Virus record (IMG/VR): IMGVR_UViG_3300025168_000036 | From: a virus | DNA: 64,000 nt | Reading direction: 5' to 3' (one strand) | Part shown: positions 1-64,000 of the stretch, in pieces | Position numbering within the stretch: the first letter of the stretch is position 1 | How the letters are laid out: each line of letters begins with the position of its first letter | The notes under the pieces: model-generated | What the model saw: the letters and a program-made list of their open reading frames with translations, nothing else | Databases searched by the model: none | Told to the model about the DNA's origin: nothing | Position numbers and translations under genes: made by a program

Positions 1-578
1 ACTGAAAACATATAGTCATTTAGTGTTGATGATTTTAATTTAACTTCACCTGCAGGTCCTCCAAAAAGATCTATTTTATCAGAAAACATATCAGCAACAT
101 TATGCCTCATAGGCCTATCTATCCCTCCCTTGTTAGAGTACAACATTGATACAAGCTTTGTCTTGCCATTTACATTTAATCCATGAGATTTTTGCTCTAT
201 ACAGACCCAATCTGCTGGAATAAATTTATATTTATTTGGATCCTTATCTATTAATTGCTTATTAAATGTAAATATAAAGTCTAGTAGATCTTCAACTTCC
301 TGAATGTCATTATATGGTTTGTATTTGTGTGCAATTGGCTCCATTACTAGGCCTACCTTGACTGTTGAGTTTACAGATGAAATTAATTCTCTATCTAGAT
401 AGCTATCTGTAAATACTGTTATGCCTTCAAATGACTTTAGTCCTCTAACCCATTCAACATTTTCTGGTCCAGTAATAAGTGGTGAGCTATCTATTCTTAT
501 ACCACACTCAAGGCCAGCTTCTTTCCAGCTATTTGAGTGAGCATTATTTGTATCCCATATGTTTACTTTTACAGCCAT
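1..578 (-). CDS. GT10-like (alpha-1,3-fucosyltransferase-like) glycosyltransferase, runs off the window edge
   Basis: Not in the ORF track. Hand translation from ATG at 578 gives MAVKVNIWDT...KTKLVSMLYSNK...RH...IDLFG...LNDYMFS, open to position 1, matching the GT10 C-terminal pattern. Confidence 0.6.
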   Translation of the reverse strand, partial: MAVKVNIWDTNNAHSNSWKEAGLECGIRIDSSPLITGPENVEWVRGLKSFEGITVFTDSYLDRELISSVNSTVKVGLVMEPIAHKYKPYNDIQEVEDLLDFIFTFNKQLIDKDPNKYKFIPADWVCIEQKSHGLNVNGKTKLVSMLYSNKGGIDRPMRHNVADMFSDKIDLFGGPAGEVKLKSSTLNDYMFS

Positions 579-1189
579 AACCCCTCAAACTCCTTTAATA
601 TAGTACTACCATAATTATCTCTAAATCTCTCTCTCTCAGTCTTATAATCTCCACCAAAGTGGTTTTCATTTATCACACTATCATCACCTATAGACTGCTT
701 TAGGTTCTTTAAAGTTGACTCATTACATATTTTTGCAAGAGTGTCCTCTCTAACATCTTGGAATCCTATAAACTCAAGAATCTTTGTAAATGAAGAGACT
801 GGGTCGGCTTTTATATCTTCGTACTTTATAAACATGATGTGTTTAATATCACTATTGTTATTTAGCCATCTATTAAGATGGATTTTATACTCTTCTATTA
901 TCTCACCTCTTCTATCATCTCCCCAGCTTTCATACTTTAGCAGAGAATATACAACATCAACTGGATTTCTATATAAATAGATTACTCTGTCAAATCCCTC
1001 AGTGATGCCTTCATCTCCATTTCCTACTTCTCTATCGTGTAAGTGAAAGCCCCAATGAAGTTTAGAGTTGTAAAATGATGTTGGTAAGCAATATTCTCCA
1101 AGATATTTTTCCATTACCATTCTTACCCAGTGACTTCCTGTTCTTGGGTAAGAAACTAATTGTGTTATGTTTTTGTCAAAGTTTTTCAT
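569..1189 (-). CDS. PAPS-dependent sulfotransferase
   Basis: 5'-PSB loop SYPRTGSHW, 3'-PB motif YLYRNPVDVVYS, later KYEDI. Confidence 0.85.
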   Translation of the reverse strand: MKNFDKNITQLVSYPRTGSHWVRMVMEKYLGEYCLPTSFYNSKLHWGFHLHDREVGNGDEGITEGFDRVIYLYRNPVDVVYSLLKYESWGDDRRGEIIEEYKIHLNRWLNNNSDIKHIMFIKYEDIKADPVSSFTKILEFIGFQDVREDTLAKICNESTLKNLKQSIGDDSVINENHFGGDYKTERERFRDNYGSTILKEFEGLWL

Positions 1190-1235
1190 ATGTATAATAT
1201 AACAATTTTTTGTGAATTACTTAACTTTTTTAATT

Positions 1236-1994
1236 TCATATTTTTATCCATTCTTTTGGTATTAAGTCATTTGTATTTAGTTTCTTATCTGTTCCAAACC
1301 AAGTCATAGGTGCAACAACTCTTTTGTCACTATTTCTATTTAGCCAAGCAGCCCACCAACTAAATGTACTATTTGCTATAACGTTGTCGCTACACATAGA
1401 CATTGTATACATATCAATATAGTCCTTCTCGCCTTCAATAAAGTTAAATTCACTACTAAAGTTATCCTTACACCAGTTGATATCATCACTAAAGATTATG
1501 TAATTACTGTATAACTTCTTATCTGCTAGTAAGCCTATAGCCTTTGAGTAGTATTCCATATTACATACTGGATGCATTGTTGGGTATTTTATATAATCAC
1601 CCCTTCTTATATGTATCCCAAGACTATTGAATAATATGTTTCCGTATTTATTATCTATATAATCTTCTATCTCTTTTGTTGGTGAGAGCATATCATATAT
1701 AAAGCCACCATAGTCATAAAAGTATTGCTCTGACTGAAAGTATCCATCTAGTGAGACGTTTGGCGGTATTTCATTATATTCAAATGACTGCTCTTTGTAG
1801 ATATTGTTTTGTATACTTTCTGATATCTTTATATTTCTAAGTATATTATCTTTATACTCATTATATCCTGGAGGTATTGTGCTTGTCATTTCTACACCAT
1901 CCCTTAAAGATGCTGCCTTTGCAGCTGCTAACTGAAATAGTGTATTTCCGAGGCCATTATTATTGATACTATCTTTTATAATTACACTTGCCAT
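1236..1994 (-). CDS. GT11 alpha-1,2-fucosyltransferase-like
   Basis: GLGNTLFQ, GYFQSE, HIRRGDY, FSDD, NSTFSWWAAWL. Confidence 0.9.
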   Translation of the reverse strand: MASVIIKDSINNNGLGNTLFQLAAAKAASLRDGVEMTSTIPPGYNEYKDNILRNIKISESIQNNIYKEQSFEYNEIPPNVSLDGYFQSEQYFYDYGGFIYDMLSPTKEIEDYIDNKYGNILFNSLGIHIRRGDYIKYPTMHPVCNMEYYSKAIGLLADKKLYSNYIIFSDDINWCKDNFSSEFNFIEGEKDYIDMYTMSMCSDNVIANSTFSWWAAWLNRNSDKRVVAPMTWFGTDKKLNTNDLIPKEWIKI

Positions 1995-3304
1995 TATAAC
2001 CTCATCATTCCGTAGTCTACATTTCTTTGTTGTATATCACTCCATCCATCCTCTTGATACATTAGCCAAGGGTGGAAAGCATATGCATTTAGCTGGCCAG
2101 CAGCTTGCATCTCTGCATATTGTACATCAATTTGTCTGTTAATGAATCTTGTTGCTTCAAGTAGCTTGTCGTAGGCGGTATCTTTTATAATATAAGCTGA
2201 TGTTGTATATGCAAAATTACATTTTACTATTTTGTCATTTACTCTTGTATATGGCTTTTTGTGATTGCAACCTAAATAGATCATCTCCCAATCTTCTGGT
2301 ATATTACTATAGCCTTCAAAAAACTTTTCAAGCATATTGTCAATAAATACTACATCATCTTCCAATATAAGAATTGACTTTAGGCCCCTTGCCTTTGCCT
2401 CTGATATTATATTAAAATGTGATAGATAGCATCCTACCTCTCCTGAGTTTAAGTTTTGGTGTCTAGCTTGTGTATTGCCATCTACTGCCTCAAACCTTCT
2501 AAAGTTTATAGAAAGATCTTTTAACCTAGACTTTGACCTTATCATTCTATCTGGTCTTGACTTCATATTTACAACATAGGTCTCTTCAAACATGTTATTA
2601 AACTTTTTTGAAAGTTTTGTCTCATTTCTTATGAATGTATCTTTACAAAAGTCAAGCAGCTCATCCTTCTTGGATCTTAACTCAGTCTGTCTACCTTGAT
2701 CATGCTGATCAGACTCAAGAATGAAATTATTATTTGATCTCTTAAGGTTGCCTTTATATTTGTGCTTAAAGTAATAGCTTAACCATAAATCTTCAATAAA
2801 TTTGTACTTATCTGGCAAATTATCAAAAAGTTCGTTTTCGGTAAACACACGAATTGGTAATATCATACCACCAGTACCACAGTAATCGACATCCTCTCCA
2901 GGAGTATCAACTCCTTCCTTATCCCAGTAGGACTCTTTTATTCTATGTGCATAAAATGAAAATATTGTATCTGGTCTATATTCTGATAAGAATGTCTCTA
3001 CCATATCTTCACCAAATTGTACATCATCATCTATAAAAATACATGGGCCTTCGTATTGATCTGTTAGATTCTTTGCAAAATAGAATCTTCCTATTCCTCC
3101 TACATTATCTTTGCTATGGTGAACTTCAATATTATATGATAGCTTATACATTGACACTATTTCATCTAGTTTTTTACTATCATCAGCATTATTATTCCAA
3201 ATATACAAATCGAATTCATGAGTTGTTTGGCCTTCAAGCATTGCAAGAGTTCTAGGTATATTATCTGTCCTCTTCCAATTACACATTATAATTGGTGTCT
3301 TCAT
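1994..3304 (-). CDS. Bifunctional glycosyltransferase (GT2-like N-domain plus GT25 C-domain)
   Basis: N-domain FIDDD and EDLWLS; C-domain VVNMKSRPDR, RFEAVDG, GCYLSH, ILEDD. Confidence 0.8.
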   Translation of the reverse strand: MKTPIIMCNWKRTDNIPRTLAMLEGQTTHEFDLYIWNNNADDSKKLDEIVSMYKLSYNIEVHHSKDNVGGIGRFYFAKNLTDQYEGPCIFIDDDVQFGEDMVETFLSEYRPDTIFSFYAHRIKESYWDKEGVDTPGEDVDYCGTGGMILPIRVFTENELFDNLPDKYKFIEDLWLSYYFKHKYKGNLKRSNNNFILESDQHDQGRQTELRSKKDELLDFCKDTFIRNETKLSKKFNNMFEETYVVNMKSRPDRMIRSKSRLKDLSINFRRFEAVDGNTQARHQNLNSGEVGCYLSHFNIISEAKARGLKSILILEDDVVFIDNMLEKFFEGYSNIPEDWEMIYLGCNHKKPYTRVNDKIVKCNFAYTTSAYIIKDTAYDKLLEATRFINRQIDVQYAEMQAAGQLNAYAFHPWLMYQEDGWSDIQQRNVDYGMMRL

Positions 3305-3951
3305 TTCCTTAATCCCATTTCTCTTTCTTTATTATCATGCCAGTCATTATCACTAACTTGTTTTTCCAGTGTTTTTCTATGATATATTGCATAAAGCTCT
3401 TCCTCTGGTAGTGCTGCGAATGTGTCTTGCCCTATTAGTCTTCCGTGAGGTATTGGATTAAAATGAATACCTTTATTATTTCTGAATAGCCTGTCCTGAA
3501 CATCTGGCCAGTTAACTCTACCTTTTTCATCTAAGACCCAACCTCTTGAAGCTCTATATTCCTCTGTAAGCCCTTCTACAATATTAGTTCTTGGTAGAAA
3601 GAATACATCAACATCATTTGTACTTATTAGATTATGAACTATCATATAGAATCTTTCATCAAGCAATTCATCTGCATCTAAATAGAATAAATAGTCTGTA
3701 TCTGCTTGTGTTGCCAGCCAATTTTTTTGGTCATGAATTGCCTTATCTACAGGCTTTTCAAATGATATAATATCATCCTTATAGCTTTCAATTATATATT
3801 TTGTCTTATTATTTGATCCGTTTGAGTCTCGAACAATATAAACTTTGTCACTAGTGCCTTTTAATTCAGTAATTTGTTTTAATAATTGATTAAGTGATTC
3901 ATCTTCATTCTTACAGAGAATCATGTATCCTATAGTGAGTTCTTTCGCCAT
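3301..3951 (-). CDS. GT2-family glycosyltransferase
   Basis: ILCKNE, LFYLDADE (DxD), WPDVQDRLFRN. Confidence 0.8.
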   Translation of the reverse strand: MAKELTIGYMILCKNEDESLNQLLKQITELKGTSDKVYIVRDSNGSNNKTKYIIESYKDDIISFEKPVDKAIHDQKNWLATQADTDYLFYLDADELLDERFYMIVHNLISTNDVDVFFLPRTNIVEGLTEEYRASRGWVLDEKGRVNWPDVQDRLFRNNKGIHFNPIPHGRLIGQDTFAALPEEELYAIYHRKTLEKQVSDNDWHDNKEREMGLRK

Positions 3952-4412
3952 AATTTTTCTACCTTACTGTTAAATTTATAATCTAATAATTGTATTCCTC
4001 TTAGCTTAGCAGTGAAAAAAGTTCTATAGCTATCACCTAAACCAAAAGTATCTGTCTTATATGTTGCCTTTAATACTGTTTTATAGAAGTTTCTTGGGTC
4101 TGCCTGCATTTGAAGAACTGGTATATCTAATGCCAATATTTCAGGTGTTGTATCTAGTGTTCTTAAACCTACAGATTCAACCCATCTATTAAATGCACTA
4201 TATGATACTTTATCCAATGACATACAATGAGTCTTCTTTAGGTGTTCTGCATTTAGTACAACTAATACTTGCCTCTTACTTGCACCTTCTAGCCCTTTGT
4301 ATCTACACTCAATTAACATACCTCTTTCTAGTTTAGCTATATTTGTTGGGTACTTACCTTGCACTCTAATCAAGTGCTCATTTAATCTACCTTCTACCTT
4401 TTGCTTAGCCAT
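3930..4412 (-). CDS. Hypothetical protein
   Basis: 160-aa ORF overlapping both neighbours in the operon. Confidence 0.6.
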   Translation of the reverse strand: MAKQKVEGRLNEHLIRVQGKYPTNIAKLERGMLIECRYKGLEGASKRQVLVVLNAEHLKKTHCMSLDKVSYSAFNRWVESVGLRTLDTTPEILALDIPVLQMQADPRNFYKTVLKATYKTDTFGLGDSYRTFFTAKLRGIQLLDYKFNSKVEKLWRKNSL

Positions 4413-4866
4413 CGAATTTTATCTCGCCCATTTCATTACATGCCTCTAAGAATCTCTTAAAGTGCTTAGTGTCTTTTGTTTCTAATTTAGACTCATACTT
4501 TAGTGTGCCCTGCGAAGCACTAGAAGCCTCATCTTCTGTTAGCTGAACAATTGGTGTGTATGACCAGCCCCATTTATCCTTGCGCCCCTCAGGATATATC
4601 ATTCCTCTCTCAGTCTGTATAGTTGTTGGGTACCAATATGATTCTCCATCATCAAATCTTAGGTCTTTCATTAATTTTGGCATATTCGATTCATACTTTT
4701 CTATATCAAAGTCTGGGTTCTTTTTATAATTTAACGGATTTTCATTAGTATAGAATCCACTTCCAACACACATCTTTGACACTCCATGTCTATCATCAAG
4801 CTCTTGTATTACATGCTTTTCATTTGTTATTGGGCTTACTACCCATTCAGCTTTGCTATTATCCAT
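4405..4866 (-). CDS. Hypothetical protein
   Basis: 153-aa ORF, translationally coupled to neighbours. Confidence 0.6.
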   Translation of the reverse strand: MDNSKAEWVVSPITNEKHVIQELDDRHGVSKMCVGSGFYTNENPLNYKKNPDFDIEKYESNMPKLMKDLRFDDGESYWYPTTIQTERGMIYPEGRKDKWGWSYTPIVQLTEDEASSASQGTLKYESKLETKDTKHFKRFLEACNEMGEIKFDG

Positions 4867-6119
4867 TATACTTTCTCCAGTTTTGGTATGTTTAACTTAA
4901 TCTTTTTTGCAAACTTTGGAAGATTTGATTCAAGTATTTTATCAAAACTTTTTGTCATTTCATCCAAATTAAAGTCTTCTCTTATTAATCTTGCCTGCTT
5001 TCTTGCATCTGGTATATATGTCTTATAATTCTTAAATACATCTTTTAATATACTTGATGCATAGCCATAATCAACATAAAACCATTTCGAGCCTTTTAAT
5101 ATCATATTATTTGCTGCAGATTTGTCCACTTCCATTAGCTTACCTGGTAGCTTAATTGCATGTGTAGTGAAGTCTACTTGTCCTGACCAATTTGATACAA
5201 TTAGTGGCTTTTGTGTTATACAGAATTCTGCTAGTGGCCTTCCATATCCTTCACCATGAGAAAATGACACCATAGCCTTAATCTTTGGATGATTATATAA
5301 ACCATTCATCTCGTCTTCAGTTAATTTACCTTCAAGAACATATATGTTTGGAGGATTATCATATCCTTCAGTAATTTGTTGTATCTTTTTATCTATTTCG
5401 TTATATTCAAGTATGCTAAATGTTGCACCAGATGTCTTTATTACTAGTGCTGGCCTCTTTGATTTGCCTGTATTCTTAAATGTTTCTAAGAATGTCTTTA
5501 TTGTTCCACCAATATCTTTTCTGTCATGGCCAAACCCTCCTGCAATCCAATGTCCTGTAAATAAGAAGCAAAAGTCTTCATCTATATTGTCTAGGCTATC
5601 TACTATTGTAGCTGGTATCTCAGCCTTGTCAACCTTTCTAAATACATCTGTATCTATTCCTTCAAATAGTACGTCTATTGGAACTTCACACTTAAGCGAG
5701 CCTATAATTTCACCTGTTTGGTCATTTTTTTTATCATATACTGTATCCACAAGAATTTGCCTTGCGTGGTGTGATGGTACGATTACTCTGTCCATTCTAT
5801 TACAGCCATCTATCCACTCGTGAGGTGCCTGTGTTGTTTCTATTCCAGCAGTAATTCCTATATTATATTTTGCAACTTTCTTGAATTCATTAGGTACTGA
5901 TAGCTGCATGAATACATCAATTTGTTGCTTTTGATCTTTAAGTACATACTTTTCAAATTCTGGAAACTTATCATTTGGGCAGTCTCCCCAGTTTGTTGGA
6001 ACACATTTAATATCAAACCTATCCATAGCTATTAAGCTTTTTAATAGATCTCTTGCATGATCTCCATATCCAGATCTTGAAAATATTGGGGCCTGAAAGC
6101 CTATTGTTGTTTTACTCAT
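4866..6119 (-). CDS. GT4 (GT-B) glycosyltransferase
   Basis: SRSGYG, DRKDIG, and E-x7-E motif in GEGYGRPLAE. Confidence 0.85.
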   Translation of the reverse strand: MSKTTIGFQAPIFSRSGYGDHARDLLKSLIAMDRFDIKCVPTNWGDCPNDKFPEFEKYVLKDQKQQIDVFMQLSVPNEFKKVAKYNIGITAGIETTQAPHEWIDGCNRMDRVIVPSHHARQILVDTVYDKKNDQTGEIIGSLKCEVPIDVLFEGIDTDVFRKVDKAEIPATIVDSLDNIDEDFCFLFTGHWIAGGFGHDRKDIGGTIKTFLETFKNTGKSKRPALVIKTSGATFSILEYNEIDKKIQQITEGYDNPPNIYVLEGKLTEDEMNGLYNHPKIKAMVSFSHGEGYGRPLAEFCITQKPLIVSNWSGQVDFTTHAIKLPGKLMEVDKSAANNMILKGSKWFYVDYGYASSILKDVFKNYKTYIPDARKQARLIREDFNLDEMTKSFDKILESNLPKFAKKIKLNIPKLEKV

Positions 6120-7537
6120 CTTATAACTCCCGTAGGGTATTTTATTAATTTATTATTTGTTTTTCTTTTTAGTGTAAATATTTTTCTAGGCTTAAATGAA
6201 TTAAGACAAATATCAATAGAGTTAGATACGCCATCTGCCATTGCTTGCGCAGTAAAATTATTTGCTAAGGCCCATTCTCTACCTTTTGTTCCAGCTGAAG
6301 ATCTTTCATCTTTGCTTAATGAATATACACTATTTATTGCATTTGTTATATCACTTACACTAACTCTACTATCATAAATATAAGGTGTTACTGGTGAACC
6401 TACCAAGTTTATTTGTGGCCACATTGGAAATGCCCATTCACCATGTTCTTTATATCTACCATTACTATTACTTGGCCAAGATTCTGTATAGTCATTTACT
6501 GTTAGGTCATTACCTTTTTCATTCTTAAAGCCCATCTGGTCCTGCAGGCCACCTATACAGCTTGCAATAATTGGTGTTCCTGACATTATTGATTCCATTA
6601 CACTAAGACCAAATCCTTCAGCTGAGCTTGGTTGACAGGTTACATCTGAAAGATTGTATAGATAATTTAGCTGATTTGATGGTATCTTTCCACTTGAGAA
6701 TATAACATTTGCTTTAGGAGCTAATGCTTTAACTACTGCAGGGAGATCTGTTCCATTTTGATCTATTGGATCTGTATGTAGTATTAGAAATGCATTTTGC
6801 CTTTCAGCCTCAGTCTCTAGTGAATCAACAAATGTTTTATATGCTAGTATTAAATCTTGTGGTCTCTTTCTTTGTATATTTCTGCTATTAAATAGTAAAA
6901 CAAAAGAATCATCACTTAGTTGTGGGAAATATTTATCCTTAAATTCAATTAAGCCCTTATCAGATTTGTCAAGTGGCTTAAATACCTTTTCATCAACTCC
7001 ATGTGGTACATATGTTAAATCTACACCTTCTTTTCTCGGATTCTTTTGGCATACATGCTTATTTATATTATATGTTTGTTTTGATATTGCAATTAGTGAA
7101 TCACAACAGTCATAGAATGGCTCATTCCAATGAGGAAAAGGAAGGTCATCCCATATATTATAGTACATAATAGGAGTAGTTTGTCTTAATTCATGCTCCA
7201 TTTGATATAGCCAACCCCAAAACCTTGGGTCTGTAAAGTGTATTATTGCATCAGGCTTCTCGATTGATAATATCTGCTGTAATATTTGCTTGTTTCCATA
7301 ACCATCTACTGGATATAACTTAAGATAGAAGTTATCAACACCGCTATCCCTTTTTACATCCTCATTTTTACTTAAGTCAACTACATTACCTTTATCTGGT
7401 GATTGTAGTGCACCTGCTATCTGTACCCAGTCATATTTATCTAAAGACTTTAGTACTATTTCTTTACTCATTGTGCCAACACCAGACGGTAGCCTAATAT
7501 CATCACCTAATAAGAGTATCTTCTTCTTTTTTGTCAT
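6116..7537 (-). CDS. GT4 (GT-B) glycosyltransferase
   Basis: PSGVG, VPHGVD, RNIQRKR, AEGFGLSVME, GGLQD. Confidence 0.85.
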   Translation of the reverse strand: MTKKKKILLLGDDIRLPSGVGTMSKEIVLKSLDKYDWVQIAGALQSPDKGNVVDLSKNEDVKRDSGVDNFYLKLYPVDGYGNKQILQQILSIEKPDAIIHFTDPRFWGWLYQMEHELRQTTPIMYYNIWDDLPFPHWNEPFYDCCDSLIAISKQTYNINKHVCQKNPRKEGVDLTYVPHGVDEKVFKPLDKSDKGLIEFKDKYFPQLSDDSFVLLFNSRNIQRKRPQDLILAYKTFVDSLETEAERQNAFLILHTDPIDQNGTDLPAVVKALAPKANVIFSSGKIPSNQLNYLYNLSDVTCQPSSAEGFGLSVMESIMSGTPIIASCIGGLQDQMGFKNEKGNDLTVNDYTESWPSNSNGRYKEHGEWAFPMWPQINLVGSPVTPYIYDSRVSVSDITNAINSVYSLSKDERSSAGTKGREWALANNFTAQAMADGVSNSIDICLNSFKPRKIFTLKRKTNNKLIKYPTGVIR

Positions 7538-7551
7538 AACCTTTTCCCTAA

Positions 7552-7722
7552 TTATTTATTAAATTTGCTTCTAAACTCTTTGTCTTTAATATACATTTCC
7601 AAAGTTAAATTAACTAACTTTTGAAAAGTAATACCTTCCTTAATACTAAGAATTTTGAACTCCTTGTGAATGTTTTTATCTACGTTCACAGATGTTAACC
7701 TTTTTTTGTGTCTATCCATCAT
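7552..7722 (-). CDS. Small ribbon-helix-helix-like DNA-binding protein (56 aa, below ORF-track cutoff)
   Basis: Hand translation MMDRHKKRLTSVNVDKNIHKEFKILSIKEGITFQKLVNLTLEMYIKDKEFRSKFNK; beta strand, helix, G-x-T turn, helix; GGAGG upstream. Confidence 0.65.
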   Translation of the reverse strand: MMDRHKKRLTSVNVDKNIHKEFKILSIKEGITFQKLVNLTLEMYIKDKEFRSKFNK

Positions 7723-7758
7723 AACCTCCAATTATATTTGTATATAAATATATATTCA

Positions 7759-8160
7759 TTATGAAATAATTACGACTTTCTTATTATTTTTTTTAGCTTC
7801 TGTGAGTGCATGGTTAGTTCCTCTTGCCTCGTTTCCAGTTGCTACAAATCCTATAACTACATCACAATACTTTGCTAACATAACATTTCTTATAAAGAAG
7901 TGCTTTGTATTATATTGCTTTCCGTAATATTTCTCGTTAAGTGCTGAATAAAAATTGTAGACAGTATGTGCCGGATTAAATTCAACATATTTACAGTTAA
8001 ATTCTAGTGCAAACTTCTTTGCATACCTGTCTGCACCATCTTTGCATCCGCCACTAACAATTGTTAACTTTGACCCGAACTTTTTCTGTAAGTTAAAAAT
8101 TGTGTCCTTAACCTTCTTTCTATTTTCGTATTGCCTACTTCCTATTATTCCTACTTTCAT
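7759..8160 (-). CDS. SLOG-superfamily (YspA/DUF2493-like) protein
   Basis: VGIIGSR, IVSGGCKDGAD, IRN, RGT. Confidence 0.75.
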   Translation of the reverse strand: MKVGIIGSRQYENRKKVKDTIFNLQKKFGSKLTIVSGGCKDGADRYAKKFALEFNCKYVEFNPAHTVYNFYSALNEKYYGKQYNTKHFFIRNVMLAKYCDVVIGFVATGNEARGTNHALTEAKKNNKKVVIIS

Positions 8161-8387
8161 TTTCTATTCTTATTTCTATTTGGTCTATATATATACCATG
8201 CCCTTTCGTGAAAATAGTATAATATCATTTTTGTAAAGAGCTCAAGTCCTCCCACCTTTAGCCCAACAATTGGGTCTCCTGTAATTAGCCAACCTAATGC
8301 CATTGTGTCCAATGTTCCTATAGCTCTCCACGTAATAGTTTTAACTATGTGCCTTTTTCTTGCTGGCCAACTATTTCTTACAATCAC
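8157..8387 (-). CDS. DUF2061-like small membrane protein
   Basis: RHIVKTITWR...TKMILYYFHERAW. Confidence 0.8.
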   Translation of the reverse strand: MIVRNSWPARKRHIVKTITWRAIGTLDTMALGWLITGDPIVGLKVGGLELFTKMILYYFHERAWYIYRPNRNKNRK

Positions 8388-8737
8388 AAGGAACCCTCCT
8401 TTCTCATTTGAGCTCTAATCTTTGTTGCTGAAATTTGTTCAACTTGATTAGGTGGTACGTGTTCTATAACTTCATATCCTACACCTCTACCATAATTTAC
8501 TGATTCTATGTCTGGAACTATTGTTATTTTTATTCTACCTTCATCTATTAAGCCTTTTAGCTCACTACTTAGATTTGTTAGAACCTCATGTGGTGTCCAA
8601 GGTTGATTTTCATTTGGTTTAACATCTCTTATTGCTATCCATACATTCTTACCTTCATTAAGCCTTTGATCTATTAACCATCGGTGTCCTTTGTGCCAAG
8701 GCTGCCACCTTCCTATAAACATTGAGTACTTTTTCAT
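8384..8737 (-). CDS. Small HIGH-motif nucleotidyltransferase (cytidylyltransferase-like)
   Basis: FIGRWQPWHKGH (HxGH) and C-terminal ISATKIR. Confidence 0.8.
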   Translation of the reverse strand: MKKYSMFIGRWQPWHKGHRWLIDQRLNEGKNVWIAIRDVKPNENQPWTPHEVLTNLSSELKGLIDEGRIKITIVPDIESVNYGRGVGYEVIEHVPPNQVEQISATKIRAQMRKEGSL

Positions 8738-9495
8738 ATCCCTTTATCCCTTTTTACATTTATTGCTATTGCTCTTTTGCCAGACTTATTTGGGTCCATA
8801 TCATTTATAATATATCTAGGGCCTCTTTCAATACCCATAATTAATTTATCATATGGGATTCCACTTTTTGTTAGCTCACCTATCGTAAGCCCCTTTAATG
8901 TCTCTGGTCTAGCAGTTGTTAATATTATCATATGGCCATCATCATACCATTCATTTAACTTATCCACTGTTGCCTTTATTGGTTCTGCATCTGTAGATTC
9001 ATATGTTTCAAATTTTCTGTACTTAAATATTGTTCCATCAATGTCGCAGAAGTATGTATTTTTCTTCTTTCTATTAAATTCAATACCTTCAAGGCACTCA
9101 TCAAGTGTCGGAGAGCCTGTTGTATCAATATCTATAAAGTGCTCTATTGGCTTTTCATAATCTTGTGCAAAATATTTCTCTCTTCCCCTTATATCAGTTG
9201 TGTGTACATATATCTCAGTGACATCATTTGTCTCTTTTAATTCATCTCTCATATCTCTATAAGGTGCAACTACTGACACTACTGGTGTAAACCCTTTATT
9301 GTCTAGGAATCTACAAAGGTCTAGTACTGACCTTATATTCTTTCTCCTACCTTCTGGACTATAATTAAAATTTTGAAATAGATCCCTTAATCCATCTCCA
9401 TCTATGTGAATACAATTATCACTACATCTATCTATAAGTGCTTTTGCTAATGTTGTCTTTCCAGCTCCTGGCTGGCCTGTAAACCAATATATCAT
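8734..9495 (-). CDS. cysC: Adenylylsulfate (APS) kinase fused to a HAD phosphatase
   Basis: WFTGQPGAGKTT, IDGDGLR, VAPY, YEKP (APS kinase); DIDGT and TTARP (HAD). Confidence 0.8.
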   Translation of the reverse strand: MIYWFTGQPGAGKTTLAKALIDRCSDNCIHIDGDGLRDLFQNFNYSPEGRRKNIRSVLDLCRFLDNKGFTPVVSVVAPYRDMRDELKETNDVTEIYVHTTDIRGREKYFAQDYEKPIEHFIDIDTTGSPTLDECLEGIEFNRKKKNTYFCDIDGTIFKYRKFETYESTDAEPIKATVDKLNEWYDDGHMIILTTARPETLKGLTIGELTKSGIPYDKLIMGIERGPRYIINDMDPNKSGKRAIAINVKRDKGI

Positions 9496-10409
9496 TTTAC
9501 TAACTTTCTATTTTGTTTTGGGCACAATTCATAATTTTTCTTGAATGAACAGTATGTGCAACCTGTTCTTAGTGCTGGATAGTTTGCATCTTTATTGTGC
9601 TTTCCATCATCTGTAAATGCGTGGGCTATAAATTCAGTTAATAGCTTTTTTGTTTTATTCATAGAGACCTTACCATGTGGAGGTCTATATTGTTGTATCC
9701 TTTTTTGGGGGAAGTCAAAGTTTTCATATAGCTTTCTTTTGACTATAAAGTATTCTATGTTTATATTTTCCTCTGGTACATCATATTGCTTTGAGAAATA
9801 CCTTTTGTATATTCTAAGCTGATCACCTTCTGCCTTTTTCTTTTTTGCCTTCCAACCAAACATTGAAGTTTTAATGTCATATATTGTAATTGTGTCACCT
9901 TGCTTCATTACAATATCTGCAAAACCCATTAACATTATATTTGAGTTGTCATCACTTTCGCATAAAATTGGTATTTCAACACCAAGTAGTTCTGTATTCT
10001 TTTTTGAAAAATATGCACCTCGCCTTTTCTTAAAGTAGTCTATAATTAATACACCTTCATCATAGAATTCTTGCATTTCTGCAGGATCAGAAAAATGGCC
10101 ACCAGTGTCTTTTACTGCTTTTTTATATTCTGTTGCCATACATTCTTTTAACATCTTTTCAGAGTCGAATGCATTTGCTGCGACAGCAGTTTTTTCATAC
10201 ATTGTTGTTAAGTATTGTTGTAATACCTCATGCATTGCCGTACCAAATACTAGAAACATAGAAGGTATAAATTCTCTGTGTTTGTCAATATATGTAAGCT
10301 TCCATTGTAGTGGGCAACCTTTATACATATTTAACTGGCTGTATGAGATGGTCTTTTTCCCCATCATTCTGGCCTTTATAGCTAAGTCTTTTGGTGTTTT
10401 TATTTGCAT
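9492..10409 (-). CDS. Cas4/AddB-like PD-(D/E)XK exonuclease
   Basis: ISYSQL..CP, GTAMH, GFAD, DIKT, QLRIY, C-terminal CTYC..C. Confidence 0.8.
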   Translation of the reverse strand: MQIKTPKDLAIKARMMGKKTISYSQLNMYKGCPLQWKLTYIDKHREFIPSMFLVFGTAMHEVLQQYLTTMYEKTAVAANAFDSEKMLKECMATEYKKAVKDTGGHFSDPAEMQEFYDEGVLIIDYFKKRRGAYFSKKNTELLGVEIPILCESDDNSNIMLMGFADIVMKQGDTITIYDIKTSMFGWKAKKKKAEGDQLRIYKRYFSKQYDVPEENINIEYFIVKRKLYENFDFPQKRIQQYRPPHGKVSMNKTKKLLTEFIAHAFTDDGKHNKDANYPALRTGCTYCSFKKNYELCPKQNRKLVK

Positions 10410-10410
10410 A

Positions 10411-10480
10411 TATAAATATAATAAAAATAACGCAAGAAAAAAAATTTCTAACGTAAAATGCTAAAAAGTTATTAACAATT
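10411..10480 (-). repeat. Dispersed ~65-70 bp promoter-associated repeat, copy A
   Basis: Shares ACGCAAGAAAAAAAATTTCT, ACGTA and AAAGTTATTAACAAT (+ strand) with copies C and D. Confidence 0.8.
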
Positions 10481-11139
10481 TATTTTAATTTTGACCAGTT
10501 AACTGGTGCTACATAAGGTGGAGATCCTGGATGTGGTCCTGTCCATATTCCTTTTATTTGATCAAGATGTTTAACTACAGAGTCTGTATATTTTTGAGCT
10601 ACAGTCTTATATCGCTTTGATGTAAATGCATCATATATCTCAGATGCCATCTTAATTGGTGTACCTGGGAATACAATCATATTAGATATTCCAGGAAGGA
10701 AGCCAGGACTGTGTGGTATTACAGGCAAGAATGACTGGCCAGTCCAGTATGTAATAATTGCAGTTGCAGGTAATAAATACGGTGGCTTACCTAGATTAGC
10801 TGGGACCTTAGCCTGCATTTCAAAGCACTTCTTCCATGCGCTAAATAAGACCTTTACCTTACCTCCAGTAAATTGATACTTACCAGTTACTGCATCCCAT
10901 TTCCAATCATTAGGTGGCTTTGCCTCATCTTCTCCTCTAGCTTGCTTATCTTGGTCTCCCCACCCATTATCCCAACTTGTTGTTCTTATTGCAATATTTC
11001 CAACTGGGTCCATAGCTGGTATTCCTATATTTCTATGATAACTTGTAGCTAAAAATGTTGCACACTGGTCAATGCCTTCTGACTTACCTTCACTTAGATA
11101 AGTTTCTACCTCACTTCTTAGCTGTCTATCTTTAATCAT
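10480..11139 (-). CDS. Hypothetical Pro/Gly/Trp-rich protein
   Basis: 219-aa ORF within the operon. Confidence 0.6.
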   Translation of the reverse strand: MIKDRQLRSEVETYLSEGKSEGIDQCATFLATSYHRNIGIPAMDPVGNIAIRTTSWDNGWGDQDKQARGEDEAKPPNDWKWDAVTGKYQFTGGKVKVLFSAWKKCFEMQAKVPANLGKPPYLLPATAIITYWTGQSFLPVIPHSPGFLPGISNMIVFPGTPIKMASEIYDAFTSKRYKTVAQKYTDSVVKHLDQIKGIWTGPHPGSPPYVAPVNWSKLK

Positions 11140-11140
11140 T

Positions 11141-11347
11141 TTATTTCTGCCTGGTCTTTTCTATAAGTTTATCAAGGTATTGCTTTGCCTTAAGAAGGTC
11201 TTCAATACCATTCTTATGCTTCCATCTTGTAACATACTTTATTATATTACCTTCAAAGAAGTCAAGGTTATGAGAGTGGGCATATTCCCACATCTCTATT
11301 CCCCTTGTATAATGAAGAGGGTGTTTTACGTTATCATTTTTAGACAA
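11141..11347 (-). CDS. DUF3310 (T7 gp1.7-like) protein
   Basis: VKHPLHY...GNIIKYVTRWKHKNGIEDLLKAKQYL. Confidence 0.85.
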   Translation of the reverse strand: MSKNDNVKHPLHYTRGIEMWEYAHSHNLDFFEGNIIKYVTRWKHKNGIEDLLKAKQYLDKLIEKTRQK

Positions 11348-11588
11348 GCTTTAACCCTTTATCATCCTTTTTCTTCTTAGGTAGAAATGCATCATTTATG
11401 TGGCCACATTCATCACACTTAAATATTTGCATAGGTACTAAGCTTTTCTTTCCATTTGGTGATACTACTGCAGACACTTCCTTAAATAAAAATACTGGCA
11501 CAAATGTTTGGTTTTGACACTTATCACAGCAAACGTCTTTCATGTCTTCTGGTTTTATATTTAATTTCATATTGCCTGTATTATCCAT
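11340..11588 (-). CDS. Zinc-ribbon protein
   Basis: CDKC...CDECGH. Confidence 0.6.
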   Translation of the reverse strand: MDNTGNMKLNIKPEDMKDVCCDKCQNQTFVPVFLFKEVSAVVSPNGKKSLVPMQIFKCDECGHINDAFLPKKKKDDKGLKLV

Positions 11589-11817
11589 CAGTTTTCTCGC
11601 CTTCTTCTTGCTTTGGTATCATAGAGATAATTAAGCTAATCTTTTCTTCTGCTTCTGCAATTTTTGATATTGCCTTATCCATTTCATCTAATATCTGTGG
11701 GTGTTCTCCTACTCCTACAGATTGATTAGTATAAAGATTTAATATTGCTATTCCTTCTGCTTTTTGTGCCTGATATCTTTTAACCAATGCATCTAAAAGT
11801 TGTTGTGCTTGAGTCAT
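11581..11817 (-). CDS. Hypothetical helical protein
   Basis: 78-aa ORF with AGGAGAG SD; VGVGEHP motif. Confidence 0.6.
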   Translation of the reverse strand: MTQAQQLLDALVKRYQAQKAEGIAILNLYTNQSVGVGEHPQILDEMDKAISKIAEAEEKISLIISMIPKQEEGEKTDG

Positions 11818-11828
11818 ATTTTCTCTCC

Positions 11829-13487
11829 TTACATCATTCCAAATCCACCACCCATTGGTTGGGCAGCTTCTTCTTCATTGTTATTTTCATTAATAATTAT
11901 ACACTCAGTTGTTAAAATTGTACCTGCAACTGAAACAGCTTTTTCTAATGCAACTCTTGTTACTTTTGCTGGATCAATAATACCAGATTTCATCATATCA
12001 ACAACTTGTTCTGTTCTTGCATCAAAGCCCATAGTAAAAGGTACAGAGTCTTCATCTGACATTCCATCAAATGCATGAATCTCATTCCAGATATTTGCTG
12101 CATCAAGGCCTGCATTTTTCATAATGATTTCAAATGGCTCTTGTACTGCTTCCATCACAATTCTATAGCCTGTAATTTGGTCCTCATTTTCAAATACATC
12201 ATCAACAACATCATCATCAAAGCAACTTCTTAGTGCAATTCCTCCACCAGGTACTATACCTTCATCAAGTGCAGCCCTAGTAGCATGTAATGCATCCTCA
12301 ACTCTGTCCTTCTTTTCCTTCATTTCAATTTCTGATTCAGCACCTATTTTAAGAATTGCTACACCTCCAGCCATCTTTCCAACTCTTTGCTGATATACTT
12401 CTTTTTCATAGTCTGAGTCTGATGTTTCAAGTAGTACCTTAATCTCGTTTACTCTATTTGCTATTGATTCTGGGTCACCTGCACCATCAACTATTGTTGT
12501 TGACTTTCCACTAACAGTTACTGTTTTTGCACTACCTGCAAAGTCTGATACATTAATAGTATCTAGTTTATGACCTTTATTCTTACTTATTACTGTTCCT
12601 CCAGTAATTGTTGCAATATCCTCAAGCAATTGAGTTCTCTTTTCACCAAATTCAGGTGCCTTTACTGCAGCAACCTTAAGTGTTCCCCTTGCCTTATTTA
12701 CAATAAGTCCAGCTAGTGCCTCGCCTTCAACATCATGAGCAACTATTAATAGTGGCTTGTCTTGTGCGATTGCAGCTTCTAATGGTTTTACTAACTCTTT
12801 AAGTGTTTGAATCTTTTTGTCAACCAATAATATCCATGGGTCTTCAAATTGTGCATGCATGTGATTATTATCTGTAACAAAGTATGGTGATATATAACCT
12901 CTATCAAATTGAACACCTTCTACTGTTTCAAGGTATGTATCATTTGTTCTAGACTCCTCTACTGTAATTACACCTTCTCTTCCTACTTTATCCATTGCAG
13001 TTGCAATTAACTTACCAACCTCAGCATCATTGTTTGCTGAAATTGTAGCCACCTGTTCTATTTCTTCTTGAGAAGAGATATCTGTTGCTATATCATCAAG
13101 CTTTTCTACTACTGAAGTTACCCCAATATCCATTCCCCTTTTTATATCAACTGGATTAGCCTTTAGTTCTGTGATACAATTAAAACCTCTTCTTAGTATT
13201 GAATTTGCTAATACAGTGGCTGTAGTTGTTCCATCACCTGCCTCATCGTTAACTTGATTTGCAACCTCTTTTACCATTTGTGCACCTGCATTTTCAACTT
13301 CATCTTCCAAAAATACTTCCTTTGCAACAGAAACACCATCTTTTGTTGATACAAACTCACCATTTTTTTCAAGAATTACATTTCTACCTTTAGGTCCTAA
13401 AGTTGCACTAACTGCTGTTGAAAGTTTTTGAACACCTTTTCCAATTAGGCTTCTTGCATCTTCGTTAAATTCAATTCTTTTCTTCAT
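11829..13487 (-). CDS. groEL: Chaperonin GroEL
   Basis: [50 protein letters not shown] tail. Confidence 0.97.
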
Positions 13488-13780
13488 TATTTTGTCTCCT
13501 TATAAATTGTTAAAATTTCATCTTCTCTACATACGATGAACTCTTCTCTATTAACTTCAAGTCTTTTAGCTGAAAATTTTGGATAGTATACTACATCGCC
13601 TACCTTACATTGCATATGACCTCTTTTTCCAGTATTTAGTAGTGGGCCGGGACCTACTGCTAATACTTCGCCTTTAAGTGATACTTCTGCATCAACTTCT
13701 GGCATAATTACTCCACCTGATGTCATTTCATCTGGTTCTAATCCTTTTAATACTACATTTCCTCCTGTTGGTGTAAACAT
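13487..13780 (-). CDS. groES: Co-chaperonin GroES
   Basis: TSGGVIMP mobile loop, GEVLAVGPG, KVGDVV, REDEIL. Confidence 0.92.
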   Translation of the reverse strand: MFTPTGGNVVLKGLEPDEMTSGGVIMPEVDAEVSLKGEVLAVGPGPLLNTGKRGHMQCKVGDVVYYPKFSAKRLEVNREEFIVCREDEILTIYKETK

Positions 13781-14499
13781 TATATTGCCTCCTTATCTTT
13801 AATTCTTAATTTATTTTCTATTTCATGTGAGCTTCTTACACATGATATTCCTAATTGGTCTTTCATTACTTCTGGTGTTGTGCAAGACTGGTTAAAGCTT
13901 GCAAAATCTGTTTTACTTGGGAACCTTCCACAACCTGCAAATAGACACCCAAATGCATTTGATAAATAATCTGCAGCTGCGTAGTCACACTTTCCTATTA
14001 AGTCACATCCTGGCTTGAAGCTTTTTGCAGCTTCAATTCCCATATCGATCATCTTCTCTCTTAATAGCCAATGTAAACCTACAATAAACTCTTCCTCGCA
14101 AAACTTAAGCCTTCTCATCATCTGTCCTCTAAGAGAATTAATATTTTGCTCAACTACGTATGTACATTCTCTTGACATTAAATTAAACAATTCAGGATTT
14201 TCGCTTTCAGATACTCTGTGCTTTTCCAGTTCAGATAGCGTTTTTATGGTTTTGTCGCGAAAGTCTGAGTTCTTCTCCATTAACTCATATACCTGAGTAT
14301 AAACCACATATGTTGGGTTTGGATTAACCTCATATTGCTTAAATTTAATTCCTACTCTAGCCCTTGAATGTTGATCATATTGGCAAATTGGTGTCCCTTT
14401 TACTCTATATGTTATCATACCAGAAGCCTGATGCCAATTCAAAATGTCTACTTCTAGACCTTTCACTCCACACTTTATTTCAATGTTATTAACTTTCAT
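13780..14499 (-). CDS. Divergent ThyX-fold protein B
   Basis: ITYRVKG..DQHSRARVG (RHR-like), NINSLRGQMMRRL, C-terminal PGC...GKC. Confidence 0.55.
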   Translation of the reverse strand: MKVNNIEIKCGVKGLEVDILNWHQASGMITYRVKGTPICQYDQHSRARVGIKFKQYEVNPNPTYVVYTQVYELMEKNSDFRDKTIKTLSELEKHRVSESENPELFNLMSRECTYVVEQNINSLRGQMMRRLKFCEEEFIVGLHWLLREKMIDMGIEAAKSFKPGCDLIGKCDYAAADYLSNAFGCLFAGCGRFPSKTDFASFNQSCTTPEVMKDQLGISCVRSSHEIENKLRIKDKEAI

Positions 14500-15307
14500 A
14501 AAATAATTCTTTATCCTTTTTGCTTAAATCTTCAAATTTATATTCTCTTATCTTATGTAATACAACATCTGTATTTTCAAATATTACACTCAGATATAAA
14601 CCTATAAATGGGAATTGTTTTTCAACAACACTTACAAGTTCTTTATAGAGTATTGCCAATGACTGCTCTTTTACATTATCACCAAACTTTCCTGATGCAT
14701 TGAATCCTCTCATTGATACTAATGAAAGTAAATTTTGGCCAAAATGATATGAGTGTTGATAGCTTTGTGGTAAGAATGTTCTACCAGACTGCCAACTTGA
14801 TTGATCTTCATTTAATACATCTGCATATATTTGCTTTAAGTCATTAAATGTTTTCTTTTCTTCTGATGATAGTTTTCTTTTGCCTACAGTAATAATGTCT
14901 ACATCAGACTTATTATTGTCTCTGCATCCTATACTCATAAAACTTGTGAATGGGGTCTGAGTGTGGTAGTCAAATAGCCATCTTGGTACACCTCTTACTC
15001 TGAATATAAATTGTACCATTTCTCTTGCTTGTGGTAGTGTATTGTGAGTCAATACAGCTTTTACAACCTCAAACTTACCTTCAGGAGTTGTTTCTGGCCA
15101 TTTTTGCTTAAACTTATTGTCACCCCAAGTAGAAGTACTTGTCACAAACATTGACTTATAAGGATTTGTCATGTGGTCTTCTAATGTGACCTCAACCTCA
15201 TCAATCATATCGTGAAATTCAGTAACAACTGGTGGCCTCTCTTCTGGGAGAGTTCCCATAACTTTTCTTAGGTTTTCTACAACCTCGTAACTTAATTTAT
15301 CTTCCAT
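14489..15307 (-). CDS. Divergent ThyX-fold protein A
   Basis: AREMVQFIFRVRGVPR, SFMSIGCRD, GRTFLPQ, NLLSL, KQFP; the RHR motif is lost. Confidence 0.65.
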   Translation of the reverse strand: MEDKLSYEVVENLRKVMGTLPEERPPVVTEFHDMIDEVEVTLEDHMTNPYKSMFVTSTSTWGDNKFKQKWPETTPEGKFEVVKAVLTHNTLPQAREMVQFIFRVRGVPRWLFDYHTQTPFTSFMSIGCRDNNKSDVDIITVGKRKLSSEEKKTFNDLKQIYADVLNEDQSSWQSGRTFLPQSYQHSYHFGQNLLSLVSMRGFNASGKFGDNVKEQSLAILYKELVSVVEKQFPFIGLYLSVIFENTDVVLHKIREYKFEDLSKKDKELFYES

Positions 15308-15343
15308 AATTTTATATAACCTTTATAATATAATAAATATCTC

Positions 15344-16300
15344 TTAAATATAAAAATGTAACGAATCAAATTTTATATTTATTTTAATATTTTCTACTTT
15401 AGTATTTTTATCAAACCAGATTTTTATCATTTTGCATATAGATATAAAGTCATGGTTAAATAGCCCTACGTTTGAGGACCTAAAGTTTACACTTACATTT
15501 AATGTATTATTTCTAAGTAGAATATGAACATATGACAGGCACTCATCATCTGTAAATACAAATCTTCTACTATGTGAGTCTTCCTTCTTTCCATAGTATC
15601 CTGATAGCTCTGATTCTATCTTTTTTGTGAATTTAGCTAATTGGAATTTATAACTGTCAACTTCAAGCTGCATATAGTCATTTATATTCTCCAACCCTGT
15701 ATATAGATCTTTTGATGCCCAACTTTCCACATCGTCATAAGACATATCTAAATCCATCTTATAATTTATAAGCTCCTTAGTACCACCAACACTAGCTCCG
15801 TATTCCTGTAATGCAGTCATTGCTGTTCCTATTTGGTGCTCTGGGCTTAATAAAAATTCATTATACATTTCTATAATGCCATTAATTCTTTTTGCAATAG
15901 ATCCTGGATCATCCTCTCCATCTATTACCCAAAAGTTTCTATGCTTTTCAAATCTAATGCATAGATCTTTATATATTCTTGCCACATGCTTTATTGACGA
16001 CCAAGACTGGAATTCATCTCCCCTATTACAATATCTCCTATGCAACTCTGCCTCACTAATGTCAAAATAGAAAACTATATTGTCATTAAGATAAGATATA
16101 AACTCATGTTCTCTTTCTTCATTATTGTCGAATCTGTTATGTAGCATGCCGTAAGCCATTATTGACATCAAGCCTCTATCGTTTAAGAGGACGTCATAGT
16201 CGTTGCCAGATTGTATAATTTCCCAAACCTTTTGGTATTGAGTTGTCTTACCTGAACAGTCAGGTCCTTCAAATATCAATTGTAGTCTTTTATTCATCAT
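15344..16300 (-). CDS. dNMP (thymidylate-kinase-like) kinase fused to a minimal ThyA/dCMP-hydroxymethylase-like domain
   Basis: EGPDCSGKTT and NDR (kinase); SRR, ECLSY, FRSSN, HDF, SLHFY (TS fold). Start is 16300 or 16297. Confidence 0.7.
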   Translation of the reverse strand: MMNKRLQLIFEGPDCSGKTTQYQKVWEIIQSGNDYDVLLNDRGLMSIMAYGMLHNRFDNNEEREHEFISYLNDNIVFYFDISEAELHRRYCNRGDEFQSWSSIKHVARIYKDLCIRFEKHRNFWVIDGEDDPGSIAKRINGIIEMYNEFLLSPEHQIGTAMTALQEYGASVGGTKELINYKMDLDMSYDDVESWASKDLYTGLENINDYMQLEVDSYKFQLAKFTKKIESELSGYYGKKEDSHSRRFVFTDDECLSYVHILLRNNTLNVSVNFRSSNVGLFNHDFISICKMIKIWFDKNTKVENIKINIKFDSLHFYI

Positions 16301-18536
16301 TAAACCTTTCATAAATTTTATTTAAGAACATTGTCTCACTATCTTTAAATCTACCAAGAGATATTAGCACCAATTCACCAGGTTCTATTTCCTCAAAACC
16401 TTTCATCTTATTCTGCCATATAAAGAAGTCTATTGAGCCATTGTCATCTTTTAGTGTTGCAATACCCATAGGCTTACCAGAAGACTTACTTCTTTTTGCA
16501 ATATATTTATCTACTATACCTATAATATAACAACCCATCTTGTCACCAAGTTTCATCCTTACTTCACTTGGTAGCATTGTATTTTGAAACTTAAAGTCTC
16601 TTTCTGTAAGTATTTGTACCATCTCTTTAATAGTGTCATTTATAAGATACTTTACATTAGTAGACATTGCACCATATTCAAGTTCTTTTAACTCTGTAAA
16701 GTTAAACTTTTTATCTTCATAGTCAGGTTGCTTTTTCTTTGGTAGCCTACCTTTATGAAATTGATTATAAGTATCCACCTCCTCATCCCATGAATCAAAT
16801 GCACCTGCAAATATTAAGTTTTCAACCTTTGACTTATTTTTAATTTCAGATCTGTCCAAGAAGTCCTGGAAGCTATTATATGGTGCGTGATTTAGTATTA
16901 GCTCCACATCACTAGGTGAAACAGTCTTAATTGCATCAAAGCCAAATAGTATACTTTTATCAACTATTGTAAATCCTTTTTGAGATGCATTTATATTTGC
17001 ACGTTCAACTTTAAAGCCTAGTTTCTTTGCAACATTAATGTGCTTCATCATATCAGTTCCTGGTTCAGAGTTGTCAAGCATAACCTTCATATATTCAATT
17101 GGGTAATTTGCCTTAAAGTATCCACCCCAATAAGATATTAATGAATAAGATACAGAATGGGCTTGATTAAAGCCATAGGCTGCAAATGCAGCACACTTTT
17201 CAAATAGATCCATTGCATCTGATTCCTTGATATGAACTGATAAGCCTTTGATAAACTTTTCCTTGTATAGACCAATATTCTTTTGCCTTTGCTCCATTGA
17301 TTCCCAGTCACGGTACTTAACTAATACCTTTCTAAACTTATTTGATTCTGAATCTGTAAACCCTGCAATAAGTGCCAGTTTCATAATTTGTTCTTGATAG
17401 GTAATAATTCCATATGTTTCTTCTAGGACTGTGTTAAGTGGTTCTGGCCACCTTTCGTACTCACCTGAATGTTTACGTTTGGCATACTCAGTTGGCATAC
17501 CTTCCATAAGTGGGCCAGGTCTTAATAGTGCAGAAACTGCTGATAGTTCAGCAACTGAGTCTGCCTTAACATCTTTTAAGATACCTTTTGCTGTGCCTGA
17601 TTCAAATTGAAATATTGTATCAGTATCTGATGTGTGGAATATTTTCTTAAATGTATATTCATCATCTAGTGGAATGTCACCTAGTTTTAGATTAAGTCCA
17701 TGCCTTTTATTAACAAGGTCCATAGTTGCACCTACTATTGATACATTTTTAAGGCCAAGTATATCAAACTTTACATATCCCATATGCTTAAGGCCGTAAG
17801 TTCCAGTACCTTCCTCCCATGCTGATGATATACCATCACCAATTTTATTTAGTGCAATATTTTCATCTAAGTTTTCAGATGATATAATAACACCAGCTGG
17901 ATGTGTTCCGTAATTCCTAAGCATACCTCTAATCTTTTCTGCATAGAATTTAACCTTGGGGTATTTTGTAAAGTATTGTTTTAGTTTGTCAAAGTCATTA
18001 GCAAGTTCATCAAATGTTTTCTTTTCAGTTGACTCACCAGCCATGATAGTCTTTGTCATACCGAATGTATCCTTTGCAGGGACACCTAATGCACCAGCAA
18101 CATCTTGTATAATTGCCCTTGTTTTTGCAAGCTGATATACACCAATTTGTTTTACCTTTTCTCTACCAAACCTTTCATAGATGTAATTAATGACCTTTTG
18201 CCTTCCATGCCTACATACATCTTGATCAATATCAACAAGATCGACATCACCATCAGTTATAATCTCTGGCTTTTTATTTGTTTCAATGGGGTTTTCCTCA
18301 TAAATATCCAACAGCCAGTACAACAGACTATTTTGTTTATTACCTGGCAATTTCTTGCCTTTATTTTCGGTTATAAACGCCTGAATCTGCTTGTACTGGT
18401 CTGGATATCGTGCCTGGTAAAAATCGATTGCATCACACTCTTGTTGTAGCCAAGCAATATGCTCATCAAGACCTCTTTCCCTAAGGACCTTTGATGCATT
18501 CGTAAATATTTTATCTCCAATTAGTATCTTACTCAT
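16290..18536 (-). CDS. dnaE: DNA polymerase III alpha (family C), catalytic/C-terminal subunit
   Basis: DIDQD, HPAGVIIS, KFDILGL, FQFES, LRPGP, YQEQIM, YGFNQAHS, C-terminal OB fold. Confidence 0.92.
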   Translation of the reverse strand: MSKILIGDKIFTNASKVLRERGLDEHIAWLQQECDAIDFYQARYPDQYKQIQAFITENKGKKLPGNKQNSLLYWLLDIYEENPIETNKKPEIITDGDVDLVDIDQDVCRHGRQKVINYIYERFGREKVKQIGVYQLAKTRAIIQDVAGALGVPAKDTFGMTKTIMAGESTEKKTFDELANDFDKLKQYFTKYPKVKFYAEKIRGMLRNYGTHPAGVIISSENLDENIALNKIGDGISSAWEEGTGTYGLKHMGYVKFDILGLKNVSIVGATMDLVNKRHGLNLKLGDIPLDDEYTFKKIFHTSDTDTIFQFESGTAKGILKDVKADSVAELSAVSALLRPGPLMEGMPTEYAKRKHSGEYERWPEPLNTVLEETYGIITYQEQIMKLALIAGFTDSESNKFRKVLVKYRDWESMEQRQKNIGLYKEKFIKGLSVHIKESDAMDLFEKCAAFAAYGFNQAHSVSYSLISYWGGYFKANYPIEYMKVMLDNSEPGTDMMKHINVAKKLGFKVERANINASQKGFTIVDKSILFGFDAIKTVSPSDVELILNHAPYNSFQDFLDRSEIKNKSKVENLIFAGAFDSWDEEVDTYNQFHKGRLPKKKQPDYEDKKFNFTELKELEYGAMSTNVKYLINDTIKEMVQILTERDFKFQNTMLPSEVRMKLGDKMGCYIIGIVDKYIAKRSKSSGKPMGIATLKDDNGSIDFFIWQNKMKGFEEIEPGELVLISLGRFKDSETMFLNKIYERFNDE

Positions 18537-18537
18537 A

Positions 18538-19821
18538 TTATATCATTTTTGGGAATGAAGCTTTATCTCTACCTAGGTCTAAGAACCTCTCAAAGATTAA
18601 ACCCCAATCTAGTGGATTGACTTCTGTTAAGCCTAGCACAAATGCAATTAGGCTTCCTGCAACTGAACCTCTACCAGGTCCAATATATATCTTTTCTTTA
18701 TTACAATATTGTATTATGTCCTCAAGTATAAGAAAGTATCCAATGTAATTCATTTTACGTAATACTGAATATTCATATCTTATCCTATCTTTTACCTCAT
18801 CTGATATATCATTGCCAAATCTGTACTTAAGTCCATGTTTTATCTTTTCTTGAAATATGACTTGTTCATCATCATATAATTTTGGAAGCTTTACATCGGC
18901 ATCAAAGTTTGTGTCTTGAACAAGGTCAAGTATTTTGTGACAGTTATTTGCCGATTCAATAAATACATCTTCAGTAAACCACTCATTGCAGTGGTGCTTT
19001 TTCCAAGATGCATGCATTTCGTCATAGTTTTTATAATAAAGTTCTCTGGCATGATAACCTTTTAAGTTTTCACAATCAGTAATACCATCCTTATTAGATC
19101 TATCTCTAATTGTTATTAGCATGTCATGAACTTCCTGATCATCATAGCGAATATAGTGAGCGTCATTGGTCACAACTGTTTCTATATCAAGTTCTTTTGC
19201 AATCTGAACAAGTTGTTTATTACAATCAATTTGTTCTTGCATCTGATGTACTTGTAGTTCTATAAAGTATTTGTCGCCAAATCTGTCCTTATATCTTTTG
19301 GCCACACTTTTGGCCTGTTCGTAGTCACCATTCATTAAATGAAACGGTATTTCACCACCTAGACATGCAGAAGTGATTACAAGACCCTCACCATATTTAC
19401 TAAGCATTTCAAAATCTGTTCTTGGTTTAGAATAGAAGCCATTCATGTGGGCATCATTATTAATTCTAATTAGATTTTTTATTCCTTTATTATTATATGC
19501 TAAGACAAGAAGGTGAAAATACTTTCTGTATTTTTGTTTGTTTTCATCTATCTGCCTATCACCCTCAGACATAAATCTGTGATTGTTAACATATAGTTCA
19601 CAACCAAACACAGGAGTAATACCCTCTTGTCTAGCATACTTCCATAACCTGGCCCAGGATGAGATCACACCGTGATCAGTAATTGCTAAGTGACTTAAAT
19701 TGTTCTCCTTGCCGAAGTCAATAAGTTCCTGCAACTTTGAAAGTGCATCTCTGGTTGAAAATTCACTATGGCAATGTATTTGTACGAAGCCATTCTTAAC
19801 ATCTTTCCTGGGTTTTATCAT
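18538..19821 (-). CDS. dnaE: DNA polymerase III alpha, N-terminal PHP subunit
   Basis: HCHSEFS..D, AITDHG, GCE, HLLVLA, TNDAHY, GPGRGSVAGSL, FERFL. Confidence 0.92.
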   Translation of the reverse strand: MIKPRKDVKNGFVQIHCHSEFSTRDALSKLQELIDFGKENNLSHLAITDHGVISSWARLWKYARQEGITPVFGCELYVNNHRFMSEGDRQIDENKQKYRKYFHLLVLAYNNKGIKNLIRINNDAHMNGFYSKPRTDFEMLSKYGEGLVITSACLGGEIPFHLMNGDYEQAKSVAKRYKDRFGDKYFIELQVHQMQEQIDCNKQLVQIAKELDIETVVTNDAHYIRYDDQEVHDMLITIRDRSNKDGITDCENLKGYHARELYYKNYDEMHASWKKHHCNEWFTEDVFIESANNCHKILDLVQDTNFDADVKLPKLYDDEQVIFQEKIKHGLKYRFGNDISDEVKDRIRYEYSVLRKMNYIGYFLILEDIIQYCNKEKIYIGPGRGSVAGSLIAFVLGLTEVNPLDWGLIFERFLDLGRDKASFPKMI

Positions 19822-19825
19822 AGTA

Positions 19826-19893
19826 CTAATATAACAATTTTTATTGAAGTAAAAAAACTTTTTACGTATTATTTTTGAAAGTTATTAACAATT
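19826..19893 (-). repeat. Dispersed promoter-associated repeat, copy B (more diverged), directly upstream of dnaE-N
   Basis: TAATATAACAA...AAAAAAA...TACGTATTATTTTTGAAAGTTATTAACAATT on + strand. Confidence 0.7.
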
Positions 19894-20242
19894 ACATGCA
19901 ATGGTTCATCCACTTTCCGTAAAACTTAAGGTATTCTTTTTCCAGTCTGCCAAACGTTAGTGTCTTATAGTGCACACTTTCTAGCTTATCATTTGGGAGG
20001 TGTGTTGAAAGATAGTTATCTATTAAATTTTGCAAACCTTTTATATCATGATACTGTATGAGATTAGTGGGAAAGCAAAACATGAACTCTTTTGTGCCGT
20101 CTTCTCTATTTAGTATATAGCTCCAAAAGTCATCTATATATAATCTTGAATCTATATTACTCTCTACTTGTGATTCCCAAAATTTAATCTCAGCCTTTGC
20201 AGCTGGATTTTCATAGAAGCAGGTTGTTAATTTTACTTTCAT
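19892..20242 (-). CDS. Hypothetical protein within the nucleotide cassette
   Basis: 116-aa ORF overlapping the dNTPase-HAD gene. Confidence 0.55.
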   Translation of the reverse strand: MKVKLTTCFYENPAAKAEIKFWESQVESNIDSRLYIDDFWSYILNREDGTKEFMFCFPTNLIQYHDIKGLQNLIDNYLSTHLPNDKLESVHYKTLTFGRLEKEYLKFYGKWMNHCM

Positions 20243-21143
20243 GTTTTATACCTTTATTTAGTTTTCTATCTAGTGTCTCTTCTGTATATAAGCCAAAGTT
20301 TGGCTTTAAGTATACTTCAAATCCACTATCATTTAATTTATTTGCATTATTTATATCATCATCTATACAAAATGCAACCTGTTCGGGGTCAAAGTTATTT
20401 ATAATATACTTTTCCTTCTCTTCATCAAACACAATTGCATCATAGCATATACCATTGTCCTTAAGCCACTTAATTGTGTCTGAATATATTCTAAAATACT
20501 TTTTATATGGCCTTGCGGTAAGAAGTACAACACTATATTTCTTGCATGCGTCTTTCATAAACTGCTTTGCACCATCTAGCACATCTAATGTTGCTTTTAC
20601 ACCACATGTTCTATATTCAGATTTTATTCTATATTGTTCTTTTTTATCAACTTCTGATTTGAATTGACTTAGACTTTCATAGCCAGACCACTTTAAGAAT
20701 CCACCTGGCCAATCTGCAAGTACACCATCTATATCTATAAAAGCAATCTTTTTATCAGATGCCTTAATCTTTTTCATTACCTTTTCTTGGTTAAATTTAG
20801 CCTCTACAACTCTTGATTTGTCCATAAACTTTTCATATAAGTCATCTACACTAAAGCCATTAAGTTGAATTATTCCAAATAGATATTTTAATACATCAAC
20901 ACATTCCTCTAATACATTATCATTTACATCTTCAGTCTTTTTTGATGTGTGCATCTTCCAATCTATTTCATCTAGTACTTCATATACTTCCTTAGATAAT
21001 GCTAGAACATATTCTTTATTCCATTTTATCTTTAATTCCTTATCATTAACGACATCATCTATTGTAAGATTGTGTTTATCTTTAAAGAACTTCTCTGTAA
21101 AGCTCTTTTGTAATTCGAAAATTTCTTTTAATTTATCTTTCAT
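20211..21143 (-). CDS. All-alpha dNTP pyrophosphatase (dimeric dUTPase/T4 gp56-like) fused to HAD 5'(3')-deoxyribonucleotidase
   Basis: EVYEVLDEIDWKMH...EECVD; then DIDGVLAD, LTARP, IDDD. Start 21143 gives an ATGA overlap with the upstream stop. Confidence 0.8.
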   Translation of the reverse strand: MKDKLKEIFELQKSFTEKFFKDKHNLTIDDVVNDKELKIKWNKEYVLALSKEVYEVLDEIDWKMHTSKKTEDVNDNVLEECVDVLKYLFGIIQLNGFSVDDLYEKFMDKSRVVEAKFNQEKVMKKIKASDKKIAFIDIDGVLADWPGGFLKWSGYESLSQFKSEVDKKEQYRIKSEYRTCGVKATLDVLDGAKQFMKDACKKYSVVLLTARPYKKYFRIYSDTIKWLKDNGICYDAIVFDEEKEKYIINNFDPEQVAFCIDDDINNANKLNDSGFEVYLKPNFGLYTEETLDRKLNKGIKHESKINNLLL

Positions 21144-22099
21144 CTTAATTCCTTTGTCCATCCTAGAACTCTATCTAGTACCTCATTTGCCTTTACCTTA
21201 TGATTCCATTGTGCGAATCTACCTAACATATATATTTTGTCTATCTTATCTAGATTAATACTATTTTGAATTTGGAATGGCAAGCCTTCAAATTTATGTA
21301 TTATAGGATAAGGTGGAGTTATTGGCTCCACAGACTCATATACCATATAATTATTAAAGTATGTCTTTCTTGACCAGCCTTCTGTGTGACCATAAATATA
21401 GTCAAACTTGGATAGCTCACCTTTATTTGTCTGGTAGAAACATTTTGGTAGTGTTGTAAGATCATATTTATCTAGCTCATCTCCATCCCATATTGAACCA
21501 AGTGGAGATTCCTTAGTAAGAAGCTTTAGATTAAGTGTGTTTATAACAACATTATAGCTTCTACACATTGAAGGTCCTGCACCATCCTTTGCATATATGT
21601 ATCCGTGTGAGTCTACCTTTGTAATTCTTTCTCTTTTAAGCTGACCTCTATCAATATCAATTATTTTTAATAGTGTTTCAAATAAGAATTTATAGCTATC
21701 CTCACCCATGTCTTCTATTTCTAGGTGCTGTATTTCATTCTTGCCTTCAGATAGGTAGCTTGACTCAGACTTACTTTTTCCTCTAGTAAGTTTTGTATAC
21801 TTATTCTTAAAACCTGGAGGTAGGACTACGTCTCTTTTTCCATCTTCCTCATACCCAACAATTGCTACAACTGTTTTTATTCTATATGAATGCAAACCTG
21901 CATCATTTAATACACTTCTAACGAATTTTTCTGAATTTTCTGTTTTTTGGATTAATCTAGGTCCTGGAATAAACGGTAAATTTAACTGGCCTAGTGGATT
22001 TTCATCATAAACAGCATATTCTGGAAAGTAGTATCCAGCTATTAAACCTGCCGGACCTCCACCTAATATACAACCTTGTTTCATTTTATTTTCTTTCAT
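21140..22099 (-). CDS. FAD-dependent Rossmann enzyme (UDP-galactopyranose mutase/HemY-like fold)
   Basis: ILGGGPAGL at the N-terminus; LGRFAQWNH near the C-terminus. Confidence 0.7.
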   Translation of the reverse strand: MKENKMKQGCILGGGPAGLIAGYYFPEYAVYDENPLGQLNLPFIPGPRLIQKTENSEKFVRSVLNDAGLHSYRIKTVVAIVGYEEDGKRDVVLPPGFKNKYTKLTRGKSKSESSYLSEGKNEIQHLEIEDMGEDSYKFLFETLLKIIDIDRGQLKRERITKVDSHGYIYAKDGAGPSMCRSYNVVINTLNLKLLTKESPLGSIWDGDELDKYDLTTLPKCFYQTNKGELSKFDYIYGHTEGWSRKTYFNNYMVYESVEPITPPYPIIHKFEGLPFQIQNSINLDKIDKIYMLGRFAQWNHKVKANEVLDRVLGWTKELR

Positions 22100-22102
22100 A
22101 CT

Positions 22103-22114
22103 TTAATATAACAA
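22103..22114 (-). promoter_or_regulatory. Putative early/middle promoter element TT(G/A)TTATATT(A/T), representative copy heading the nucleotide cassette
   Basis: Same element, always just upstream of a gene, at 1194, 10413, 15325, 19826, 22103, 30612, 31658, 32057, 35807, 55476, 55925 and 63326. Confidence 0.7.
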
Positions 22115-22134
22115 ATTTTTGTGAATAAAAAAAA

Positions 22135-23019
22135 TTATAAGCAACTTAAATATCTTTCACCTCTGTCACATAGTATTGTAATTGCGTTTGTTTTATCATT
22201 ATCTCTTAACCATTGAAATGCAGCTTTAACATTAGCACCTGCACTTATTCCTACAAATAGTCCATATCTTAGAGCTAAGTGTCTTGCAGCTGCCTTAGCA
22301 CATTCAGTTTTAACTGGTACAATATCAGAAACAAAGTTTAGATCTACTAAAAATTTGCTTCCATCACCAATTCCTTGTATGCCATGAAGTCCTGGTTCTC
22401 CTCCGCTCATTACTGCACTTTCCTCTGGCTCAACTGCTACTATATTTATTCCTGGAACTTGCTCCTTTAGATATCCTCCTGCACCCATTATAGTTCCTCC
22501 AGTTCCTGTGCCTACTACAAATGCCTCTGGCCAGTGATCTGTTAGTTCATAGTATTCATCATGTATTTCTGGTCCTGTTGTTTTGTAGTGTGCCTCTATA
22601 TTAAGTGGGTTATGAAATTGATTGCAATTAAAGTATCCAAATGTTTCTGCTAAAGTATCTCTAGTTTCTATTGCTCCATCAAAATCTCCGGCATCAACTT
22701 GTATTAAGTCTGCTCCGTAAAACTTTAGCATTTGTTTTCGCTCTTCAGACATATTAGATGGCATAACAATTTTCATCTTATAGCCCCTTTCTGCTGCTAA
22801 CATTGCAAAAGCTATTCCTGTATTGCCCGAAGTTGCCTCTATTAGTGTGCCTCCTTTTTTAATTAGCTTTCTATTTTCGGCATCATTTAATATGTATGTT
22901 GCCATTCTGTCTTTAACACTACCTCCTGGGTTCATAAACTCACATTTGCCCCATACTGTATACTTTCCAAATCTAATTGGTATAAGCGGTGTATTACCTA
23001 CATTTTTGCTTAATCTCAT
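22135..23019 (-). CDS. cysK: Cysteine synthase (PLP-dependent, CysK/CysM family)
   Basis: GNTPL, NPGGSVKDR, ATSGNTG, GTGTGGT, HGIQGIG, DRGERYLS. Start 23019 overlaps the upstream TGA. Confidence 0.9.
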   Translation of the reverse strand: MRLSKNVGNTPLIPIRFGKYTVWGKCEFMNPGGSVKDRMATYILNDAENRKLIKKGGTLIEATSGNTGIAFAMLAAERGYKMKIVMPSNMSEERKQMLKFYGADLIQVDAGDFDGAIETRDTLAETFGYFNCNQFHNPLNIEAHYKTTGPEIHDEYYELTDHWPEAFVVGTGTGGTIMGAGGYLKEQVPGINIVAVEPEESAVMSGGEPGLHGIQGIGDGSKFLVDLNFVSDIVPVKTECAKAAARHLALRYGLFVGISAGANVKAAFQWLRDNDKTNAITILCDRGERYLSCL

Positions 23020-23222
23020 TTCTTTTTCGAAACAAAATCTATTGTATCCTCTTGTGATGGCCACCTTATCTCCTTTTTGCAATCTTTACATACCCACATT
23101 ATGTTACTGCTACCTTCCAAAAATGATAGCTCTTGCATTTTATGTGTACACTCTTTTTGTATTTTATTTATTTCTTTTTGTAAACCTTTAATCTTATCAT
23201 TAAGATTTTCTACTGGTTTCAT
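23016..23222 (-). CDS. Small coiled-coil plus zinc-finger protein
   Basis: CTH...CKDC. Confidence 0.55.
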   Translation of the reverse strand: MKPVENLNDKIKGLQKEINKIQKECTHKMQELSFLEGSSNIMWVCKDCKKEIRWPSQEDTIDFVSKKK

Positions 23223-23227
23223 AGTGT

Positions 23228-24997
23228 TTATCCCTCACAGACAGCACACTCCTTCATGGCATTAGCAGCAATATCTCCTCTAAGAACACTTTCTGTTCTA
23301 AAATAATATAGAGTTTTTATACCTTGCTTCCAGGCTTCCAAGTGAACTTGATTAATCCACTTTGGTGTAGCCTCTTTTGGGAAAGCTAGATTAAGAGAGA
23401 CTGCTTGGTCAATATATTGTTGTCTAATACCACCCTGTCTTACTAGTTCTAATTGGTTAATTTCCTTAAAAGTTTTATAAACCTCTTTAACCGAAACTGG
23501 ATCATCTAACTCCGTTGAGTCACTACATAAAATTAACTTTCCATTTAAGTAGCACCACTTATCCAATTCTTTAATATCTTGCACACTTCCTCCATCTGCA
23601 AGTATTTTATCCCAAGTCTCTTTATTATTTATTCCTGCTTTTCTTAATACTTTTTCTAATTCTTTATTCTTTCTAATAAATGTACCTTTTGCACTTTGTT
23701 CTGTATATACATTTGCCGGTATTGGTTCAATTCCAGAACTAACACCACCAGCCAACTTTGAATTTGATACAGTTGGTGCAACTGCTCTTAGGTGTGTATT
23801 TCTCATTCCTGTTCCAACACACCATAGTGGTTCACCAAACTTTGTTGCAAGATCTCTTGATGCATGATCAGATTCAGTCTTTATTTGTCCAAATATTCTT
23901 CTTGTTTCAAATTGTGCAGGCAAACCTTCAAAAGGGATACCTTTTTGCTGTAGATATGTATGCCATCCTAACACACCTAGCCCTAATGCCCTACCTTTCT
24001 CTGCACTCCTCACTGAGTTTTCAAATCCTTGTCTATGCTTAGCCTTTTCAATAAACTCTTGCAAGACACCATCTAAGAACCAAGTTGCTGTATAGATTAG
24101 ATCTGTATCTTTCCATTCCTCATATTTTGATAGATTCAGTGAGCTTAGACAGCAAACAAAAGAGTGACTTTCATCTGTATGTAATACTATTTCACTACAT
24201 ATATTTGTCATATACACCTTTAGTGCATTCTTTTTATATGCCTCTGGGTTTTGTTTATTAACATTTCCTCTATACATTACATAAGGCTCACCAGTTTGTC
24301 TTCTCTTCTTAAGTAGGTTCATCCACTTTCTTCTAGATTCTGGATCTCCTGCCTCAAGGTTTCTCATAAACTTGTCACCAACAACTGCACACTGGTGCAT
24401 ATTAAGAGACTGTCTATTTACATCACCTTTTGGTTCTCTTATTTCTAGCCAATCATCAAAATCTGGATGTTCGATATTTAGATTAACACTAGCTGCACCT
24501 CTTCTTACTGCACCTTGATTTGTTGCAAGTATTGTAGAGTCATATATCTTACAAAACGGAACAACTCCATCACTGGTTCCATTACCTGATATTTTTGCTC
24601 CAGCTGGTCTTATTTGGTTTATTCCTATACCTACACCTCCACCATGTTTTGCTAGCAACATCATTTCCAGATTCTTTCTACCAATATCAACAATACTATC
24701 TGCTACATCTATTCCAAAGCAGCTAATTGGCAGTCCTCTTTCTAGGCCTGTGTTACTTAGTACTGGACTAGCTAAACATAGCCAACCTTTCCATATATAG
24801 TCAAAGAATTTTGTTGCCAACTCAGGTCTATCTAACCTTTTTGCTACCGTTGTACATACTCTCCAGTATGCATCTTTAGGCTTCTCTCCATTATACAGAT
24901 ATCCATTGGATATTGTTTGTACATATACTTGATTATTTGCCCAACTTGGGAAGTCTACATCTATTTCCCAACCTAAGTGTTCTGCGTGATTTTTCAT
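23228..24997 (-). CDS. nrdA: Ribonucleotide reductase class I alpha subunit (no N-terminal ATP cone)
   Basis: PISCF, GGGVG, TNICSEI, VCCLSS, APTVSNS, KTLYY, C-terminal CAVCEG. Confidence 0.95.
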   Translation of the reverse strand: MKNHAEHLGWEIDVDFPSWANNQVYVQTISNGYLYNGEKPKDAYWRVCTTVAKRLDRPELATKFFDYIWKGWLCLASPVLSNTGLERGLPISCFGIDVADSIVDIGRKNLEMMLLAKHGGGVGIGINQIRPAGAKISGNGTSDGVVPFCKIYDSTILATNQGAVRRGAASVNLNIEHPDFDDWLEIREPKGDVNRQSLNMHQCAVVGDKFMRNLEAGDPESRRKWMNLLKKRRQTGEPYVMYRGNVNKQNPEAYKKNALKVYMTNICSEIVLHTDESHSFVCCLSSLNLSKYEEWKDTDLIYTATWFLDGVLQEFIEKAKHRQGFENSVRSAEKGRALGLGVLGWHTYLQQKGIPFEGLPAQFETRRIFGQIKTESDHASRDLATKFGEPLWCVGTGMRNTHLRAVAPTVSNSKLAGGVSSGIEPIPANVYTEQSAKGTFIRKNKELEKVLRKAGINNKETWDKILADGGSVQDIKELDKWCYLNGKLILCSDSTELDDPVSVKEVYKTFKEINQLELVRQGGIRQQYIDQAVSLNLAFPKEATPKWINQVHLEAWKQGIKTLYYFRTESVLRGDIAANAMKECAVCEG

Positions 24998-25011
24998 TTA
25001 TAACTCTCCTC

Positions 25012-26004
25012 TTAAAATATTTCATCCCAATTATCATCTTCACCGGCTTTGCTATAATCAGTAGGCCTAATACTAAAAAAGTCAGTATGAGTATGGCCAC
25101 CAGTAAGATGATAGAACCAATCCAGATTGCTGGCTTGCTTTTCATTAACTGTGAAAATTTGTTCATATCCTAGCTCCTTTAATTTATCATTTGTTCTTTG
25201 TTTAATAAACTCCTTTAAGTCTGATGCTGATAAATTCTCCAAGTCACCCATTTCAAACATTTTATCTATAAACTTTTCTTCCAAATCAACAATAAGCCTT
25301 GCAGCTTCTAGTATTGACTCCTTAGATTGCTCTCTTAATTCTGGAAATTCATCACACGTATGATTAAATAGTTGGCAACCCATTCTACTATGTAGAGATT
25401 CATCTCTTACACTCCATTTCATTTGTTGACCTACACCTTTTAGCATGTTTCTCATCTGAAAGCTATATAGTACTGCAAATGAACTATATAAGCTTACACC
25501 TTCTGCAAATGCGGAGAAGATTGCCAAACTTTTTGCAACTTCCTTTCTAGCATCTGGTGAAGTTGCTAAGTCTTCGTGAGTATAATCACCACCAGTATTC
25601 ATTAGTAGATCAAACTTATCTGCAGTTGCAGGTTCATGTAAAAATGCCTCAAAATCTTCTAAGCCTAGTGTTTCGTTTAAGTAGCTATATGCAACTGCAT
25701 GTATTGTCTCTTGTGAACCAAACATCATTGCCATTTGCCTTATCTCATGCTTTGGATACCATTTAGTAACCATATTTGTCCAATAGTCAGAAACTGCACA
25801 CTCAGTTTGTGCAAACCCTAAAAGTATATTTCCAACTAAATTTTTTTCTGCTGGTGAAAGATTTTCTTTCCAGTCTTTTACATCACCTTGCATTGCTATT
25901 TCTGTATGCAACCAAAATGCTTGTGCCTGTTTAAGCCAACCCTCTGTATAATATATAGGGTATTCAAAAGGCTTAAAAGGCACTCTTTCCTCAAAAAGCG
26001 CCAT
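25012..26004 (-). CDS. nrdB: Ribonucleotide reductase class I beta subunit
   Basis: FWLHTE, ETIHAVAY, EGVSLYSSF, RDESLH, DFF..RPTDY. Confidence 0.95.
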   Translation of the reverse strand: MALFEERVPFKPFEYPIYYTEGWLKQAQAFWLHTEIAMQGDVKDWKENLSPAEKNLVGNILLGFAQTECAVSDYWTNMVTKWYPKHEIRQMAMMFGSQETIHAVAYSYLNETLGLEDFEAFLHEPATADKFDLLMNTGGDYTHEDLATSPDARKEVAKSLAIFSAFAEGVSLYSSFAVLYSFQMRNMLKGVGQQMKWSVRDESLHSRMGCQLFNHTCDEFPELREQSKESILEAARLIVDLEEKFIDKMFEMGDLENLSASDLKEFIKQRTNDKLKELGYEQIFTVNEKQASNLDWFYHLTGGHTHTDFFSIRPTDYSKAGEDDNWDEIF

Positions 26005-26059
26005 ATTATTCTCCGTTTATTTTTATTTTTGTATCTATAAATATCATTATATATGTATA

Positions 26060-27418
26060 TTAAGATGGTTCCTCATTAAGCTCCTGAAATTTATTTTTAA
26101 GTAATTTTCTGGTTGTCTCCTCATGATTATCCATTTTATGCTGAACCTCCTTACCTTGTACTGATGATTGTGCAAATATCTCTATGTGTCCGTTACTTGC
26201 ATTCATCTTACTTGGTAGTGTAATTCCATCTGGTCCAAATCTATTCTTAATTACATGCCATCTTCCTGTTCCATCGACCTTGTCTTCTATCTTTCTACTT
26301 AAAGAAACTACAAAGTCTGCTGTCATAATTTTACTATATGATTCAGCAATTTTATCTGCCTGTATTATGTCTTCTTGCAATGCAGACCTATTTGCTTGAG
26401 ATGCAGTCCATACTGGTATCTCTTGTTCTCCTGCTAGGCCTCTTAAGTCTTCATAGATATTACCTAGCTGTATTCTTAGCTCAGTTGTTTTGCCTTGACC
26501 TCTTAATAGATCTGCGTAGTCAACTATAACAAGGTCTGGGTTTATTCCTTGCATCCTACATCTTTCAATATGACCTGCAATTGTACTTACAGATGCACCT
26601 TTTGTAGGATAGTATTTTACTATAAGATTTCCTGTTAGTTTTTCAACAGTCTCTTTTACCTCATCTATATTATACTTTAAGTTTTGTGCTGCAATGCCTG
26701 TAAATACACTATCATATCTTAATCCTACATATGCCTCATTTAGCTCAAGTGTATAGTGTAATACTGTCTTTCCTGCCTTAACTGCATTTGCAGCAACATT
26801 AACCAATGCCCAAGACTTACCAATACCTGCAGGGGCAACCATAACTCCTAGTTCGCCTTTACCTAAGCCTCCATCTGCCAATTCATCTATTACATCCCAA
26901 CCAGTAGTACAAGTATTTCTTACTGACTCAGAGTATCTGTCATCAATATTTTCCATATACTCATGCCCCAGGTTTCTTTCTGCACCAGCCTTCATTGCAT
27001 CATCAATTAGCTGCTTTATTGAGTCATATTCACCACCTTTTAGTAGATCAACAGACTTAACAATTGCATTCTTTAGATTCTGATTTTTACAGAAGTCTAG
27101 TGTTTGCTCCTTAACAAAGTCAAGATCCTCTGCACCAATATATCTATAAACATCTTTTAGATGAGATATCACAGTCTCCTTTAGGACATCATTATCTATC
27201 TCTGTCACCTTTACCTTAAGTACCTCTTTTGTTGGTACTCCTTTATACTCAGCAAAATAATCTCTTATAACATCTACCAAAAACTTATTTGCATCATTCT
27301 CAAAGAATTCAGAACTTAATATGTCTATGATCTGCTGAGTAAATGCTTTGTCAGTAAATAGGCAAGTCAATACCTTTATCTGAAACGCATATCCGTATTC
27401 TGATAGTTTATTGCTCAT
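26060..27418 (-). CDS. DnaB/gp41-like replicative helicase
   Basis: APAGIGKS, YTLEL, IVDYADL, TASQANR, KNRFGPDG. Confidence 0.92.
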   Translation of the reverse strand: MSNKLSEYGYAFQIKVLTCLFTDKAFTQQIIDILSSEFFENDANKFLVDVIRDYFAEYKGVPTKEVLKVKVTEIDNDVLKETVISHLKDVYRYIGAEDLDFVKEQTLDFCKNQNLKNAIVKSVDLLKGGEYDSIKQLIDDAMKAGAERNLGHEYMENIDDRYSESVRNTCTTGWDVIDELADGGLGKGELGVMVAPAGIGKSWALVNVAANAVKAGKTVLHYTLELNEAYVGLRYDSVFTGIAAQNLKYNIDEVKETVEKLTGNLIVKYYPTKGASVSTIAGHIERCRMQGINPDLVIVDYADLLRGQGKTTELRIQLGNIYEDLRGLAGEQEIPVWTASQANRSALQEDIIQADKIAESYSKIMTADFVVSLSRKIEDKVDGTGRWHVIKNRFGPDGITLPSKMNASNGHIEIFAQSSVQGKEVQHKMDNHEETTRKLLKNKFQELNEEPS

Positions 27419-28469
27419 TTTTGTCCTCTACTATTGAATATGAATCTAAGCCTTTCCATGTATCTTGAAGCCAAAACTCTGGGTTCTTCATTGTACTATT
27501 TATTCTGTCCTCTAAGAACATTTTTAGGAATTCAAACTTTATAAGCCTTTGTATTGGCCTTTTTACTATATCCATAATAGAAGTTTTAGCATATCCAGAT
27601 ATATCAACCTCTCTTAGTTGCATTAGATCAAAATTAAGCTCTATCTTCTTTGATTGTTCTGATATATCTTTTAAGACTTTTGCCTCATCTTTGTGGTCTT
27701 CTGCATAGCTAATAATATCTTGAACGCTAATTTTCTTGTCCTCAAATATTATTGGTAATCTTTTCTGTAGAGTTTTAAGGCCACAACCTTTAATACCTGG
27801 AATATTATCTGAGCTGTCACCTAGTAGTGTTCTATATTCCAAAAAGTTCTTTGCCGGTACCTTAAATTCCTCAAGTATTGTTTCCTCAAAGTAAAACTTT
27901 TTCTTTGTAGGGGACCAAACCTGAACCTTATCATTTACAAGCTGCAAATAATCTTTATCTGTAGACATTATAAATTTCTGAGAATTAGGGTATATTTGTT
28001 CACATATATAAGCTATTGCATCATCTGCTTCTATGTTCTCTGTTGCTAATACAGTAACTGGTAGTGTTTCTAAGTATTGTGTGAGCCTTTTTATTTGTTG
28101 GCCCATTGCAATTGACTCATCGCTAACATTTCCATAATTAGACATCCTAGTTAGTCTTGTCCTAACTTTTCTATTTGCTTTATAGTCTGGAAATATCTTC
28201 CTACGTTTTGCAGATCCTCCTTTTCCATCCCAGCATATAATAACTCTAGTAGGCTTAATATTCCTTACAGCATAACCTACGGATTGAAGGAAGCCAGTCA
28301 TACCACCTACATGTACACCATCATCATTTGAGCTGGGGTTAACAGCAAAGCTTCTGATAAATGTATTTAGTCCATCAATTAGTAGAATCCTACTATTTTT
28401 GTGAGTCTCCTCAGTGGCCTTTTTTAGACCGTCAAGTATCCTAAAATACCTTTCTCTTCTTTCATCCAT
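27408..28469 (-). CDS. 5'-3' exonuclease/flap endonuclease (T4 RNase H-like)
   Basis: LIDGLN, YKANR, EADD, STDKDYLQL, GDSSDNIPGI. Confidence 0.92.
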   Translation of the reverse strand: MDERRERYFRILDGLKKATEETHKNSRILLIDGLNTFIRSFAVNPSSNDDGVHVGGMTGFLQSVGYAVRNIKPTRVIICWDGKGGSAKRRKIFPDYKANRKVRTRLTRMSNYGNVSDESIAMGQQIKRLTQYLETLPVTVLATENIEADDAIAYICEQIYPNSQKFIMSTDKDYLQLVNDKVQVWSPTKKKFYFEETILEEFKVPAKNFLEYRTLLGDSSDNIPGIKGCGLKTLQKRLPIIFEDKKISVQDIISYAEDHKDEAKVLKDISEQSKKIELNFDLMQLREVDISGYAKTSIMDIVKRPIQRLIKFEFLKMFLEDRINSTMKNPEFWLQDTWKGLDSYSIVEDKNEQ

Positions 28470-28488
28470 AAATTATAACCTTTTTATT

Positions 28489-29613
28489 TTATCCCGTAGG
28501 GACATCATCATTACCAATTACGATATCATCAATACCAAATTCATCTGCCTTATAGTTCATAACAAGAGCATCACAAATCATCTTATAGATTCTCTTTTTA
28601 TTAACATCATCCTTTAGTACTCTTGATTCGAAGTCCTTAGACTGGAACTTAATTTCTTCATTTGTTTCTGGGTCTGTATAAGTGTACCATGCACCAGATA
28701 CTGTGACTAGTTTATAGTCTTTTAGTACCTGTAGCCATCCACCTATGTCATCTACACCAGATTCAAAGAATATGTTAAACTCAGCAGTCCTTAATGGTGG
28801 TCCCATTCTGTTTTTTACAACAACACACTTAGTCTTAATTCCAATAACCTGTTCTTTGCCATTAACCTTAGCCTTAATTTGGCCTGCAGCCTTTAACCTC
28901 AACCTACAACTTGCATGGAATTGTAGTGCCTTTCCACCACTTGTTGTCCAAGGGTCTCCAAACATTACTCCAAGCTTTTGCCTAAGCTGATTAGTAAATA
29001 CACATGCAACTCTTTGTCTACCAATAAGGTTTGTAATTTTCCTCATTGCCTTAGACATTACAATTGCCTTTCCAGTAGACCAACCGTCCTTATCATAGTC
29101 TGCTGACTGTTCAACTCTTGTGGTTGCAGCTGCAATTGAATCTACAACTATAGTTACTAGCTTATCCTTATTAGATTCCCTAGCTTTTATAATAATAGTT
29201 TCCATTACCTCAAATATATCCTCAACTGTTTCCAGCTGAACATATAACATTTTTGATACATCTATTCCAATTGCTCTTAAGAACTCTTCATTCATAGCAT
29301 TTTCAGTATCAATATAGACTGCAGTACCACCTTGCTTTTGTGTATTAGCCAAGAGATGGGCAGAAAGCAGTGACTTACCACTTGCTTCCATACCCGTTAT
29401 CTCAGTTATTCTACCTACTGGTATTCCACCATGAGGTCTATTGGCAATAGCTAGGTCAAGAACAGAAGAGCCTGTACTTATCCATTCAGTTAGATCTGTA
29501 GGTGTATCCTCAGATCCATCCAAGAAATAAGCAACCTTAAAGTCCTTAAACTTTTTATTTAGTGAGTCAGCAAGCACAGTTGCCAAATCATCTCTTTTGT
29601 TTTTCTTAGCCAT
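28489..29613 (-). CDS. recA: RecA/UvsX recombinase
   Basis: GGIPVGRITE, GMEASGKS, YIDTE, VVDS, FTNQLR, GGKALQFHAS, KNR. Confidence 0.93.
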   Translation of the reverse strand: MAKKNKRDDLATVLADSLNKKFKDFKVAYFLDGSEDTPTDLTEWISTGSSVLDLAIANRPHGGIPVGRITEITGMEASGKSLLSAHLLANTQKQGGTAVYIDTENAMNEEFLRAIGIDVSKMLYVQLETVEDIFEVMETIIIKARESNKDKLVTIVVDSIAAATTRVEQSADYDKDGWSTGKAIVMSKAMRKITNLIGRQRVACVFTNQLRQKLGVMFGDPWTTSGGKALQFHASCRLRLKAAGQIKAKVNGKEQVIGIKTKCVVVKNRMGPPLRTAEFNIFFESGVDDIGGWLQVLKDYKLVTVSGAWYTYTDPETNEEIKFQSKDFESRVLKDDVNKKRIYKMICDALVMNYKADEFGIDDIVIGNDDVPTG

Positions 29614-29623
29614 GTATTACCTC

Positions 29624-30382
29624 TTAGTTTTTGTCATTAAATAAGTCATCAAATGCATCACCAATATCATCTTTCTTTTCAACACCTGCAGGTGCAGCAG
29701 CTACTTGTGCTGGTTGAGAAGATTCCTCTTCGCCTCCATCAAGCCAAGTTTGTAGTGCAGCCTTCATTGTATCATAGTCTACTTTTTTATAGATATCAAA
29801 GATGTCTTGTTGACCATTCATGATCTTATCAGCAATGTTTTTATCTTCAGTTGCTGGTGTCTGATTTGGTTTTACCATGATAGTAGTCTTAGGGAACCTT
29901 TCAGCTCCTTCAGCTGGATGAAAAGTCACCACTACATCTCTACCACTATTAACATCTGTGATGTCACCATAGTCAGGATCAGCTATAAATTGTAATAACT
30001 CTTGGTAAACAGTTTTACCAAATCCCCATAGCTTTACACCTTCTGATTCTGCACCTCTTACCAATACTGGTAGATAACATCTCATTTTAGGTTCCATTTT
30101 CTTTCCTAATTTCCAATCATCTCTATTACCCGATGATTTTAGTTTCTCAGAAAATTCTACTACTGGGTCAGTTTCACCAAATGTTACTGGTGATAAATAG
30201 TTTTTCTTTCCTAAGTCATAATGAAAATACATTTCTATGAATGGATTATCTTTATTAAATTGGTAAGGTACTATTCTTACTTGGTTTTTGCCTGGATCAG
30301 GCTTCCAAAGATTATTTGTTCTAGTCGTTTGACTTTGTAAATTGTTGAGCTTAGCTCGGATTGCATTTAGATCAATTGCCAT
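29624..30382 (-). CDS. gp32-like single-stranded DNA-binding protein
   Basis: WKP...VRIVP, LWGFGK, DYGDITD..GRD, acidic tail DDIGDAFDDLF. Confidence 0.85.
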   Translation of the reverse strand: MAIDLNAIRAKLNNLQSQTTRTNNLWKPDPGKNQVRIVPYQFNKDNPFIEMYFHYDLGKKNYLSPVTFGETDPVVEFSEKLKSSGNRDDWKLGKKMEPKMRCYLPVLVRGAESEGVKLWGFGKTVYQELLQFIADPDYGDITDVNSGRDVVVTFHPAEGAERFPKTTIMVKPNQTPATEDKNIADKIMNGQQDIFDIYKKVDYDTMKAALQTWLDGGEEESSQPAQVAAAPAGVEKKDDIGDAFDDLFNDKN

Positions 30383-30398
30383 TTTCTTCTCCTTTTAA

Positions 30399-30572
30399 TT
30401 ATTTATTATTTTTAATTTCTTGCACATTTAATCTTAACTCTTGTGCTTGAGCCTTTAGTTCTTGCATTGCCTTTCTAATTCTTGTTCCTGCTGACATATT
30501 TCCATTATTGAATTTGTCAACATCTGTTAGAATGTTAGTTAGGGTCGCTTGGATGTTTTCTGTTGAAACCAT
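30399..30572 (-). CDS. Histone H1-like Hc1-family protein (57 aa, below ORF-track cutoff)
   Basis: Hand translation MVSTENIQATLTNILTDVDKFNNGNMSAGTRIRKAMQELKAQAQELRLNVQEIKNNK with the GN.SAGTR.RK signature; AGGAGA SD. Confidence 0.8.
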   Translation of the reverse strand: MVSTENIQATLTNILTDVDKFNNGNMSAGTRIRKAMQELKAQAQELRLNVQEIKNNK

Positions 30573-30631
30573 GTTTTTCTCCTGTTTTTGTTATTAATTA
30601 TTGATTATTGTTTAATATAATAAAAATTTCC

Positions 30632-31654
30632 TTAACTTGAAACTTTTACTAAGCTTTTTTCGTATTTATTTAAGTATCCTAATACTGCAACCTCTTTATG
30701 TTTTGCCTCGACAACAACATCTATATCAAGACCATAGTCATATATTTCATCTACGATAAGATCTGAATGAGCTTGTACTTTTATTTTATTTGCTTCCTTA
30801 TACAGCTTTTCCATTGTTGGAAATTCACCAATATTATTTAGTGTTATATTACTTTTATTTAAGAACTCTTCTACGATGAGTGTTTGTTCTTTTCTGCGTG
30901 ATTCTGAGTAGTGAGTGCATTGCTTTACTCCAGGTGGCCAAGTAGATGCAGCCAATTTTAGAGCCTCCTCTTCTGATAATTCACCTGGACAGAATTTATG
31001 GTGGTGATAGTCGAATACAATTGGGATACCAACACGTTCATATACACTGTAATATAGATCATGGACTGAATACATAGATGCTTTGTCATCATTTTCCACA
31101 GTGAGCCTTGCTTGAACAGATGGTGACGTCCTTAGGTAATTTTTACAGAATCTGTCTAGTGCAGACTTTTTATCACCGTATGCACCACCAATATGTATAT
31201 TTATCTTTGACATGCGAGATTTAGGTAGCCCCATAAGATCCATAATTTCTGCATTTTTATCCAATTCTCCAATAGCAGCATCTACAACATCTGGATTAGG
31301 TGATGCCAATACACAAAACTGGCCTGGGTGGAATGATAGTCTTTGACCATATTTTTTAGCCAATGAGCCTGCACCGCTGAGTAATGTACATATTTTTTTG
31401 TAGTCTGGTAGGTCTGAAAAATTATAGTGTGACATCCAAGGGAATATATCTGATGGCATTCTGTATACCTTGATTCCGTTGTTATGATTCCACTTAATAA
31501 TTTCAATTAGTCCTTTTACATTTTCGACACATAGCTCTGATACATATGGGAGTCCTTTTGTGTCAAATGTTCTTTTTATAAGGCCACGTTTTGCGTGAAT
31601 GCCTTCCTTACGTAGTTGCATATTTATACATGCGTATCCTAGTTGTTTTGCCAT
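30632..31654 (-). CDS. uvsE: UV damage endonuclease UvsE/UVDE
   Basis: LGYACIN, SFHPGQF, NIHIGG, LTVENDD, FDYHHH, HYSE, AHSD, EAKHKE. Confidence 0.93.
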   Translation of the reverse strand: MAKQLGYACINMQLRKEGIHAKRGLIKRTFDTKGLPYVSELCVENVKGLIEIIKWNHNNGIKVYRMPSDIFPWMSHYNFSDLPDYKKICTLLSGAGSLAKKYGQRLSFHPGQFCVLASPNPDVVDAAIGELDKNAEIMDLMGLPKSRMSKINIHIGGAYGDKKSALDRFCKNYLRTSPSVQARLTVENDDKASMYSVHDLYYSVYERVGIPIVFDYHHHKFCPGELSEEEALKLAASTWPPGVKQCTHYSESRRKEQTLIVEEFLNKSNITLNNIGEFPTMEKLYKEANKIKVQAHSDLIVDEIYDYGLDIDVVVEAKHKEVAVLGYLNKYEKSLVKVSS

Positions 31655-31677
31655 AGTTTAATATAATAAATTTTTAT

Positions 31678-32022
31678 TTATTTCCAAAACAATTGTACAC
31701 AAATTATACCAGCAGATAAAATTAGTGAAGTTATTGTTTTTAATGAAAGTCCTTCTCCCATAAATGCCCAAGTTAAAATTGCGTATGATGATATACCTAA
31801 AGCAAAGCCTAAGAATCTACCTGGCCATAATAAGCCGTCAAAGGATTCATATGCAAACTTTGTACCCATTATAAAACAGTATGAAATTGTTGTGCCACCT
31901 ACTAAAGATAGAATTAGTGGATTTTTCTGGAACCATGTCCAAAGGAATTGGCCATTTGTTTGGAACCAAATTAAGATTTGACCTGTTAGGAAGAACAGAA
32001 TCGTCAGTGTGAGTTTACTCAT
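31678..32022 (-). CDS. Four-helix small membrane protein (SMR/DMT-like size and topology)
   Basis: Four hydrophobic segments in 114 aa. Confidence 0.6.
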   Translation of the reverse strand: MSKLTLTILFFLTGQILIWFQTNGQFLWTWFQKNPLILSLVGGTTISYCFIMGTKFAYESFDGLLWPGRFLGFALGISSYAILTWAFMGEGLSLKTITSLILSAGIICVQLFWK

Positions 32023-32056
32023 AATACAGTTTTTATTTGTTATTTTTTAATTATTA

Positions 32057-32123
32057 TTAATATAATAAATTTTACGCAAGAAAAAAAATTTCTAACGTAT
32101 TATTTTAGAAAGTTATTAACAAT
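32057..32123 (-). repeat. Dispersed promoter-associated repeat, copy C
   Basis: TTAATATAATAAATTTTACGCAAGAAAAAAAATTTCTAACGTATTATTTTAGAAAGTTATTAACAAT on + strand. Confidence 0.85.
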
Positions 32124-32525
32124 CTATTTTTTTACCTTAATGTAGATAATTTCGTGTACCTCTGTATCTACCCTTTTTAATCCCTCATCATTTGTTAGTA
32201 GCATACAATTTCTGTAATTTTCCCAATCTACTTGGTATGTTGTATCTAATACTCCATTATTTACAGATTCAATTAATCTATTTAGTGCATTAATTGTATA
32301 TAGTGTGTTTGTATTCTTCTTTCTATGTAGTGATATAGTATTTTCTAATATTGTAATATCGGTACTTGCCTCAACATTATACGTACACATTAATTCTCTT
32401 GCATCATTAATATTTTTTAACACAAATACTTTATTATATAAGACATCATATGTTTTAACAACTACGTCAACAGTCTTTGTTAAAGCCTTGCTATTTGAAA
32501 ATGTACATAGTAGCTGAGTTCTCAT
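32124..32525 (-). CDS. Hypothetical phage protein
   Basis: 133-aa ORF; QLLCTF...LHRKKNTNTLYTINALN. Confidence 0.65.
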   Translation of the reverse strand: MRTQLLCTFSNSKALTKTVDVVVKTYDVLYNKVFVLKNINDARELMCTYNVEASTDITILENTISLHRKKNTNTLYTINALNRLIESVNNGVLDTTYQVDWENYRNCMLLTNDEGLKRVDTEVHEIIYIKVKK

Positions 32526-34576
32526 TACATTATTACCTTTTTATTTTTTAGCATCCAGGCCCAACTTCTAGTTGTTGTACCTTGAACACTGAATGTAAGC
32601 TTATTGTCTCCACTTGATCTGTATGCAACCTGTGTATATGTAGGGCCATCTTGTAAAAAGTCATTTAGTACATAAATACCATTATTTGTATATCCAGCTG
32701 ATTGTACGTTTGATTCTATTACTAGTCCGGGCACATTCTTTGTCTTAAATTCATCTAGTATACTTGACTTTTTCTCTCTAAATTCTGCTCCAGAAAATAG
32801 ATAGCTATATGCACCACTACCATCATTGCTCATATATACCTTATATATAGGAAGGTTTGTTGAGCCAAAATGCATTTCCTTTTCTAGTTCTACAAAGTCT
32901 TCTAAGATTTTTGATGCAGTTTTTATATTTCCAGACTGGTTAGACATCATTGTCTTCATAGTATCATAGGCTAAAAAGTTTACCATAAATTTTATTACAG
33001 TATTTGCACCTGGATTACCTTTTGGTAGTGAAGCTGGTGTAGGTGGGTTTGAGCCAGGTGTTTTTGTTATACCATTACTAGGATTAACCTTTCCAGTTAC
33101 ATCTTTATAGGCTTTTACAGCATGATTAACAACACCTTTATATCTTTTTGTATTTCCTTGATGGTACTCATTTGTGACAGCTTGAGAGAATGACCAAGGG
33201 TTTAGCGAAGGAGCTTTTGCTTCCATTAATGTTTTCTCAAACCCCTTGCCTAACTTTTTTATTAAACTGTCAATAGGTTTAGTATTTGTCTTTTTTAGTG
33301 CAGACAATATTGATGAACTAAACCCTTTTAGTCTACCTCTAACTGCTGATATTGCTGATTGGTATTTATCTTTTAGGTATTCAAGACCTTTTTTGAAATA
33401 ATCTTTTAATCCTTCATTTAATAAAAATTCACTATTTTCATATCTGCCAATATCCTCAAACATAAATTTAACAGCGTCACTCCACTTTGGAAGTCCGTAT
33501 CTTGCTTTAACTAAGCCAGTAACTCTACCTAATTGTGCACCTGATGCTGATTTTTTATTACTTATCTGCCAGAATACGTCTCCAGAAGATGTTGTACATT
33601 TTCCATCACTTGTATATGTTACTTCGTCTTTTGCTATATTTTTTATTAATGAATCTGGACTACCTTTAACTATAATGCAGTCTGGTGTTGGTACCTTTCC
33701 TCCAGCTTTTGAATCAGCTAATTTTGGATTTGAATTATGAGCTGTATAGTATGTGTCAATCTTTTTATGAATAAAGTTCCAGCCTATACAACCTTTGTCA
33801 CTAGCAAACTTATGAGTTCCGTTAGCTAATTCAAGTGCCATAATTAGATCTGGGATACTACCTTCTATTCCAGAAGCTACTAAGCTTCCTGCTCTCATCT
33901 CACTACTTCCTAGTGCAGACTTCATATCCTTTATTGCATCCTTTTGAGCCTTAGCAGCTACCTTTTCGTTACCACTTAGCATTGCATTAATATATGGTTG
34001 AGGATTAAAACTAAGGCCTGCCAATGCTGCAGATTCAAGTGTTGTATCTTTCCACTTTACACCTGCTTTATCATCACCATAGTGGCTAAACTTATTACCT
34101 ATTGTATCAGCTTTTCCTACTATCTTCCAAACATTTGTGCCATCAGTTAAATATACCTCCGTAGTTCCTGAGCCAGCAGTTCCTATGTTTTCTTCTGGTA
34201 CATCTTGTGGTTTTGCTTTTTTTATTATTTTAGGTATTTTTCCAAATCTTTTTGTCCACCATCCAATGTCCTTATCCTTAAGAATCACTTGGTGGCCTAC
34301 TGGATATTCACTTTTGAAAATTGAAGCTTCAGTTATTAACTCATCTTTGCTTAGTGATCTTCCAATCTCTACACAAAACCTTTGAAAGTCTTCTACGCCG
34401 TTATTGGGGTTCTGTAGATTGGCTATTATATTGTCGACGTCACTATTTGAGCAATTAAAACCACTCAAGACTTCAGAGAGTATTCTTATATGCTCTTTAT
34501 TGCTAGGGTCTGGGCATCCGTTCTTAACTCTATAAGCCCATTCACTTACTATTTTATTAATACTAATCTTTGTCAT
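32525..34576 (-). CDS. Large hypothetical protein, possibly virion-internal, with a PD-(D/E)xK-like segment
   Basis: Likely start MTKISINKIVSEWAYR; TPDCII...WQISNKK segment. Confidence 0.55.
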   Translation of the reverse strand: MTKISINKIVSEWAYRVKNGCPDPSNKEHIRILSEVLSGFNCSNSDVDNIIANLQNPNNGVEDFQRFCVEIGRSLSKDELITEASIFKSEYPVGHQVILKDKDIGWWTKRFGKIPKIIKKAKPQDVPEENIGTAGSGTTEVYLTDGTNVWKIVGKADTIGNKFSHYGDDKAGVKWKDTTLESAALAGLSFNPQPYINAMLSGNEKVAAKAQKDAIKDMKSALGSSEMRAGSLVASGIEGSIPDLIMALELANGTHKFASDKGCIGWNFIHKKIDTYYTAHNSNPKLADSKAGGKVPTPDCIIVKGSPDSLIKNIAKDEVTYTSDGKCTTSSGDVFWQISNKKSASGAQLGRVTGLVKARYGLPKWSDAVKFMFEDIGRYENSEFLLNEGLKDYFKKGLEYLKDKYQSAISAVRGRLKGFSSSILSALKKTNTKPIDSLIKKLGKGFEKTLMEAKAPSLNPWSFSQAVTNEYHQGNTKRYKGVVNHAVKAYKDVTGKVNPSNGITKTPGSNPPTPASLPKGNPGANTVIKFMVNFLAYDTMKTMMSNQSGNIKTASKILEDFVELEKEMHFGSTNLPIYKVYMSNDGSGAYSYLFSGAEFREKKSSILDEFKTKNVPGLVIESNVQSAGYTNNGIYVLNDFLQDGPTYTQVAYRSSGDNKLTFSVQGTTTRSWAWMLKNKKVIM

Positions 34577-34766
34577 AATCAACTTGGCCAAAAGCCCATA
34601 TATATGCATCCTGAGCAGTTCTAAAGCCACCTTCAGTCAGTTCAGGCATCCATTCACTATTCTTTCTCTTATATATTGCAACTACCCACTCATCATTTTT
34701 TGTGTCAATTGAAGGTGTTACTTCTATCCAAAGGTTCTTGTTTAATATGTTAAATAACTTTTCCAT
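34563..34766 (-). CDS. Hypothetical protein
   Basis: 67-aa ORF immediately downstream of a GATATTTATA motif. Confidence 0.5.
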   Translation of the reverse strand: MEKLFNILNKNLWIEVTPSIDTKNDEWVVAIYKRKNSEWMPELTEGGFRTAQDAYIWAFGQVDYDKD

Positions 34767-35800
34767 TAAATATAAATATCAGTTAAGCTTCCGTAATTAC
34801 TACCTACTAGTGTTTTTACTGGTAACTCCATTGCCTTTTCTATTTCTTTTAGTTTACAAATCTCATCTGGATGCATATCAAATACTAATGCATCATAGAT
34901 ATAAAGAATTATTTTAGACTTATTAATAATCTTAGAAACATTACTAATTATTTCTGTATTAAATTCAGTCTCATATGCCTGAATTACATAGTTAAAAAGT
35001 TTTTGTGGAGTTGTTTTTCCTAGATTTGCCCTATAAAACCTTTTACCTTTTGGTGTCTTAATATAACCTTTGTTAATATAAATATCCCATAGCTTAGAAA
35101 TATATTCGTCTGTCTTAGAAAAGAATTTTATGTGTCTGTATTCATCTGGTAGTCCACCATATAGAATTCTAAATGTTATCTTTTTAGATTCAGAGTATTG
35201 ATCATCAGTTAAATTGTCAGAACTAAAGTATTGTTTTCCTAGATATTTATGAAAACTTTCATCTGGTGTCTTATAATCTATTATTTTTGCAATTAACCTT
35301 AGATGGAATGCATCGTAGTCCATTTCAACTATCTTTCCATTATCAAATCTAGAGATGTATTTGTCTCTTGACCCATCTTCCTTATTTAATGCTGCATAGT
35401 TAATTCCGTTATTACTGTTTGAAGGCCTTCCTGTTGTTGTGAATAAATTAAATCTTGACTTTTCATATTCACCTGCAACAGTATATAATTTATTTGTCTC
35501 TATACCTCTAAACGTTGGTATTATTTTATTCTTGTAAAAATTAAAGATATCGGTAGCTGCTCCATCAATATTATATAACTCGTTATACTTTTCATTCAAC
35601 AGTGACAATCTCTCCATGTGTTTTCCACGTGGAATTATACTGTCTATGTCATTTCTATTTGGATACAGTCTTTCATAGAATCTGTGAGCTGATGTTGTTA
35701 TCTTGTCTACATCTATGCTGCTATTATTTTTAAGGTAGTATAATAGTGAAATTTCATCTTTCAGTCTATTACACTCTTCTATTACATCTTTTACTTTCAT
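34766..35800 (-). CDS. Minimal family A DNA polymerase-like protein
   Basis: TTTGRPS, motif A MDYDAFHLR, motif B KKITFRILYG, NYVIQ, motif C YIYDALVFD. Confidence 0.8.
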   Translation of the reverse strand: MKVKDVIEECNRLKDEISLLYYLKNNSSIDVDKITTSAHRFYERLYPNRNDIDSIIPRGKHMERLSLLNEKYNELYNIDGAATDIFNFYKNKIIPTFRGIETNKLYTVAGEYEKSRFNLFTTTGRPSNSNNGINYAALNKEDGSRDKYISRFDNGKIVEMDYDAFHLRLIAKIIDYKTPDESFHKYLGKQYFSSDNLTDDQYSESKKITFRILYGGLPDEYRHIKFFSKTDEYISKLWDIYINKGYIKTPKGKRFYRANLGKTTPQKLFNYVIQAYETEFNTEIISNVSKIINKSKIILYIYDALVFDMHPDEICKLKEIEKAMELPVKTLVGSNYGSLTDIYI

Positions 35801-35838
35801 ACAGTCTTAATATAATAAAAAAAGCTTAAATAAAAAAA

Positions 35839-36729
35839 TTAATATGACGAAGTGTTTCCTCCACCGCCAGTTGATGCATCTGGACTAGTTGCTGGAGATT
35901 CCTGAACCATACTGTTATAATTATTAGTGTCATTCTGAGTGCTTGGAGTATAAGATACACTTTTTACCTTAATATCAAGGTCTTTAACTGATATTAGCTT
36001 GTCATGAGCTTTATCTGAGTGCTTTGCACCAACCATTGCGCCTTTTGAGCTGTGTATGTGATAATATCCTACATAGTCTTGCCCATTTGGCCTCTTAAAT
36101 TCAGACCCATTTGTATATAAGTAGCTTTTTACACTATCTGTGCTTTTTTCAACTGTATACTCTGTATAGTTTTCATCTATTACATCCATTATACCTGGGC
36201 ACCTATTATTCGCTATCATTGTATATCTTTCGTTTACCTTAGATACATCCCTCTTCATTTGCCCTAGCTCCATAGACTTTACTTTCATAAGTACGCTATC
36301 ATTTGTTAAGTCTAATAGCAGATCTAACCTTTCAACAGATAGATGCCACTTTATTGCTGCAGTACTATATAGGCCTGGAGAGTCTGCTGACTTTTCCTTG
36401 ACTGTTGCTAAGGTATCTTTATCTACTTCAGTTGGTAAGCTATCATATCTTTTTACAAAATATCTCATAAAAAAGCCTTTTTTATAATCATCTTCAGAAG
36501 GTGGATTTTGTTTACTTTCAATTCTAGTATTTGCAATTAATTTAATTTGATTTGCCATTAGCTCATTATATGTAAATGTCTCAGATGTTGTTGCATATCC
36601 TGGAGAGCCATCTTGCTTTTCAGATTCTTGTTCTTGTACTGCTCCAGACTCAACATCTTGTTCATCTTCTACTTGTGCTCTTCCACCTAAGCTAGGTAAG
36701 GGCTTAATAAGTCTGTTAATAAATGCCAT
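35839..36729 (-). CDS. Hypothetical protein at the end of the baseplate operon
   Basis: 296-aa ORF; GFFMRYFVK and YVGYYHIH motifs. Confidence 0.55.
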   Translation of the reverse strand: MAFINRLIKPLPSLGGRAQVEDEQDVESGAVQEQESEKQDGSPGYATTSETFTYNELMANQIKLIANTRIESKQNPPSEDDYKKGFFMRYFVKRYDSLPTEVDKDTLATVKEKSADSPGLYSTAAIKWHLSVERLDLLLDLTNDSVLMKVKSMELGQMKRDVSKVNERYTMIANNRCPGIMDVIDENYTEYTVEKSTDSVKSYLYTNGSEFKRPNGQDYVGYYHIHSSKGAMVGAKHSDKAHDKLISVKDLDIKVKSVSYTPSTQNDTNNYNSMVQESPATSPDASTGGGGNTSSY

Positions 36730-36738
36730 AATCTTCTC

Positions 36739-39700
36739 CTAGGTTTTAAGTACCATATCACCTTCATCAAATAGTGCAAATGGAATTCCAATCTTTTTTG
36801 GTTTTGTTTTACTTTTTGAGTTTTTACTAGACACAGCTGCTGTCCATCTTAAAAAGTCTGAGTTATTTAGAAATACCTGGCAACCCCAAGAATAGTTTCC
36901 TACCCTAGATGCCTGACCTGTTGGGTGTGATCTGTGCAAGTTTATTCCAAAATAACCTGTTGTTAGTGTAGTTGAGTTAAGATCATGTTTGTTATCTAGT
37001 GTTGCATCTCTATATACTGTTACACTACCTGCCCTTTGCGACCCAGCTAAGTGGCCAGACTTTTTAGATCTATTATGCCAATCATAAGTGTGAGAGTAAT
37101 ACATTCCCGGCTTTAATATTGCCCAACCTCCTGATTTATGTAGGGAATTTGGCTTTGTCAATACACTTGATCCAGGAAGGGTTGTGCATGCATGAGCTTC
37201 GAATACTTTCTTTCCGTCCTCAATATATGCATGACAGAACCAATCAATGAAGCCCATCCCATCTTTCCTTTTACCAGTTGTACCATGCCTTTCAAAGTTA
37301 TTAACTCTAATAGCACCAGAGTTTACTTCGCCATTTGTCATCCATGTATAGCCTTTCTTTTTCCATGTTTTTTCAAATGAATCATAATTAAGATAGTCTT
37401 CAGCTTTACCTTTTGCTACTGGTGGATTATAATCACCTGGAGGACTAGTTGCTGTCCTTTTGTGCGTTACTGGAGTAGTTGTCTTAATGACATTTGCAGA
37501 TCTTTTTGGAACTTGTGCATTTGTCATCCTCATAAGTGTAGTTACTGATGTCTTCCAAGATTCTCTTCCTATTGAATGGTCGACCTTTGCAACTTGAAAA
37601 AGTGCTGAGTTATGATATCTATCTGGTAGTATTCCCCCTTTTGATACCGGTGCACAACTAATTGCATTACCCATTAAAAACCCAGAGATTCCTTCAATAT
37701 CAAATGACAACTCTATTGGCATTAGTGTTGATGTAGATTCTTGCCCCTCACCAAAATTCATTTCCTGAGAGATATACTCCTTTAGATTTGTAGCTGCAGT
37801 TCTTTGATCAGTTTGATTTCCTGTTATTACTGAGTACCAGTATGAATAGCACCACTGTTTATATTTTAGATCTGCCGGTATTGTTCCTGCACCACCTGTT
37901 ATTGCTAGTGCAGCTTTATAGTCTTCTAAATCACCAGCAGACCACTTTAAGAATCCTTTCTCTTCTAGCTCATCTACCTTCTTAGCTGCTTTATCATACT
38001 TTTCTTTCTCCTCTTTCTCAGTAAGACCAGGGCCTTCTTTCCACTCCTTCCTTGCCTTTCTTGTAAACCTGTCTTCTACTCCAATACCATACATCTTAAA
38101 TAGTACACTATCTTCATTTGTAGTATTATCTGGTTCAGTTGCTGTCATAGCACACATTGCTGCATTCTTAACTGCATCTGGAAGCTTAGATGTCATCTGT
38201 ACATTTGTAAGTATTGTTTGTGCACTATTCGCTTTTAATTGATATACCTTTAGCTTTTTCTTTACTATCTCTTTTAATCCTGGGGCCAAGTTATTATCAG
38301 TAACTTGTATTAATCCATTGTCATTTGGATTTGCCTTTATAGTAAAGTCCCACACATTACCACATGCATTATTAGCACCTTCTAGTAGTGCTTTAAGAAA
38401 GTTATCCATAGAGGGATTATTTCTATATGTCTCTGCAACAAATTGTGTATTGAACATTATGTTCCTAATATATCCTTCATTACATTTACTATTAGCAGAA
38501 AAAGTATCAAATTCATCTCTGTCATATCTATTTCTTGACCATGACAAAGCACCTGTTGTGCCCGATTGATAAAAGCCTGAAGTCCCTTTAGTTAAGCCGT
38601 TCCCGACACTTGTTGCCCAAAAGCCAAATGCAGCTGCATTACTCCAGTCATCTTCTCTTCCACTACAAGCTTCCATTACTAATTTTTCCATCTCATCTGT
38701 TGTACATGGAAAACCTTGCTGGCCTGGAAGCATACACACATCTGGATTTGTTGATCTTAGGTGTGGGTGGTTAACACATTTATTGCTTAAGTATCTTTTA
38801 TTTGCATACCCAGAAGTTAATGGCTTATGAGCACTAGTATATTTAGTCCAATCACCAAATACTTCGTGTGTACTACTTAGACCTACAACGGGTAGCCCTT
38901 CGCCATTCTTTGGTATACCTATAAAGTTTATTAATATATCTTCAATAAATCTATAACTTATCCATGTTCCTATTTTATTACAACTTATTATTTTCTGTAT
39001 GTTTCCTGCATCAGTGTTTGATAATGCACCTTGATATCCGTAAGTTTGGCCATGCCAAGAATCAGTGTGTTCTACTGCTCTTATCGGACCTCTAATAATT
39101 GATCTGTCTTTGCCGGTTATTTGAGACCAATCTAAAGGCTTAGTTGTTCCAGCAATCTTTTTTGTAATAATAGGCCTGAATGTAGCAGTAGCAACCTTAT
39201 TACCTAAGTCGCCATCATTACTTTCATCTTTAACAAGAACTGGAATCTCCTTCTTCATCCCAAAAGAATATGGTGCTTGCTTTTGTATATATTTATTTCC
39301 TATATATAATTTTGTGTTTCTTTGAACTGAGCTACCATCAAAGTCCATCATTCCGTCATCACCACCTTCACCAGTCCATACACCTTTGCCACTAGAATCT
39401 TCTAGGCCAAATAAGATTGCTTCTATATCACCAATTGGCCTGTTTGATTCTGTTTCGCTGTAATTTTGATCACCTTCTCCAAATGGCCACCCGTAATTGT
39501 CCTCATATGTATCTTTTGTAGTTATTAAAGCTGCAGCCAGTTGAGCAGAGTCCATTGGAGTCGTTAACATAAGACCATTTGTACTAGTCAACTCTATAGT
39601 TATGTTATAAGCACCACCTTCATCTAGTGACCAGTCAAACTTAGTTACTAGACCTATCATTGCATCATATCTTCCAGGAGTATTATCATCACTACCTTCT

Positions 39701-40308
39701 GCTGGTACAGATTCATATAAAGAAGATACACCTAACACTTTTTTTACTATGTCTTGTTGTACATCTATCTCACCATTTCCATGATTATACTTTTTGTCAT
39801 AAAGATCTATTAGCTCACCACTAAATGTACTCCATCCCCACTGAACTAAGATTCTCATGCCTGGAACCATATAGTATTTTTCTATTATTTCCAGATCATC
39901 TTTTCTAAAAGCTTTTAGCTTTAGCGATCCATATCTTATAGAACCTAAGCCACCTTTTGAATCAACACTTAGCTCAGACACACCTGCTTTTGGTAGATAT
40001 CTAGCCTTGCCTCCATAATACATAAACTTTGATTCTCGTGTATTTGCAAATCCAGTACGCTTGTTTGCTAATTTCTCAAAGCTTGAATGAGCTTGCCAAT
40101 CACCTTGCAACTGGTATTGAGACCCATTTATTCCCCCTACTAATGCATTTGATGATACTGTAATAAAAGGCGTTCTTGAGTGTATCTCTTTTAGTGTTTC
40201 AGTAGACCTTCCATCTCCCCATACACTTTCATATTTTGAAACTAATTGTGAAACATTTGGGTGTAAAGGATCTAGTGTTATTCCTCTATGGCTAGCTTTT
40301 ACAGACAT
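36739..40308 (-). CDS. Baseplate hub-like protein with C-terminal YkuD/L,D-transpeptidase-like domain
   Basis: Position after the LysM/gp53-like gene; VQWGWS, IEGISG..MGN, VDHSI..WKT; C-terminal GINLH...SWGCQV. Confidence 0.6.
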   Translation of the reverse strand: MSVKASHRGITLDPLHPNVSQLVSKYESVWGDGRSTETLKEIHSRTPFITVSSNALVGGINGSQYQLQGDWQAHSSFEKLANKRTGFANTRESKFMYYGGKARYLPKAGVSELSVDSKGGLGSIRYGSLKLKAFRKDDLEIIEKYYMVPGMRILVQWGWSTFSGELIDLYDKKYNHGNGEIDVQQDIVKKVLGVSSLYESVPAEGSDDNTPGRYDAMIGLVTKFDWSLDEGGAYNITIELTSTNGLMLTTPMDSAQLAAALITTKDTYEDNYGWPFGEGDQNYSETESNRPIGDIEAILFGLEDSSGKGVWTGEGGDDGMMDFDGSSVQRNTKLYIGNKYIQKQAPYSFGMKKEIPVLVKDESNDGDLGNKVATATFRPIITKKIAGTTKPLDWSQITGKDRSIIRGPIRAVEHTDSWHGQTYGYQGALSNTDAGNIQKIISCNKIGTWISYRFIEDILINFIGIPKNGEGLPVVGLSSTHEVFGDWTKYTSAHKPLTSGYANKRYLSNKCVNHPHLRSTNPDVCMLPGQQGFPCTTDEMEKLVMEACSGREDDWSNAAAFGFWATSVGNGLTKGTSGFYQSGTTGALSWSRNRYDRDEFDTFSANSKCNEGYIRNIMFNTQFVAETYRNNPSMDNFLKALLEGANNACGNVWDFTIKANPNDNGLIQVTDNNLAPGLKEIVKKKLKVYQLKANSAQTILTNVQMTSKLPDAVKNAAMCAMTATEPDNTTNEDSVLFKMYGIGVEDRFTRKARKEWKEGPGLTEKEEKEKYDKAAKKVDELEEKGFLKWSAGDLEDYKAALAITGGAGTIPADLKYKQWCYSYWYSVITGNQTDQRTAATNLKEYISQEMNFGEGQESTSTLMPIELSFDIEGISGFLMGNAISCAPVSKGGILPDRYHNSALFQVAKVDHSIGRESWKTSVTTLMRMTNAQVPKRSANVIKTTTPVTHKRTATSPPGDYNPPVAKGKAEDYLNYDSFEKTWKKKGYTWMTNGEVNSGAIRVNNFERHGTTGKRKDGMGFIDWFCHAYIEDGKKVFEAHACTTLPGSSVLTKPNSLHKSGGWAILKPGMYYSHTYDWHNRSKKSGHLAGSQRAGSVTVYRDATLDNKHDLNSTTLTTGYFGINLHRSHPTGQASRVGNYSWGCQVFLNNSDFLRWTAAVSSKNSKSKTKPKKIGIPFALFDEGDMVLKT

Positions 40309-40658
40309 TAATAAGCTCCTCCTCCAAGTCCATCAGGCAAACCGCCTCCACTCTCAGACTTTATGTCAAATGTAGACTTATCTATAGAATCCATAAATCC
40401 TATACCTGATGCTGGAATTCTTATTCTTTTACCAGTAGGTACTACTACTGAGCCATTAACCATCTCATTTGATACTGCAATTATCCACCAAAGATTTCTA
40501 TCACCATAATACTTATGTGCTAATAGATCTAATCTATCATACTTTTTTGCTATTATATATAGATCATTACTACCAGGTGGTATAGACTGAAAGTGTGTTG
40601 TTTCAAATTTGCTTTTGCCTGAAACTTGACTTGTATTTTTATATCTTTTATTTGCCAT
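40308..40658 (-). CDS. Baseplate wedge LysM/gp53/tail-X-like protein
   Basis: DRLDLLAHKYYGD..LWWIIA..N...G.RIRIP. Confidence 0.8.
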   Translation of the reverse strand: MANKRYKNTSQVSGKSKFETTHFQSIPPGSNDLYIIAKKYDRLDLLAHKYYGDRNLWWIIAVSNEMVNGSVVVPTGKRIRIPASGIGFMDSIDKSTFDIKSESGGGLPDGLGGGAY

Positions 40659-40660
40659 AA

Positions 40661-42508
40661 TTAAACCCTATCTAACCAGTCCTTAGTTCCAAAACTTGGT
40701 TTGTATCTTTGAACTAGATTCTCTTCTATTATTGTATATTCAAAATCTACTTTTATTGTTCTTGGCACTCTATATGTTGTTATATCACCTTTTGCATTCT
40801 CAGACTTAGTGACCTCCCATGGAACATCATTTTCTATGTTGAATGTCAAAGAAGATAAAAACCCAGGCTGATTTCTAAGATAATCACCTATAGTAAGTCT
40901 AAGTAAGGGCGCAGACATTTGATTAAAATTTCCACCAACATATTCTGGCATAGTATAGCCTGCTAGTCTATTTAGCTTTTGATACATTGCCTTAAGGCTC
41001 CTTCTATTTGTAGCGTATGCAGTAAAACCTGTACTTACTTTTCTAGAATCTGCACCTTTGTAGTGCCATACTGGTTCTGCCCTACCCATATAATTTTCAG
41101 AAGTCCATTCTGGTGAGAATGTATCAGTTATTGATTCAAGTGTTGCTCTAAACTGCATTACATTCTTTCCTGCTTCTATATCTTGAAATACAAAAGGTAT
41201 TAAGTCATATGTTGCATTATACTTTGCAGTTGTCCAGCTATCAACACCTCCAGCTCCACTATTAACAACACCCATCTCATCTATTGAGTCTGGATATCCC
41301 GATTCATCTAATACTGTTTTTCCATCATCGTTGGGGTTAGGCTTTTGATCTACTTGAGCCCTACTATATCCCATCCTTCCATCTAGCGTAATGTCTTTGT
41401 CATTGATGCCCTCTCTGTATGTGTCACCTTTAGAATATCCAGGTAATAATACTCCTTCTTGCTTATATACTCTAAAGTCTATTAGCTTTGAGCCATCTCT
41501 GTCTGCAATTGCCTGATCTCTCTTGATTGTGTTCATGGCTATGTATGAATTTGGAGAATTTGGAATAAGCCCAGCCTCAGTATTCTCAACTCTTTTAGGC
41601 TTTCCGCCACCTAGTCCATAGGTTGAGTTAGGACCTCCAGGGCCATCAAGATATGTCCATACCCCAGCCAAATTTGCAGCTAAGTGATGTACTCCTCTTG
41701 AGTGAAATGCATCATTAGTTAAGTTAATTAATCTGTTATATCCATTTTCATATGATTGGCCTCCCATAGTTGGCATTCTTGTTATATCAATTAACTTCCA
41801 ATCATTACCAAGAAAAGCAGTGTTTCTAGGTTTTGCAACATTTTCGTATCTTTGTAAAGTAACACTTAAGTTAGAAAGTATTCCATGTCTGGTTAAGTGT
41901 AAACCAGACCCCATTCCTGCTATCTGTAATAGTGTTGATGCAGGGTTATATACTCTTGTTGCTCTAGAAACTATATTTGGGATTGGAGTTATTAGTCCAG
42001 CGTTCTTTTCTAGTTTTGGTGCAGTTAGTTGTAAGCCTATTTGTTGTGCTACGAATAGCAATCCATGTGCACCACCTGTCATAAACTTTAATATTCTTAA
42101 TCCGTCTACCAGAGGCCTTTCGATTGATGCAATACCTCCTCTAGTTACATTTGAAGGCATAGAAAATATCTCACCTCCTCTTTTTGCATAAGGAGATACT
42201 CCAAAGCTGCCCCAAAATTGTGGCTTTTTATTCTTTCTTCTCTGTATTCCTCTCATAATAAAAGGCTGCTTAAACCAACCCATATTTGGAGTTGCATCAT
42301 CTCTTAGGCTAAACTTTTCATATTGCTTTAAAATGTTAGAGTCTTCTCTGTCCTTAATCTTATCTAGATTAATCTGTGTACCTGATAATTTTTTATTCTT
42401 GAACTCATTTGTTGCAGGAGCCGCTGTATCTTTTGGTACCTTCTGATGCTTTGAGGTATTATCTTCCCAAAACTTTAATAAATCTACTGATGTTTTAATA
42501 AATGCCAT
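40661..42508 (-). CDS. Baseplate/tail-tube initiator-like protein
   Basis: C-terminal FRATL..ITD.FSPEW...YMGRAE, RLTIGD, PWE; lies between tape measure and LysM genes. Confidence 0.6.
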   Translation of the reverse strand: MAFIKTSVDLLKFWEDNTSKHQKVPKDTAAPATNEFKNKKLSGTQINLDKIKDREDSNILKQYEKFSLRDDATPNMGWFKQPFIMRGIQRRKNKKPQFWGSFGVSPYAKRGGEIFSMPSNVTRGGIASIERPLVDGLRILKFMTGGAHGLLFVAQQIGLQLTAPKLEKNAGLITPIPNIVSRATRVYNPASTLLQIAGMGSGLHLTRHGILSNLSVTLQRYENVAKPRNTAFLGNDWKLIDITRMPTMGGQSYENGYNRLINLTNDAFHSRGVHHLAANLAGVWTYLDGPGGPNSTYGLGGGKPKRVENTEAGLIPNSPNSYIAMNTIKRDQAIADRDGSKLIDFRVYKQEGVLLPGYSKGDTYREGINDKDITLDGRMGYSRAQVDQKPNPNDDGKTVLDESGYPDSIDEMGVVNSGAGGVDSWTTAKYNATYDLIPFVFQDIEAGKNVMQFRATLESITDTFSPEWTSENYMGRAEPVWHYKGADSRKVSTGFTAYATNRRSLKAMYQKLNRLAGYTMPEYVGGNFNQMSAPLLRLTIGDYLRNQPGFLSSLTFNIENDVPWEVTKSENAKGDITTYRVPRTIKVDFEYTIIEENLVQRYKPSFGTKDWLDRV

Positions 42509-45000
42509 TAGAATACTCCTTTTGCTCCGCCAGATAATGAGATTATCTCTCCTACTTTCTGGCCATCCATTTTAACTTCCATACCTAGTATTGCCTTTTC
42601 TAATTTATCTAACCTATCTACAATTGCAGAGTCTTTACCTCCTCCGCCTTCGCCTCCACCACCAGTCAAGACTTCACCTAAGGTACCTCCTAAGACTGAG
42701 CCTAATAGTAGTAGTGTTGGTAGCATTGGAGTAAGTAATAATAGTGATGCAGCTAAGCCTACTATTGATAATGCAATTGACCCAATACCTAGTGCAACTG
42801 TAAATAATGCTCCACCTAAGCCTGCTAAGTTTGTCAATTCTGTTGATAATATTGGCATTGCTATACCTAGTGCTAAAAGTGCACCTACAGATGGTCCTAG
42901 TACAGCTAGTCCCATCCCAAGGAATACAAGTCCTAGACCTAAAGATAAGAATGCCCAACCTAATGCTCCTAGTGTTGCTGGATTTGCCTGTGATAACAGT
43001 GGTAAGCCCATTCCTAGTGCCATAATTCCTTCAATTCCACCAGCAGCAGTAAATGCTAATATCCCCAATGATGCAAATAATAATCCTACACCTAATGGTA
43101 TTAGAGCATATCCCATTAACATCATAGCAGGGATTGCAGGATACATCATCATCATTCCTATTGCTAATTGTGGTAGTACATCTATTAATAGTAAAAAGTT
43201 AGGTATTGCCATTGACATTACATATAAAGCAGCTGCTAATACTAATACTGCAGCAGCTACTATTAACATTGCAGCAGCACCAGCAATAATTGCAAGTGCA
43301 CCTACACCAGACATCATTATTGCTCCAATAAGTGCAACTGCACCTACTAATGCTAACATTGATACAACTGCCATTGCTATTGCACCCCAACTAACCTTCA
43401 TAAATTCTTGAACTGCTTTTGCAAATACAAATACTGCAGCAGCTATAAGTATCATTGCAGCGGCACCAGCAACAATATTTTTCATATTCTTACCAACTTT
43501 TGATACACCCATATCACTTACACCACCTTTTGGTGTTGCAGGAGCTTTTGGTGCGGAGACTACATCAGACATCCCTCCAGTCTTATTACCTCCAAACATT
43601 GCCTGCATACCTTTCATTAAACCAAATTGTATTACAGCTTGTGCAGCAGCTAGCCCTAATTGTGTCATGGCCTGAACTGCACCTTCACTTAAAGAGTTAT
43701 TTTCTGAAAGTATTTCACCTGTAGCTTCGTAATGTTCTTTTGCTTCTAGAGATAAACCAGCAACCTTTTCTTGATTTGCTGCCATGTTAATTATATCTGG
43801 TACTGACATACCTAATGCATCTGCAAATGCCTGTTGCTCTATAACATTCATAGACTGGAATTCTGCTATACTTCCTACATTTTTAAGTATCTCTTCCATT
43901 ACAGTAGCTTGATCACCTACTAATGCTGCCTGTCTTGCCCTATCTAAGTTTAATTGTCTACCAAGAAGTACCTCAGCTTCCATTTGCTTTTCAATACTAG
44001 ATTCAACATCTAGTAAGCTTCTTCCTGCATCAACTACAGACTTAACTTCTATACCTAATTGCTTTGCACCTACAGATGCCTCAACAAAACTGGCAGCTCC
44101 GTCCTTACCAAACCTTGCAATTTCTTCTGTGCTAGTTGCCATATCTGCTAATATAGCTCCTGGTGCTACACCCCTAGCTCTTGCAAGGCTAATTGCCATA
44201 TCATCAGCATTAAGTCCTGCATTTGCACTCATCTCAACCATCTCTGCAGCTTGATCAGCTGACATTCCAAATCCTTCTGTAAGTACTGCAACCTTATCAA
44301 TTGCTGCATCCATCTCTTCACCAGTTAATGCAGTATTCATATAAATTGCACCAACTGCAGCTGCAGCCTCTTCAGCATCTACACCCATCATCCTAAACTT
44401 AGCAGTAGTTTCAGTAACCTGAGCACCTATTTCAAATGCCTGACCTCCTACTGCACCTAAATCTTTTACAAGATCTCTAGTTGCTTTACCAACAGCACCT
44501 ACCTCTTTCATTAGCAAGCCTATTGCCAAAACGCCCATCATCTTTGGGTCTTTTACAAGATCAGAGAATTGTTTTGCCTTATTGCCTAATGTGTCATACT
44601 CATCTGCTAGCTCCTCTATCTTTTCTTTCCTCTCTTCCTCTAGGCTTTTAATAGTCTCTTGTGTTTTTTCGAACTCCTCTGCAGCCTTTTGTATATCTAT
44701 TTGAGTCTGTAGTATTGCCATGAATGCGCCATTGACCTTATAACCAGCCTTAGCTGCATCCTGCATCATTTGATCTTGTGCAGTCAATAGTGAATTTAAC
44801 TTCTCACTAGCTGTAAGATTGTCGGCCATTGCATCTTGCATGCTTTGAGTTGCAGAAGCCATTACGTCTGCAGCTGCACCACCTTCTTTGAGGTGACTTA
44901 CTGTGCCTTGTAGCATCGATGCAAAAGACTTAGCCTCTTTATTGGCATCAATATAGGCATCTCTTAACTCTTTGGCACTCCTTGCTGCGTCATCTGACAT
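42508..45000 (-). CDS. Tape measure protein
   Basis: Ala-rich helical N-half, long hydrophobic C-half, VKMDGQKVG end; position after tube and chaperones. Confidence 0.85.
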   Translation of the reverse strand: MSDDAARSAKELRDAYIDANKEAKSFASMLQGTVSHLKEGGAAADVMASATQSMQDAMADNLTASEKLNSLLTAQDQMMQDAAKAGYKVNGAFMAILQTQIDIQKAAEEFEKTQETIKSLEEERKEKIEELADEYDTLGNKAKQFSDLVKDPKMMGVLAIGLLMKEVGAVGKATRDLVKDLGAVGGQAFEIGAQVTETTAKFRMMGVDAEEAAAAVGAIYMNTALTGEEMDAAIDKVAVLTEGFGMSADQAAEMVEMSANAGLNADDMAISLARARGVAPGAILADMATSTEEIARFGKDGAASFVEASVGAKQLGIEVKSVVDAGRSLLDVESSIEKQMEAEVLLGRQLNLDRARQAALVGDQATVMEEILKNVGSIAEFQSMNVIEQQAFADALGMSVPDIINMAANQEKVAGLSLEAKEHYEATGEILSENNSLSEGAVQAMTQLGLAAAQAVIQFGLMKGMQAMFGGNKTGGMSDVVSAPKAPATPKGGVSDMGVSKVGKNMKNIVAGAAAMILIAAAVFVFAKAVQEFMKVSWGAIAMAVVSMLALVGAVALIGAIMMSGVGALAIIAGAAAMLIVAAAVLVLAAALYVMSMAIPNFLLLIDVLPQLAIGMMMMYPAIPAMMLMGYALIPLGVGLLFASLGILAFTAAGGIEGIMALGMGLPLLSQANPATLGALGWAFLSLGLGLVFLGMGLAVLGPSVGALLALGIAMPILSTELTNLAGLGGALFTVALGIGSIALSIVGLAASLLLLTPMLPTLLLLGSVLGGTLGEVLTGGGGEGGGGKDSAIVDRLDKLEKAILGMEVKMDGQKVGEIISLSGGAKGVF

Positions 45001-45009
45001 GGTTTATCC

Positions 45010-45342
45010 CTATGCGAAGTTTTTTAACTTATTCTTAATATTTGGAATTTTTTTATCTATTGTCATCTTAAAGCCATCTGGAACTTTATCCCAAGATCCG
45101 TATCTCTTTTCTAAAGTTTTGGCTAATTTAAGTACTGAATCAGTAGCTTTTGCATGTTCACCTTTTGCAGCTGCAATTTTCTTATCATAAGACATGTTGA
45201 CAGCATTTTTATGCTTTGTTGCTATTTTATCTAAAATACCACTGGCTATTCCTTGCAGTGTGGATAGTGGTCCAAATTCTGAGATATTCTTTTTTATCTC
45301 TAATTTTATTAAGTTTTTTAGCTCTTCATTTGTTTTCGACAT
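45010..45342 (-). CDS. Hypothetical basic protein
   Basis: 110-aa ORF with AGGAG SD and upstream GATATTTATA. Confidence 0.55.
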   Translation of the reverse strand: MSKTNEELKNLIKLEIKKNISEFGPLSTLQGIASGILDKIATKHKNAVNMSYDKKIAAAKGEHAKATDSVLKLAKTLEKRYGSWDKVPDGFKMTIDKKIPNIKNKLKNFA

Positions 45343-45388
45343 AGATAATTCTCCTAATTAGTTTATTATAAATATCAATTAGTTCAAA

Positions 45389-45655
45389 TTATCTACGTCT
45401 AGACGGTGTGGATGGTTTTGAAAAACTTGGAGGTTTTGAGTTAGACCCTCTACCTTTAGATGCTCGTTTTTGTGCATCATTTTCCTTTTTCATTTGTTCT
45501 TCAAGCTCTTTCATGTAGAATCTTCGCATCCATATAGGGAGGTTGTAAACGTCGCTAAACGAGAAGCCTCCACCAGAGTGATACACAATTTGAAAGATTG
45601 TTTTATGAAGGGCAGGTCTATACGCCGGCCCCAGGCCAAAAAAAGTTGACACCAA
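45389..45655 (-). CDS. Downstream frame of tail assembly chaperone (gp51/GT-like), probably made by frameshift
   Basis: FSFSDVYNLPIWMRRFY; only a TTG start without SD; overlaps the upstream gene across a T7 run. Confidence 0.6.
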   Translation of the reverse strand: MVSTFFGLGPAYRPALHKTIFQIVYHSGGGFSFSDVYNLPIWMRRFYMKELEEQMKKENDAQKRASKGRGSNSKPPSFSKPSTPSRRR

Positions 45656-46493
45656 GTGGCAGCTTCATTTGCTGCTCATTACCTGTTGATTCACTAAAGT
45701 ACCAAAATGTCATATCAACATCTGGTGATATCTCTTGAATATGGTCCCTAAATGCTTTTGAGTCTTGTGCTAAGAATTGATTTTTTACAAACTTATTAAC
45801 AGTAATTTCAGAATCATCACCATCAACTGCAACAATCATATATCTTAGTCTTGTTGTAAACTCTTGTCTTGGATCATCCTTTCTTTTACCTCTATTAGAC
45901 TTTTTAAGATCAAGTCCAATTTTAACCTCATCACCATGATTAAGTATTTTCCAAGTAATTTTCTTTTTAGATACTGGTAGTTCAAAATTAAACTTATTTA
46001 CACCTTGTTCATAATTTGCTTTATCTAAGCCATTCTTATGCTTTAGGTCTTGTAAGTCAACTTTTACCTTCTCCTTATCACCTGTCCATGGGTCTGCAAT
46101 TTCTACTTCATAGTCTGCACCATAACCTAATATCCTTGCAGCTACCATAATTGCGTTTTTATCACCTAAAAGTAGCTTATGATAAGGAATACTTCCAACT
46201 ACCAGTGATTTTAATAGTTTATCAATAACAACACCTTGTTGTATAAGGTTCTGAGAAGTTAAGATATCTTCTTCTTTTGCTGTCATATATTTAATTTCAA
46301 CCTTACCTGACTTTAATGGATTGTCATCTTCGTATAATACTCCACCAGATGGTAAATCAATCATCTCAGTTGGAAAGTCATGCTTTAGCACACCTCCATC
46401 ATTTTCAAAATCTTGTACAAGTTGTTTTTTTAAGTCTTCGTTTCCAGAACCTTTTTTCGAGTTTGGATAGTCGGTATCTAATTTATCTACCAT
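45618..46493 (-). CDS. Baseplate hub/tail assembly chaperone (T4 gp26-like)
   Basis: LPSGG..Y, KYMTAKEEDIL, GDKNAIMVAARILGYG, terminal NFFWP. Confidence 0.75.
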   Translation of the reverse strand: MVDKLDTDYPNSKKGSGNEDLKKQLVQDFENDGGVLKHDFPTEMIDLPSGGVLYEDDNPLKSGKVEIKYMTAKEEDILTSQNLIQQGVVIDKLLKSLVVGSIPYHKLLLGDKNAIMVAARILGYGADYEVEIADPWTGDKEKVKVDLQDLKHKNGLDKANYEQGVNKFNFELPVSKKKITWKILNHGDEVKIGLDLKKSNRGKRKDDPRQEFTTRLRYMIVAVDGDDSEITVNKFVKNQFLAQDSKAFRDHIQEISPDVDMTFWYFSESTGNEQQMKLPLGVNFFWPGAGV

Positions 46494-46549
46494 TATTGTT
46501 CTCCTTTATTGTTGTTTTATAATAACCTTATATATAAATATAACTATAG

Positions 46550-46576
46550 AAAAAAAATGCCCCGATTGGGGGCATC
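46550..46576 (-). terminator. Rho-independent terminator after the tube operon
   Basis: ATGCCCC/GGGGCAT stem, 5-nt loop, then a T-run on the minus strand. Confidence 0.85.
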
Positions 46577-46607
46577 TTTCTCTAATTATTTTTGTTTTTG
46601 TTAATCA

Positions 46608-46817
46608 CTAAACTTTAGTAATTACTACTACTGCTAATTTGTACTCACCGTTAGTTCTAGTTGGTTGAAAAGCTGTAGTGATTGATAGTAACTTTGCATC
46701 ATCTATTGTTTCTAGATATGTGTTAACTTCTTCTGCAAAGCTGCCTGCAGTAGTAGAAATTTCTCCATCTGCTGCATCACCTACTAAAATTTTAGTTATT
46801 GTATCAAAATTTGCCAT
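46608..46817 (-). CDS. Small hypothetical protein (possibly virion)
   Basis: 69-aa ORF with AAGGAG SD, co-transcribed with the tube gene. Confidence 0.55.
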   Translation of the reverse strand: MANFDTITKILVGDAADGEISTTAGSFAEEVNTYLETIDDAKLLSITTAFQPTRTNGEYKLAVVVITKV

Positions 46818-46828
46818 TCAAATTCTCC

Positions 46829-47317
46829 TTAGTATTGTAAGATTGCGTAGTCGTAAGCTAGTTCCAATGATATATTGATTGGGTCATCTGTTGCCCATTC
46901 CAAGTCACCGAATGTTGCGTTAACTGGAAAAGCACCTTTCAATGTCCATTCCTCAACCTTATCACCTACAGGTCCAAGTACATTAATAGTTACATCTTTC
47001 TTATAAAAGTCTGCATATCCTGCTCTACCTGTTACTGATTCATATCCTAGTCTAACCCATTCCATCACTGCCTGAGCACCTGAAGGTACTACTGGATCAT
47101 ACATTTCTATTGTTACGTTTTCCCATGTAGCCTTACCTTGAATCTTTCTTTTTGTATTAATGTGATCTAGTTCCTTTGCTTCAATTGCAATTGTTGGTCT
47201 GTTAACCTTCTTGCAAATAAAACTTGGGACACCATCAACATATAGTACAAACCTATTTGATGTTTTAGGTTGGAATGCTGTGAACATTAGTTCATTAGGG
47301 TCTATTACTTGAGCCAT
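46829..47317 (-). CDS. Tail tube protein (gp19-like)
   Basis: PKTSNRF, GKATW, YKKD, EEWTLKGAFP, LAYDYA. Confidence 0.9.
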   Translation of the reverse strand: MAQVIDPNELMFTAFQPKTSNRFVLYVDGVPSFICKKVNRPTIAIEAKELDHINTKRKIQGKATWENVTIEMYDPVVPSGAQAVMEWVRLGYESVTGRAGYADFYKKDVTINVLGPVGDKVEEWTLKGAFPVNATFGDLEWATDDPINISLELAYDYAILQY

Positions 47318-47335
47318 ATTTTATCTCCTCTTTAA

Positions 47336-47345
47336 TATAAATATC
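47336..47345 (-). promoter_or_regulatory. Putative late promoter (G)ATATTTATA, representative copy before the tail tube gene
   Basis: Sense-strand TATTTATA at 7743, 26036, 34771, 45367, 46533, 47336, 49223, 52128, 54980 and 59850, mostly before virion genes. Confidence 0.7.
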
Positions 47346-47347
47346 TG

Positions 47348-49159
47348 TTATTCACCAAAAGTTGCACCAGTTGGTAATACGTTAAAGTCAATTACTATAA
47401 ATTCTGCAGCCTTAGCCGGTTGTAAGAATATTTCACCTTTTAAGATGTTTCTGTCAATTACATCAGGTGTGTTATTTGATTCATCCATTACAACTCTAAA
47501 GGCAAACAAACCTTGTTTCGTTTGTACATCTGCCATATAAGGATTAACAGCTGATAAGAACCTATTTCTAGTTGCAGCAGTATTATTTTCAAATACTAAG
47601 AATCTAGATGTAGATGCAATAAACTTCTTAAGTCTAATTAATAGTCTTCTAACATTTACACGATCAAGTGCAGATGCTTTTCTTTGTAGTGTCTTTTGTC
47701 CCCAAGCACATACACCTTGTCCAGGGAATGTTGCAATAGGATTAATACCTTTTTCGTATAATGTATCTCTGTCTGAATGTGGTAGCTTTCTTTCAGCTTG
47801 TATAGCAGAATCAAGTCCACCTCTATTCAAACCTGCAGGAGCAAACCATTCGTGAGCAACTTGGTCATTGAATGCAAATACACCTGCCATTAAAGTAGAT
47901 GCCGGCACCCATACTAATTGATTAGTTGAACTATCATTTGTTAAACACCATGGGTAGTACATTGCACCATAAGATGAATCAAAATTATCACCTTGAGTTG
48001 CAGCAGTAGCTACATTTTGATCCCATTTTACAGGATCAAGAATTGCCATACAATCACCTCTTTCCTCACATGAGTTAAGAATTTGAGTTGCTAATGCACT
48101 ATGTTCACCTGCAAGAACACCTGGTACTAATAACATATTAATATCATAATCATCTGCATTACCCATTAAAAGTATTGCTGAATATAATTCATCGCATGAT
48201 GTTAATGTAGAATAGTCATATCCTTGAACGTTTGTTGAATCAATAGTTTCATGCCAATTTGCTACTACATTGTTTGGCCCAGCACTTCCATCACTTCCTC
48301 CAGTAAATGAACCTGACCAAACTCCTCCAGTAACAACCCTTGTAGGTAGTGAACCAGTAGCTGAGTTTAATCTTATGCTTCCATCTTCTAATAAATAGTT
48401 TGGTGTTGCAAAATCTACAGACTTTATTCTAATATATTTAGATTTGTTTGGATACTTACCTGTTGTCTTAACATATCTTGTATTGCCTGATCCAGCAATA
48501 GTGTGGGTTTGATTTCCAATAACTCTTTCAATGTAGTTGGTAGAATTAGGATCTAGATTAACTCCATTCCATGATTCTAAAGCAACCTTTCTCTTTTTAG
48601 AGTCATCACCTCGCCTAATAGTTAGTGTAAATGTACCTTTTGTGTCATTAACAGAACTAACTTCTAGTCTTAAATTATCTTTATCACCTGCTCCAGTTAA
48701 TACATGGTTTGAAATAGACCCTGAACTGGTTTGTAATACACCGTGTGATAGTGTTTCTGTAGTAAATGATGCAGTTATTAATGCTTGGACTGCATAGTTG
48801 TTTAGGGCAGTACCTGCATTTATTGATGCAGAAACTGGTACCTTACATGTTGCAGCAGTATAACTACCTGATAACATTCTAACTACAGTTAGTGCACTTC
48901 CATTCTTTAAATATTCTTTTGCAGCAGTATTTGTTAAATATGAATAATTTTTTGTGTCTGCATCGGAACTACCTGATGATACCACGTCTCCAAAAATTTG
49001 AACATATTCACTATAATTTGACACCATTGTAGGTGCCATCGCAGGCCCCTTAGCTGTTGGCCCAATAACAGCAGCACCAATCTCACCTACAGCTTGTGGT
49101 AAGAATGATAAATCTTTTTCCGAGGTAAATACACCTGGTGATACAATTTTCTCAGCCAT
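47348..49159 (-). CDS. Tail sheath protein (gp18-like)
   Basis: SPGVFTSEKD, WFAPAGLNRG, INPI, WGQKTL, RVNVRRL, FENN, AEFI. Confidence 0.95.
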   Translation of the reverse strand: MAEKIVSPGVFTSEKDLSFLPQAVGEIGAAVIGPTAKGPAMAPTMVSNYSEYVQIFGDVVSSGSSDADTKNYSYLTNTAAKEYLKNGSALTVVRMLSGSYTAATCKVPVSASINAGTALNNYAVQALITASFTTETLSHGVLQTSSGSISNHVLTGAGDKDNLRLEVSSVNDTKGTFTLTIRRGDDSKKRKVALESWNGVNLDPNSTNYIERVIGNQTHTIAGSGNTRYVKTTGKYPNKSKYIRIKSVDFATPNYLLEDGSIRLNSATGSLPTRVVTGGVWSGSFTGGSDGSAGPNNVVANWHETIDSTNVQGYDYSTLTSCDELYSAILLMGNADDYDINMLLVPGVLAGEHSALATQILNSCEERGDCMAILDPVKWDQNVATAATQGDNFDSSYGAMYYPWCLTNDSSTNQLVWVPASTLMAGVFAFNDQVAHEWFAPAGLNRGGLDSAIQAERKLPHSDRDTLYEKGINPIATFPGQGVCAWGQKTLQRKASALDRVNVRRLLIRLKKFIASTSRFLVFENNTAATRNRFLSAVNPYMADVQTKQGLFAFRVVMDESNNTPDVIDRNILKGEIFLQPAKAAEFIVIDFNVLPTGATFGE

Positions 49160-49249
49160 TTATTTCTCTCCTATCTCTTGTTTTGATATAATATCCAATA
49201 CGTTTATGTATTCTATTCGTTATATAAATATCAGATTAAAACTGTAAAA

Positions 49250-49498
49250 TTACGATTTTGGTATAAACTCTCCTTTGTCCATATCAATTGTACCTTCACC
49301 ATACTTTAATCTTAATGTTTCCCCTAAGTCACTTTCATCTTTCTGTAAGATTTGTAGATCCTTGAGTATAGATGTCTTTGATTCTTGTAGCATTGCACTT
49401 TGAATTTCAATTCCACCTAATTTATCTTGTATTATTAGATATCTTTCTCTTGTTTCTTTTATTTTTGTTAATTCGTCTGTTGTAAACTTCTTGTTCAT
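49250..49498 (-). CDS. Small coiled-coil protein
   Basis: 82-aa ORF ending KYGEGTID..KGEF. Confidence 0.6.
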   Translation of the reverse strand: MNKKFTTDELTKIKETRERYLIIQDKLGGIEIQSAMLQESKTSILKDLQILQKDESDLGETLRLKYGEGTIDMDKGEFIPKS

Positions 49499-49526
49499 GT
49501 TTTTCCCTTTATTATTTTTATAAAAC

Positions 49527-50432
49527 TTAACTATTTGTATTTGATCCTAATGGGTGATAACCACCGTTTGAGTTTCCAGACTCAACTTCTGTTTGATTCG
49601 TAGACACTTCCGGACTAATTGTTTCAACACCTTGATGCCCTACGATGCTTTCACCTATCTGAACTGCCATATGAGATATTACATCTTCAGACTCAGCTGC
49701 TATTTTCTTCTGTAATATATCAGGTATTAAAAACCCAGACAATGTTAAAGAAAAGTTTGATGTTATAACTCTATCAGCTCCAGACTCAACTTCAGTTACA
49801 TTATCAAATGAGTCAATCTTACTTTTAAAGTTATATCTTTCTTTTTGACCCCAGTATGCACCTTCTGCGTAGTTAACAGCTTCTATTATTGAATTCATTT
49901 GTTCTATAAACTCAGTGGTCACAATAAAGTCATAGCTTAAATCTACATAATCAGGCACAACAACTCTTTTATATGTCTTCTTTTTTGTAAACCCATTTAG
50001 CTTATGAAAGTTGTCATATTTATTTGCCATATTAAAGTTATTTTCAAAACCTTGATATAGCTTAGGTGAGTTTGCATCTATTTTATTCGCAAGGCCTCTT
50101 TGCTTTTCTATGCCTGTTCTTTTAAACATAATTAAAGGTAATTGTAATTTACCCTTATTATCTCTATATACCCTACTTTTTTGTATACTAGACCATCTCT
50201 CTGGATTCCCATACATTATAGGTACTTGCACCCTTTGGCCCGTACTGTCTGTAATTTCTGGCATTATTGCGTTCTCAAAATAGTCAACAATAACACTATC
50301 TATGTCAATTAAGCCTAGCTTAATATCTAGCTTTCTAGCTACCTTTCCAGCTCTTACCTCTCCACCTCTGTGGCTTAATTCTGGTGCAGACTTTTTGTCT
50401 CTTTGATTTTTATTTAATTCAGATATTGCCAT
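49527..50432 (-). CDS. Tail terminator/sheath stabiliser (gp15-like)
   Basis: VPIMYGNPERW, LPLIMF, PDYV; position after neck genes. Confidence 0.7.
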   Translation of the reverse strand: MAISELNKNQRDKKSAPELSHRGGEVRAGKVARKLDIKLGLIDIDSVIVDYFENAIMPEITDSTGQRVQVPIMYGNPERWSSIQKSRVYRDNKGKLQLPLIMFKRTGIEKQRGLANKIDANSPKLYQGFENNFNMANKYDNFHKLNGFTKKKTYKRVVVPDYVDLSYDFIVTTEFIEQMNSIIEAVNYAEGAYWGQKERYNFKSKIDSFDNVTEVESGADRVITSNFSLTLSGFLIPDILQKKIAAESEDVISHMAVQIGESIVGHQGVETISPEVSTNQTEVESGNSNGGYHPLGSNTNS

Positions 50433-50433
50433 A

Positions 50434-50949
50434 TTATATATTGTCAGGTATTATTCCTGCATTTCCTATACTAGTGTTTTCTATAGATAAACTACTTCTT
50501 CTTGCCATGTGTGTTTTACACAATATTGATATACTTGCACCAAATTCATCACCTAATGTTGTTGTGTCAGGATTGTGTGCCATGTGATATTGCTCATCAT
50601 TAACTGAATCTACCTCCCAATAAGATGCATCCCACTTAAATATATCTCCAACCTGTATTACCAAGTTTGTATCTTTTATTGTTTCTCTTACAAATGAAAA
50701 ATTACATATTTGGCTTACATCTTCACCCATTCCGTTATCTGCCCACTCCTTGCCTTCAGGTGAAATTATACAACCTACCCTCACAGCAGTTTTATAGATC
50801 TTTCTAACAGCCTCACCATATACATTCTCTTTTGTAAGTGTGTTTGATATCTTATAAATATCAATTTCTGTTCCTAAAATTCTATCTACTAATTCGTCAC
50901 TTAGCTTTCTAAATAACTGTGTATCTCTATTACCTGAAAATAATGCCAT
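50434..50949 (-). CDS. Neck/head closure protein (gp14-like)
   Basis: NVYGEA, VGDIF, YWEVD; synteny. Confidence 0.7.
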   Translation of the reverse strand: MALFSGNRDTQLFRKLSDELVDRILGTEIDIYKISNTLTKENVYGEAVRKIYKTAVRVGCIISPEGKEWADNGMGEDVSQICNFSFVRETIKDTNLVIQVGDIFKWDASYWEVDSVNDEQYHMAHNPDTTTLGDEFGASISILCKTHMARRSSLSIENTSIGNAGIIPDNI

Positions 50950-50951
50950 AA

Positions 50952-52112
50952 TTATCCTATATAGATTGTTAGTGGTACTTTATTAATTGTTTCTTGATGA
51001 AAGTTTGCCTCATCATTTTGTCTTTCCATAGCATTCCTTCTAGAAGAAGCCTCTAAGTCTTCTCTTAGTTCTGATACTAGTGTCTCTTTCTCTGCCAAAC
51101 CTTCACTTCTTAAAGTGTCTCCATCCAAGCTTAGTGCCTCTCCTGGTGAAGGTATACTTCCATACTTACTTCTTACTATACCTAATAGCTCTTTTGCAAG
51201 TGCCAGTGTGTATTTTCTTATCCATTGCTTTCCTGGATTATTTATGTATTCATATTCTATATGATTATATGTTATGTTTGAAAAGTCTGATATTTTATCA
51301 GTTGCTCCTGAAGTATTATTTCTATCTCCTGTTAAGATATACTGGAAGTGTATTTTAAAGCTTCCAGAAGGAATTGGAAATATACGCATTCTATTATTTT
51401 GTATCTCAAATCCATAAGCAGACTTTCTAACATGGTCATTAAATTCAATTGCCTGAACTCTCATTAGATCATCATACATTGGCATCATCATATGATTAAT
51501 TGCAGGGCTAAATCCACTCCACCCAAATTCATTCATTTGTTGAGATGTTGCAGTAGCGGTTCCTACATAAGGGTCAAAGAATCTTGTCATTGCAGGTGAA
51601 GCTTGGTGAAATACTTTCTTTATTTCAATTTCATCTGTTCCTGGTGTCCCCGATTCAAATGTTGTTGAGCCAGTACTTGTTAAATCATATGTTTGTATTT
51701 GATTCTGTGTTGTTATAGAACCTGAATACCATGTTACGTTTCCACCTACACCAGCCTCAGAGCCATATTCATTACTTAGCGTAATTAGTCTGTTTAATCC
51801 TGTGCCATCAATTGTTTTACCTGATAGATTTGAGGATGTTGGTTGACCTTGTGCTCCAAGTAGATTTTCTCTTATATTAAACCTGTTAACTTGTGCATTG
51901 TATTCTGTTACTGCCTCCTCAAAACATGCAAAAAATGAGCCTGATTGCAATTCAATATTAACTATAGGATATCCCATTCTTTTAGCACACCACTTAGCTG
52001 TACTAATTGCAGACTGTGTGTATGTGTCATCATGATCATAAAGACCAAATGGTGTATCATCTGTTCCCGACCAAGTAGCTGTTCCGTCCCATATTTTTAC
52101 TTCTGTTGCCAT
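50952..52112 (-). CDS. Neck/adaptor protein (gp13-like)
   Basis: GYPIVNIEL, WIRKYTLALAKE.LG..RSKY, LDG; follows the major capsid gene. Confidence 0.8.
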   Translation of the reverse strand: MATEVKIWDGTATWSGTDDTPFGLYDHDDTYTQSAISTAKWCAKRMGYPIVNIELQSGSFFACFEEAVTEYNAQVNRFNIRENLLGAQGQPTSSNLSGKTIDGTGLNRLITLSNEYGSEAGVGGNVTWYSGSITTQNQIQTYDLTSTGSTTFESGTPGTDEIEIKKVFHQASPAMTRFFDPYVGTATATSQQMNEFGWSGFSPAINHMMMPMYDDLMRVQAIEFNDHVRKSAYGFEIQNNRMRIFPIPSGSFKIHFQYILTGDRNNTSGATDKISDFSNITYNHIEYEYINNPGKQWIRKYTLALAKELLGIVRSKYGSIPSPGEALSLDGDTLRSEGLAEKETLVSELREDLEASSRRNAMERQNDEANFHQETINKVPLTIYIG

Positions 52113-52181
52113 AGATTTCCCCTTTTATATAAATATAAACTCAATATTGTACAATAATAAATATCAGCTAAAAGTTAAAAC

Positions 52182-52214
52182 AAAAAAAAAGAGCCCCAAA
52201 TTAATGGGGCCCTT
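52182..52214 (-). terminator. Rho-independent terminator after the major capsid gene
   Basis: Minus strand GGGCCCCA-TTAATT-TGGGGCTC followed by T9. Confidence 0.88.
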
Positions 52215-52239
52215 CTTAAGAATAATTAAAAACTATTTA

Positions 52240-53877
52240 TTAAATAGTGTTTAATCCAGATACATTAATCTTACCGTAGAATTCTGGTCTTACAACTTTC
52301 TTAGCATACCTAGTCATTACACCTTTTCTTGGAGTAAAGTTAGTTGGATCGTATACTAGTGGAGTCATAATTAATGGAATATAAGGAGCATAAACTGCAC
52401 CAGTTTCCAAGAATTGAGTACCACGGAATCCCATAATAATCTCATTTGATTGCATGTAAGGGTTTTTGTAAACTGTAAATCTGTTAGCTAAGCTACCGAT
52501 TTTAGTTACGCCCATTGCAAATGATTGTTGAGCACCATCTGTATCAACACCGAATCCAGAAATAGATTCTAACACAGTAGAAACCTCAGGTCCACATACT
52601 AAGAAGTTAGCACCACCACGCATTGTTTTTGCATGAATTTTGTTACTTACTTTTTGTACTTTTGTACCTAATGTTGCAAACCATGAAGTTTGTTGATAAG
52701 CATATTGTGAACCAACAGCAGAAAATGCAGTTCCAGCAGCATTTAATGCCTGTCCGTCTGCATGCCATGAATCAGTTGTGTTTGCATTTGCAGATAACAT
52801 ACCTAAGATTTCTAAATCTATTTCCATAGAAATATATTCAGATAACATAGATGTTAATTCAGCCTCAGCATCAATTGAGTGATAAGCATTTAAGTCTTGA
52901 GCAAATTCTGGAGTCCAGATTACTTTTAACTTTCTTGTCTTAGCTACAATTGCCTCAGATCTTAATTCAACATTTACTTCAGGAATATTCAAGTCTGTTG
53001 CAGTTCCAGCAGCATAAGATGTAGGATCTTTATCCTCAAAATCACCTCTTGACTGGTCATTAGCATTCTTGATTACAAATGAAGTCTTGATTTGACCTAA
53101 TCCAAAAGTATCAGCCCATGTTGGTAGTTCAGCAGCAGTTTCACCGATGAAAGTTACAACACCTGCAGCAGTAGCAGTAGTAAACTGTGGATATACTTTA
53201 AAGTCAGATGCAGAAACTTGGAAAGCTTGTGCAGCCTGTTCATCAAGATTAGTGTTTTCAGTTGTAATTACAACCTTCTTTAATCTCTTAGCAGTAACTA
53301 AAGTTTCTAAACTAGAATCAAAGTTAACATCAGCTAAAGAAGCAGTAGATGCTGCAGTTAAAGCGTCAGCTACACCTGTAGATGCAGATCTGTTAGTTGA
53401 ATATCCGAACTTTCCAGAACCATAAAGGCCTCCAGAAGGATCAACATTTTTGGTATCTGTAGTACCCATTATTTTATCACCAGTAGCTACTGTGTGAGTG
53501 TTAGCGGCAGTTCCGCCTACGCCTGAATCAGACCCATATTTGAAGTCTAGGAAAAATACTAGACCTGATGGTAGATTCATTGGTTGTACGCTTACAAAAT
53601 CTTTTGCAGCAATTTCACCGAAAATTCTTCTTACTAGTGGAAGTGCAACTCCTGACCATTCTTCTTTACTACCACCTGTACCGGTAGCATTAGCTTCTTG
53701 GATCAATTGTCTTGCTTGATTTTCTAAAAGAATAGCAGTATTATGTTTTTCATACTCTGCATCGATTCCTTCTAAAAGACCAGTTTTTTCCCACTTATTT
53801 ACATAAGCTTTAGTTTCAGCAATTTGTTGCCTATAAGTATTTTGAGCGTCGTTAAGTAAATTACTTACGTTTGACAT
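52240..53877 (-). CDS. Major capsid protein (T4 gp23-like)
   Basis: KWEKTGLL, LLENQ, VQPMNLPSGL, AKTRKLK, AQDL.AYH..DAEAEL, YAPYIPL, GVMTRY. Confidence 0.96.
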   Translation of the reverse strand: MSNVSNLLNDAQNTYRQQIAETKAYVNKWEKTGLLEGIDAEYEKHNTAILLENQARQLIQEANATGTGGSKEEWSGVALPLVRRIFGEIAAKDFVSVQPMNLPSGLVFFLDFKYGSDSGVGGTAANTHTVATGDKIMGTTDTKNVDPSGGLYGSGKFGYSTNRSASTGVADALTAASTASLADVNFDSSLETLVTAKRLKKVVITTENTNLDEQAAQAFQVSASDFKVYPQFTTATAAGVVTFIGETAAELPTWADTFGLGQIKTSFVIKNANDQSRGDFEDKDPTSYAAGTATDLNIPEVNVELRSEAIVAKTRKLKVIWTPEFAQDLNAYHSIDAEAELTSMLSEYISMEIDLEILGMLSANANTTDSWHADGQALNAAGTAFSAVGSQYAYQQTSWFATLGTKVQKVSNKIHAKTMRGGANFLVCGPEVSTVLESISGFGVDTDGAQQSFAMGVTKIGSLANRFTVYKNPYMQSNEIIMGFRGTQFLETGAVYAPYIPLIMTPLVYDPTNFTPRKGVMTRYAKKVVRPEFYGKINVSGLNTI

Positions 53878-53894
53878 TTTTGTCTCCTAATTTT

Positions 53895-54854
53895 TTATAG
53901 TAAACCTGCCAACTTCTTCATTCTAGATGAAAAGTTGTTAGATTCAACAATTACGTTTTTATTTGGTTTAGTCGAATTAACGGCTTTTGAAGCAAAACCT
54001 TCAGTTACTGATCTCTTCTTAGTTGGTTTGTATCCAGTTAAAGATTCTGCTAAAGTAGTGTATACTAATTTAACTTCTCTTACTGAACCTGCCCTATCGA
54101 AAGTTTCAATAATTTTCATTTTTTGTGATTCATTTAGACCGTTACTTCTAAATAGTTTGTTTGAGAATAAAAGTTTTGCATTCAACAAATTAACTTCATT
54201 GATCTTATCTTTTAGGAACTTAATAGTTTTGTAAGCTTCTTTAAGATCTTCATCTTTTTCAGTTTCATTTGTAGGCTCATCTTCGTCCTCATCTTCTTCT
54301 TGAAGTGCTTTAATTACCTCGTCTAAATCTATCTCTGTATCATCAGATGGTTCATCATCTTCAGTTTCGTCCATTGGTTTTTCATCAGAATCTTCAGTTT
54401 CAGTCACAGGTTCTTCATCATCACTGTGGTCTTCATCTTCAGTTTCCATTTCTTCACCATCGTCTTCTAATTCTTTAATGATTGATTCAAGTTCTAAGTC
54501 GTCTTCATCTTCAGTTTCATACATGTCATCATCTTCAGTTTCATGTATTTCTTCATCAGTGTCTTCACCACCTTCTGATTCATCTTCACCTACTTCGTTG
54601 TATGCTTCTTCAGTTTCATCAGCCTGACCTAAGTCGGTTGAGTCATCTGCGTCCATTTCAACAGTAGCTTCTGGAGTATCAGCTAGTTCTTCTTCATCAT
54701 CAAAATCTTCAGATTCTTCAGCGATCTTTTGAGATAACATAGATTGTAGTCTAGGGGTAAAAGCCTCTTCTAAAGCTAGTTTAGCATTCGCAATTGCAGT
54801 TTCTCTAACTGCTTTCGCATCAGCTATAGCTTCTTTTAACAAGTTTTTTGACAT
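53895..54854 (-). CDS. Prohead core/scaffold protein (gp22-like), highly acidic
   Basis: Directly upstream of MCP; repeated ETED units; ends RMKKLAGLL. Confidence 0.8.
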   Translation of the reverse strand: MSKNLLKEAIADAKAVRETAIANAKLALEEAFTPRLQSMLSQKIAEESEDFDDEEELADTPEATVEMDADDSTDLGQADETEEAYNEVGEDESEGGEDTDEEIHETEDDDMYETEDEDDLELESIIKELEDDGEEMETEDEDHSDDEEPVTETEDSDEKPMDETEDDEPSDDTEIDLDEVIKALQEEDEDEDEPTNETEKDEDLKEAYKTIKFLKDKINEVNLLNAKLLFSNKLFRSNGLNESQKMKIIETFDRAGSVREVKLVYTTLAESLTGYKPTKKRSVTEGFASKAVNSTKPNKNVIVESNNFSSRMKKLAGLL

Positions 54855-55026
54855 TTTGTGTCTCCTCTTAATTTATGTTTAGGAAGTATAGCTATTAGGA
54901 GCTATAATAGAATTTATTTTAATACGTTTGCAATGTATCTAGTTATCACATGCGTTTTTACGTATAATTGTTAATCGAATATAAATATATATAGATATAT
55001 AAAAAGTATCGTTTTTCTAAAACTTT

Positions 55027-55245
55027 TTAACTAAATGGGTTTAATTTATTCCAGTGACGCTGTGGGATTCCACAATATATACACATTAAACCTAAGCTAA
55101 AAGATACAAAACAGAAGCCCATTTCGTTAAGTGGGTCTGCAAACGATATATAGTTTAGTATTGTACCAGTAGCTGTAATATATGCTACGTATAATGAGAT
55201 TAAACCTCCCATAAGGGTTAGTAAATTTTGAGTAGAACTTTTCAT
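55027..55245 (-). CDS. Small two-helix membrane protein
   Basis: Two hydrophobic stretches in 72 aa. Confidence 0.5.
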   Translation of the reverse strand: MKSSTQNLLTLMGGLISLYVAYITATGTILNYISFADPLNEMGFCFVSFSLGLMCIYCGIPQRHWNKLNPFS

Positions 55246-55248
55246 ATT

Positions 55249-55434
55249 TTATTTATTATTTATTAGTTTTGATTCTTGTTTTTCAACCACCTTACATGCG
55301 TAGTCAAATTCTTCTGGTGCAGTATGAATGTTTTCAGCATCATAAGCTTTGATTACAAATGTTGTTTTATTTTCAACAATTGATATTAGTGTTCCTGATA
55401 GTTTGACGGTGTAATTTGGAAAGGTCTTTTTCAT
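55249..55434 (-). CDS. Small hypothetical protein
   Basis: 61-aa ORF downstream of repeat copy D. Confidence 0.5.
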   Translation of the reverse strand: MKKTFPNYTVKLSGTLISIVENKTTFVIKAYDAENIHTAPEEFDYACKVVEKQESKLINNK

Positions 55435-55475
55435 AAGTCTGTTTTTCGTTAGTATGTTAATTAGTTATTTATATA

Positions 55476-55544
55476 TAAATATAAACAAAAATACGCAAGA
55501 AAAAAAATTTCTCACGTATTATTTTTAGAAAGTTATTAACAATT
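55476..55544 (-). repeat. Dispersed promoter-associated repeat, copy D
   Basis: ACGCAAGAAAAAAAATTTCTCACGTATTATTTTTAGAAAGTTATTAACAATT on + strand. Confidence 0.85.
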
Positions 55545-55549
55545 AGTTG

Positions 55550-55894
55550 TTAAACAGCCTTACCATCTCTAATTACAGTCCATATATGGTTCTTATCATG
55601 CCTCTTTTGTCTTGCAGTCTCTCTCTTTTGCATGGCTTTGGCATAGTCCATCTTTTTAACTCTTTTTGCAGAATTACCTTCAAAGTATCTCCTTTCCTTA
55701 TACTCATCTAGCTTCCCTGAGTCCTTTATTTGTCTCTTAAATATTTTAAGGGCCTTTTCTAGGTCTCCTGGTGTTGAACCTGGAACCTTAACTCCTCCTG
55801 GTACTCCTGGTATAATAAAGTCTGAACGCTTCCTATAATTTTTAATTGGCCTTCCAGACCTATCTCTTGGTGTATGCTTTCTTTTATCTGACAT
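55550..55894 (-). CDS. rpsU: Ribosomal protein bS21 homolog with N- and C-terminal extensions
   Basis: VKV...DLEKALKIFKRQIKDSGKLDEYKERRYFEGNSAKR matches the bS21 core pattern (AL..FKR...G...E...R.FYEKPS). Confidence 0.8.
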   Translation of the reverse strand: MSDKRKHTPRDRSGRPIKNYRKRSDFIIPGVPGGVKVPGSTPGDLEKALKIFKRQIKDSGKLDEYKERRYFEGNSAKRVKKMDYAKAMQKRETARQKRHDKNHIWTVIRDGKAV

Positions 55895-55957
55895 AAATGT
55901 TTTTTTTGTATTAATTAATTGTATATAATATAAACAATTTCTGCTTAATAAAAAAAT

Positions 55958-56560
55958 TTATTTAATATTTTTTTTCATCCAAGAGTTTACGTATTGCATT
56001 AGCTCTTTCTGGGCAGGTTTAATGTCACCTTTCTCTGTCATAGGACCATTTTTCCAGTCTAACCAACCATCTTTAATTAACATTAAGCCTTCATCAAGAT
56101 CTCTCATGATTTCAATGTATTCTTCTGTAATTGTAGTCTTCTGTGTGTTCCATTCAAGAATTTTATTTTCCTGCATTTGCTTTAATAAGTTAGCCTCATC
56201 ACCTTTACGCCATGTGTTTCCTAACTTACCACCACCACCAATTCTTAATTGGCCATACTTAGCATAAATAGTATATTTTCTTCCATCAACATTAATAATT
56301 GCAGAATCAGAATACTTTTCTTTCATTGAACCTAATACATCTCTAACCTTATTCTTTTTAAGCCACTTCATAGCTATGTCATGGCCTTTTTTATCAAAGG
56401 TATAATTTAATGATGTTCCAACCTGGTCGCCTTTATCAAGCTTAACAGCTTCATCCTTTCTTTTAGGATTCAATACTGGATTCCATCTCATCTTTTTTAA
56501 TTTTGAAGAAGGTAGCTCACCTAAGTATGCATGTTCTTTTAATATATCTTTAAGTTTCAT
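55958..56560 (-). CDS. Putative internal head protein
   Basis: N-terminal MKLKDILKE; located in the head cluster. Confidence 0.55.
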   Translation of the reverse strand: MKLKDILKEHAYLGELPSSKLKKMRWNPVLNPKRKDEAVKLDKGDQVGTSLNYTFDKKGHDIAMKWLKKNKVRDVLGSMKEKYSDSAIINVDGRKYTIYAKYGQLRIGGGGKLGNTWRKGDEANLLKQMQENKILEWNTQKTTITEEYIEIMRDLDEGLMLIKDGWLDWKNGPMTEKGDIKPAQKELMQYVNSWMKKNIK

Positions 56561-56562
56561 TA

Positions 56563-57729
56563 TTAAGCTCCTATTCTTGAGTATGTTAGCATATCATTAA
56601 TTGCTTTAAGTGCTTTCTTTTTTGCTGAATCAAATTCTTTTCCATATCTTCCTGATCCACCAGCCTTTTTAGCATTGGATACCATTTTCATTATATTGTT
56701 AATTTCCTTTGTCTCCTTTGAAGTTTTCATCTTAGGAGCAGCTTCTTTGATATGCTTCTTAGCTACAGCTTGGAAGTTTCTAAGGTTTGCTCCATTAAGT
56801 CTATCTGCAAAGCCTCTAGAATGTAGTGCTTTTACTAGATCTGTAAAACTGCCCTTGGTTAGTTTTTTAGCATCTTTTTGTTTTTTCAGAAATTGTTCTA
56901 TGTCCCAAGATAATACTGCAGGAATTGTTTTAAGACCTTTTTCTGCTGATGGAGCAGCTTCCTTAATGTGAGTTCTTTTCCAACCATCATATCTTACTTT
57001 TCCAAAGTTGTTTCTTCCAGTTGCAATACCTCTAAACCCTCCAACAGATTCATTAACAGACCCATCTTCCTCATCATCAATAGCATTTGCAATTGCAGCT
57101 CTTTTCTTAGCTAAATACTTATCTGATTCATCTTCATCACCATCATTATCTATATCTCCGTCTTCTTTTCCGACTGAGTCTAAAGCCTCTGATATTTCGT
57201 AGTATTTACCAAGCTTGTGGCCAATGTCTTCAAACACAGATTCCAATCTTTGCTGTAATGTATTCATTTCATTTGCAGTTTTTGTTAGCTGATCAACTGA
57301 ACCACCAATCCCTTTTACATCATTCTTTACAGTAACTGAATCAAACCAACCATCTGTCTCTTGTAATGCTAATTGGCCAGCACTTGAAGCCATAAGTTTT
57401 ATTGACTCAACCATCTCTTTTATCTCGTCTGTTCTGTATATCTTTGATGCAAACTCATTAAAGTTTTTTACTGCCTCAAGAACTTCTCTTTTTTGCCTTG
57501 GAGTAAGCTTTTGCTGTTCACTTTCCATAAGCGTTGAAAGTTTTATTCCCATTGTATTTTCTCCTATTTCAGTTTCTATTGTTTTTAGGTCTATATTTGG
57601 CTCTTCCTCATCTTTTACTGAGGGTTTAGCCTTCTTATTATAATTATCAAGCTCATCATCAAGAGTTTTAATCTGCTCAGGTGGCTTAGGTATCATATCG
57701 TTATCTATAAGTTCTGATAGTCTAATCAT
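56563..57729 (-). CDS. Putative internal head/core protein
   Basis: Start 57729 overlaps the protease stop (ATGA); DGDIDNDGD loop; two HIKEAAP repeats. Confidence 0.6.
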   Translation of the reverse strand: MIRLSELIDNDMIPKPPEQIKTLDDELDNYNKKAKPSVKDEEEPNIDLKTIETEIGENTMGIKLSTLMESEQQKLTPRQKREVLEAVKNFNEFASKIYRTDEIKEMVESIKLMASSAGQLALQETDGWFDSVTVKNDVKGIGGSVDQLTKTANEMNTLQQRLESVFEDIGHKLGKYYEISEALDSVGKEDGDIDNDGDEDESDKYLAKKRAAIANAIDDEEDGSVNESVGGFRGIATGRNNFGKVRYDGWKRTHIKEAAPSAEKGLKTIPAVLSWDIEQFLKKQKDAKKLTKGSFTDLVKALHSRGFADRLNGANLRNFQAVAKKHIKEAAPKMKTSKETKEINNIMKMVSNAKKAGGSGRYGKEFDSAKKKALKAINDMLTYSRIGA

Positions 57730-58391
57730 TTTCTTTTTCTCGGCAATGAACACTTACAAGTTAGTTCGCATAACATTTCTGATATTATGTTTTCTACTTT
57801 CTCATATTTGTTTGCTTTTTTAGCTACTGGAGAATATGACTCATTTACACCTGGTATTTTACTTGTTGGGTGCATAAATGCTCCGTGAGTTGATGGATTA
57901 GAAACAAAGTCCCAACATACCAATTCAAAGTCATCTTGTACAATTAAAGTTTCCTCTCCTGTATCTTCACTTATTTCATTATTTACAGAACCTAAGCCTC
58001 TAGATGATATACCTAATTTAATATCGCACTTAAGTAGCTCTTTTAATATATTTCCAGATGGTGTACTTAGCACCTCAACCTTACCCATTAAATCATCACC
58101 TTCCCACCATATCTTACTAATATTATGTGACACATTTTGAAGGTTTACTACTGAAGATTCTGGGTGATCTAATTCACCTAGAGCTCTTCTCTCTTTAATT
58201 TGAGAAGCATTATATTTATTTGCCTCCCTCATTAGTACCTCCTTAGGGTAAATTCTTCCATTTTGATTTTTTGCTCCAGATCTTTGTAGCACACCTTGTA
58301 CTATAATCTTTCCATTATTCTTTTGTTCAGACTCAGCTATTTGCTGTCTTGATATCTGGAATGGTATTGTGTCTATTAATATTTGTTTCAT
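57726..58391 (-). CDS. Prohead protease (T4 gp21-like)
   Basis: NQNGRIYP, ALGELDHP, VSH, TPSG, GISSRGLGS, WDFVSNPST. Confidence 0.93.
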   Translation of the reverse strand: MKQILIDTIPFQISRQQIAESEQKNNGKIIVQGVLQRSGAKNQNGRIYPKEVLMREANKYNASQIKERRALGELDHPESSVVNLQNVSHNISKIWWEGDDLMGKVEVLSTPSGNILKELLKCDIKLGISSRGLGSVNNEISEDTGEETLIVQDDFELVCWDFVSNPSTHGAFMHPTSKIPGVNESYSPVAKKANKYEKVENIISEMLCELTCKCSLPRKRK

Positions 58392-58516
58392 GCTTTTGTC
58401 CACGATTGTCTTTTTCTGTATAAGTCAAAAAATACTTTAGCAATCTCTTGCCTAATTATATCTCTTACTTGTTGTTCAGTAAGCTCTTCTTTAATTATTT
58501 TTTTTGACCTTTTCAT
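58388..58516 (-). CDS. Small hypothetical protein (42 aa, below ORF-track cutoff)
   Basis: MKRSKKIIKEELTEQQVRDIIRQEIAKVFFDLYRKRQSWTKA fills the gap; its TGA overlaps the protease ATG. Confidence 0.6.
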   Translation of the reverse strand: MKRSKKIIKEELTEQQVRDIIRQEIAKVFFDLYRKRQSWTKA

Positions 58517-58517
58517 A

Positions 58518-58976
58518 TTAAAATTTTCTTAGCTTTTCACCTATTCTCATCATTCTTTCAGATATCTTATAAAGACCTTTTCTTGTTGACTTCCAATACT
58601 GCCTATTATCAATACCTTCCTCTGTTTTAAGCTTAATATTTTGATTAATAATTCTTTCAATTTTAATAAGCTTACTGTGCACCTCTTTTATTGCACTATT
58701 AACTTTATTCTTAGATGTTCTAGACTCATCCTTTTTATAAGCGCTGTATGAAATTTCGTTCATTGCCTTTTGCATCTTCATAAATGTCGATTCCTTAACT
58801 TTCTTGTAACCTAATACCTCAGCGTTTTTATTCTCATCTTCCTTCTTTTTCTTACTAAATGCATTTGGAGTCTTATATGGGCCCGCTGCAGAAGAAGTGT
58901 TGTGCTCATCCACATCTTCCTTCTTATAGCTTTCCCAGCTTTCTAGAAGCTCATCTAACTTTTTATTTAGTGACAT
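58518..58976 (-). CDS. Hypothetical head-cluster protein
   Basis: 152-aa ORF; YKTPNAF motif. Confidence 0.6.
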   Translation of the reverse strand: MSLNKKLDELLESWESYKKEDVDEHNTSSAAGPYKTPNAFSKKKKEDENKNAEVLGYKKVKESTFMKMQKAMNEISYSAYKKDESRTSKNKVNSAIKEVHSKLIKIERIINQNIKLKTEEGIDNRQYWKSTRKGLYKISERMMRIGEKLRKF

Positions 58977-59817
58977 TTTTTAGCTCCTTAATAAGTGAAT
59001 GTGATCTCATACATGAAAGTATATGTGTTTCATTAATAGACTTTAAGTCTTTTAGCTTAATTAGTTGACTTTTTACTTCATTAAGCTTTATCTTTACAAT
59101 TTTATCATTAACCTTATTACTTAGTAGTGATATTGCCTTAGATATACTTTGTATTTCATCACTTACAACTTCTTTAAGTGAATTTGTATTTGATATATTT
59201 TCTATATATGCCCTAAGAAGTCTTTTCTGGCTTATACCTAGCTTTGCACCATACTTATCATTAAACTTTTCTAATAATATTTTATATGATAATATTCTTA
59301 GGTCTTTATCGTGCTTGGTAAGCTCATTTTGAACCTCATCAACCCTCTTCTTGTTTGGCTTTGATTCTGTAATGTTTTCTATAATAAAGTATCTAGAAGA
59401 CACTGTTTTTGCAGGATTTAGCCCATTTCCTTCAAGCATTCTCCATATCGATGCATTCATCTTATAAGTTGGCACCTTCGTTCTAAAAAAGTCTTCTATT
59501 ATATAACACCTTTTAATCTCCTTAATAAGATTGTATTTTTGCTTATTTAGTAAAGACTTATTTATCTTTTTATACTCAGAGATAACAGTATCAATAAGCC
59601 TTCCAGCCTTTTCACTGTTTGAAAACTTTGTCTTTTGTAGAGTTTGATATAATTCAAGCTCCCTGTTTAGTGATGTTCCTCTTCTAAAGAACTCTTTTAC
59701 TAGTGATACTGCTGGTGAATTCTCATTACCTAGCATCATATCATTAGTTATTTGTCTCACCAATAACTCAAACAGTATGCCTGTATTTTTGTATTTTGAA
59801 TGTCTGTCTCTGGCCAT
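58963..59817 (-). CDS. Hypothetical head-cluster protein
   Basis: 284-aa ORF; HSKYKNTGILFELLVRQIT; own promoter-like motif and SD. Confidence 0.65.
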   Translation of the reverse strand: MARDRHSKYKNTGILFELLVRQITNDMMLGNENSPAVSLVKEFFRRGTSLNRELELYQTLQKTKFSNSEKAGRLIDTVISEYKKINKSLLNKQKYNLIKEIKRCYIIEDFFRTKVPTYKMNASIWRMLEGNGLNPAKTVSSRYFIIENITESKPNKKRVDEVQNELTKHDKDLRILSYKILLEKFNDKYGAKLGISQKRLLRAYIENISNTNSLKEVVSDEIQSISKAISLLSNKVNDKIVKIKLNEVKSQLIKLKDLKSINETHILSCMRSHSLIKELKNVTK

Positions 59818-59867
59818 TAATCTCTCCTAAGTTATATATACTTATATGTTATAAATATCATCTTATT

Positions 59868-61718
59868 TTATAAATTATCATCTATAAGGTTATTTTCGTT
59901 TAATAGGCCACTTTCGCCTTCTTGCTTATCATTAAATAGTGATCTTACTATTTTTTGATTATTTTCTCTAAAGTTATGTCTAATAGATCTATCTCTATTT
60001 TTATGATCTGATTTTCTCTTCTTTTTGCCTAATGGGTCTCTACCTCTTGCAGACTTATCTGTTCCTGGTTTTGCCCCATCCTTTGGCCTACCTTGACCTG
60101 GCTTATTCTCTGTCATTTCATCATCTGAAAAGAAATTAGTTACATCTGGTGCATCTGGTTCAAAACCACCGTCTTCTCCTTCGGGAGGCGTACCACCTTG
60201 CTGTAGTGCCCAATCAGTTGAAACAGATATCTTAGATACTTTAGGGTTATTTCCATCTTCAAGCTCATTGTGTAAAAATACCCTTTTTCTATCATCTTCA
60301 ACTTCCTTTCTGTTTCTATTCATCTCCTCTTCACTCATATTAAATATATTTTCATATATCCATTTCTCGCCTAACAGCTTTCCAGTTTGTATATCTGATG
60401 CTAATGTCACTTTACTAGACCATAGCTCTACTTGTTCTTGTTCATATATCTTAGAAGGATTAGTTAAGTTTAGTGAAAAGTTAACTAAGTCTTCTCCATC
60501 CATACCTTGTGAATGCAAATGCACTATTGCTATCTTAGTTAGCTCAGATGTTACTATCTTCTGTATTCTTTCTATTGTTCTTGCAAACCTTACATCCTCT
60601 GCAGCTAATGTTGCTTTCCCAGATGTTGACTCATCATACCCTAAAAATGCTTTTGGTATCTTTAGTGCAGCAAACATTCTGTTTCTTAGGTACTCAATAT
60701 CTTCAATGCCTCCAAACTCCATACCGGAAAGAGAGTCTATTTCTGTCCCACTTTGACCTCCTCTAACAGGTAAATAAAAGTCTTCCATCATATTTTGTAA
60801 ATTAAACTTAAGGTTATAATTACCAGTATCTTGGTCTATGAATGGAGTCTTTTTCATTGATGTCATAACTCTTTGCATGTATTGGTCTACCTCATTCGGT
60901 GGAATATTTCCAATATCAACCTTAAAAACTCTTTTCTCTGGAGCCCTCATAATTCTATGAATCATCATTGCATCTTCCATAAGAGTTAATTGCTTCCAGT
61001 TTTTTCTAGCACCTTCAAGCATAGACTTACCATAAGGTAAAAAGTTTGCATCACTTAGCATTCTAAGGTGAGCTATTTCATAATTTTCATATTTTACTGT
61101 ATTTGAATTTGATGCGCCGTAATTACCTGCACCTCCTAGTGATGGGTCGTGATGGAATAATACAGATTCAGGCTTAGAAGGGTCGAATCCTTCTTCTCTT
61201 AGCATCTCATAAGGTGTAATTGGAATTACATTAGTAACTCCATATTTTTCTGTTATATCTAGTTTAAGATAGAAGTCTCCATATTTAACTAAGTTTCTTA
61301 CCCATGGCCATAAATTAAATTCTATATTTAATATGTCATAGAATAAGTTATGTAATATCTTCTGAGTATCATCATTGGAACTCTTTATATTTAGTATATC
61401 ACCATACTCATTCTTCATTGTTGACTCATCAGCATAAATATCTAATGCAGAGGCAATAATAGAATCTTCATCCATCATTTCGTAGTCCGTAAATAGCTGT
61501 AACCTGTGTGTATGATAGTTTTGCTGAAAGTTATATCCTGTATTTCTAGATGAGGTATATAATCTATTAAATCTATCAACCAGCCTATTAGTTTCAAGGT
61601 TTGATGATTGAACTCTGTTTATATCTACTACTTTTAGCTTCTTTTCACCTGTTCTTCTGATTATACTACCAGTAGAAAATAGTGTTTGTAGCCTTCCAAA
61701 TAATGTTTTATCTGCCAT
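59868..61718 (-). CDS. Portal protein (T4 gp20-like)
   Basis: ALDIYADE, YGKSMLE, EDAMMIHRIMRAPEKRVF..D.GN, EDFYLP, ALKIP. Confidence 0.95.
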   Translation of the reverse strand: MADKTLFGRLQTLFSTGSIIRRTGEKKLKVVDINRVQSSNLETNRLVDRFNRLYTSSRNTGYNFQQNYHTHRLQLFTDYEMMDEDSIIASALDIYADESTMKNEYGDILNIKSSNDDTQKILHNLFYDILNIEFNLWPWVRNLVKYGDFYLKLDITEKYGVTNVIPITPYEMLREEGFDPSKPESVLFHHDPSLGGAGNYGASNSNTVKYENYEIAHLRMLSDANFLPYGKSMLEGARKNWKQLTLMEDAMMIHRIMRAPEKRVFKVDIGNIPPNEVDQYMQRVMTSMKKTPFIDQDTGNYNLKFNLQNMMEDFYLPVRGGQSGTEIDSLSGMEFGGIEDIEYLRNRMFAALKIPKAFLGYDESTSGKATLAAEDVRFARTIERIQKIVTSELTKIAIVHLHSQGMDGEDLVNFSLNLTNPSKIYEQEQVELWSSKVTLASDIQTGKLLGEKWIYENIFNMSEEEMNRNRKEVEDDRKRVFLHNELEDGNNPKVSKISVSTDWALQQGGTPPEGEDGGFEPDAPDVTNFFSDDEMTENKPGQGRPKDGAKPGTDKSARGRDPLGKKKRKSDHKNRDRSIRHNFRENNQKIVRSLFNDKQEGESGLLNENNLIDDNL

Positions 61719-61727
61719 AATTTATTC

Positions 61728-63311
61728 CTATTTTATTAACCAAGTTAAGTCTTCGTCTGGGCCTTTATTTCCCATCTTCATCTTCCATGGGTCACTTGTT
61801 AAGTGGCTTGAGTTACTAAATCCTCCTGCACCAGTCTTGCCCATTAATCTTAGCGCATTCTTATTCATTGCCAATCCTTCGTTTCTCAGTTTTAGAGCTG
61901 AGTCTCTTACAAACAGTCCAATTGCGAAGGCCATTACCAAGTCATCATTATATCCACTTTGAGCTTCTGGCCTATTATTTTTCCAAATAAATACAGATAG
62001 CTCATCTAAGAGTCTTCTTGATCTTACTATAATGTCCTTTTCTCTAAAATAAATATCAAGCTTAGACACTAAAAGTGGTCTAGTCCTCGAAGAAGTTGTA
62101 AATCCTGGAACCATCTGAGACTTATCTTTTAAGTCGTATCCTTTTGTTAAATGTGTTGCAGAGTCAGTAACTCCTTCATGTTTATATGTATAATATAAAT
62201 TTTGGTAGTCTCTATCTATTGCCTGCTGTATTGCTGCCCACCCAACATTTGCGTTTTCTATAACTAGCAATGCATTATTCCATTCGGTAGCTACTGTAAC
62301 TAACATATTCCCAAAATCTTTTGTGCTTGGCTGACCTTTATATTCTGCAACTTGCTTTAAGCCTTGTATGTCTAATACATGAAATGTTGAATAGTCACTT
62401 CCATCTCCTCTAGATACATCAGCAACTACTACATAATCTTTTGAAAAGTCTGGGTATTCCCATATCCAATAATTGCCATCAACCCCTCTTCTTTCAGTAG
62501 GCTCTTCTGCATAGTTTTCTTTATACCATTCTAGTATTTTAGGTTCGACTACAGATGCACCAGAGCTAATAAAGTCACAGTCACATTCTTGCGCTGCCAT
62601 CTTAGGTCCTAGCAATCCGTCTTGTTTATCTCTCCAATCTTGTTCTCTCTCTGGGTGCAATGACCAGTGGAGCCTAATTGTATTAAAGTCGTTTTCGCCG
62701 TCTTCTGCCTTTACCCATGTTTTATGAAAGAAATTACCAACACCATTTGGTGTAGAAAGTATTATTGCCTTACCACCAGTTGCAAGTGTCTGTTGAGATG
62801 AAGCCCATATATCATCTATCCTATCAACAAATGCAGCCTCATCAATAATTAATAGCGAAAGTGCCTCTGATCTACCAGCATCTCCGCCAGATGATATTGC
62901 CTTAATTTGTGAGCCATTTGCAAACCTTAAACTTAGCTTATTATCTTCTATTGACTTATTCTTTAACCATGATGGTAAATACTGATGCATTGTTCTTACC
63001 TTCGTTACAAGGTTTTTTGCTACATCTTGCTTAGTTGCAATTACCAGACAGTTAAAGTCATCTTGAAAGATCATATGCCATAATGATATACCAGCTGACA
63101 GTGTTGATATTCCTAGCTGCCTAGACTTTAATATAATATTATAGTCATTTGTTGCAAACTCATCTATACACTTCTCTTGGAATGGGAAAAGATTAAATAG
63201 TATCTTTCCTTTTGTTGGGTGCTGTATATAACAATACTTGCGCATAAAGTGCACCGGATCAGTAGCACACTTTTGATATTCTTTAGCTATTAATTGTTTG
63301 ATATTCGACAT
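61728..63311 (-). CDS. Terminase large subunit (T4 gp17-like)
   Basis: KSRQLGIST, IIDEAAF, STPNG, QECDC.F, ADVSRG..DYS, DDLVMA. Confidence 0.96.
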   Translation of the reverse strand: MSNIKQLIAKEYQKCATDPVHFMRKYCYIQHPTKGKILFNLFPFQEKCIDEFATNDYNIILKSRQLGISTLSAGISLWHMIFQDDFNCLVIATKQDVAKNLVTKVRTMHQYLPSWLKNKSIEDNKLSLRFANGSQIKAISSGGDAGRSEALSLLIIDEAAFVDRIDDIWASSQQTLATGGKAIILSTPNGVGNFFHKTWVKAEDGENDFNTIRLHWSLHPEREQDWRDKQDGLLGPKMAAQECDCDFISSGASVVEPKILEWYKENYAEEPTERRGVDGNYWIWEYPDFSKDYVVVADVSRGDGSDYSTFHVLDIQGLKQVAEYKGQPSTKDFGNMLVTVATEWNNALLVIENANVGWAAIQQAIDRDYQNLYYTYKHEGVTDSATHLTKGYDLKDKSQMVPGFTTSSRTRPLLVSKLDIYFREKDIIVRSRRLLDELSVFIWKNNRPEAQSGYNDDLVMAFAIGLFVRDSALKLRNEGLAMNKNALRLMGKTGAGGFSNSSHLTSDPWKMKMGNKGPDEDLTWLIK

Positions 63312-63365
63312 AAAATTACCTTAAGTTAATATAATAAAATTTATTGAAAAATAAAAATTATAGTA

Positions 63366-63764
63366 TTACTTTTTAGCTCTTTTTTCAAGTGATCTACCAC
63401 CAAAATAAGCACCAATAACTGTTATAAGTACCAATTGTAATAAGTCTGTCCACTTTTCTTCTACTACGAACTTAATAGAACCTGCATCAATAAATATCAT
63501 TAATACAGTACATACAACTAAAAATATTAACACTAATGGTCTTACATTTTTTGATAACCATGAATCAGAATTCATATCTGCAGACCAACGATCTGTAATG
63601 TTTTGCTCCATCTTTGCTTCATGGTTGGCAATTAATTCTTTCATCTTTCTTTTTGCTTCTAGCTTCTCTTCCTTAGATGTTGTTAGGTTATCTAGCACTC
63701 CACCTACACCTTTAACTAACTCATTAGCTCCTGAGCTAAATATTTTGCCTAAAATTCCTGACAT
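63366..63764 (-). CDS. Holin (GTA 3TM-holin-like)
   Basis: DSWLSKNVRP, hydrophobic helices, YFGGRSLEK. Confidence 0.75.
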   Translation of the reverse strand: MSGILGKIFSSGANELVKGVGGVLDNLTTSKEEKLEAKRKMKELIANHEAKMEQNITDRWSADMNSDSWLSKNVRPLVLIFLVVCTVLMIFIDAGSIKFVVEEKWTDLLQLVLITVIGAYFGGRSLEKRAKK

Positions 63765-63776
63765 AACTTCTCCTTT

Positions 63777-63983
63777 TTAGTATTCAAATGGTGGTGTGCC
63801 ATAGTCTTTTTGTTGAATACCATACCATGTGCTACCATTTAGGTAGTACCACCATCCATGCTTATTGTCTTCTATAATCTTAAACTTACCTTTTGGCAGA
63901 GGTGAATCTTTTTTAGAAGCTCTTGCAATGTATTTTAACACAGGGACTCCATCATCCCATGTCTTATCTGTTTTTCTAGCCAT
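63777..63983 (-). CDS. Hypothetical protein
   Basis: 68-aa ORF. Confidence 0.45.
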   Translation of the reverse strand: MARKTDKTWDDGVPVLKYIARASKKDSPLPKGKFKIIEDNKHGWWYYLNGSTWYGIQQKDYGTPPFEY

Positions 63984-64000
63984 TACAGATTTTCTTTTAT

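Follow-up and report, generated by a model that had tools for sequence, protein, structure and literature searches.

A widely conserved eight-gene block in an uncultured marine phage and its possible role in replacing deoxycytidine before replication

In an uncultured marine phage, an eight-gene block that is widely conserved raises the question of whether it provides a non-canonical pyrimidine for the phage DNA, or whether it supplies ordinary nucleotides. We addressed this question using the window (i.e. the whole stretch of DNA analysed, 64,000 nucleotides) and related loci.

Organization and conservation of the block

The eight contiguous genes that a first-pass annotation placed between cysK and groES are all found as ORFs, all on the minus strand (Table 1), with CysK upstream (PALP, E 7e-68) and GroES downstream (Cpn10, E 2e-22). 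Five junctions overlap by 1–32 nt or have a single-base gap, so their description as mostly translationally coupled is fair. The gene family assignments also hold, based on Pfam, PHROGs, AF2 with Foldseek, and fold comparison. Among the promoter-like motifs described earlier, those at 22104 and 19827 are exact copies of TTGTTATATTA, while the third, at 15326, has one mismatch (TTATTATATTA). Another exact copy is found at 16523, and the window contains 15 matches where 7.0 ± 2.6 would be expected, so that the motif is modestly enriched. Neighbours of the block include RNR, helicase, RecA, and DnaE genes.

Table 1. Coordinates of the block, its domains, nearby motifs and a possible accessory block.
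Feature	Coordinates	Strand	Evidence
319-aa Rossmann flavoprotein, UDP-galactopyranose-mutase-like	21140..22099	-	GGGPAG motif, UGM profile match
316-aa NTP pyrophosphatase + HAD phosphatase fusion	20211..21161	-	Pfam, PHROGs
116-aa conserved protein	19892..20242	-	Homologues in related loci
DnaE N-terminal piece (DnaE-N), 427 aa (PHP + start of pol III alpha domain)	18538..19821	-	Pfam, PHROGs
DnaE C-terminal piece (DnaE-C), 748 aa (palm, fingers, HhH, OB)	16290..18536	-	Pfam, PHROGs
322-aa kinase + ThyA-like fusion	15344..16312	-	AF2 model, Foldseek
K domain, residues 1–154, TMK/YorR-like P-loop nucleotide kinase	15851..16312	-	Fold and profile
T domain, residues 155–322, minimal ThyA fold	15344..15850	-	Foldseek, profile, hhalign
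XA, 272-aa ThyX-like subunit	14489..15307	-	Weak Pfam Thy1, invariant residues
XB, 239-aa ThyX-fold subunit	13780..14499	-	AF2 model, fold comparison
Promoter-like motif TTGTTATATTA	22104..22114	-	Exact; 3' end 4 nt ahead of first gene's ATG
Promoter-like motif TTGTTATATTA, second copy, before DnaE-N	19827..19837	-	Exact 11-mer
One-mismatch motif variant TTATTATATTA, before 272-aa gene	15326..15336	-	Motif search
Possible accessory block, membership uncertain	1236..9495	-	Pfam

Co-occurrence in other genomes, named beforehand as a refutation test, came out strongly positive: the block genes are found together in 28/28 related loci whose flanks are long enough, at identities as low as 47%. Specifically, the flavoprotein and the pyrophosphatase–HAD fusion gene are present in all 28 loci, and in 27 K is either fused to T or next to it. 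The 116-aa protein, which has no match in Pfam, PHROGs, or Atlas, has homologues in 26 and always follows the pyrophosphatase–HAD gene. XA and XB are adjacent in 41/41 loci, and the K–T fusion family comprises 133 clusters at 50% identity. In many lineages RNR, dCMP deaminase, and dUTPase genes border the module, with a separate trimeric dUTPase in 8 of the 28 loci, and the replicase gene surrounds the module and often interrupts it. Relatives also carry an NDP-sugar SDR gene between K and T, which was lost in the clade of the present phage. The hosts are probably marine Bacteroidota.

The replicase is encoded in two pieces. DnaE-N matches Pfam PHP (5.5e-40) and phrog_405 positions 40–440, while DnaE-C covers phrog_405 positions 415–1051, with Pfam fingers, HhH, and OB domains, and begins in a different frame 1 nt past the DnaE-N stop codon. 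The split is kept in 3 independent contigs of the clade, whereas every relative outside it has an unsplit DnaE (1097–1284 aa), located outside the module in some lineages. DnaE is the only replicative-type polymerase found. As such, it is an ordinary replicase rather than the dedicated extra polymerase proposed earlier.

Enzymes of the block

The 316-aa fusion joins an all-alpha NTP pyrophosphatase (dUTPase_2/MazG, residues 10–132) to an NT5C-like HAD phosphatase (residues 139–251). Pfam scores are above the cut-off for dUTPase_2 (28.4 bits) and MazG (23.2 bits) and just below it for NT5C (22.4 bits), and PHROGs agree. Neither domain has specific similarity to RB69 gp51 or gp56. Loci with a separate trimeric dUTPase still keep the NTP pyrophosphatase, which is therefore probably not just a dUTPase. 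The 319-aa "FAD enzyme", with its GxGxxG motif (GGGPAG), resembles UDP-galactopyranose mutase (UGM) in sequence: a profile of 17 homologues matches UGMs over residues 146–247 (E 2e-4), and its matches in Atlas are viral hypothetical clusters only. The possible accessory block encodes a kinase–HAD fusion, a cytidylyltransferase-like protein, SLOG, two GT4-like glycosyltransferases, GT2, GT2+GT25, and GT11 (Pfam). The order SLOG-GT-GT-u153-u160 is seen again downstream in some 10 related loci, one of them the more distant L052. These glycosyltransferases, including the LPS-type GT25 and GT11, are 6–12 kb off, and the most distant loci lack them in their flanks.

The kinase–ThyA fusion is modelled with confidence (AF2 pLDDT 92). 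Foldseek places the T domain closest to 9iqu and 9iqc (HY126 dCMP hydroxylase AfhB), with entries for ThyA and dCMP hydroxymethylase next in rank. Its profile matches only T4 dCMP hydroxymethylase (E 1.5e-4) and HY126 AfhB (E 3e-3), in an alignment that lines up Cys, RS-N, Asp, and SAH-Y, and hhalign relates it to the experimentally verified RB69 gp48 (91% probability, E 1.2e-6). The domain is not recognised by Pfam and has 168 aa, vs 217–246 aa in characterised enzymes. It carries the motifs SRR, RSSN, and SLHFY, together with Cys258; the Asn of RSSN falls at the Asp169 position, and Asp288 at the Asn177 position. Among 44 diverse representatives of the family, the Cys is conserved in 41, R166 and S167 in 42 each, and Asp at position 177 in 43, with N (26) or D (13) at position 169; nearly all syntenic modules have RSQN, RSSN, or RSMN. 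The K domain is similar in fold to dTMP kinases, dNK, and YorR (Z 13–14), and in profile to YorR (E 5e-17) and RB69 gp45 (hhalign, 91% probability).

The earlier view that a cytosine derivative is the target is upheld by the catalytic Cys, by Asp at the Asn177 position, and by the dedicated kinase fused or adjacent to the enzyme. The change Asp169Asn has been tested as diagnostic of 5-hydroxy-dCMP synthases (Lee et al. NAR 2026, PMC13326640). The product of the T domain is most likely 5-hydroxy-dCMP, because it has Asn at this position, as do all verified 5-hydroxy-dCMP synthases. By overall score, T does not stand nearer to the hydroxylases than to the hydroxymethylases, so the putative 5-hydroxy assignment rests on one residue.

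XA and XB are both of ThyX lineage and have retained different halves of the ThyX motif. The Pfam Thy1 match of XA is weak (E 2.6e-4, below the cut-off), with precomputed PF02511 matches in many family members; XA retains the equivalents of R74, S88, and R90, with DYH replacing RHR. The XB model (AF2 pLDDT 83.5) has VIA Z scores of 10–14.9 to all ThyX and PolB entries, which then fall to 4.3. XB retains Q..R.R (DQHSRAR) without SxR. Eight of its cysteines are conserved, and it contains an additional segment modelled at low confidence. A search with a family profile gave no solved ThyX with an E value under 1. The two proteins are predicted to bind each other, with an ipSAE of 0.72 (best of 3 controls, 0.00), at least 77% contact agreement between runs, and partner pLDDT of at least 82, a result that likeness to solved ThyX tetramers may account for. 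Of 80 solved complexes, 58 reach this ipSAE mark, as do 2 of 110 mismatched pairs. The predicted interface takes in both degenerate motifs. The genome encodes neither ThyA nor any further ThyX, but does encode both RNR subunits and, outside the window, a dCMP deaminase. XA and XB thus probably form one heteromeric enzyme, the only thymidylate synthase of the phage, which reads better than the two base-remodelling enzymes proposed by the first-pass annotation. We know of no described heteromeric ThyX.

A candidate pathway and its alternatives

Our best explanation, held with about even confidence, is a pre-replication replacement of dC in the style of T4 and RB69, in which 5-hydroxy-dC is the most likely substitute and the ThyX pair provides dTMP. 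What we observe are the genes present, the folds of their products, the conservation of catalytic residues, and the synteny; from these we infer the following steps. The all-alpha pyrophosphatase domain would convert dCTP (and possibly dUTP) to the monophosphate, and the conserved Cys of the T domain would attack C6 of dCMP so that a C5 substituent is installed, giving most likely 5-hydroxy-dCMP via flavin and O2, and less likely 5-hydroxymethyl- or 5-methyl-dCMP. The fused K domain would phosphorylate this non-canonical dNMP, which host kinases would refuse; host NDP kinase would finish the triphosphate, and the phage DnaE would incorporate it. The phage dCMP deaminase and XA/XB would provide dTMP, the two degenerate motifs jointly rebuilding one active site. 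Lastly, and this is the weakest step, the UGM-like flavoprotein may give an NDP-sugar that downstream GT4-type transferases attach to the hydroxyl, to which the NDP-sugar SDR enzyme of relatives may also contribute. Several points weigh against this pathway or parts of it, among them the small size of T and its invisibility to Pfam, its equal nearness to hydroxymethylases, the missing specific similarity of the pyrophosphatase and HAD domains to RB69 gp51 or gp56, the distance and patchy occurrence of the glycosyltransferases, and the loss of the SDR gene. The HAD domain joined to the pyrophosphatase is of the nucleotidase type and, should dCMP be its substrate, would waste it. In addition, CATG (O/E 0.61, z -13) and GATC (O/E 0.71, z -8.8) are under-represented in the genome, as are several C-containing 6-mers, which argues against complete protective modification of cytosines.

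Avoidance of C-containing palindromes is also seen in unmodified phages, and fits a rather unlikely alternative in which the block is an ordinary dNTP supply (dUTPase, dTMP kinase, and thymidylate synthase), T is a degenerate regulatory or substrate-binding remnant, and virion DNA is canonical. The replication genes around the cassette, the proximity of K to dTMP kinases, the plain thymidylate kinase label given to family members by JGI, and the shortened T domain that Pfam does not see all agree with it. However, a remnant would not keep Cys, R166, S167, Asp177, and His207 in 40–43 of 44 representatives at 22–57% identity, and with Asp at position 177 the specificity is for cytosine and not for uracil. 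Moreover, some relatives have a trimeric dUTPase besides the pyrophosphatase, and the same kinase–ThyA pairing is found in proven 5hoC clusters.

Remodelling could also act on the thymine side, with the ThyX-like heteromer making a C5-modified dUMP (e.g. 5-hydroxymethyl-dUMP) instead of dTMP, the pyrophosphatase–HAD fusion clearing dTTP/dTMP, and K–T being secondary. PBS2 and phi-e type phages are paradigms of such removal, and the joining of an NTPase to a 5'-nucleotidase agrees with a canonical nucleotide being excluded irreversibly. The lack of a full RHRxxSxxxxSxR in either XA or XB, the profile result above, the cysteines of XB, which are unexpected in ThyX, and the absence of a canonical thymidylate synthase point the same way. 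We consider this reading improbable, as the two proteins jointly retain equivalents of most dUMP- and FAD-binding motif residues, which face each other in the predicted complex and better fit a conserved reaction; a 33% GC genome also needs much dTTP, and no hmU-type downstream enzymes were seen. Very improbable, in our view, is a role outside DNA precursors, in which T modifies CMP or a cytidine metabolite, as MilA does in mildiomycin synthesis, for a nucleoside-sugar compound or host glycan remodelling. ThyA-fold CMP hydroxymethylases do exist, the module includes UGM-like and NDP-sugar SDR genes with no glycosyltransferase in its conserved core, and the downstream transferases include GT25 and GT11 types, yet the module lies amid and is often interrupted by the replicase gene, is flanked in many lineages by nucleotide-metabolism genes (RNR, dCMP deaminase, dUTPase), and has a fused kinase of the dNMP/dTMP-kinase type.

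Comparison with known systems

The Z-genome cluster (PurZ, DatZ, MazZ, and DpoZ) likewise places a polymerase gene beside those for hydrolases that clear dNTPs and for an enzyme of base synthesis, but its target is a purine, its enzyme families are unrelated, and DpoZ is a specialised PolA, whereas DnaE is a general replicase. The T4 system (gp42/gp1/gp56/cd/td) shares dCTP depletion, C5 modification of dCMP by a ThyA-family enzyme, a phage kinase, and dTMP made via dCMP deaminase and thymidylate synthase, and gp42 is the best sequence-profile match of the T domain. By contrast, gp42 has Asp at 169 and uses folate, gp1 belongs to another kinase family than the TMK/YorR-like K, and the T4 thymidylate synthase is a ThyA, not a ThyX-like heteromer. 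Compared with homotetrameric ThyX and PolB, a ThyX-fold UMP/dUMP methylase, the likeness is in the XB fold (Z up to 14.9), and for ThyX also in the weak Thy1 match of XA and in conserved residues that map to the motif region. The present pair differs in having two unlike subunits, always side by side, each with half of the motif, and in the additional cysteines and segment of XB.

The closest parallel is the 5-hydroxycytosine pathway published in 2025–26 for RB69, DLP3, HY126, and RL38JI, so the combination is not as unrecognised as first thought. These clusters encode a ThyA homologue with Asp169Asn, a YorR/TMK-like kinase, a dCTPase, and a HAD phosphatase, as well as NDP-sugar enzymes and DNA glycosyltransferases, and the RL38JI cluster also holds a UDP-galactopyranose mutase (Lee et al. 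NAR 2026, PMC13326640). In the present block, T is about 70 residues shorter, similar at the profile level only, and fused to the kinase; the pyrophosphatase is likewise joined to the HAD domain; there is no arabinose-5-phosphate isomerase, AfhE-type bifunctional enzyme, or U32 protein; and DnaE takes the place of a family B polymerase as replicase. The block shares with these clusters a ThyA-fold enzyme with catalytic Cys, Asp177, and Asn169 next to a YorR/TMK-like kinase. Genes for a HAD phosphatase, an all-alpha NTP pyrophosphatase, and GT4-type transferases also lie nearby, as does one for a UGM-like flavoprotein, which recalls the mutase of RL38JI. As such, the block is not categorically new, and is close to this recently published 5-hydroxycytosine system.

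Setting and layout of the cassette

The stretch corresponds to positions 68221-132220, reverse-complemented, of a 145,441-bp IMG/VR virus record, which has 97-bp terminal repeats, a GC content of ~34%, and nearly all of its genes on a single strand. The first-pass annotation placed eight ORFs in the cassette, and we find them at exactly those coordinates (see table). The mostly coupled layout it described fits the five junctions that overlap or lie 1 base apart, and Pfam and PHROGs confirm its assignment of the pyrophosphatase-HAD fusion, the split DnaE, and the kinase-like N-terminus of the 322-aa protein. By direction of transcription, CysK, both ribonucleotide reductase subunits, a DnaB-type helicase, a 5'-3' exonuclease, and RecA lie upstream, and GroES and GroEL lie downstream. 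Given the reductase, helicase, exonuclease, and RecA among these neighbors, the cassette belongs to a replication and nucleotide-metabolism region.

At the DNA level, the stretch has no counterpart among cultured phages. DNA and protein searches reveal no close relative of the cassette, the kinase fusion, or XA (the 272-aa ThyX-like protein) in cultured phages, where DnaE-C has distant matches only (<32% identity). Homologs are drawn from marine and other metagenomes, including Tara.

Coordinates of the cassette genes, motif copies, and other features (window positions unless a related locus is named)
Feature	Coordinates	Strand	Size or content
UGM-like flavoprotein	21140-22099	minus	319 aa
Pyrophosphatase-HAD fusion	20211-21161	minus	316 aa
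Conserved protein	19892-20242	minus	116 aa
Split DnaE	16290-19821	minus	427 aa (PHP-bearing) and 748 aa (palm-fingers-HhH-OB)
Kinase-ThyA fusion	15344-16312	minus	322 aa; K domain, residues 8-154; T domain, residues 155-322
XA	14489-15307	minus	272 aa
XB	13780-14499	minus	239 aa
TTGTTATATTA copies	1195, 16523, 19827, 22104, plus variants	minus	11-mer
Accessory block	1236-9495		kinase-HAD fusion (P-loop), cytidylyltransferase-like, SLOG (YAcAr), two GT4-like, GT2, GT2+GT25, GT11
PolA-like ORF	34766-35800 (genome 96421-97455)		344 aa
NDP-sugar SDR of a relative	L019:5041-6048		336-355 aa among relatives
Additional module genes in a distant lineage	L011:3259-3837, L011:412-897

The 11-mer TTGTTATATTA lies directly 5' of two ATG start codons, those of the first gene and DnaE-N, sites with no obvious Shine-Dalgarno, and a one-mismatch variant precedes the XA gene. 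A further copy, 211 nt ahead of the kinase-fusion start, falls within the 3' end of the DnaE-C gene and could be an internal promoter. Enrichment of the motif across the window is modest (15 matches vs. 7.0 ± 2.6 expected).

The first-pass annotation had staked its proposal on these genes co-occurring in other genomes, and they do. Among 28 loci whose upstream flank is 9 kb or longer, in which XA identity falls as low as 47%, the flavoprotein, the pyrophosphatase-HAD fusion, the kinase, and XB are present in all 28, the T domain in 27, and the 116-aa protein and DnaE in 26 each. The least frequent gene, in 24 of the 28, encodes an NDP-sugar SDR of the RmlD/dehydratase/epimerase type that sits between K and T (e.g. 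in L019, L021, L026, and similar loci) and is not narrowable past a generic NDP-sugar reductase, dehydratase, or epimerase. Only the four loci from the phage's own clade lack the SDR, and these are the ones with K and T fused, a pattern suggesting that the fusion arose through deletion of the SDR gene.

The module is also present in a 391-kb IMG/VR contig from a jumbo phage (L013/L043), where it adjoins a PARP-like gene, an RNA ligase, a Fapy-DNA glycosylase, and a histone-deacetylase-like gene. In a distant lineage (L011), it also includes a UDG-superfamily protein, a SAM methyltransferase, and a dCMP deaminase.

Across the two DnaE pieces, which are in different frames with 1 nt between them, the PHP, palm, fingers, HhH, and OB domains are all present and in order. 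The split is confined to this clade (3 other contigs); in every other relative, one gene of 1097-1284 aa encodes the whole protein. DnaE-C starts with a ~95-aa extension ahead of the catalytic DxD region. A split-intein origin is rejected, since this extension is too small and the pieces sum to ~1175 aa, compared with 1097-1284 aa for the unsplit protein. In most lineages the DnaE gene separates T from XA; in others it is located elsewhere, and it is not inside the module of the 391-kb phage. The only other polymerase-like gene is the PolA-like ORF, a truncated one whose weak matches to family A DNA polymerases are limited to the palm and fingers (40 bits in sum). The dedicated polymerase proposed in the first-pass annotation is thus not upheld: DnaE is unsplit outside the clade, its position varies, and no full second polymerase was found, so that DnaE is read as the general replicase.

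The 316-aa protein combines a dUTPase_2/MazG all-alpha NTP pyrophosphatase, above Pfam cut-offs and a candidate for the enzyme that clears the canonical dNTP in T4-type base replacement, with an NT5C-like HAD phosphatase. In hhalign comparisons, the pyrophosphatase domain has no specific likeness to RB69 gp56 (3% probability), and the HAD domain has only a generic HAD likeness to RB69 gp51 (7% probability). The flavoprotein carries a GGGPAG dinucleotide-binding motif, has no Pfam match, and in Atlas matches viral hypothetical clusters only. Its 17-member profile reaches eukaryote-type UDP-galactopyranose mutases (UGMs; E 2e-4) over residues 146-247 only (~100 residues), and the protein is ~310 aa long (319 aa here) vs. 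380-510 aa for UGMs. The 116-aa protein is conserved and has no match in Pfam, PHROGs, or Atlas.

The kinase-ThyA fusion

The fusion was aligned with 44 diverse homologs (22-57% identity) taken from 133 clusters at 50% identity, and the AF2 model from this alignment has a pLDDT of 92. The K domain is similar to dTMP kinases, deoxynucleoside kinases, and Bacillus subtilis YorR (Z 13-14); its profile matches YorR at E 5e-17 and RB69 gp45 with 91% probability in hhalign. Kinase-domain matches also fill the VIA list for the whole fusion model. This TMK/YorR-like domain, fused to the T domain, is a putative dedicated kinase for a modified dNMP.

The T domain adopts a compact ThyA fold (Foldseek probability 1.00). 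Its best two Foldseek matches are structures of the dCMP hydroxylase AfhB of phage HY126 (9iqu, and 9iqc with dCMP and FAD), followed by thymidylate synthases and T4 dCMP hydroxymethylase entries. In BFVD, viral thymidylate synthases and dCMP hydroxymethylases head the matches of the fusion model. A profile of the T domain alone recovers just two enzymes from the whole PDB, T4 dCMP hydroxymethylase at E 1.5e-4 and AfhB at E 3e-3. In hhalign, the domain also pairs with RB69 gp48, an enzyme verified by experiment, at E 1.2e-6 (91% probability).

The SRR, catalytic Cys, R-S-x-N/D, specificity Asp, and SAH-Y elements are all in register with T4 dCMP hydroxymethylase and AfhB. Specifically, the catalytic Cys146 (E. 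coli ThyA numbering) and the phosphate-binding R126/R127 and R166/S167 are aligned to the T4 enzyme, AfhB, and RB69 gp48. Among the 44 representatives, 41-42 keep each of these residues (41 for Cys146, 42 each for R166 and S167) except R127, kept by 35, and 43 have Asp at position 177. Asp in place of Asn177 is associated with cytosine specificity; in the fusion this residue is Asp288, which lines up with D179 of the T4 enzyme and the corresponding Asp of AfhB. The RSSN of the T domain aligns with RSQN in AfhB and RB69 gp48 and with RSND in T4; position 169 is N in 26 and D in 13 of the 44 representatives of the wider fusion family, and nearly all syntenic modules have RSQN, RSSN, or RSMN at this motif.

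The T domain is a distant, minimal relative, not an ortholog. It spans 168 aa, compared with about 220-265 aa for the full-length ThyA architecture, and PF00303 has no match in the fusion and a weak one in 1 of 33 family members. If the dC-replacement reading set out below is true, no smaller catalytic core than the T domain (~165 residues) would be known in the thymidylate synthase superfamily. Such a minimal core, missed by Pfam and labeled at most "thymidylate kinase," could be added to pipelines that annotate modified DNA in viromes.

In BFVD, "dTMP kinase" proteins of 358-482 aa from the phiKZ-like jumbo phages Noxifer and Psa21 align to the fusion model over 330-390 columns, so kinase-ThyA fusions may exist in cultured jumbo phages.

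The ThyX-like pair XA and XB

XA and XB, the 239-aa protein with a ThyX fold, belong to well-populated and highly conserved families (115 or 140 clusters at 90% identity), and their genes adjoin in 41 of 41 loci. The first-pass annotation took both for degenerate ThyX paralogs. Pfam matches XA to Thy1 across positions 2-161 of the 191-position profile, with a score of 21.2 bits that falls below the 24.8 cut-off; many XA relatives bear a precomputed PF02511 match, and the XA family profile finds nothing at E <1 among solved structures. XB cannot be tied to ThyX by sequence, a Pfam scan of 26 family members yielding no Thy1 match, yet its AF2 model (pLDDT 83.5) has Z 10-14.9 to every solved ThyX and PolB, with the next match at 4.3. 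Because hhalign gives only 0.5% probability between the XA and XB sequences, their shared ancestry rests on fold and motif position.

The complete RHRxxSxxxxSxR motif is found in neither the XA nor the XB chain. XA has DYH in place of RHR, then S.GCR, and keeps the equivalents of R74, S88, and R90; XB has DQHSRAR, keeps the equivalents of Q75, R78, and R80, and has no SxR. These ThyX residue numbers are presumed, the motifs having been mapped by eye onto Thermotoga maritima numbering.

Complex prediction for XA and XB gives an ipSAE of 0.72 in three runs (best control 0.00), a value that 58 of 80 solved complexes attain, as do 2 of 110 mismatched pairs, although the pass may partly reflect likeness, since ThyX homotetramers have already been solved. 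Runs share at least 77% of contacts, with a partner pLDDT of 82 or more. The predicted interface is formed by XA 108-116, 129, and 173-182 and XB 38-46 and 103-109—i.e. both degenerate motifs. The heterodimer model supports binding of XA to XB. The genome encodes a dCMP deaminase and has no ThyA or further ThyX, which leaves XA/XB as the sole candidate consumer of dUMP. If this reading is true, the pair would be the first heteromeric ThyX and a clean case of a homomer giving way to two subunits with complementary active-site halves.

XB also has eight (near-)invariant cysteines (C39, C112, C134, C165, C171, C185, C190, and C206) and a low-confidence model segment at residues 174-203, both atypical for ThyX; these may form a metal or iron-sulfur site.

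Candidate pathways and comparison with known systems

In recently characterized systems, Asn177Asp marks dCMP use and Asp169Asn is diagnostic of flavin-dependent 5-hydroxy-dCMP (5hodCMP) synthases, as validated on nine further homologs; the clusters pair a ThyA homolog with a YorR/TMK-like kinase, a dCTPase, and a HAD phosphatase, and that of RL38JI has a UDP-galactopyranose mutase as well (Lee et al. NAR 2026, PMC13326640). We give about an even chance to a T4/RB69-style replacement of dC before replication, most probably via 5-hydroxy-dCMP. Under this proposal, the T domain, a minimal ThyA-fold enzyme, would produce a C5-modified dCMP, the fused kinase would phosphorylate that product, and the heteromeric ThyX would supply dTMP.

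Some features sit poorly with this proposal, and there are two other accounts. A pathway dependent on dCMP is hard to square with a nucleotidase-like HAD domain joined to the pyrophosphatase, and neither domain has specific likeness to its RB69 counterpart. Based on a maximal-order Markov expectation for both strands of the whole genome, CATG (O/E 0.61, z -13), GATC (O/E 0.71, z -8.8), and TTTAAA (O/E 0.27, z -11) are under-represented, as are several C-containing 6-mers. The scarcity of the three palindromes points to past selection by restriction systems of those specificities, and avoidance of C-containing sites is unexpected with a bulky protective group on every cytosine, which lowers confidence in fully hypermodified virion DNA. 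The module might instead serve ordinary dNTP supply, an account we consider unlikely; the all-alpha pyrophosphatase is argued to be more than a mere dUTPase, because 8 relatives carry a canonical trimeric dUTPase in addition to it. It is quite improbable, in our judgment, that the minimal ThyA enzyme, of a type absent from present family databases, makes an undescribed cytosine derivative, with XA/XB a repurposed flavoenzyme that provides reduced flavin to the T domain or makes a second modified pyrimidine. In that case, many uncultured marine phages, including the 391-kb jumbo phage, would have undescribed, possibly doubly modified DNA.

A glycan/NDP-sugar block lies 6-12 kb downstream of the cassette and includes a GT11 gene of the fucosyltransferase family. 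Its SLOG-GT-GT genes and two small ORFs are seen again in some 10 related loci, one lineage among them being more distant, and a tie to DNA glycosylation is possible.

If replacement of dC through a modified dCMP is true, 5-substituted-cytosine DNA, most likely with 5-hydroxycytosine, would extend beyond a few cultured coliphage, Acinetobacter, and Rhizobium phage families to a wide range of marine phages not yet in culture. Modified DNA bears on sequencing bias, restriction-based methods, and studies of host defence.

The first-pass annotation saw in the cassette a combination that it matched to no described pathway. We find instead a variant of a kind described in 2025-26, and not a categorically new base system. 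The T domain shares the ThyA fold, Cys146, Asp177, and Asn169 with the 5hodCMP synthases AfhB and RB69 gp48, but differs from them in being so short and invisible to Pfam. Similarly, XB shares the fold of ThyX, whereas the full motif is on neither chain of the pair. The new elements are this minimal T domain and the predicted split-motif ThyX heteromer.

Follow-up and report, generated by a model that had tools for sequence, protein, structure and literature searches.

ThyX is a drug target whose active site, in the textbook account, lies between identical subunits. Mutagenesis by Leduc and colleagues in 2004 reportedly described this active site as being built from three monomers. Known members of the family (ThyX/Thy1; EC 2.1.1.148, PF02511), such as TM0449 (1o26), the M. 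tuberculosis enzyme (3gwc) and PBCV-1 A674R (2cfa), are homotetramers of one polypeptide, and in published structures Gln75 and Arg182 (Arg174 in T. maritima) are placed on one monomer and Ser88/Gln89 on another (PMC3498832). The roles of Arg174, Ser88, Arg90 and Tyr91 in ThyX have also been described (PMC8316439). PolB of Streptomyces cacaoi, a UMP/dUMP C5-methylase (4p5a, 4p5b), is a homomer with the ThyX fold in which every chain carries a full set of site residues. In other enzymes, obligate heteromers are reported (review PMC9548406) to have arisen from duplicated homo-oligomeric enzymes by the reciprocal loss of site residues. No description of a heteromeric, paralogous or pseudo-enzyme ThyX was found in the literature searched, and the pair of genes reported here, A and B, would be the first heteromeric ThyX that we could find, as judged from their sequences and structural models. 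Like known ThyX, A and B are predicted to form their active site between protomers; the difference is that the residues of that site are divided between two paralogs. The pair would resemble heteromers derived from duplicated homomers in having sites between subunits, and it resembles them in that its two copies have degenerated in complementary ways and its genes are tightly linked; it differs from them in that whole modules have been divided as well.

Organization and fold of the A and B genes

The window analyzed, the whole 64,000-nucleotide stretch of a viral record (IMGVR_UViG_3300025168_000036), is ~66% A+T, and the gene pair belongs to a marine phage. The two minus-strand ORFs that the original prediction had called by eye as degenerate ThyX paralogs are both present (Table 1), with the ATG of B sitting within the last codons of A. 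This overlap would couple translation of the two genes, so that A and B would be made together. Neither promoter-like nor terminator-like sites rose above chance in the scanned region around the pair. In all 39 related viral loci that have a whole A gene (A identities of 47–93%), A was followed by B, while the other neighbours varied among those loci. Both A and B recur in >100 protein clusters each, and no undivided or canonical ThyX was present in the six A/B genomes checked. In a quick IQ-TREE analysis, which does not place the attachment of A/B inside the single-chain family described below, A and B were each monophyletic with support of 100 and long stems. On these sequence comparisons, A and B have a single origin.

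Table 1. Positions in the window of the A and B genes and of the motifs and modules discussed in the text
Feature	Position	Strand	Observation or basis
ORF A, ThyX-fold paralog with "substrate-loop" half-site	14489..15307	-	272 aa; ORF, AF2 model, fold, homology
A TLPQAREM, with E96 corresponding to T. maritima Glu58	15017..15040	-	invariant in A; lost in B
A degenerate site of the RHR motif, PRWLFDYHTQTPF	14948..14986	-	alignment of families
A SIGCRDNN, equivalent of the Ser88-Gly89-Arg90 substrate loop	14912..14935	-	R129 invariant
A SWQSGRTFLP, with R176 corresponding to T. maritima Arg147	14768..14797	-	invariant in A; profile alignment
Overlap of A stop and B start, 11 nt, ATGAAAGTTAA	14489..14499	-	sequence read
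ORF B, ThyX-fold paralog with "RHR/Arg174" half-site and Cys module	13780..14499	-	239 aa; ORF, AF2, fold, homology
B RHR-type motif DQHSRAR, PICQYDQHSRARVG	14350..14391	-	invariant in B
B FKQYEVNPNP, degenerate site of the Ser88-Arg90 loop	14314..14343	-	variable in B family
B GQMMRRL region, GQMMRRLKFCEEEF, with R130 corresponding to Arg174	14086..14127	-	invariant in B; alignment
B Cys module PGCD..KC..GCLFAGCGR..SC	13882..14013	-	C165, C171, C190, C206 invariant

A ThyX fold for both proteins, which the original prediction had assumed, was returned by structure searches with the AF2 models. For A (pLDDT 90.3) the top match was ThyX (Foldseek E 2.6e-7; VIA Z 15.2 over 202 residues, rmsd 3.0), with the best unrelated fold at Z 2.3, and for B (pLDDT 88.7) it was likewise ThyX (Foldseek E 7e-5; VIA Z 15.3 over 152 residues, rmsd 2.7), with the best unrelated fold at Z 4.0. 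All top structural matches of A and B were ThyX or PolB, with PolB among the top matches of both proteins and Z values of 12–15 for the two against known ThyX. At the level of family profiles, A scored 21.2 bits against Pfam Thy1 (PF02511), below the gathering threshold of 24.8, and B had no match; neither protein matched the NCBIfam equivalog TIGR02170 (cutoff 87.9 bits), against which the single-chain form scored 31.5 bits and the ThyX of P-SSM2, used as a control, 173.5 bits. The motif RHRxxxxxxxS is absent from either chain: B has R46-A47-R48 without the Ser-loop, and A has S125-I-G-C-R129 without RHR. No link was found by PDB sequence searches with A, B and their profiles, in PHROGs, or by blastn/tblastn of A/B against 50,697 phage records. 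Homology of A to B was undetectable by direct comparison, which gave just a local match of 17–26 residues at the RHR position.

A single-chain family holds the motifs of both proteins

A viral family of single-chain ThyX-like proteins of ~320–335 aa was found to contain every A motif and every B motif in one protein, namely DQHxRAR, SxGxRDNN, SWQxAR..LP, R..CEEE, the four Cys and a C-terminal DK.LF tail. One member, L041:6004-6978, has all of these motifs and scores 51.1 bits against Pfam Thy1; P0236-P0355 are further members. The family is common in marine viruses, with >258 clusters and 1,214 representative clusters. In profile–profile comparisons it matched A over family residues 1–241 (E 1e-78, probability 100%) and B over family residues 97–301 (E 2.6e-59, probability 100%), and by these sequence relationships it is the direct parent type of A and B. 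The single-chain form and the A/B pair were never found in the same genome among those checked. The two have a similar neighbourhood, comprising a Rossmann protein, a nucleotidase and a kinase/TS-like fusion, and differ in that the single-chain form is one gene, presumably giving a homotetramer with four equal sites, whereas A/B is two genes.

Distribution of the active-site residues

For residue mapping, the single-chain family profile was aligned by HMMER with the ThyX sequences of T. maritima and M. tuberculosis. These alignments were preferred because each is consistent with the other and both fit the succession of strand and helix in the models; an hhalign comparison of the single-chain family with a narrow cyanophage/Prochlorococcus ThyX alignment (58% probability) placed the Arg174 region nine residues off and was rejected. 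The equivalences originally drawn by eye match the profile alignment, but the register of the Ser88 loop is uncertain by 1–2 residues.

The complementary distribution of site residues that had been proposed for the two proteins was evident in both families. In A, the equivalents of Glu58, Arg90 (GCRD) and Arg147 (GRTFLP) are all present and invariant in the family, and RHR and Arg174 have been lost, their equivalents being conserved on the B side only; at the positions of Gln75, Arg78 and Arg80 the A family has variable Y, Q and V/T, respectively. Conversely, the motifs for Gln75, Arg78/Arg80 (Q43, R46 and R48) and Arg174 were found in B and are invariant in its family, with A47 in place of His79 and C134 occupying the position of His178, and B is without Ser88, Arg90 and Arg147. 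Each set of half-site residues is invariant in >50 sequences per family. The equivalents of the five arginines that bind or activate dUMP are all invariant but divided: A carries R129 and R176, and B carries R46, R48 and R130, so that they would meet in one site only if the proposed heteromer forms. The equivalents of Glu58, Gln75, Arg78, Arg80, Arg90, Arg147 and Arg174 of ThyX are all kept across the pair. Of the 73 best-conserved columns of the parent family, A alone keeps 42 and B alone 22; both proteins keep two, and seven are gone from both. When the columns of the shared core were considered, the corresponding numbers were 21, nine, two and two (Fisher p = 5e-5, a value that overstates the significance, as columns in blocks are not independent). 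Positions lost in A or B vary within that family, which indicates, at the level of sequence, relaxed constraint.

Whole modules have been divided in the same manner. The N-terminal extension and the C-terminal tail are retained in A and are gone from B, and A has lost the four-Cys module by deletion. All four Cys are invariant both in B and among the single-chain proteins, spaced C-x5-C-x18-C-x15-C, and the module has a low pLDDT (58–70) in the metal-free AF2 model of B. The Cys-rich stretch that had been read as a tail peculiar to B is thus present, but it is a module inherited from the single-chain parent rather than a new tail. The extension and the Cys module also set A/B apart from known ThyX, and the latter is lacking in PolB.

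A predicted A–B complex and a proposed mechanism

A model of the 1:1 complex of A and B gave an ipSAE of 0.73 (best control, 0.00). Among solved complexes 58 of 80 scored this high, against two of 110 mismatched pairs, but the value may stem from solved ThyX homotetramers and so reflect likeness rather than binding. The model runs had at least 69% of their contacts in common, with a partner pLDDT of at least 84. The modelled interface includes C128, R129 and 173–182 of A, and 37–39, 42 and 45–46 of B; R130 of B is outside the confidently placed interface residues.

The two residue sets had been predicted to belong to different protomers, and they are so assigned in the published structures (PMC3498832). 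Since the halves held by A and B reach one nucleotide site from different ThyX protomers, we infer a mixed tetramer. Our proposal is that one duplication of a gene for a single-chain ThyX-like flavoenzyme would have given rise to A and B, after which each copy would have lost different functional parts: A would have retained both termini (the N-terminal extension and the C-terminal tail) together with the SxGCRDNN loop and the counterparts of Glu58 and Arg147, and B the DQHxRAR motif, the four-Cys module and the counterpart of Arg174 along with CEEE. The mixed tetramer that the two proteins would then form is in the simplest case A2B2, in which two sites would be complete, A supplying the loop and Arg147 and B supplying RHR and Arg174, and the other two would be dead. 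The reaction of such an enzyme is most likely a flavin-dependent modification at C5 of a pyrimidine deoxynucleotide, by default the conversion of dUMP to dTMP. We consider it quite probable that A and B are a duplicated single-chain ThyX-like flavoenzyme that underwent reciprocal losses and forms a mixed complex with composite sites. The idea that the heteromer is obligate is supported by the undivided parent, the reciprocal retention of residues, the linkage in 39 of 39 loci, the protomer assignment and the complex model, and most likely A and B work only as a mixed complex.

Alternative explanations for the gene pair

In view of the fact that the two ORFs overlap on the same strand, they could be taken for a single ThyX gene that a frameshift or a faulty assembly has split. 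This was ruled out, and we give it practically no weight, on the basis of the recurrence of the arrangement in 39 independent viral contigs and >100 protein clusters for each ORF and of a shared core: each ORF has the whole ThyX core, and since ~145 homologous parent residues are common to both they are not two pieces of one gene. It would also be improbable, in our judgment, that A and B each form a separate homo-oligomer, possibly with a non-catalytic role such as nucleotide sensing or regulation, and are adjacent through shared regulation. In favor of such an arrangement, the ancestral state of ThyX is a homomer (PMC5954106), but neither protein alone would have a complete nucleotide site, and yet the half-site residues are invariant; moreover, the losses are reciprocal and non-random, the pair was not separated in any of the 39 loci, and the overlap implies translational coupling.

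More difficult to set aside is an explanation that retains the same heteromer and changes its reaction, in which the subfamily (single-chain and A/B forms) is not a thymidylate synthase and produces a non-canonical pyrimidine nucleotide or works with another donor. The latter could be another one-carbon or electron donor, used via a metal or iron-sulfur center on the four Cys, and the enzyme could change the bases of phage DNA in concert with the products of neighbouring genes (the Rossmann flavoprotein-like gene, the kinase/TS-like fusion and the dNTPase-nucleotidase). The original prediction had seen a hint of altered chemistry in the replacement of Ser88 by Gly and of His79 by Ala. Both replacements are present, but neither is a product of the split, as both are already in the single-chain parent family; because they predate the split they bear on how the subfamily as a whole works and not on the heteromer. 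The Cys beside the Gly of the Ser88 loop, by comparison, varies among parent-type sequences, and A alone has it fixed (≥90%). Equivalents of His53, His79 and Tyr91, which known ThyX has, are absent family-wide, as are probably those of Arg165 and His178, and D109 and D127 are invariant acidic residues at the active-site motifs. With His53, His79 and probably Arg165 and His178 changed, cofactor binding may differ. Also in favor of a different reaction are the four invariant Cys, the score of the single-chain family below the TIGR02170 cutoff, and a complete 391 kb phage (G001) that has a genuine ThyA besides the A/B pair. The cassette common to the window and L041 (a Rossmann protein with 25% identity, E 2e-10; the kinase/TS-like gene; and the nucleotidase) points in the same direction, and PolB provides a precedent of a ThyX paralog with an altered substrate range, showing that the fold can switch substrate (PMC5954106).

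Against a change of reaction, every dUMP-binding arginine of ThyX is retained across A and B, and another thymidylate synthase was present in just one of the six A/B genomes examined, to which the A+T content of the window may be added. Many organisms, moreover, have both ThyA and ThyX. Finally, Ser88 is not an essential nucleophile in ThyX, as Koehn and colleagues reportedly found in 2009. On balance we regard a non-synthase role as a possibility that is rather unlikely. Less likely again would be a more specific version of it, in which the single-chain and A/B forms are a new group of ThyX-fold, flavin- plus metal-dependent modifiers of pyrimidine nucleotides that serve base replacement in marine phages, with A/B being a half-of-the-sites heterotetramer. 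A paper on 5-hydroxycytosine (PMC13326640) concerns the ThyA-fold neighbour and does not mention ThyX.

Implications for ThyX and for heteromer evolution

The computational evidence assembled here confirms that A and B hold complementary halves of a ThyX site and supports their reading as a composite heteromer. A natural two-gene ThyX with its parent form still extant would show which protomer supplies which residues. It would also be a clean, datable case of the passage from a homomer to an obligate heteromer, with one origin and >100 surviving clusters for each subunit. The comparison has in addition revealed a large ThyX-like subfamily in marine viruses that has a four-Cys module and is without several canonical catalytic residues. 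As members of this subfamily are found in nucleotide-remodelling cassettes, it may bear on how phage DNA precursors are made or modified.

Some sources label single-chain members of the subfamily "thymidylate synthase ThyX". In favor of the proposed composite site, inteins of single-chain homologs are located in exactly three motifs, the ones that A and B have shared out between them.

Fold and parentage of the two paralogs

The ThyX-like paralogs A and B each have close relatives in >100 metagenomic clusters, many of them from marine samples. In searches by sequence, A fell short of the Pfam Thy1 cutoff (21.2 vs 24.8 bits), B had no match in Pfam or PHROG, PDB searches with both were empty, and a direct comparison of A with B aligned just a short stretch, at the position of the RHR motif. 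AlphaFold2 models built on alignments of the metagenomic relatives were of high confidence (pLDDT: A 90.3, B 88.7), and structure search with them unambiguously placed both proteins in the ThyX fold, as originally predicted. The top matches of A were all ThyX or ThyX-like PolB (Foldseek E 2.6e-7; VIA: Z 15.2, 202 residues, rmsd 3.0), the next unrelated match having Z 2.3, and B retrieved the same ThyX/PolB set (Foldseek E 7e-5; VIA: Z 15.3, 152 residues, rmsd 2.7; next unrelated match Z 4.0). In a protein-language-model atlas B also lay beside Thy1 clusters (scores 0.95-0.96).

Among 42 related viral loci, one (L041) encodes a single 325-aa protein with the motifs of both A (TWGDN, TLPQALE, SIGCRDNN, SWQIARCILP and C-terminal DKKDKLLF) and B (DQHARAR, RMKFCEEEF and PGCD..C..GCLFAGCGRW..SC). 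The L041 protein scores above the Pfam Thy1 cutoff (51 bits across the full profile) and belongs to a single-chain family of >258 clusters (~320-335 aa), all with a Thy1 match and part of them labelled ThyX by the source annotation; an exhaustive HMM search retrieved 1,214 representative clusters, with a gradual transition to shorter proteins of the ThyX core. In profile-profile comparisons the family matched A over its residues 1-241 (probability 100%, E 1e-78) and B over its residues 97-301 (probability 100%, E 2.6e-59). That A and B are two pieces of one gene is ruled out by the ~145 homologous core residues common to both; given this overlap, the profile comparisons indicate that the two are duplicates, both derived from the single-chain type.

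Long single-chain homologs carry inteins (~156-393 aa) at three different places: just before DQHxRxR (L043 and P0392), within the SxGxRDN loop or immediately behind it (P0368, P0385 and P0364) and at the cysteine of R..CEEE (P0358 and P0370). The L043 intein matches Pfam Hint and LAGLIDADG weakly. Inteins are usually located in critical motifs, and the three that bear them here are exactly those divided between A and B.

Division of the active site

The sole PDB matches of the single-chain profile were ThyX chains (E 0.012-0.43), the T. maritima and M. tuberculosis enzymes aligned to it in mutually consistent ways, and the numbering was confirmed by the titles of PDB mutants (H53, S88, R90, Y91, E144 and R174) and by alignment to PBCV-1 ThyX. 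When a restricted group of cyanophage-type ThyX sequences was used instead (probability 58%), the Arg174 region moved by nine residues, which we regard as an artefact because a predicted strand was paired with a helix. The profile alignment gave the same distribution of Glu58 and Arg147 to A, and of Gln75, Arg78, Arg80 and Arg174 to B, as had been assigned by eye. The replacement of His79 by Ala noted in B was also seen, but it is not specific to B, being shared with the single-chain protein. In the single-chain family alignment His53 is replaced by Leu, Tyr91 falls near D127 and Arg165 is replaced by Leu.

Equivalents of T. maritima ThyX residues in the single-chain protein and the paralogs
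T. maritima ThyX	L041	A	B
Glu58	E92	E96	lost
Gln75	Q110	lost	Q43
Arg78	R113	lost	R46
His79	A114 (Ala)	lost	A47 (Ala)
Arg80	R115	lost	R48
Ser88-Arg90 loop (register uncertain by 1-2 residues)	S122-x-G124-x-R126	S125..R129	lost
Arg147	R180	R176	lost
Arg174	R207	lost	R130
His178	C211 (Cys)	lost	C134 (Cys)

To score retention, columns conserved in ≥90% of the single-chain family (n = 73) were taken from a three-way alignment of single-chain, A and B sequences, and a column was counted as kept when ≥80% of the A or B family had the same residue. Forty-two columns were kept in A only, 22 in B only, two in both and seven in neither, bearing out the proposal that the paralogs retain complementary halves of the site. 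Within the shared core the numbers were 21, nine, two and two, respectively (anti-correlation, Fisher p = 5e-5, which overstates the significance because columns in blocks are not independent). At the equivalents of Gln75, Arg78, Arg80 and Arg174 the most common residue reached only 37-71% in the A family, and at those of Ser88-Arg90 and Arg147 only 26-72% in the B family; such variability points to relaxed constraint rather than new function. The modules are likewise divided, the N-terminal extension and C-terminal tail being found in A only and the Cys module in B only. The Cys-rich part of B that was originally noted is present, but it is not a new tail, since the same motif occurs in the L041 protein. 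Its four Cys are invariant, with the spacing C-x5-C-x18-C-x15-C, and might bind zinc or an iron-sulfur cluster.

The case for an A/B heteromer

According to PMC5954106, ThyX forms homotetramers. The original statement that the two residue sets come from different protomers of one site agrees with the structure of PBCV-1 ThyX, in which Gln75 and Arg182 (T. maritima Arg174) are contributed by one monomer and Ser88/Gln89 by another, and dUMP is hydrogen-bonded by Arg78, Arg80, Ser88 and Arg90 (PMC3498832). Arg174 activates dUMP, and Ser88, Arg90 and Tyr91 aid methylene transfer (PMC8316439). Since the sets lie on different monomers, an oligomer of A only or B only would have no complete site, and an A/B interface would restore one; a D2-like A2B2 tetramer would have two complete and two empty sites.

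Modelling supports binding of A to B. The ESMFold2 complex, predicted with our own alignments, had an ipSAE of 0.73 (runs 0.71, 0.74 and 0.73; best control 0.00), passing a benchmark mark that 58 of 80 solved complexes and two of 110 mismatched pairs attain, with at least 69% of contacts in agreement between runs and partner pLDDT of at least 84. The modelled interface is pseudo-twofold, with A 149-166 packed against B 80-94 and A 173-182 against B 103-109, and places A 108-116 and 128-129 near B 37-46. Because ThyX homotetramers have been solved, this pass may reflect likeness to them and not pair-specific binding.

The genes are also linked: B lies downstream of A on the same strand in all 39 viral loci with a whole A gene (A identity 47-93%), at spacings from a few-base overlap to ~60 nt, with one gap of ~680 nt. 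In a quick shared-core tree, which does not resolve where the two attach among single-chain sequences, A (52 sequences) and B (53) were each monophyletic with support of 100, on long stems (1.84 and 1.98 substitutions per site). Thy1 matches in the six A/B genomes checked were to A genes only, and no single-chain or canonical ThyX was found alongside the pair.

That duplication of a homomer can give rise to an obligate heteromer is well known in general. For ThyX, the literature searches turned up neither a heteromer, nor a duplicated and degenerated pair, nor a form with a Cys module, and a paper on 5-hydroxycytosine (PMC13326640) makes no reference to ThyX. The interest here lies in the survival of the parent form, in how cleanly a thoroughly studied site between subunits has been divided, and in the chemistry of the subfamily.

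Product and chemistry

By default, the product of an A/B enzyme would be dTMP, given that the dUMP-binding arginines are all kept across the pair, neither ThyA nor another ThyX was found in five of the six A/B genomes checked, the genome is A+T-rich and the neighbouring genes are of nucleotide metabolism. Altered chemistry in the whole subfamily, single-chain and A/B alike, is favoured by the loss of His53, His79 and Tyr91, the invariant four-Cys module, a score below the cutoff of the NCBI thyX equivalog model (31.5 vs 87.9 bits) and the presence in a complete 391 kb phage (G001) of both the A/B pair and a genuine ThyA (TIGR03284 260 bits; PPCH and PFNIASY motifs). That the subfamily is not a thymidylate synthase is the less likely reading.

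Genomic surroundings

Features of the A/B region and of related viral loci
Feature	Location	Strand	Remarks
GroES + GroEL	window 11829-13780	-	phage-encoded, directly downstream of B
B	window 13780-14499	-	239 aa
A	window 14489-15307	-	272 aa
Thymidylate-kinase-like protein with fused C-terminal domain	window 15344-16312	-	26% identity to L041 counterpart
Split DnaE	window 16290-19821	-	PHP/N-terminal gene and C-terminal gene
dUTPase_2/MazG-type nucleotide pyrophosphohydrolase + NT5C-type 5'-deoxynucleotidase fusion	window 20211-21161	-	same gene string as A/B
Rossmann protein	window 21140-22099	-	NAD_binding_8-like, GxGxxG; ~290-320 aa across the window and L041 copies
Rossmann protein	L041:4335-5204	+	
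Single-chain ThyX-like protein	L041:6004-6978		325 aa
Class I SAM methyltransferase, small His/Cys-rich protein, UDG-superfamily protein	L041:6978-8960	+	after ThyX-like gene
Thymidylate-kinase-like fusion	L041:8957-9838	+	
Gene similar to Rossmann protein	L043:4941-5846		upstream of ThyX-like gene
Intein-bearing single-chain homolog	L043:5812-8001	+	
ThyA of G001	G001:C1:142470-143600 = L126:271-1401		insertion of ~45 aa between PPCH and PFNIASY

The source genome is complete (145,441 bp, direct terminal repeats), and the window is ~34% G+C with almost all genes on one strand. The B ATG lies within the last four codons of A, an 11-nt overlap of the kind typical for translational coupling; neither promoter-like nor terminator-like sites rose above chance in the region scanned. 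Upstream lie the kinase-like fusion and the split DnaE, the latter also found there in most related viral loci, and farther upstream the pyrophosphohydrolase-nucleotidase fusion and the Rossmann protein. L041 has a family B DNA polymerase in place of DnaE. GroES/GroEL and the kinase fusion adjoin A/B only in subsets of loci: the chaperonin genes are kept next to B solely in closer relatives (L002-L024), and the fusion accompanies A/B in the closest relatives only, as well as the single-chain form in L041.

The window and L041 have in common a cassette of Rossmann protein, nucleotidase and kinase/TS-like fusion. The Rossmann protein of the window, which had no match in a Pfam search, aligns with that of L041 over its full length (25% identity, E 2e-10). 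Encoded upstream of the ThyX-like gene or genes in both, it could be a redox partner of the ThyX-like enzyme.

Follow-up and report, generated by a model that had tools for sequence, protein, structure and literature searches.

A phage nucleotide kinase fused to a minimal thymidylate-synthase-fold domain that carries the diagnostic residues of 5-hydroxy-dCMP synthases

Homologues of thymidylate synthase (TS) in which Asp169 is exchanged for Asn and Asn177 for Asp are flavin/O2-dependent 5-hydroxy-dCMP (5hodCMP) synthases (PMC13326640; PDB 9iqu, 9iqc), and the combination of the two exchanges has been put forward as diagnostic for 5-hydroxy-dCMP synthesis (Lee et al., NAR 2026, PMC13326640). 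RB69 gp48 makes 5hodCMP, 5hodC was made by all of nine diverse natural homologues with the Asp169 to Asn exchange, and Asn is found at the Asp169 site in every 5hodCMP producer (PMC13326640). RB69 gp48 is almost identical to the proteins in 9iqc and 9iqu (AfhB of phage HY126). The RB69 kinase is RB69p045, and DLP3_078 is given as a YorR-like nucleotide kinase (PMC13326640, Table 1). The words 'fusion' and 'fused' do not occur in the main text of that paper.

The protein described here is encoded in a window of 64,000 nucleotides, the whole stretch of viral DNA that was analysed (IMG/VR record IMGVR_UViG_3300025168_000036). An earlier note on this DNA, made from the letters alone, had read it as a dNMP kinase followed by a stripped-down TS fold, and both the fusion and the order of the domains are borne out by the open reading frame and by structure and profile comparisons (Table 1; residue numbers of the form Asp169 refer to E. 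coli ThyA). The start proposed there, at position 16300, is Met5 of the reading frame; homologues start at Met1, at Met5/6 or later. The 3' end of the upstream gene for a Pol III alpha subunit overlaps the kinase/TS reading frame by 23 nt.

Table 1. Positions of the kinase/TS gene, its motifs and neighbouring genes in the window
Feature	Position	Strand	Remark
Whole ORF: kinase and minimal TS-fold domain	15344..16312	-	322 aa plus stop
N-terminal P-loop kinase domain, residues 1-155	15848..16312	-	YorR/thymidylate-kinase type
Kinase P-loop GPDCSGKTT	16241-16267	-	
Kinase D45-R46	16175-16180	-	
Kinase R97-G-D-E	16013-16024	-	
C-terminal minimal thymidylate-synthase-fold domain, residues 156-322	15347..15847	-	Foldseek, VIA-align, hhalign, atlas feature search
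S248-R249-R250	15563..15571	-	Counterpart of ThyA Arg126/Arg127
D255-D256-E257-C258	15539..15550	-	Presumed nucleophile Cys (counterpart of Cys146) with acidic residues ahead
R278-S279-S280-N281 ... D288	15449..15481	-	R278/S279 are counterparts of Arg166/Ser167
His319	15356..15358	-	Counterpart of His207, 3 residues before the protein end
Two divergent ThyX-like paralogues, directly downstream, separate proteins	14489-15307 and 13780-14499	-	Pfam Thy1 E 2.6e-4
MazG/dUTPase_2 and NT5C fusion, conserved companion	20211-21161	-	
GxGxxG protein, conserved companion	21140-22099	-	319 aa
Glycosyltransferase cluster	1236..7537	-	GT-B/GT4 pair 4866-7537, then GT2, GT2+GT25, GT11

With 167 residues, the C-terminal domain (C-domain) is the smallest TS-type domain found in our analysis, and it has kept the catalytic set. 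The TS fold was recovered by structure comparison as well as by profile comparison. Using the AF2 model of the protein (pLDDT 84), Foldseek matched the C-domain to TS-family chains with E-values from 3e-6 to 1e-4 and a probability of 1.0, the best matches being 9iqu (E 3e-6) and 9iqc (E 2.7e-5) at 15-18% identity, and hhalign of the profile of its family, termed mini-TS in the following, gave a probability of 95.9% (E 5e-9) with the 5hodCMP synthases, compared to 93.9% with gp42 of Serratia phage PS2 and 85% with E. coli ThyA. VIA-align with residues 153-322 aligned 144-160 residues at Z-scores of 11.9 for the CMP hydroxymethylase MilA (PDB 5b6e), 11.8 for AfhB (9iqu) and 11.0 for ThyA, values that do not discriminate between the three. 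The match to the TS fold is not due to chance. A Pfam search of the protein gave no match to PF00303 (Thymidylat_synt) even at E <= 1, and the C-domain found no match in sequence searches of the PDB (phmmer; profiles A1 and A2) or of NCBIfam, so that it is only structure and profile-profile comparison that link the domain to the TS fold; distant members of the mini-TS family gave just weak matches to phrog_160 and TIGR03283.

The motifs on which the earlier note had built its reading (S248-R249-R250, D-D-E-C258-L-S-Y, R278-S-S-N281 ... D288 and D-S-L-H319-F-Y) are all present in the sequence, and the spacing from the Cys to the Arg of the RS motif is 20 residues, a distance shared with E. coli ThyA and RB69 gp48. 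At the base-specificity position, both hhalign runs align Asp288 with Asn177 by way of a single deleted residue, and Asn281 occupies the position of the conserved Asp169 in the alignments, both as had been predicted; Asn281 and Asp288 are the two residues that have been put forward as diagnostic for 5-hydroxy-dCMP synthesis. The reductions of the fold that had been noticed are equally real: the loop between the RR pair and the Cys comprises 8 residues versus 19 in E. coli and is thus 11 shorter, and the C-terminal tail is missing, with three residues after His319 compared to 57 more in E. coli ThyA and 14 more in RB69 gp48. Residues D255-D256-E257 precede the Cys; with a loop 11 residues shorter than that of ThyA the exact counterpart of Leu143 cannot be fixed, and a hydrophobic one is missing from the C-domain. 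Tyr94 and Glu58 have ambiguous counterparts, hhalign pointing to Tyr221/Glu217 and MAFFT to Tyr240, no counterpart of Arg21 was found in the alignments, and the C-terminal region and that of ThyA residues 37-93, including Glu58, Trp80 and Trp83, are there mostly missing or unrecognisable.

RB69 gp48 and AfhB resemble the C-domain in the TS fold, the Cys 20 residues ahead of R-S, the lack of the long ThyA C-terminus, an 'RS[QS]N' motif with Asn at the Asp169 site, Asp at the Asn177 site and an acidic residue before the Cys, and their gene clusters likewise contain a YorR/Tmk-like kinase with glycosyltransferases nearby. Nevertheless, the minimal, kinase-fused form differs from the RB69-type 5hodCMP synthases already described. 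The enzymes tested so far comprise 234-258 amino acids, so the C-domain lies about 70 residues below the smallest of them; its loop between RR and Cys lacks 15 residues relative to gp48, little is left of the stretch that links the first beta-hairpin to the Tyr94 region, one residue is deleted before the specificity Asp, and the domain is covalently fused to the kinase. Identity to gp48/AfhB is below 20%, a likeness detectable by structure or profile-profile comparison only. ThyA (PF00303) and MilA share the fold (Z 11-12), the Cys/Arg/Ser/His core and an obligate-dimer architecture with cross-subunit arginines, a dimer being predicted here as well; unlike ThyA, the C-domain has no PF00303 match, carries the Asn177 to Asp and Asp169 to Asn exchanges and is smaller by about 100 residues, and for dTMP the phage has ThyX genes of its own.

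The gp42 proteins (Serratia phage PS2; T4dCH, PDB 6l18) are also alike in the TS fold, the specificity Asp, the dNMP kinase partner, an Arg nine residues past the Cys and GSLH-x-Y at the end. The parallel that had been drawn between SLHFY and an SLHVY in gp42 was compared with PS2 gp42 only, which reads GSLHLY. If the C-domain were a miniature gp42, i.e., a folate-dependent dCMP hydroxymethylase or methylase, it would supply the fused kinase with 5-hydroxymethyl- or 5-methyl-dCMP, and Asp at the Asn177 site and acidic residues ahead of the Cys, both found in T4-type gp42, and a profile probability for PS2 gp42 near that for the 5hodCMP synthases (93.9% and 95.9%) agree with such a role. In contrast to the C-domain, however, gp42 keeps Asp169 (RSND), has about 245 residues, depends on folate and is separate from the kinase, and neither the Asp169 nor the folate-binding elements of a gp42-type dCMP hydroxymethylase were found in the C-domain.

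The distribution of residues across the mini-TS family bears on this alternative in both directions. The family comprises at least 183 clusters, all of them uncultured sequences, is covered by neither a Pfam nor an NCBIfam model and bears only the label 'thymidylate kinase' in the source. A tblastn search of 50,697 GenBank phage records with the whole protein and with two distant members of the family gave no match, 185,579 prokaryote genomes scanned for two peptide patterns only, and thus at low sensitivity, yielded no confirmed relative, and a search of BFVD retrieved ordinary phage TS homologues and nothing with a clearly matching fused architecture. Conservation was counted in up to 153 representatives of the family, corresponding to roughly 150 clusters that share at most 50% identity: Cys258 and Arg249 are each kept in 152 of 152, Arg278 and Ser279 in 151 of 151, His319 in 126 of 126 and Asp288 in 145 of 148. 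Position 281 is occupied by Asn in 63 and by Asp in 67 of the 153 representatives, with 43 Asn and 16 Asp in fused forms versus 16 Asn and 43 Asp in stand-alone forms, and at least 15 changes between the two residues were counted on a FastTree tree of 119 sequences. Asn281 is present in the protein itself and its 21 closest homologues and is invariant in a clade of 13 sequences; P0022, a fairly close relative, has Asp. Since the exchange is so frequent, the Asn diagnostic may not transfer to the mini-TS family, and the whole family might share one chemistry; about half of the family has Asp281, in an 'RSSD..LLP.D' motif akin to that of ThyA and gp42, which again would suit a folate-dependent enzyme. 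What speaks against it is the Asn of the protein and its closest homologues at a site where every 5hodCMP producer has Asn (PMC13326640), together with the loss of the folate-closing C-terminus and of most of the region around Glu58, Trp80 and Trp83. We consider folate-dependent hydroxymethylation or methylation decidedly unlikely.

Our preferred reading, to which we assign a probability of about one half, is that the C-domain modifies dCMP at C5, most likely by hydroxylation, and that the fused kinase phosphorylates the product. Because Asn stands at the Asp169 site and both a hydrophobic Leu143 counterpart and the folate-closing C-terminus are missing, a flavin hydroperoxide route is the most likely one. 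An activation of dCMP at C5 with a possibly non-folate donor, as the earlier note had suggested, would find its published flavin/O2 precedent in the best Foldseek match. We infer the substrate, the flavin/O2 chemistry, the product, the specificity of the kinase and any glycosylation as follows. In what would be a bifunctional nucleotide-precursor enzyme of a T4-like marine myovirus, the cytosine amino group would be read by Asp288, the phosphate would be held by Arg278, Ser279 and the Arg249'/Arg250' of the partner subunit, and the 3'-OH by His319. Attack of Cys258 on C6 would activate C5, which could then react with a flavin hydroperoxide formed from reduced flavin and O2 to give 5-hydroxy-dCMP, as in RB69 gp48 and HY126 AfhB. 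A flavin reductase of family PF01613 was not found among the encoded genes, which speaks against this route. The YorR-type kinase would convert the modified dNMP to the diphosphate and so supply the Pol III-type replicase, and once in DNA the hydroxyl group may be decorated by glycosyltransferases of the phage.

As the active-site residues match those of flavin-dependent 5-hydroxy-dCMP synthases, the DNA of these phages may carry a replacement for cytosine. If so, the occurrence of 5-hydroxycytosine or a similar cytosine modified at C5, perhaps with sugars attached, would extend to many uncultured marine myoviruses and thus beyond the phages of enterobacteria, Acinetobacter and Rhizobium, with effects on DNA recovery and sequencing, on resistance to restriction and CRISPR and on estimates of modified bases in ocean viromes. 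The 165-residue TS core would also be a natural test of which parts of TS are needed for the attack on C6 and which for the choice between folate and flavin.

An unlikely alternative is another Cys-dependent reaction on a cytosine nucleotide, i.e., introduction of an undescribed C5 substituent, use of CMP or CDP as the substrate or a deamination assisted by the C6 adduct, maybe in concert with flavoproteins encoded nearby (the ThyX pair or the GxGxxG protein). It would fit an active-site set that is invariant in the smallest of folds while Arg21, Glu58 and Tyr94 have no secure counterpart, the place of MilA, a CMP enzyme, at the top of the VIA-align list, neighbours that differ between clades (a methyltransferase at locus L010, NTP_transf_3+Phosphodiest at L012) and the conserved companionship of ThyX and the 319-residue GxGxxG protein, whose AF2 model has a pLDDT of 52. 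No particular one of these reactions is positively supported, however, and a deoxynucleotide is favoured by the replication context and by His319, which corresponds to the 3'-OH ligand. Moreover, another gene of the genome codes for a zinc dCMP deaminase, and a role of the C-domain as a Cys-assisted dCMP deaminase was set aside on account of this canonical enzyme. Unlikely, too, is the broader idea that the minimal TS-fold family and its kinase form a separate pyrimidine-modifying branch, with a C5 chemistry not yet described or a hydroxylation in which the neighbouring flavoproteins (ThyX, GxGxxG protein) serve as flavin donors; abundant marine T4-like phages would then possess a cytosine replacement that has so far gone undetected.

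The Tmk-type motifs of the kinase domain are GPDCSGKTT, D45-R46, R93 and R97-G-D-E. Pfam PF02223 matched at E 2.5e-5 with 24.5 bits, which is below the 27-bit cut-off, and the dTMP kinase equivalog TIGR00041 reached 34.6 bits at a cut-off of 83. A profile of the domain found YorR of B. subtilis SPbeta in the PDB (2axp, E 5.8e-9), VIA-align gave a Z-score of 12.7 with YorR 3kb2, and hhalign a probability of 94.6% with the 5hoC-cluster kinase of RB69, RB69p045. YorR and RB69p045/DLP3_078 resemble the kinase domain in fold, P-loop, D-R and R-G-D-E and are likewise tied to phage replication and modification modules, but they are stand-alone proteins of about 170-180 residues. Mini-TS proteins occur fused (about 300 residues) and stand-alone (about 170 residues), and at locus L024 a gene for a kinase of 137 residues abuts one for a mini-TS protein of 170 residues, with the same gene order at L025. 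Fused forms and abutting split genes argue for coupled kinase and TS activities, and from sequence they lend support to the hand-off of the product to the fused kinase that had been postulated; by the same token, they would be Rosetta-stone evidence for the role of the YorR-like kinases in the RB69 and DLP3 clusters.

The fusion is the sole Tmk-like kinase of the genome, so the kinase could simply be the dTMP kinase of the phage, with the TS-like domain as a non-catalytic module for dimerisation, nucleotide sensing or docking to a complex. ThyX or ThyA is encoded nearby at every locus examined, which would suit a dTMP kinase but also means that the fusion is not the thymidylate synthase of the phage, and a strong predicted dimer interface would also suit a scaffold. 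For the homodimer, ipSAE was 0.70 versus 0.00 for the best control, three runs shared at least 97% of contacts and the pLDDT of the partners was at least 87; 20 of 30 solved homo-pairs attain this mark, compared with 1 of 23 solved single chains, and since TS dimers have already been solved, the pass may stem from resemblance to those. R249/R250 of one copy contact R278/S279 of the other in the model, which predicts a TS-like homodimer with phosphate sites shared between subunits. The retention of the Cys, the phosphate-binding Arg and Ser residues, Asp288 and His319 in about 150 clusters goes far beyond the needs of a scaffold, and stand-alone mini-TS genes occur; we regard a non-catalytic role as very improbable.

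In general, the fusion is accompanied by genes for a DNA polymerase, ThyX and a MazG-like pyrophosphatase, and in its own clade also by the glycosyltransferase cluster. The MazG-like domain is not taken for a dCTPase, its hhalign probability against the RB69 gp56 dCTPase being 8.8%. The glycosyltransferases in the window may possibly act downstream as decorating enzymes; pairwise BLASTP of the GT4 proteins with the PhT2 arabinosyltransferases gave no significant similarity. The two GT4 paralogues are conserved at loci L001, L002 and L006, and two genes for SDR epimerases/dehydratases lie, with GT2/GT25/GT11, just past the GT4 pair. Both ThyX-like paralogues align to single ThyX genes at L010 and L024. 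At L010 the methyltransferase gene sits between the fusion and ThyX, and at L012 the NTP_transf_3+Phosphodiest fusion adjoins the kinase/TS gene.

The open reading frame for the kinase/mini-TS fusion (the mini-TS being its C-terminal minimal thymidylate-synthase fold; see table) shares 23 nt, the stop codon included, with the upstream gene, which encodes the second part of a Pol III alpha that is split in two. The parent record is a complete virus of 145,441 bp with direct terminal repeats that carries T4-type structural genes (gp23 capsid, gp20 portal, prohead protease, sheath, baseplate) and replication and repair genes for Pol III alpha, DnaB, RecA, a gp32-like protein, RNR, GroES/GroEL and UvdE; in the window, all genes share a single coding strand and the GC content is about 34%. 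The 21 close homologues of the fusion (36-99% identity), all from marine or other metagenomes, without exception keep the two-domain length in full. The Pol III alpha replicase itself consists of two abutting genes (PHP/N-terminal part, 427 aa; core/finger/HHH part, 748 aa). Among the other loci compared with the window (labelled L and a number), the same split occurs in L006, L008 and L012, while in L023 the cut is different and a DUF7487 gene is inserted.

Features of the fusion protein and of its gene neighbourhood
Feature	Position	Strand	Counterpart, size or basis
Kinase/mini-TS fusion ORF	15344..16312	-	322 aa
P-loop kinase domain	residues 9-155	-	Pfam, profile, VIA-align
TS-fold domain	residues 153-322	-	Foldseek, VIA-align, hhalign
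Phosphate arginines	S248-R249-R250		ThyA Arg126/Arg127 (alignment)
Cysteine	C258		ThyA Cys146 (alignment)
Arg-Ser	R278-S279		ThyA Arg166-Ser167 (Cys-to-Arg distance of exactly 20 shared by the three enzyme types)
Asparagine	N281		ThyA Asp169 (alignment)
Base-specificity position	D288		ThyA Asn177 (via one-residue deletion, same placement in two independent hhalign runs)
Histidine	H319		ThyA His207 (alignment)
Five glycosyltransferase genes in a row	1236-7537	-	two GT4, GT2, GT2+GT25, GT11
P-loop kinase (APS-kinase/Zeta-like) joined to HAD phosphatase	8734-9495	-	
Two divergent ThyX-like genes	13780-15307	-	272 and 239 aa
Pol III alpha, two genes	16290-19821	-	427 and 748 aa
MazG/dUTPase_2 all-alpha NTP pyrophosphatase fused to NT5C 5'-deoxynucleotidase	20211-21161	-	
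Unnamed protein, N-terminal GxGxxG motif (GGGPAGL, dinucleotide-binding)	21140-22099	-	319 aa
PLP-dependent PALP-family enzyme	22135-23082	-	E 7e-68
NTP_transf_3+Phosphodiest fusion	L012:10993-12792		599 aa
Methyltransferase-like protein	L010:1713-2513		266 aa

An AF2 model of the whole protein was computed from a 13-sequence alignment (mean pLDDT 84, pTM 0.77). Its best Foldseek match in the PDB was 9iqu ('phage HY126 dCMP hydroxylase AfhB with dCMP', E 3.1e-6), followed by 9iqc ('monooxygenase dependent on riboflavin with dCMP and FAD', E 2.7e-5) and, further down, by dozens of ThyA chains and T4 dCMP hydroxymethylase. Both entries are crystal structures of the HY126 homologue, reportedly described by He et al. 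in Nat Chem Biol in 2026; this protein is almost identical to RB69 gp48. In VIA-align the C-domain scored Z 11.9 with MilA, 11.8 with AfhB and 11.0 with ThyA, values that are tied and lie well above the 7-8 typical of unmatched models. Sequence searches alone (Pfam; PDB with sequence and profiles) gave no match for the C-domain. A language-model feature search retrieved Thymidylat_synt clusters. With a 119-member family profile, hhalign returned 5hodCMP synthases, the flavin/O2-dependent TS homologues, at 95.9% (E 5e-9), a gp42 at 93.9% and E. coli ThyA at 85%; distant family members matched phrog_160 'thymidylate synthase' (E 8e-8).

The C-domain was aligned with E. coli ThyA, RB69 gp48, PS2 gp42 (Serratia phage), the ThyA of L014 and the 5hodCMP synthase homologues of Acinetobacter phage PhT2 and Rhizobium phage RHph_I34. 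The earlier note had described, from the sequence, a TS fold with the phosphate arginines, Cys, Arg-Ser and His in place, Asp at the base-specificity position across a one-residue gap, Asn instead of Asp169, an arginine-to-Cys loop about 11 residues shorter and no C-terminal tail; structure comparison and alignments bear this out on every point. The loop counts 8 residues, compared with 19 in ThyA and 24 in RB69 gp48, and the chain ends 3 residues past His319, whereas RB69 gp48 runs 14 and E. coli ThyA 57 residues further. The region of ThyA 37-93 is mostly absent, the counterparts of Glu58/Tyr94 depend on the aligner (E217 and Y221 with hhalign, Y240 with MAFFT), and no counterpart of ThyA Arg21 was found in the C-domain alignments. 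The C-domain is predicted to pair with a second copy of itself (ipSAE 0.70, best control 0.00; at least 97% of contacts shared between three runs, partner pLDDT at least 87). Of 30 proteins with solved homo-pair structures, 20 reached this mark, compared with 1 of 23 whose structures are single chains. In the predicted pair, residues 249/250 contact 278/279 of the partner copy, just as in TS the partner's arginines complete the phosphate site. The predicted interface is thus TS-like, which does not show dimerisation in the cell, and since solved TS dimers are abundant, likeness to them may partly account for the pass.

RB69 gp48 and DLP3 gp80, both TS homologues, make 5-hydroxy-dCMP from dCMP; the oxygen comes from O2, and the flavin that they use is bound loosely (Lee et al., NAR 2026, PMC13326640). 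Such synthases carry Leu143->Asp/Glu, Asn177->Asp and the diagnostic Asp169->Asn; nine out of nine diverse natural Asp169->Asn homologues made 5hodC, the hydroxyl of which is then glycosylated in DNA by GT-B glycosyltransferases (PMC13326640). In Table 1 of that paper, a 'nucleotide kinase' is encoded 1-2 genes from the synthase in each 5hodC system; YorR is the best PDB match of DLP3_078, RB69p045 and RL38J1_214 match thymidylate kinases, and the paper gives none of the three a role (PMC13326640). The N-domain of the window protein resembles them: Pfam Thymidylate_kin matched slightly below cut-off (E 2.5e-5), the family profile found SPbeta YorR (E 5.8e-9) and, with E about 1e-6, thymidylate kinases, VIA-align superimposed it on YorR (3kb2; Z 12.7, rmsd 3.0 Å, 138 residues), and GPDCSGKTT (P-loop), D45-R46, R93 and R97-G-D-E are invariant or almost invariant among its homologues. 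As this domain also aligns with RB69p045 (hhalign probability 94.6%) and is followed by a TS fold, the window protein looks like a kinase of the RB69p045 kind and a 5hodCMP synthase joined in one chain, the synthase trimmed to its core.

We therefore give a probability of about one half to the reading that the C-domain hydroxylates dCMP and the kinase phosphorylates the product. The best Foldseek match and the highest profile score favor it, as do the two diagnostic residues, the kinase partner and the fact that the Cys is not preceded by a hydrophobic residue and folate-closing elements are missing. Folate-type hydroxymethylation or methylation, for which the close score of gp42 could speak and the missing folate-closing elements do not, appears unlikely. 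When only the C-domain was used for an exhaustive profile search (E <= 1e-3), 183 clusters were obtained; about half are 295-337 aa long with an N-terminal P-loop, and the remainder are either fragments or stand-alone proteins about 165-200 aa in length. Among 153 representatives, Cys258, Arg249, Arg278, Ser279 and His319 are conserved at every aligned position; the counts are 145 of 148 for Asp288, 145 for Arg267 and 115 of 127 for Tyr221. This pattern would be that expected of an active enzyme binding a cytosine nucleotide, and a non-catalytic C-domain on a plain dTMP kinase seems improbable; the family has no Pfam or NCBIfam model, and its sole label at the source is 'thymidylate kinase'.

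Hydroxylation is made uncertain by the size of the C-domain, which is 70 residues smaller than any enzyme tested, and by position 281, occupied by Asn in 63 and by Asp in 67 representatives. On a FastTree of 119 short, divergent sequences the residue changes at least 15 times, compared with about 35 times with shuffled labels. Asp281-type members have a ThyA-like 'LLP.D' motif, and the Asn:Asp ratio is 43:16 in kinase-fused and 16:43 in stand-alone forms. Either the family contains two easily interconverting chemistries or residue 281 is less important here. Another Cys-dependent reaction on a cytosine nucleotide is the likeliest of the rivals, though it, too, appears rather unlikely.

The same pair occurs fused and as abutting genes, classic evidence that the kinase and mini-TS activities work together: in L024, a stand-alone 170-aa mini-TS gene begins 2 bases beyond the stop codon of a 137-aa gene for the kinase; with E values of 1.6e-5 and 2e-17, the two are homologous to the two parts of the window protein, and the order is the same in L025. 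The TS-fold flavin-dependent dCMP hydroxylase as a kind of enzyme is already known (published 2025-2026). New are the reduction to a minimal core of 165 residues, the fusion or close pairing of this core with a YorR-like kinase, and its occurrence in a sizeable family of unannotated proteins from uncultured phages, most of them marine; a tblastn search of 50,697 GenBank phage genome records with the window protein and two distant family members gave no match.

In its own clade the fusion always lies downstream of Pol III alpha genes. A thymidylate synthase is always encoded near the module (two divergent ThyX paralogues in the window, L006 and L008, a single ThyX in L010, L023 and L024, a ThyA with RSWD and Asn in L014), so dTMP synthesis is not the role of the mini-TS domain in the phage. 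The two ThyX-like genes of the window lie directly 3' of the fusion; Pfam Thy1 matches weakly in the first only. Each aligns with the single ThyX gene of L010 and L024 (322-332 aa), over parts that overlap; the two are thus paralogues of one ancestral ThyX and may form a hetero-oligomer. The genome encodes a zinc dCMP deaminase, and a search of it found no PF00303 ThyA, trimeric dUTPase or second Tmk-like kinase.

Two genes accompany the module across phages with different polymerases. In the first, as it occurs in the window, pyrophosphatase and NT5C domains are fused, so that one protein could take dNTP to nucleoside; likeness of the pyrophosphatase to the dCTPase RB69 gp56 was not detectable (hhalign 8.8%). 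The second, the 319-aa protein, belongs to no Pfam or NCBIfam family and has a conserved LGR[FY]AQW motif, a weak likeness to UDP-galactopyranose mutase (E 0.065), a poor AF2 model (pLDDT 52) and homologues in at least 155 clusters from marine metagenomes; in five loci, all with a kinase/mini-TS pair, its gene adjoins the MazG-like one. Between it and the ribonucleotide reductase genes lies the PALP-family gene, conserved in L002-L004.

A pair of GT-B/GT4 glycosyltransferase paralogues lies about 8 kb downstream of the fusion and is conserved in L001, L002 and L006. Two SDR epimerase/dehydratase genes (354 and 310 aa) lie just past the window edge (genome 134.4-137.1 kb), their sizes and the GT11 family suggesting a GDP-fucose-type pathway. 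Such an arrangement would fit the decoration of a hydroxylated base and, just as well, glycosylation of another target. In two more distant phages, other genes directly follow the fusion (L012, L010; see table), and either product could act on a modified base. The kinase-phosphatase encoded between the glycosyltransferases and the ThyX-like pair appears to be a T4 Pnk-type polynucleotide kinase-phosphatase.
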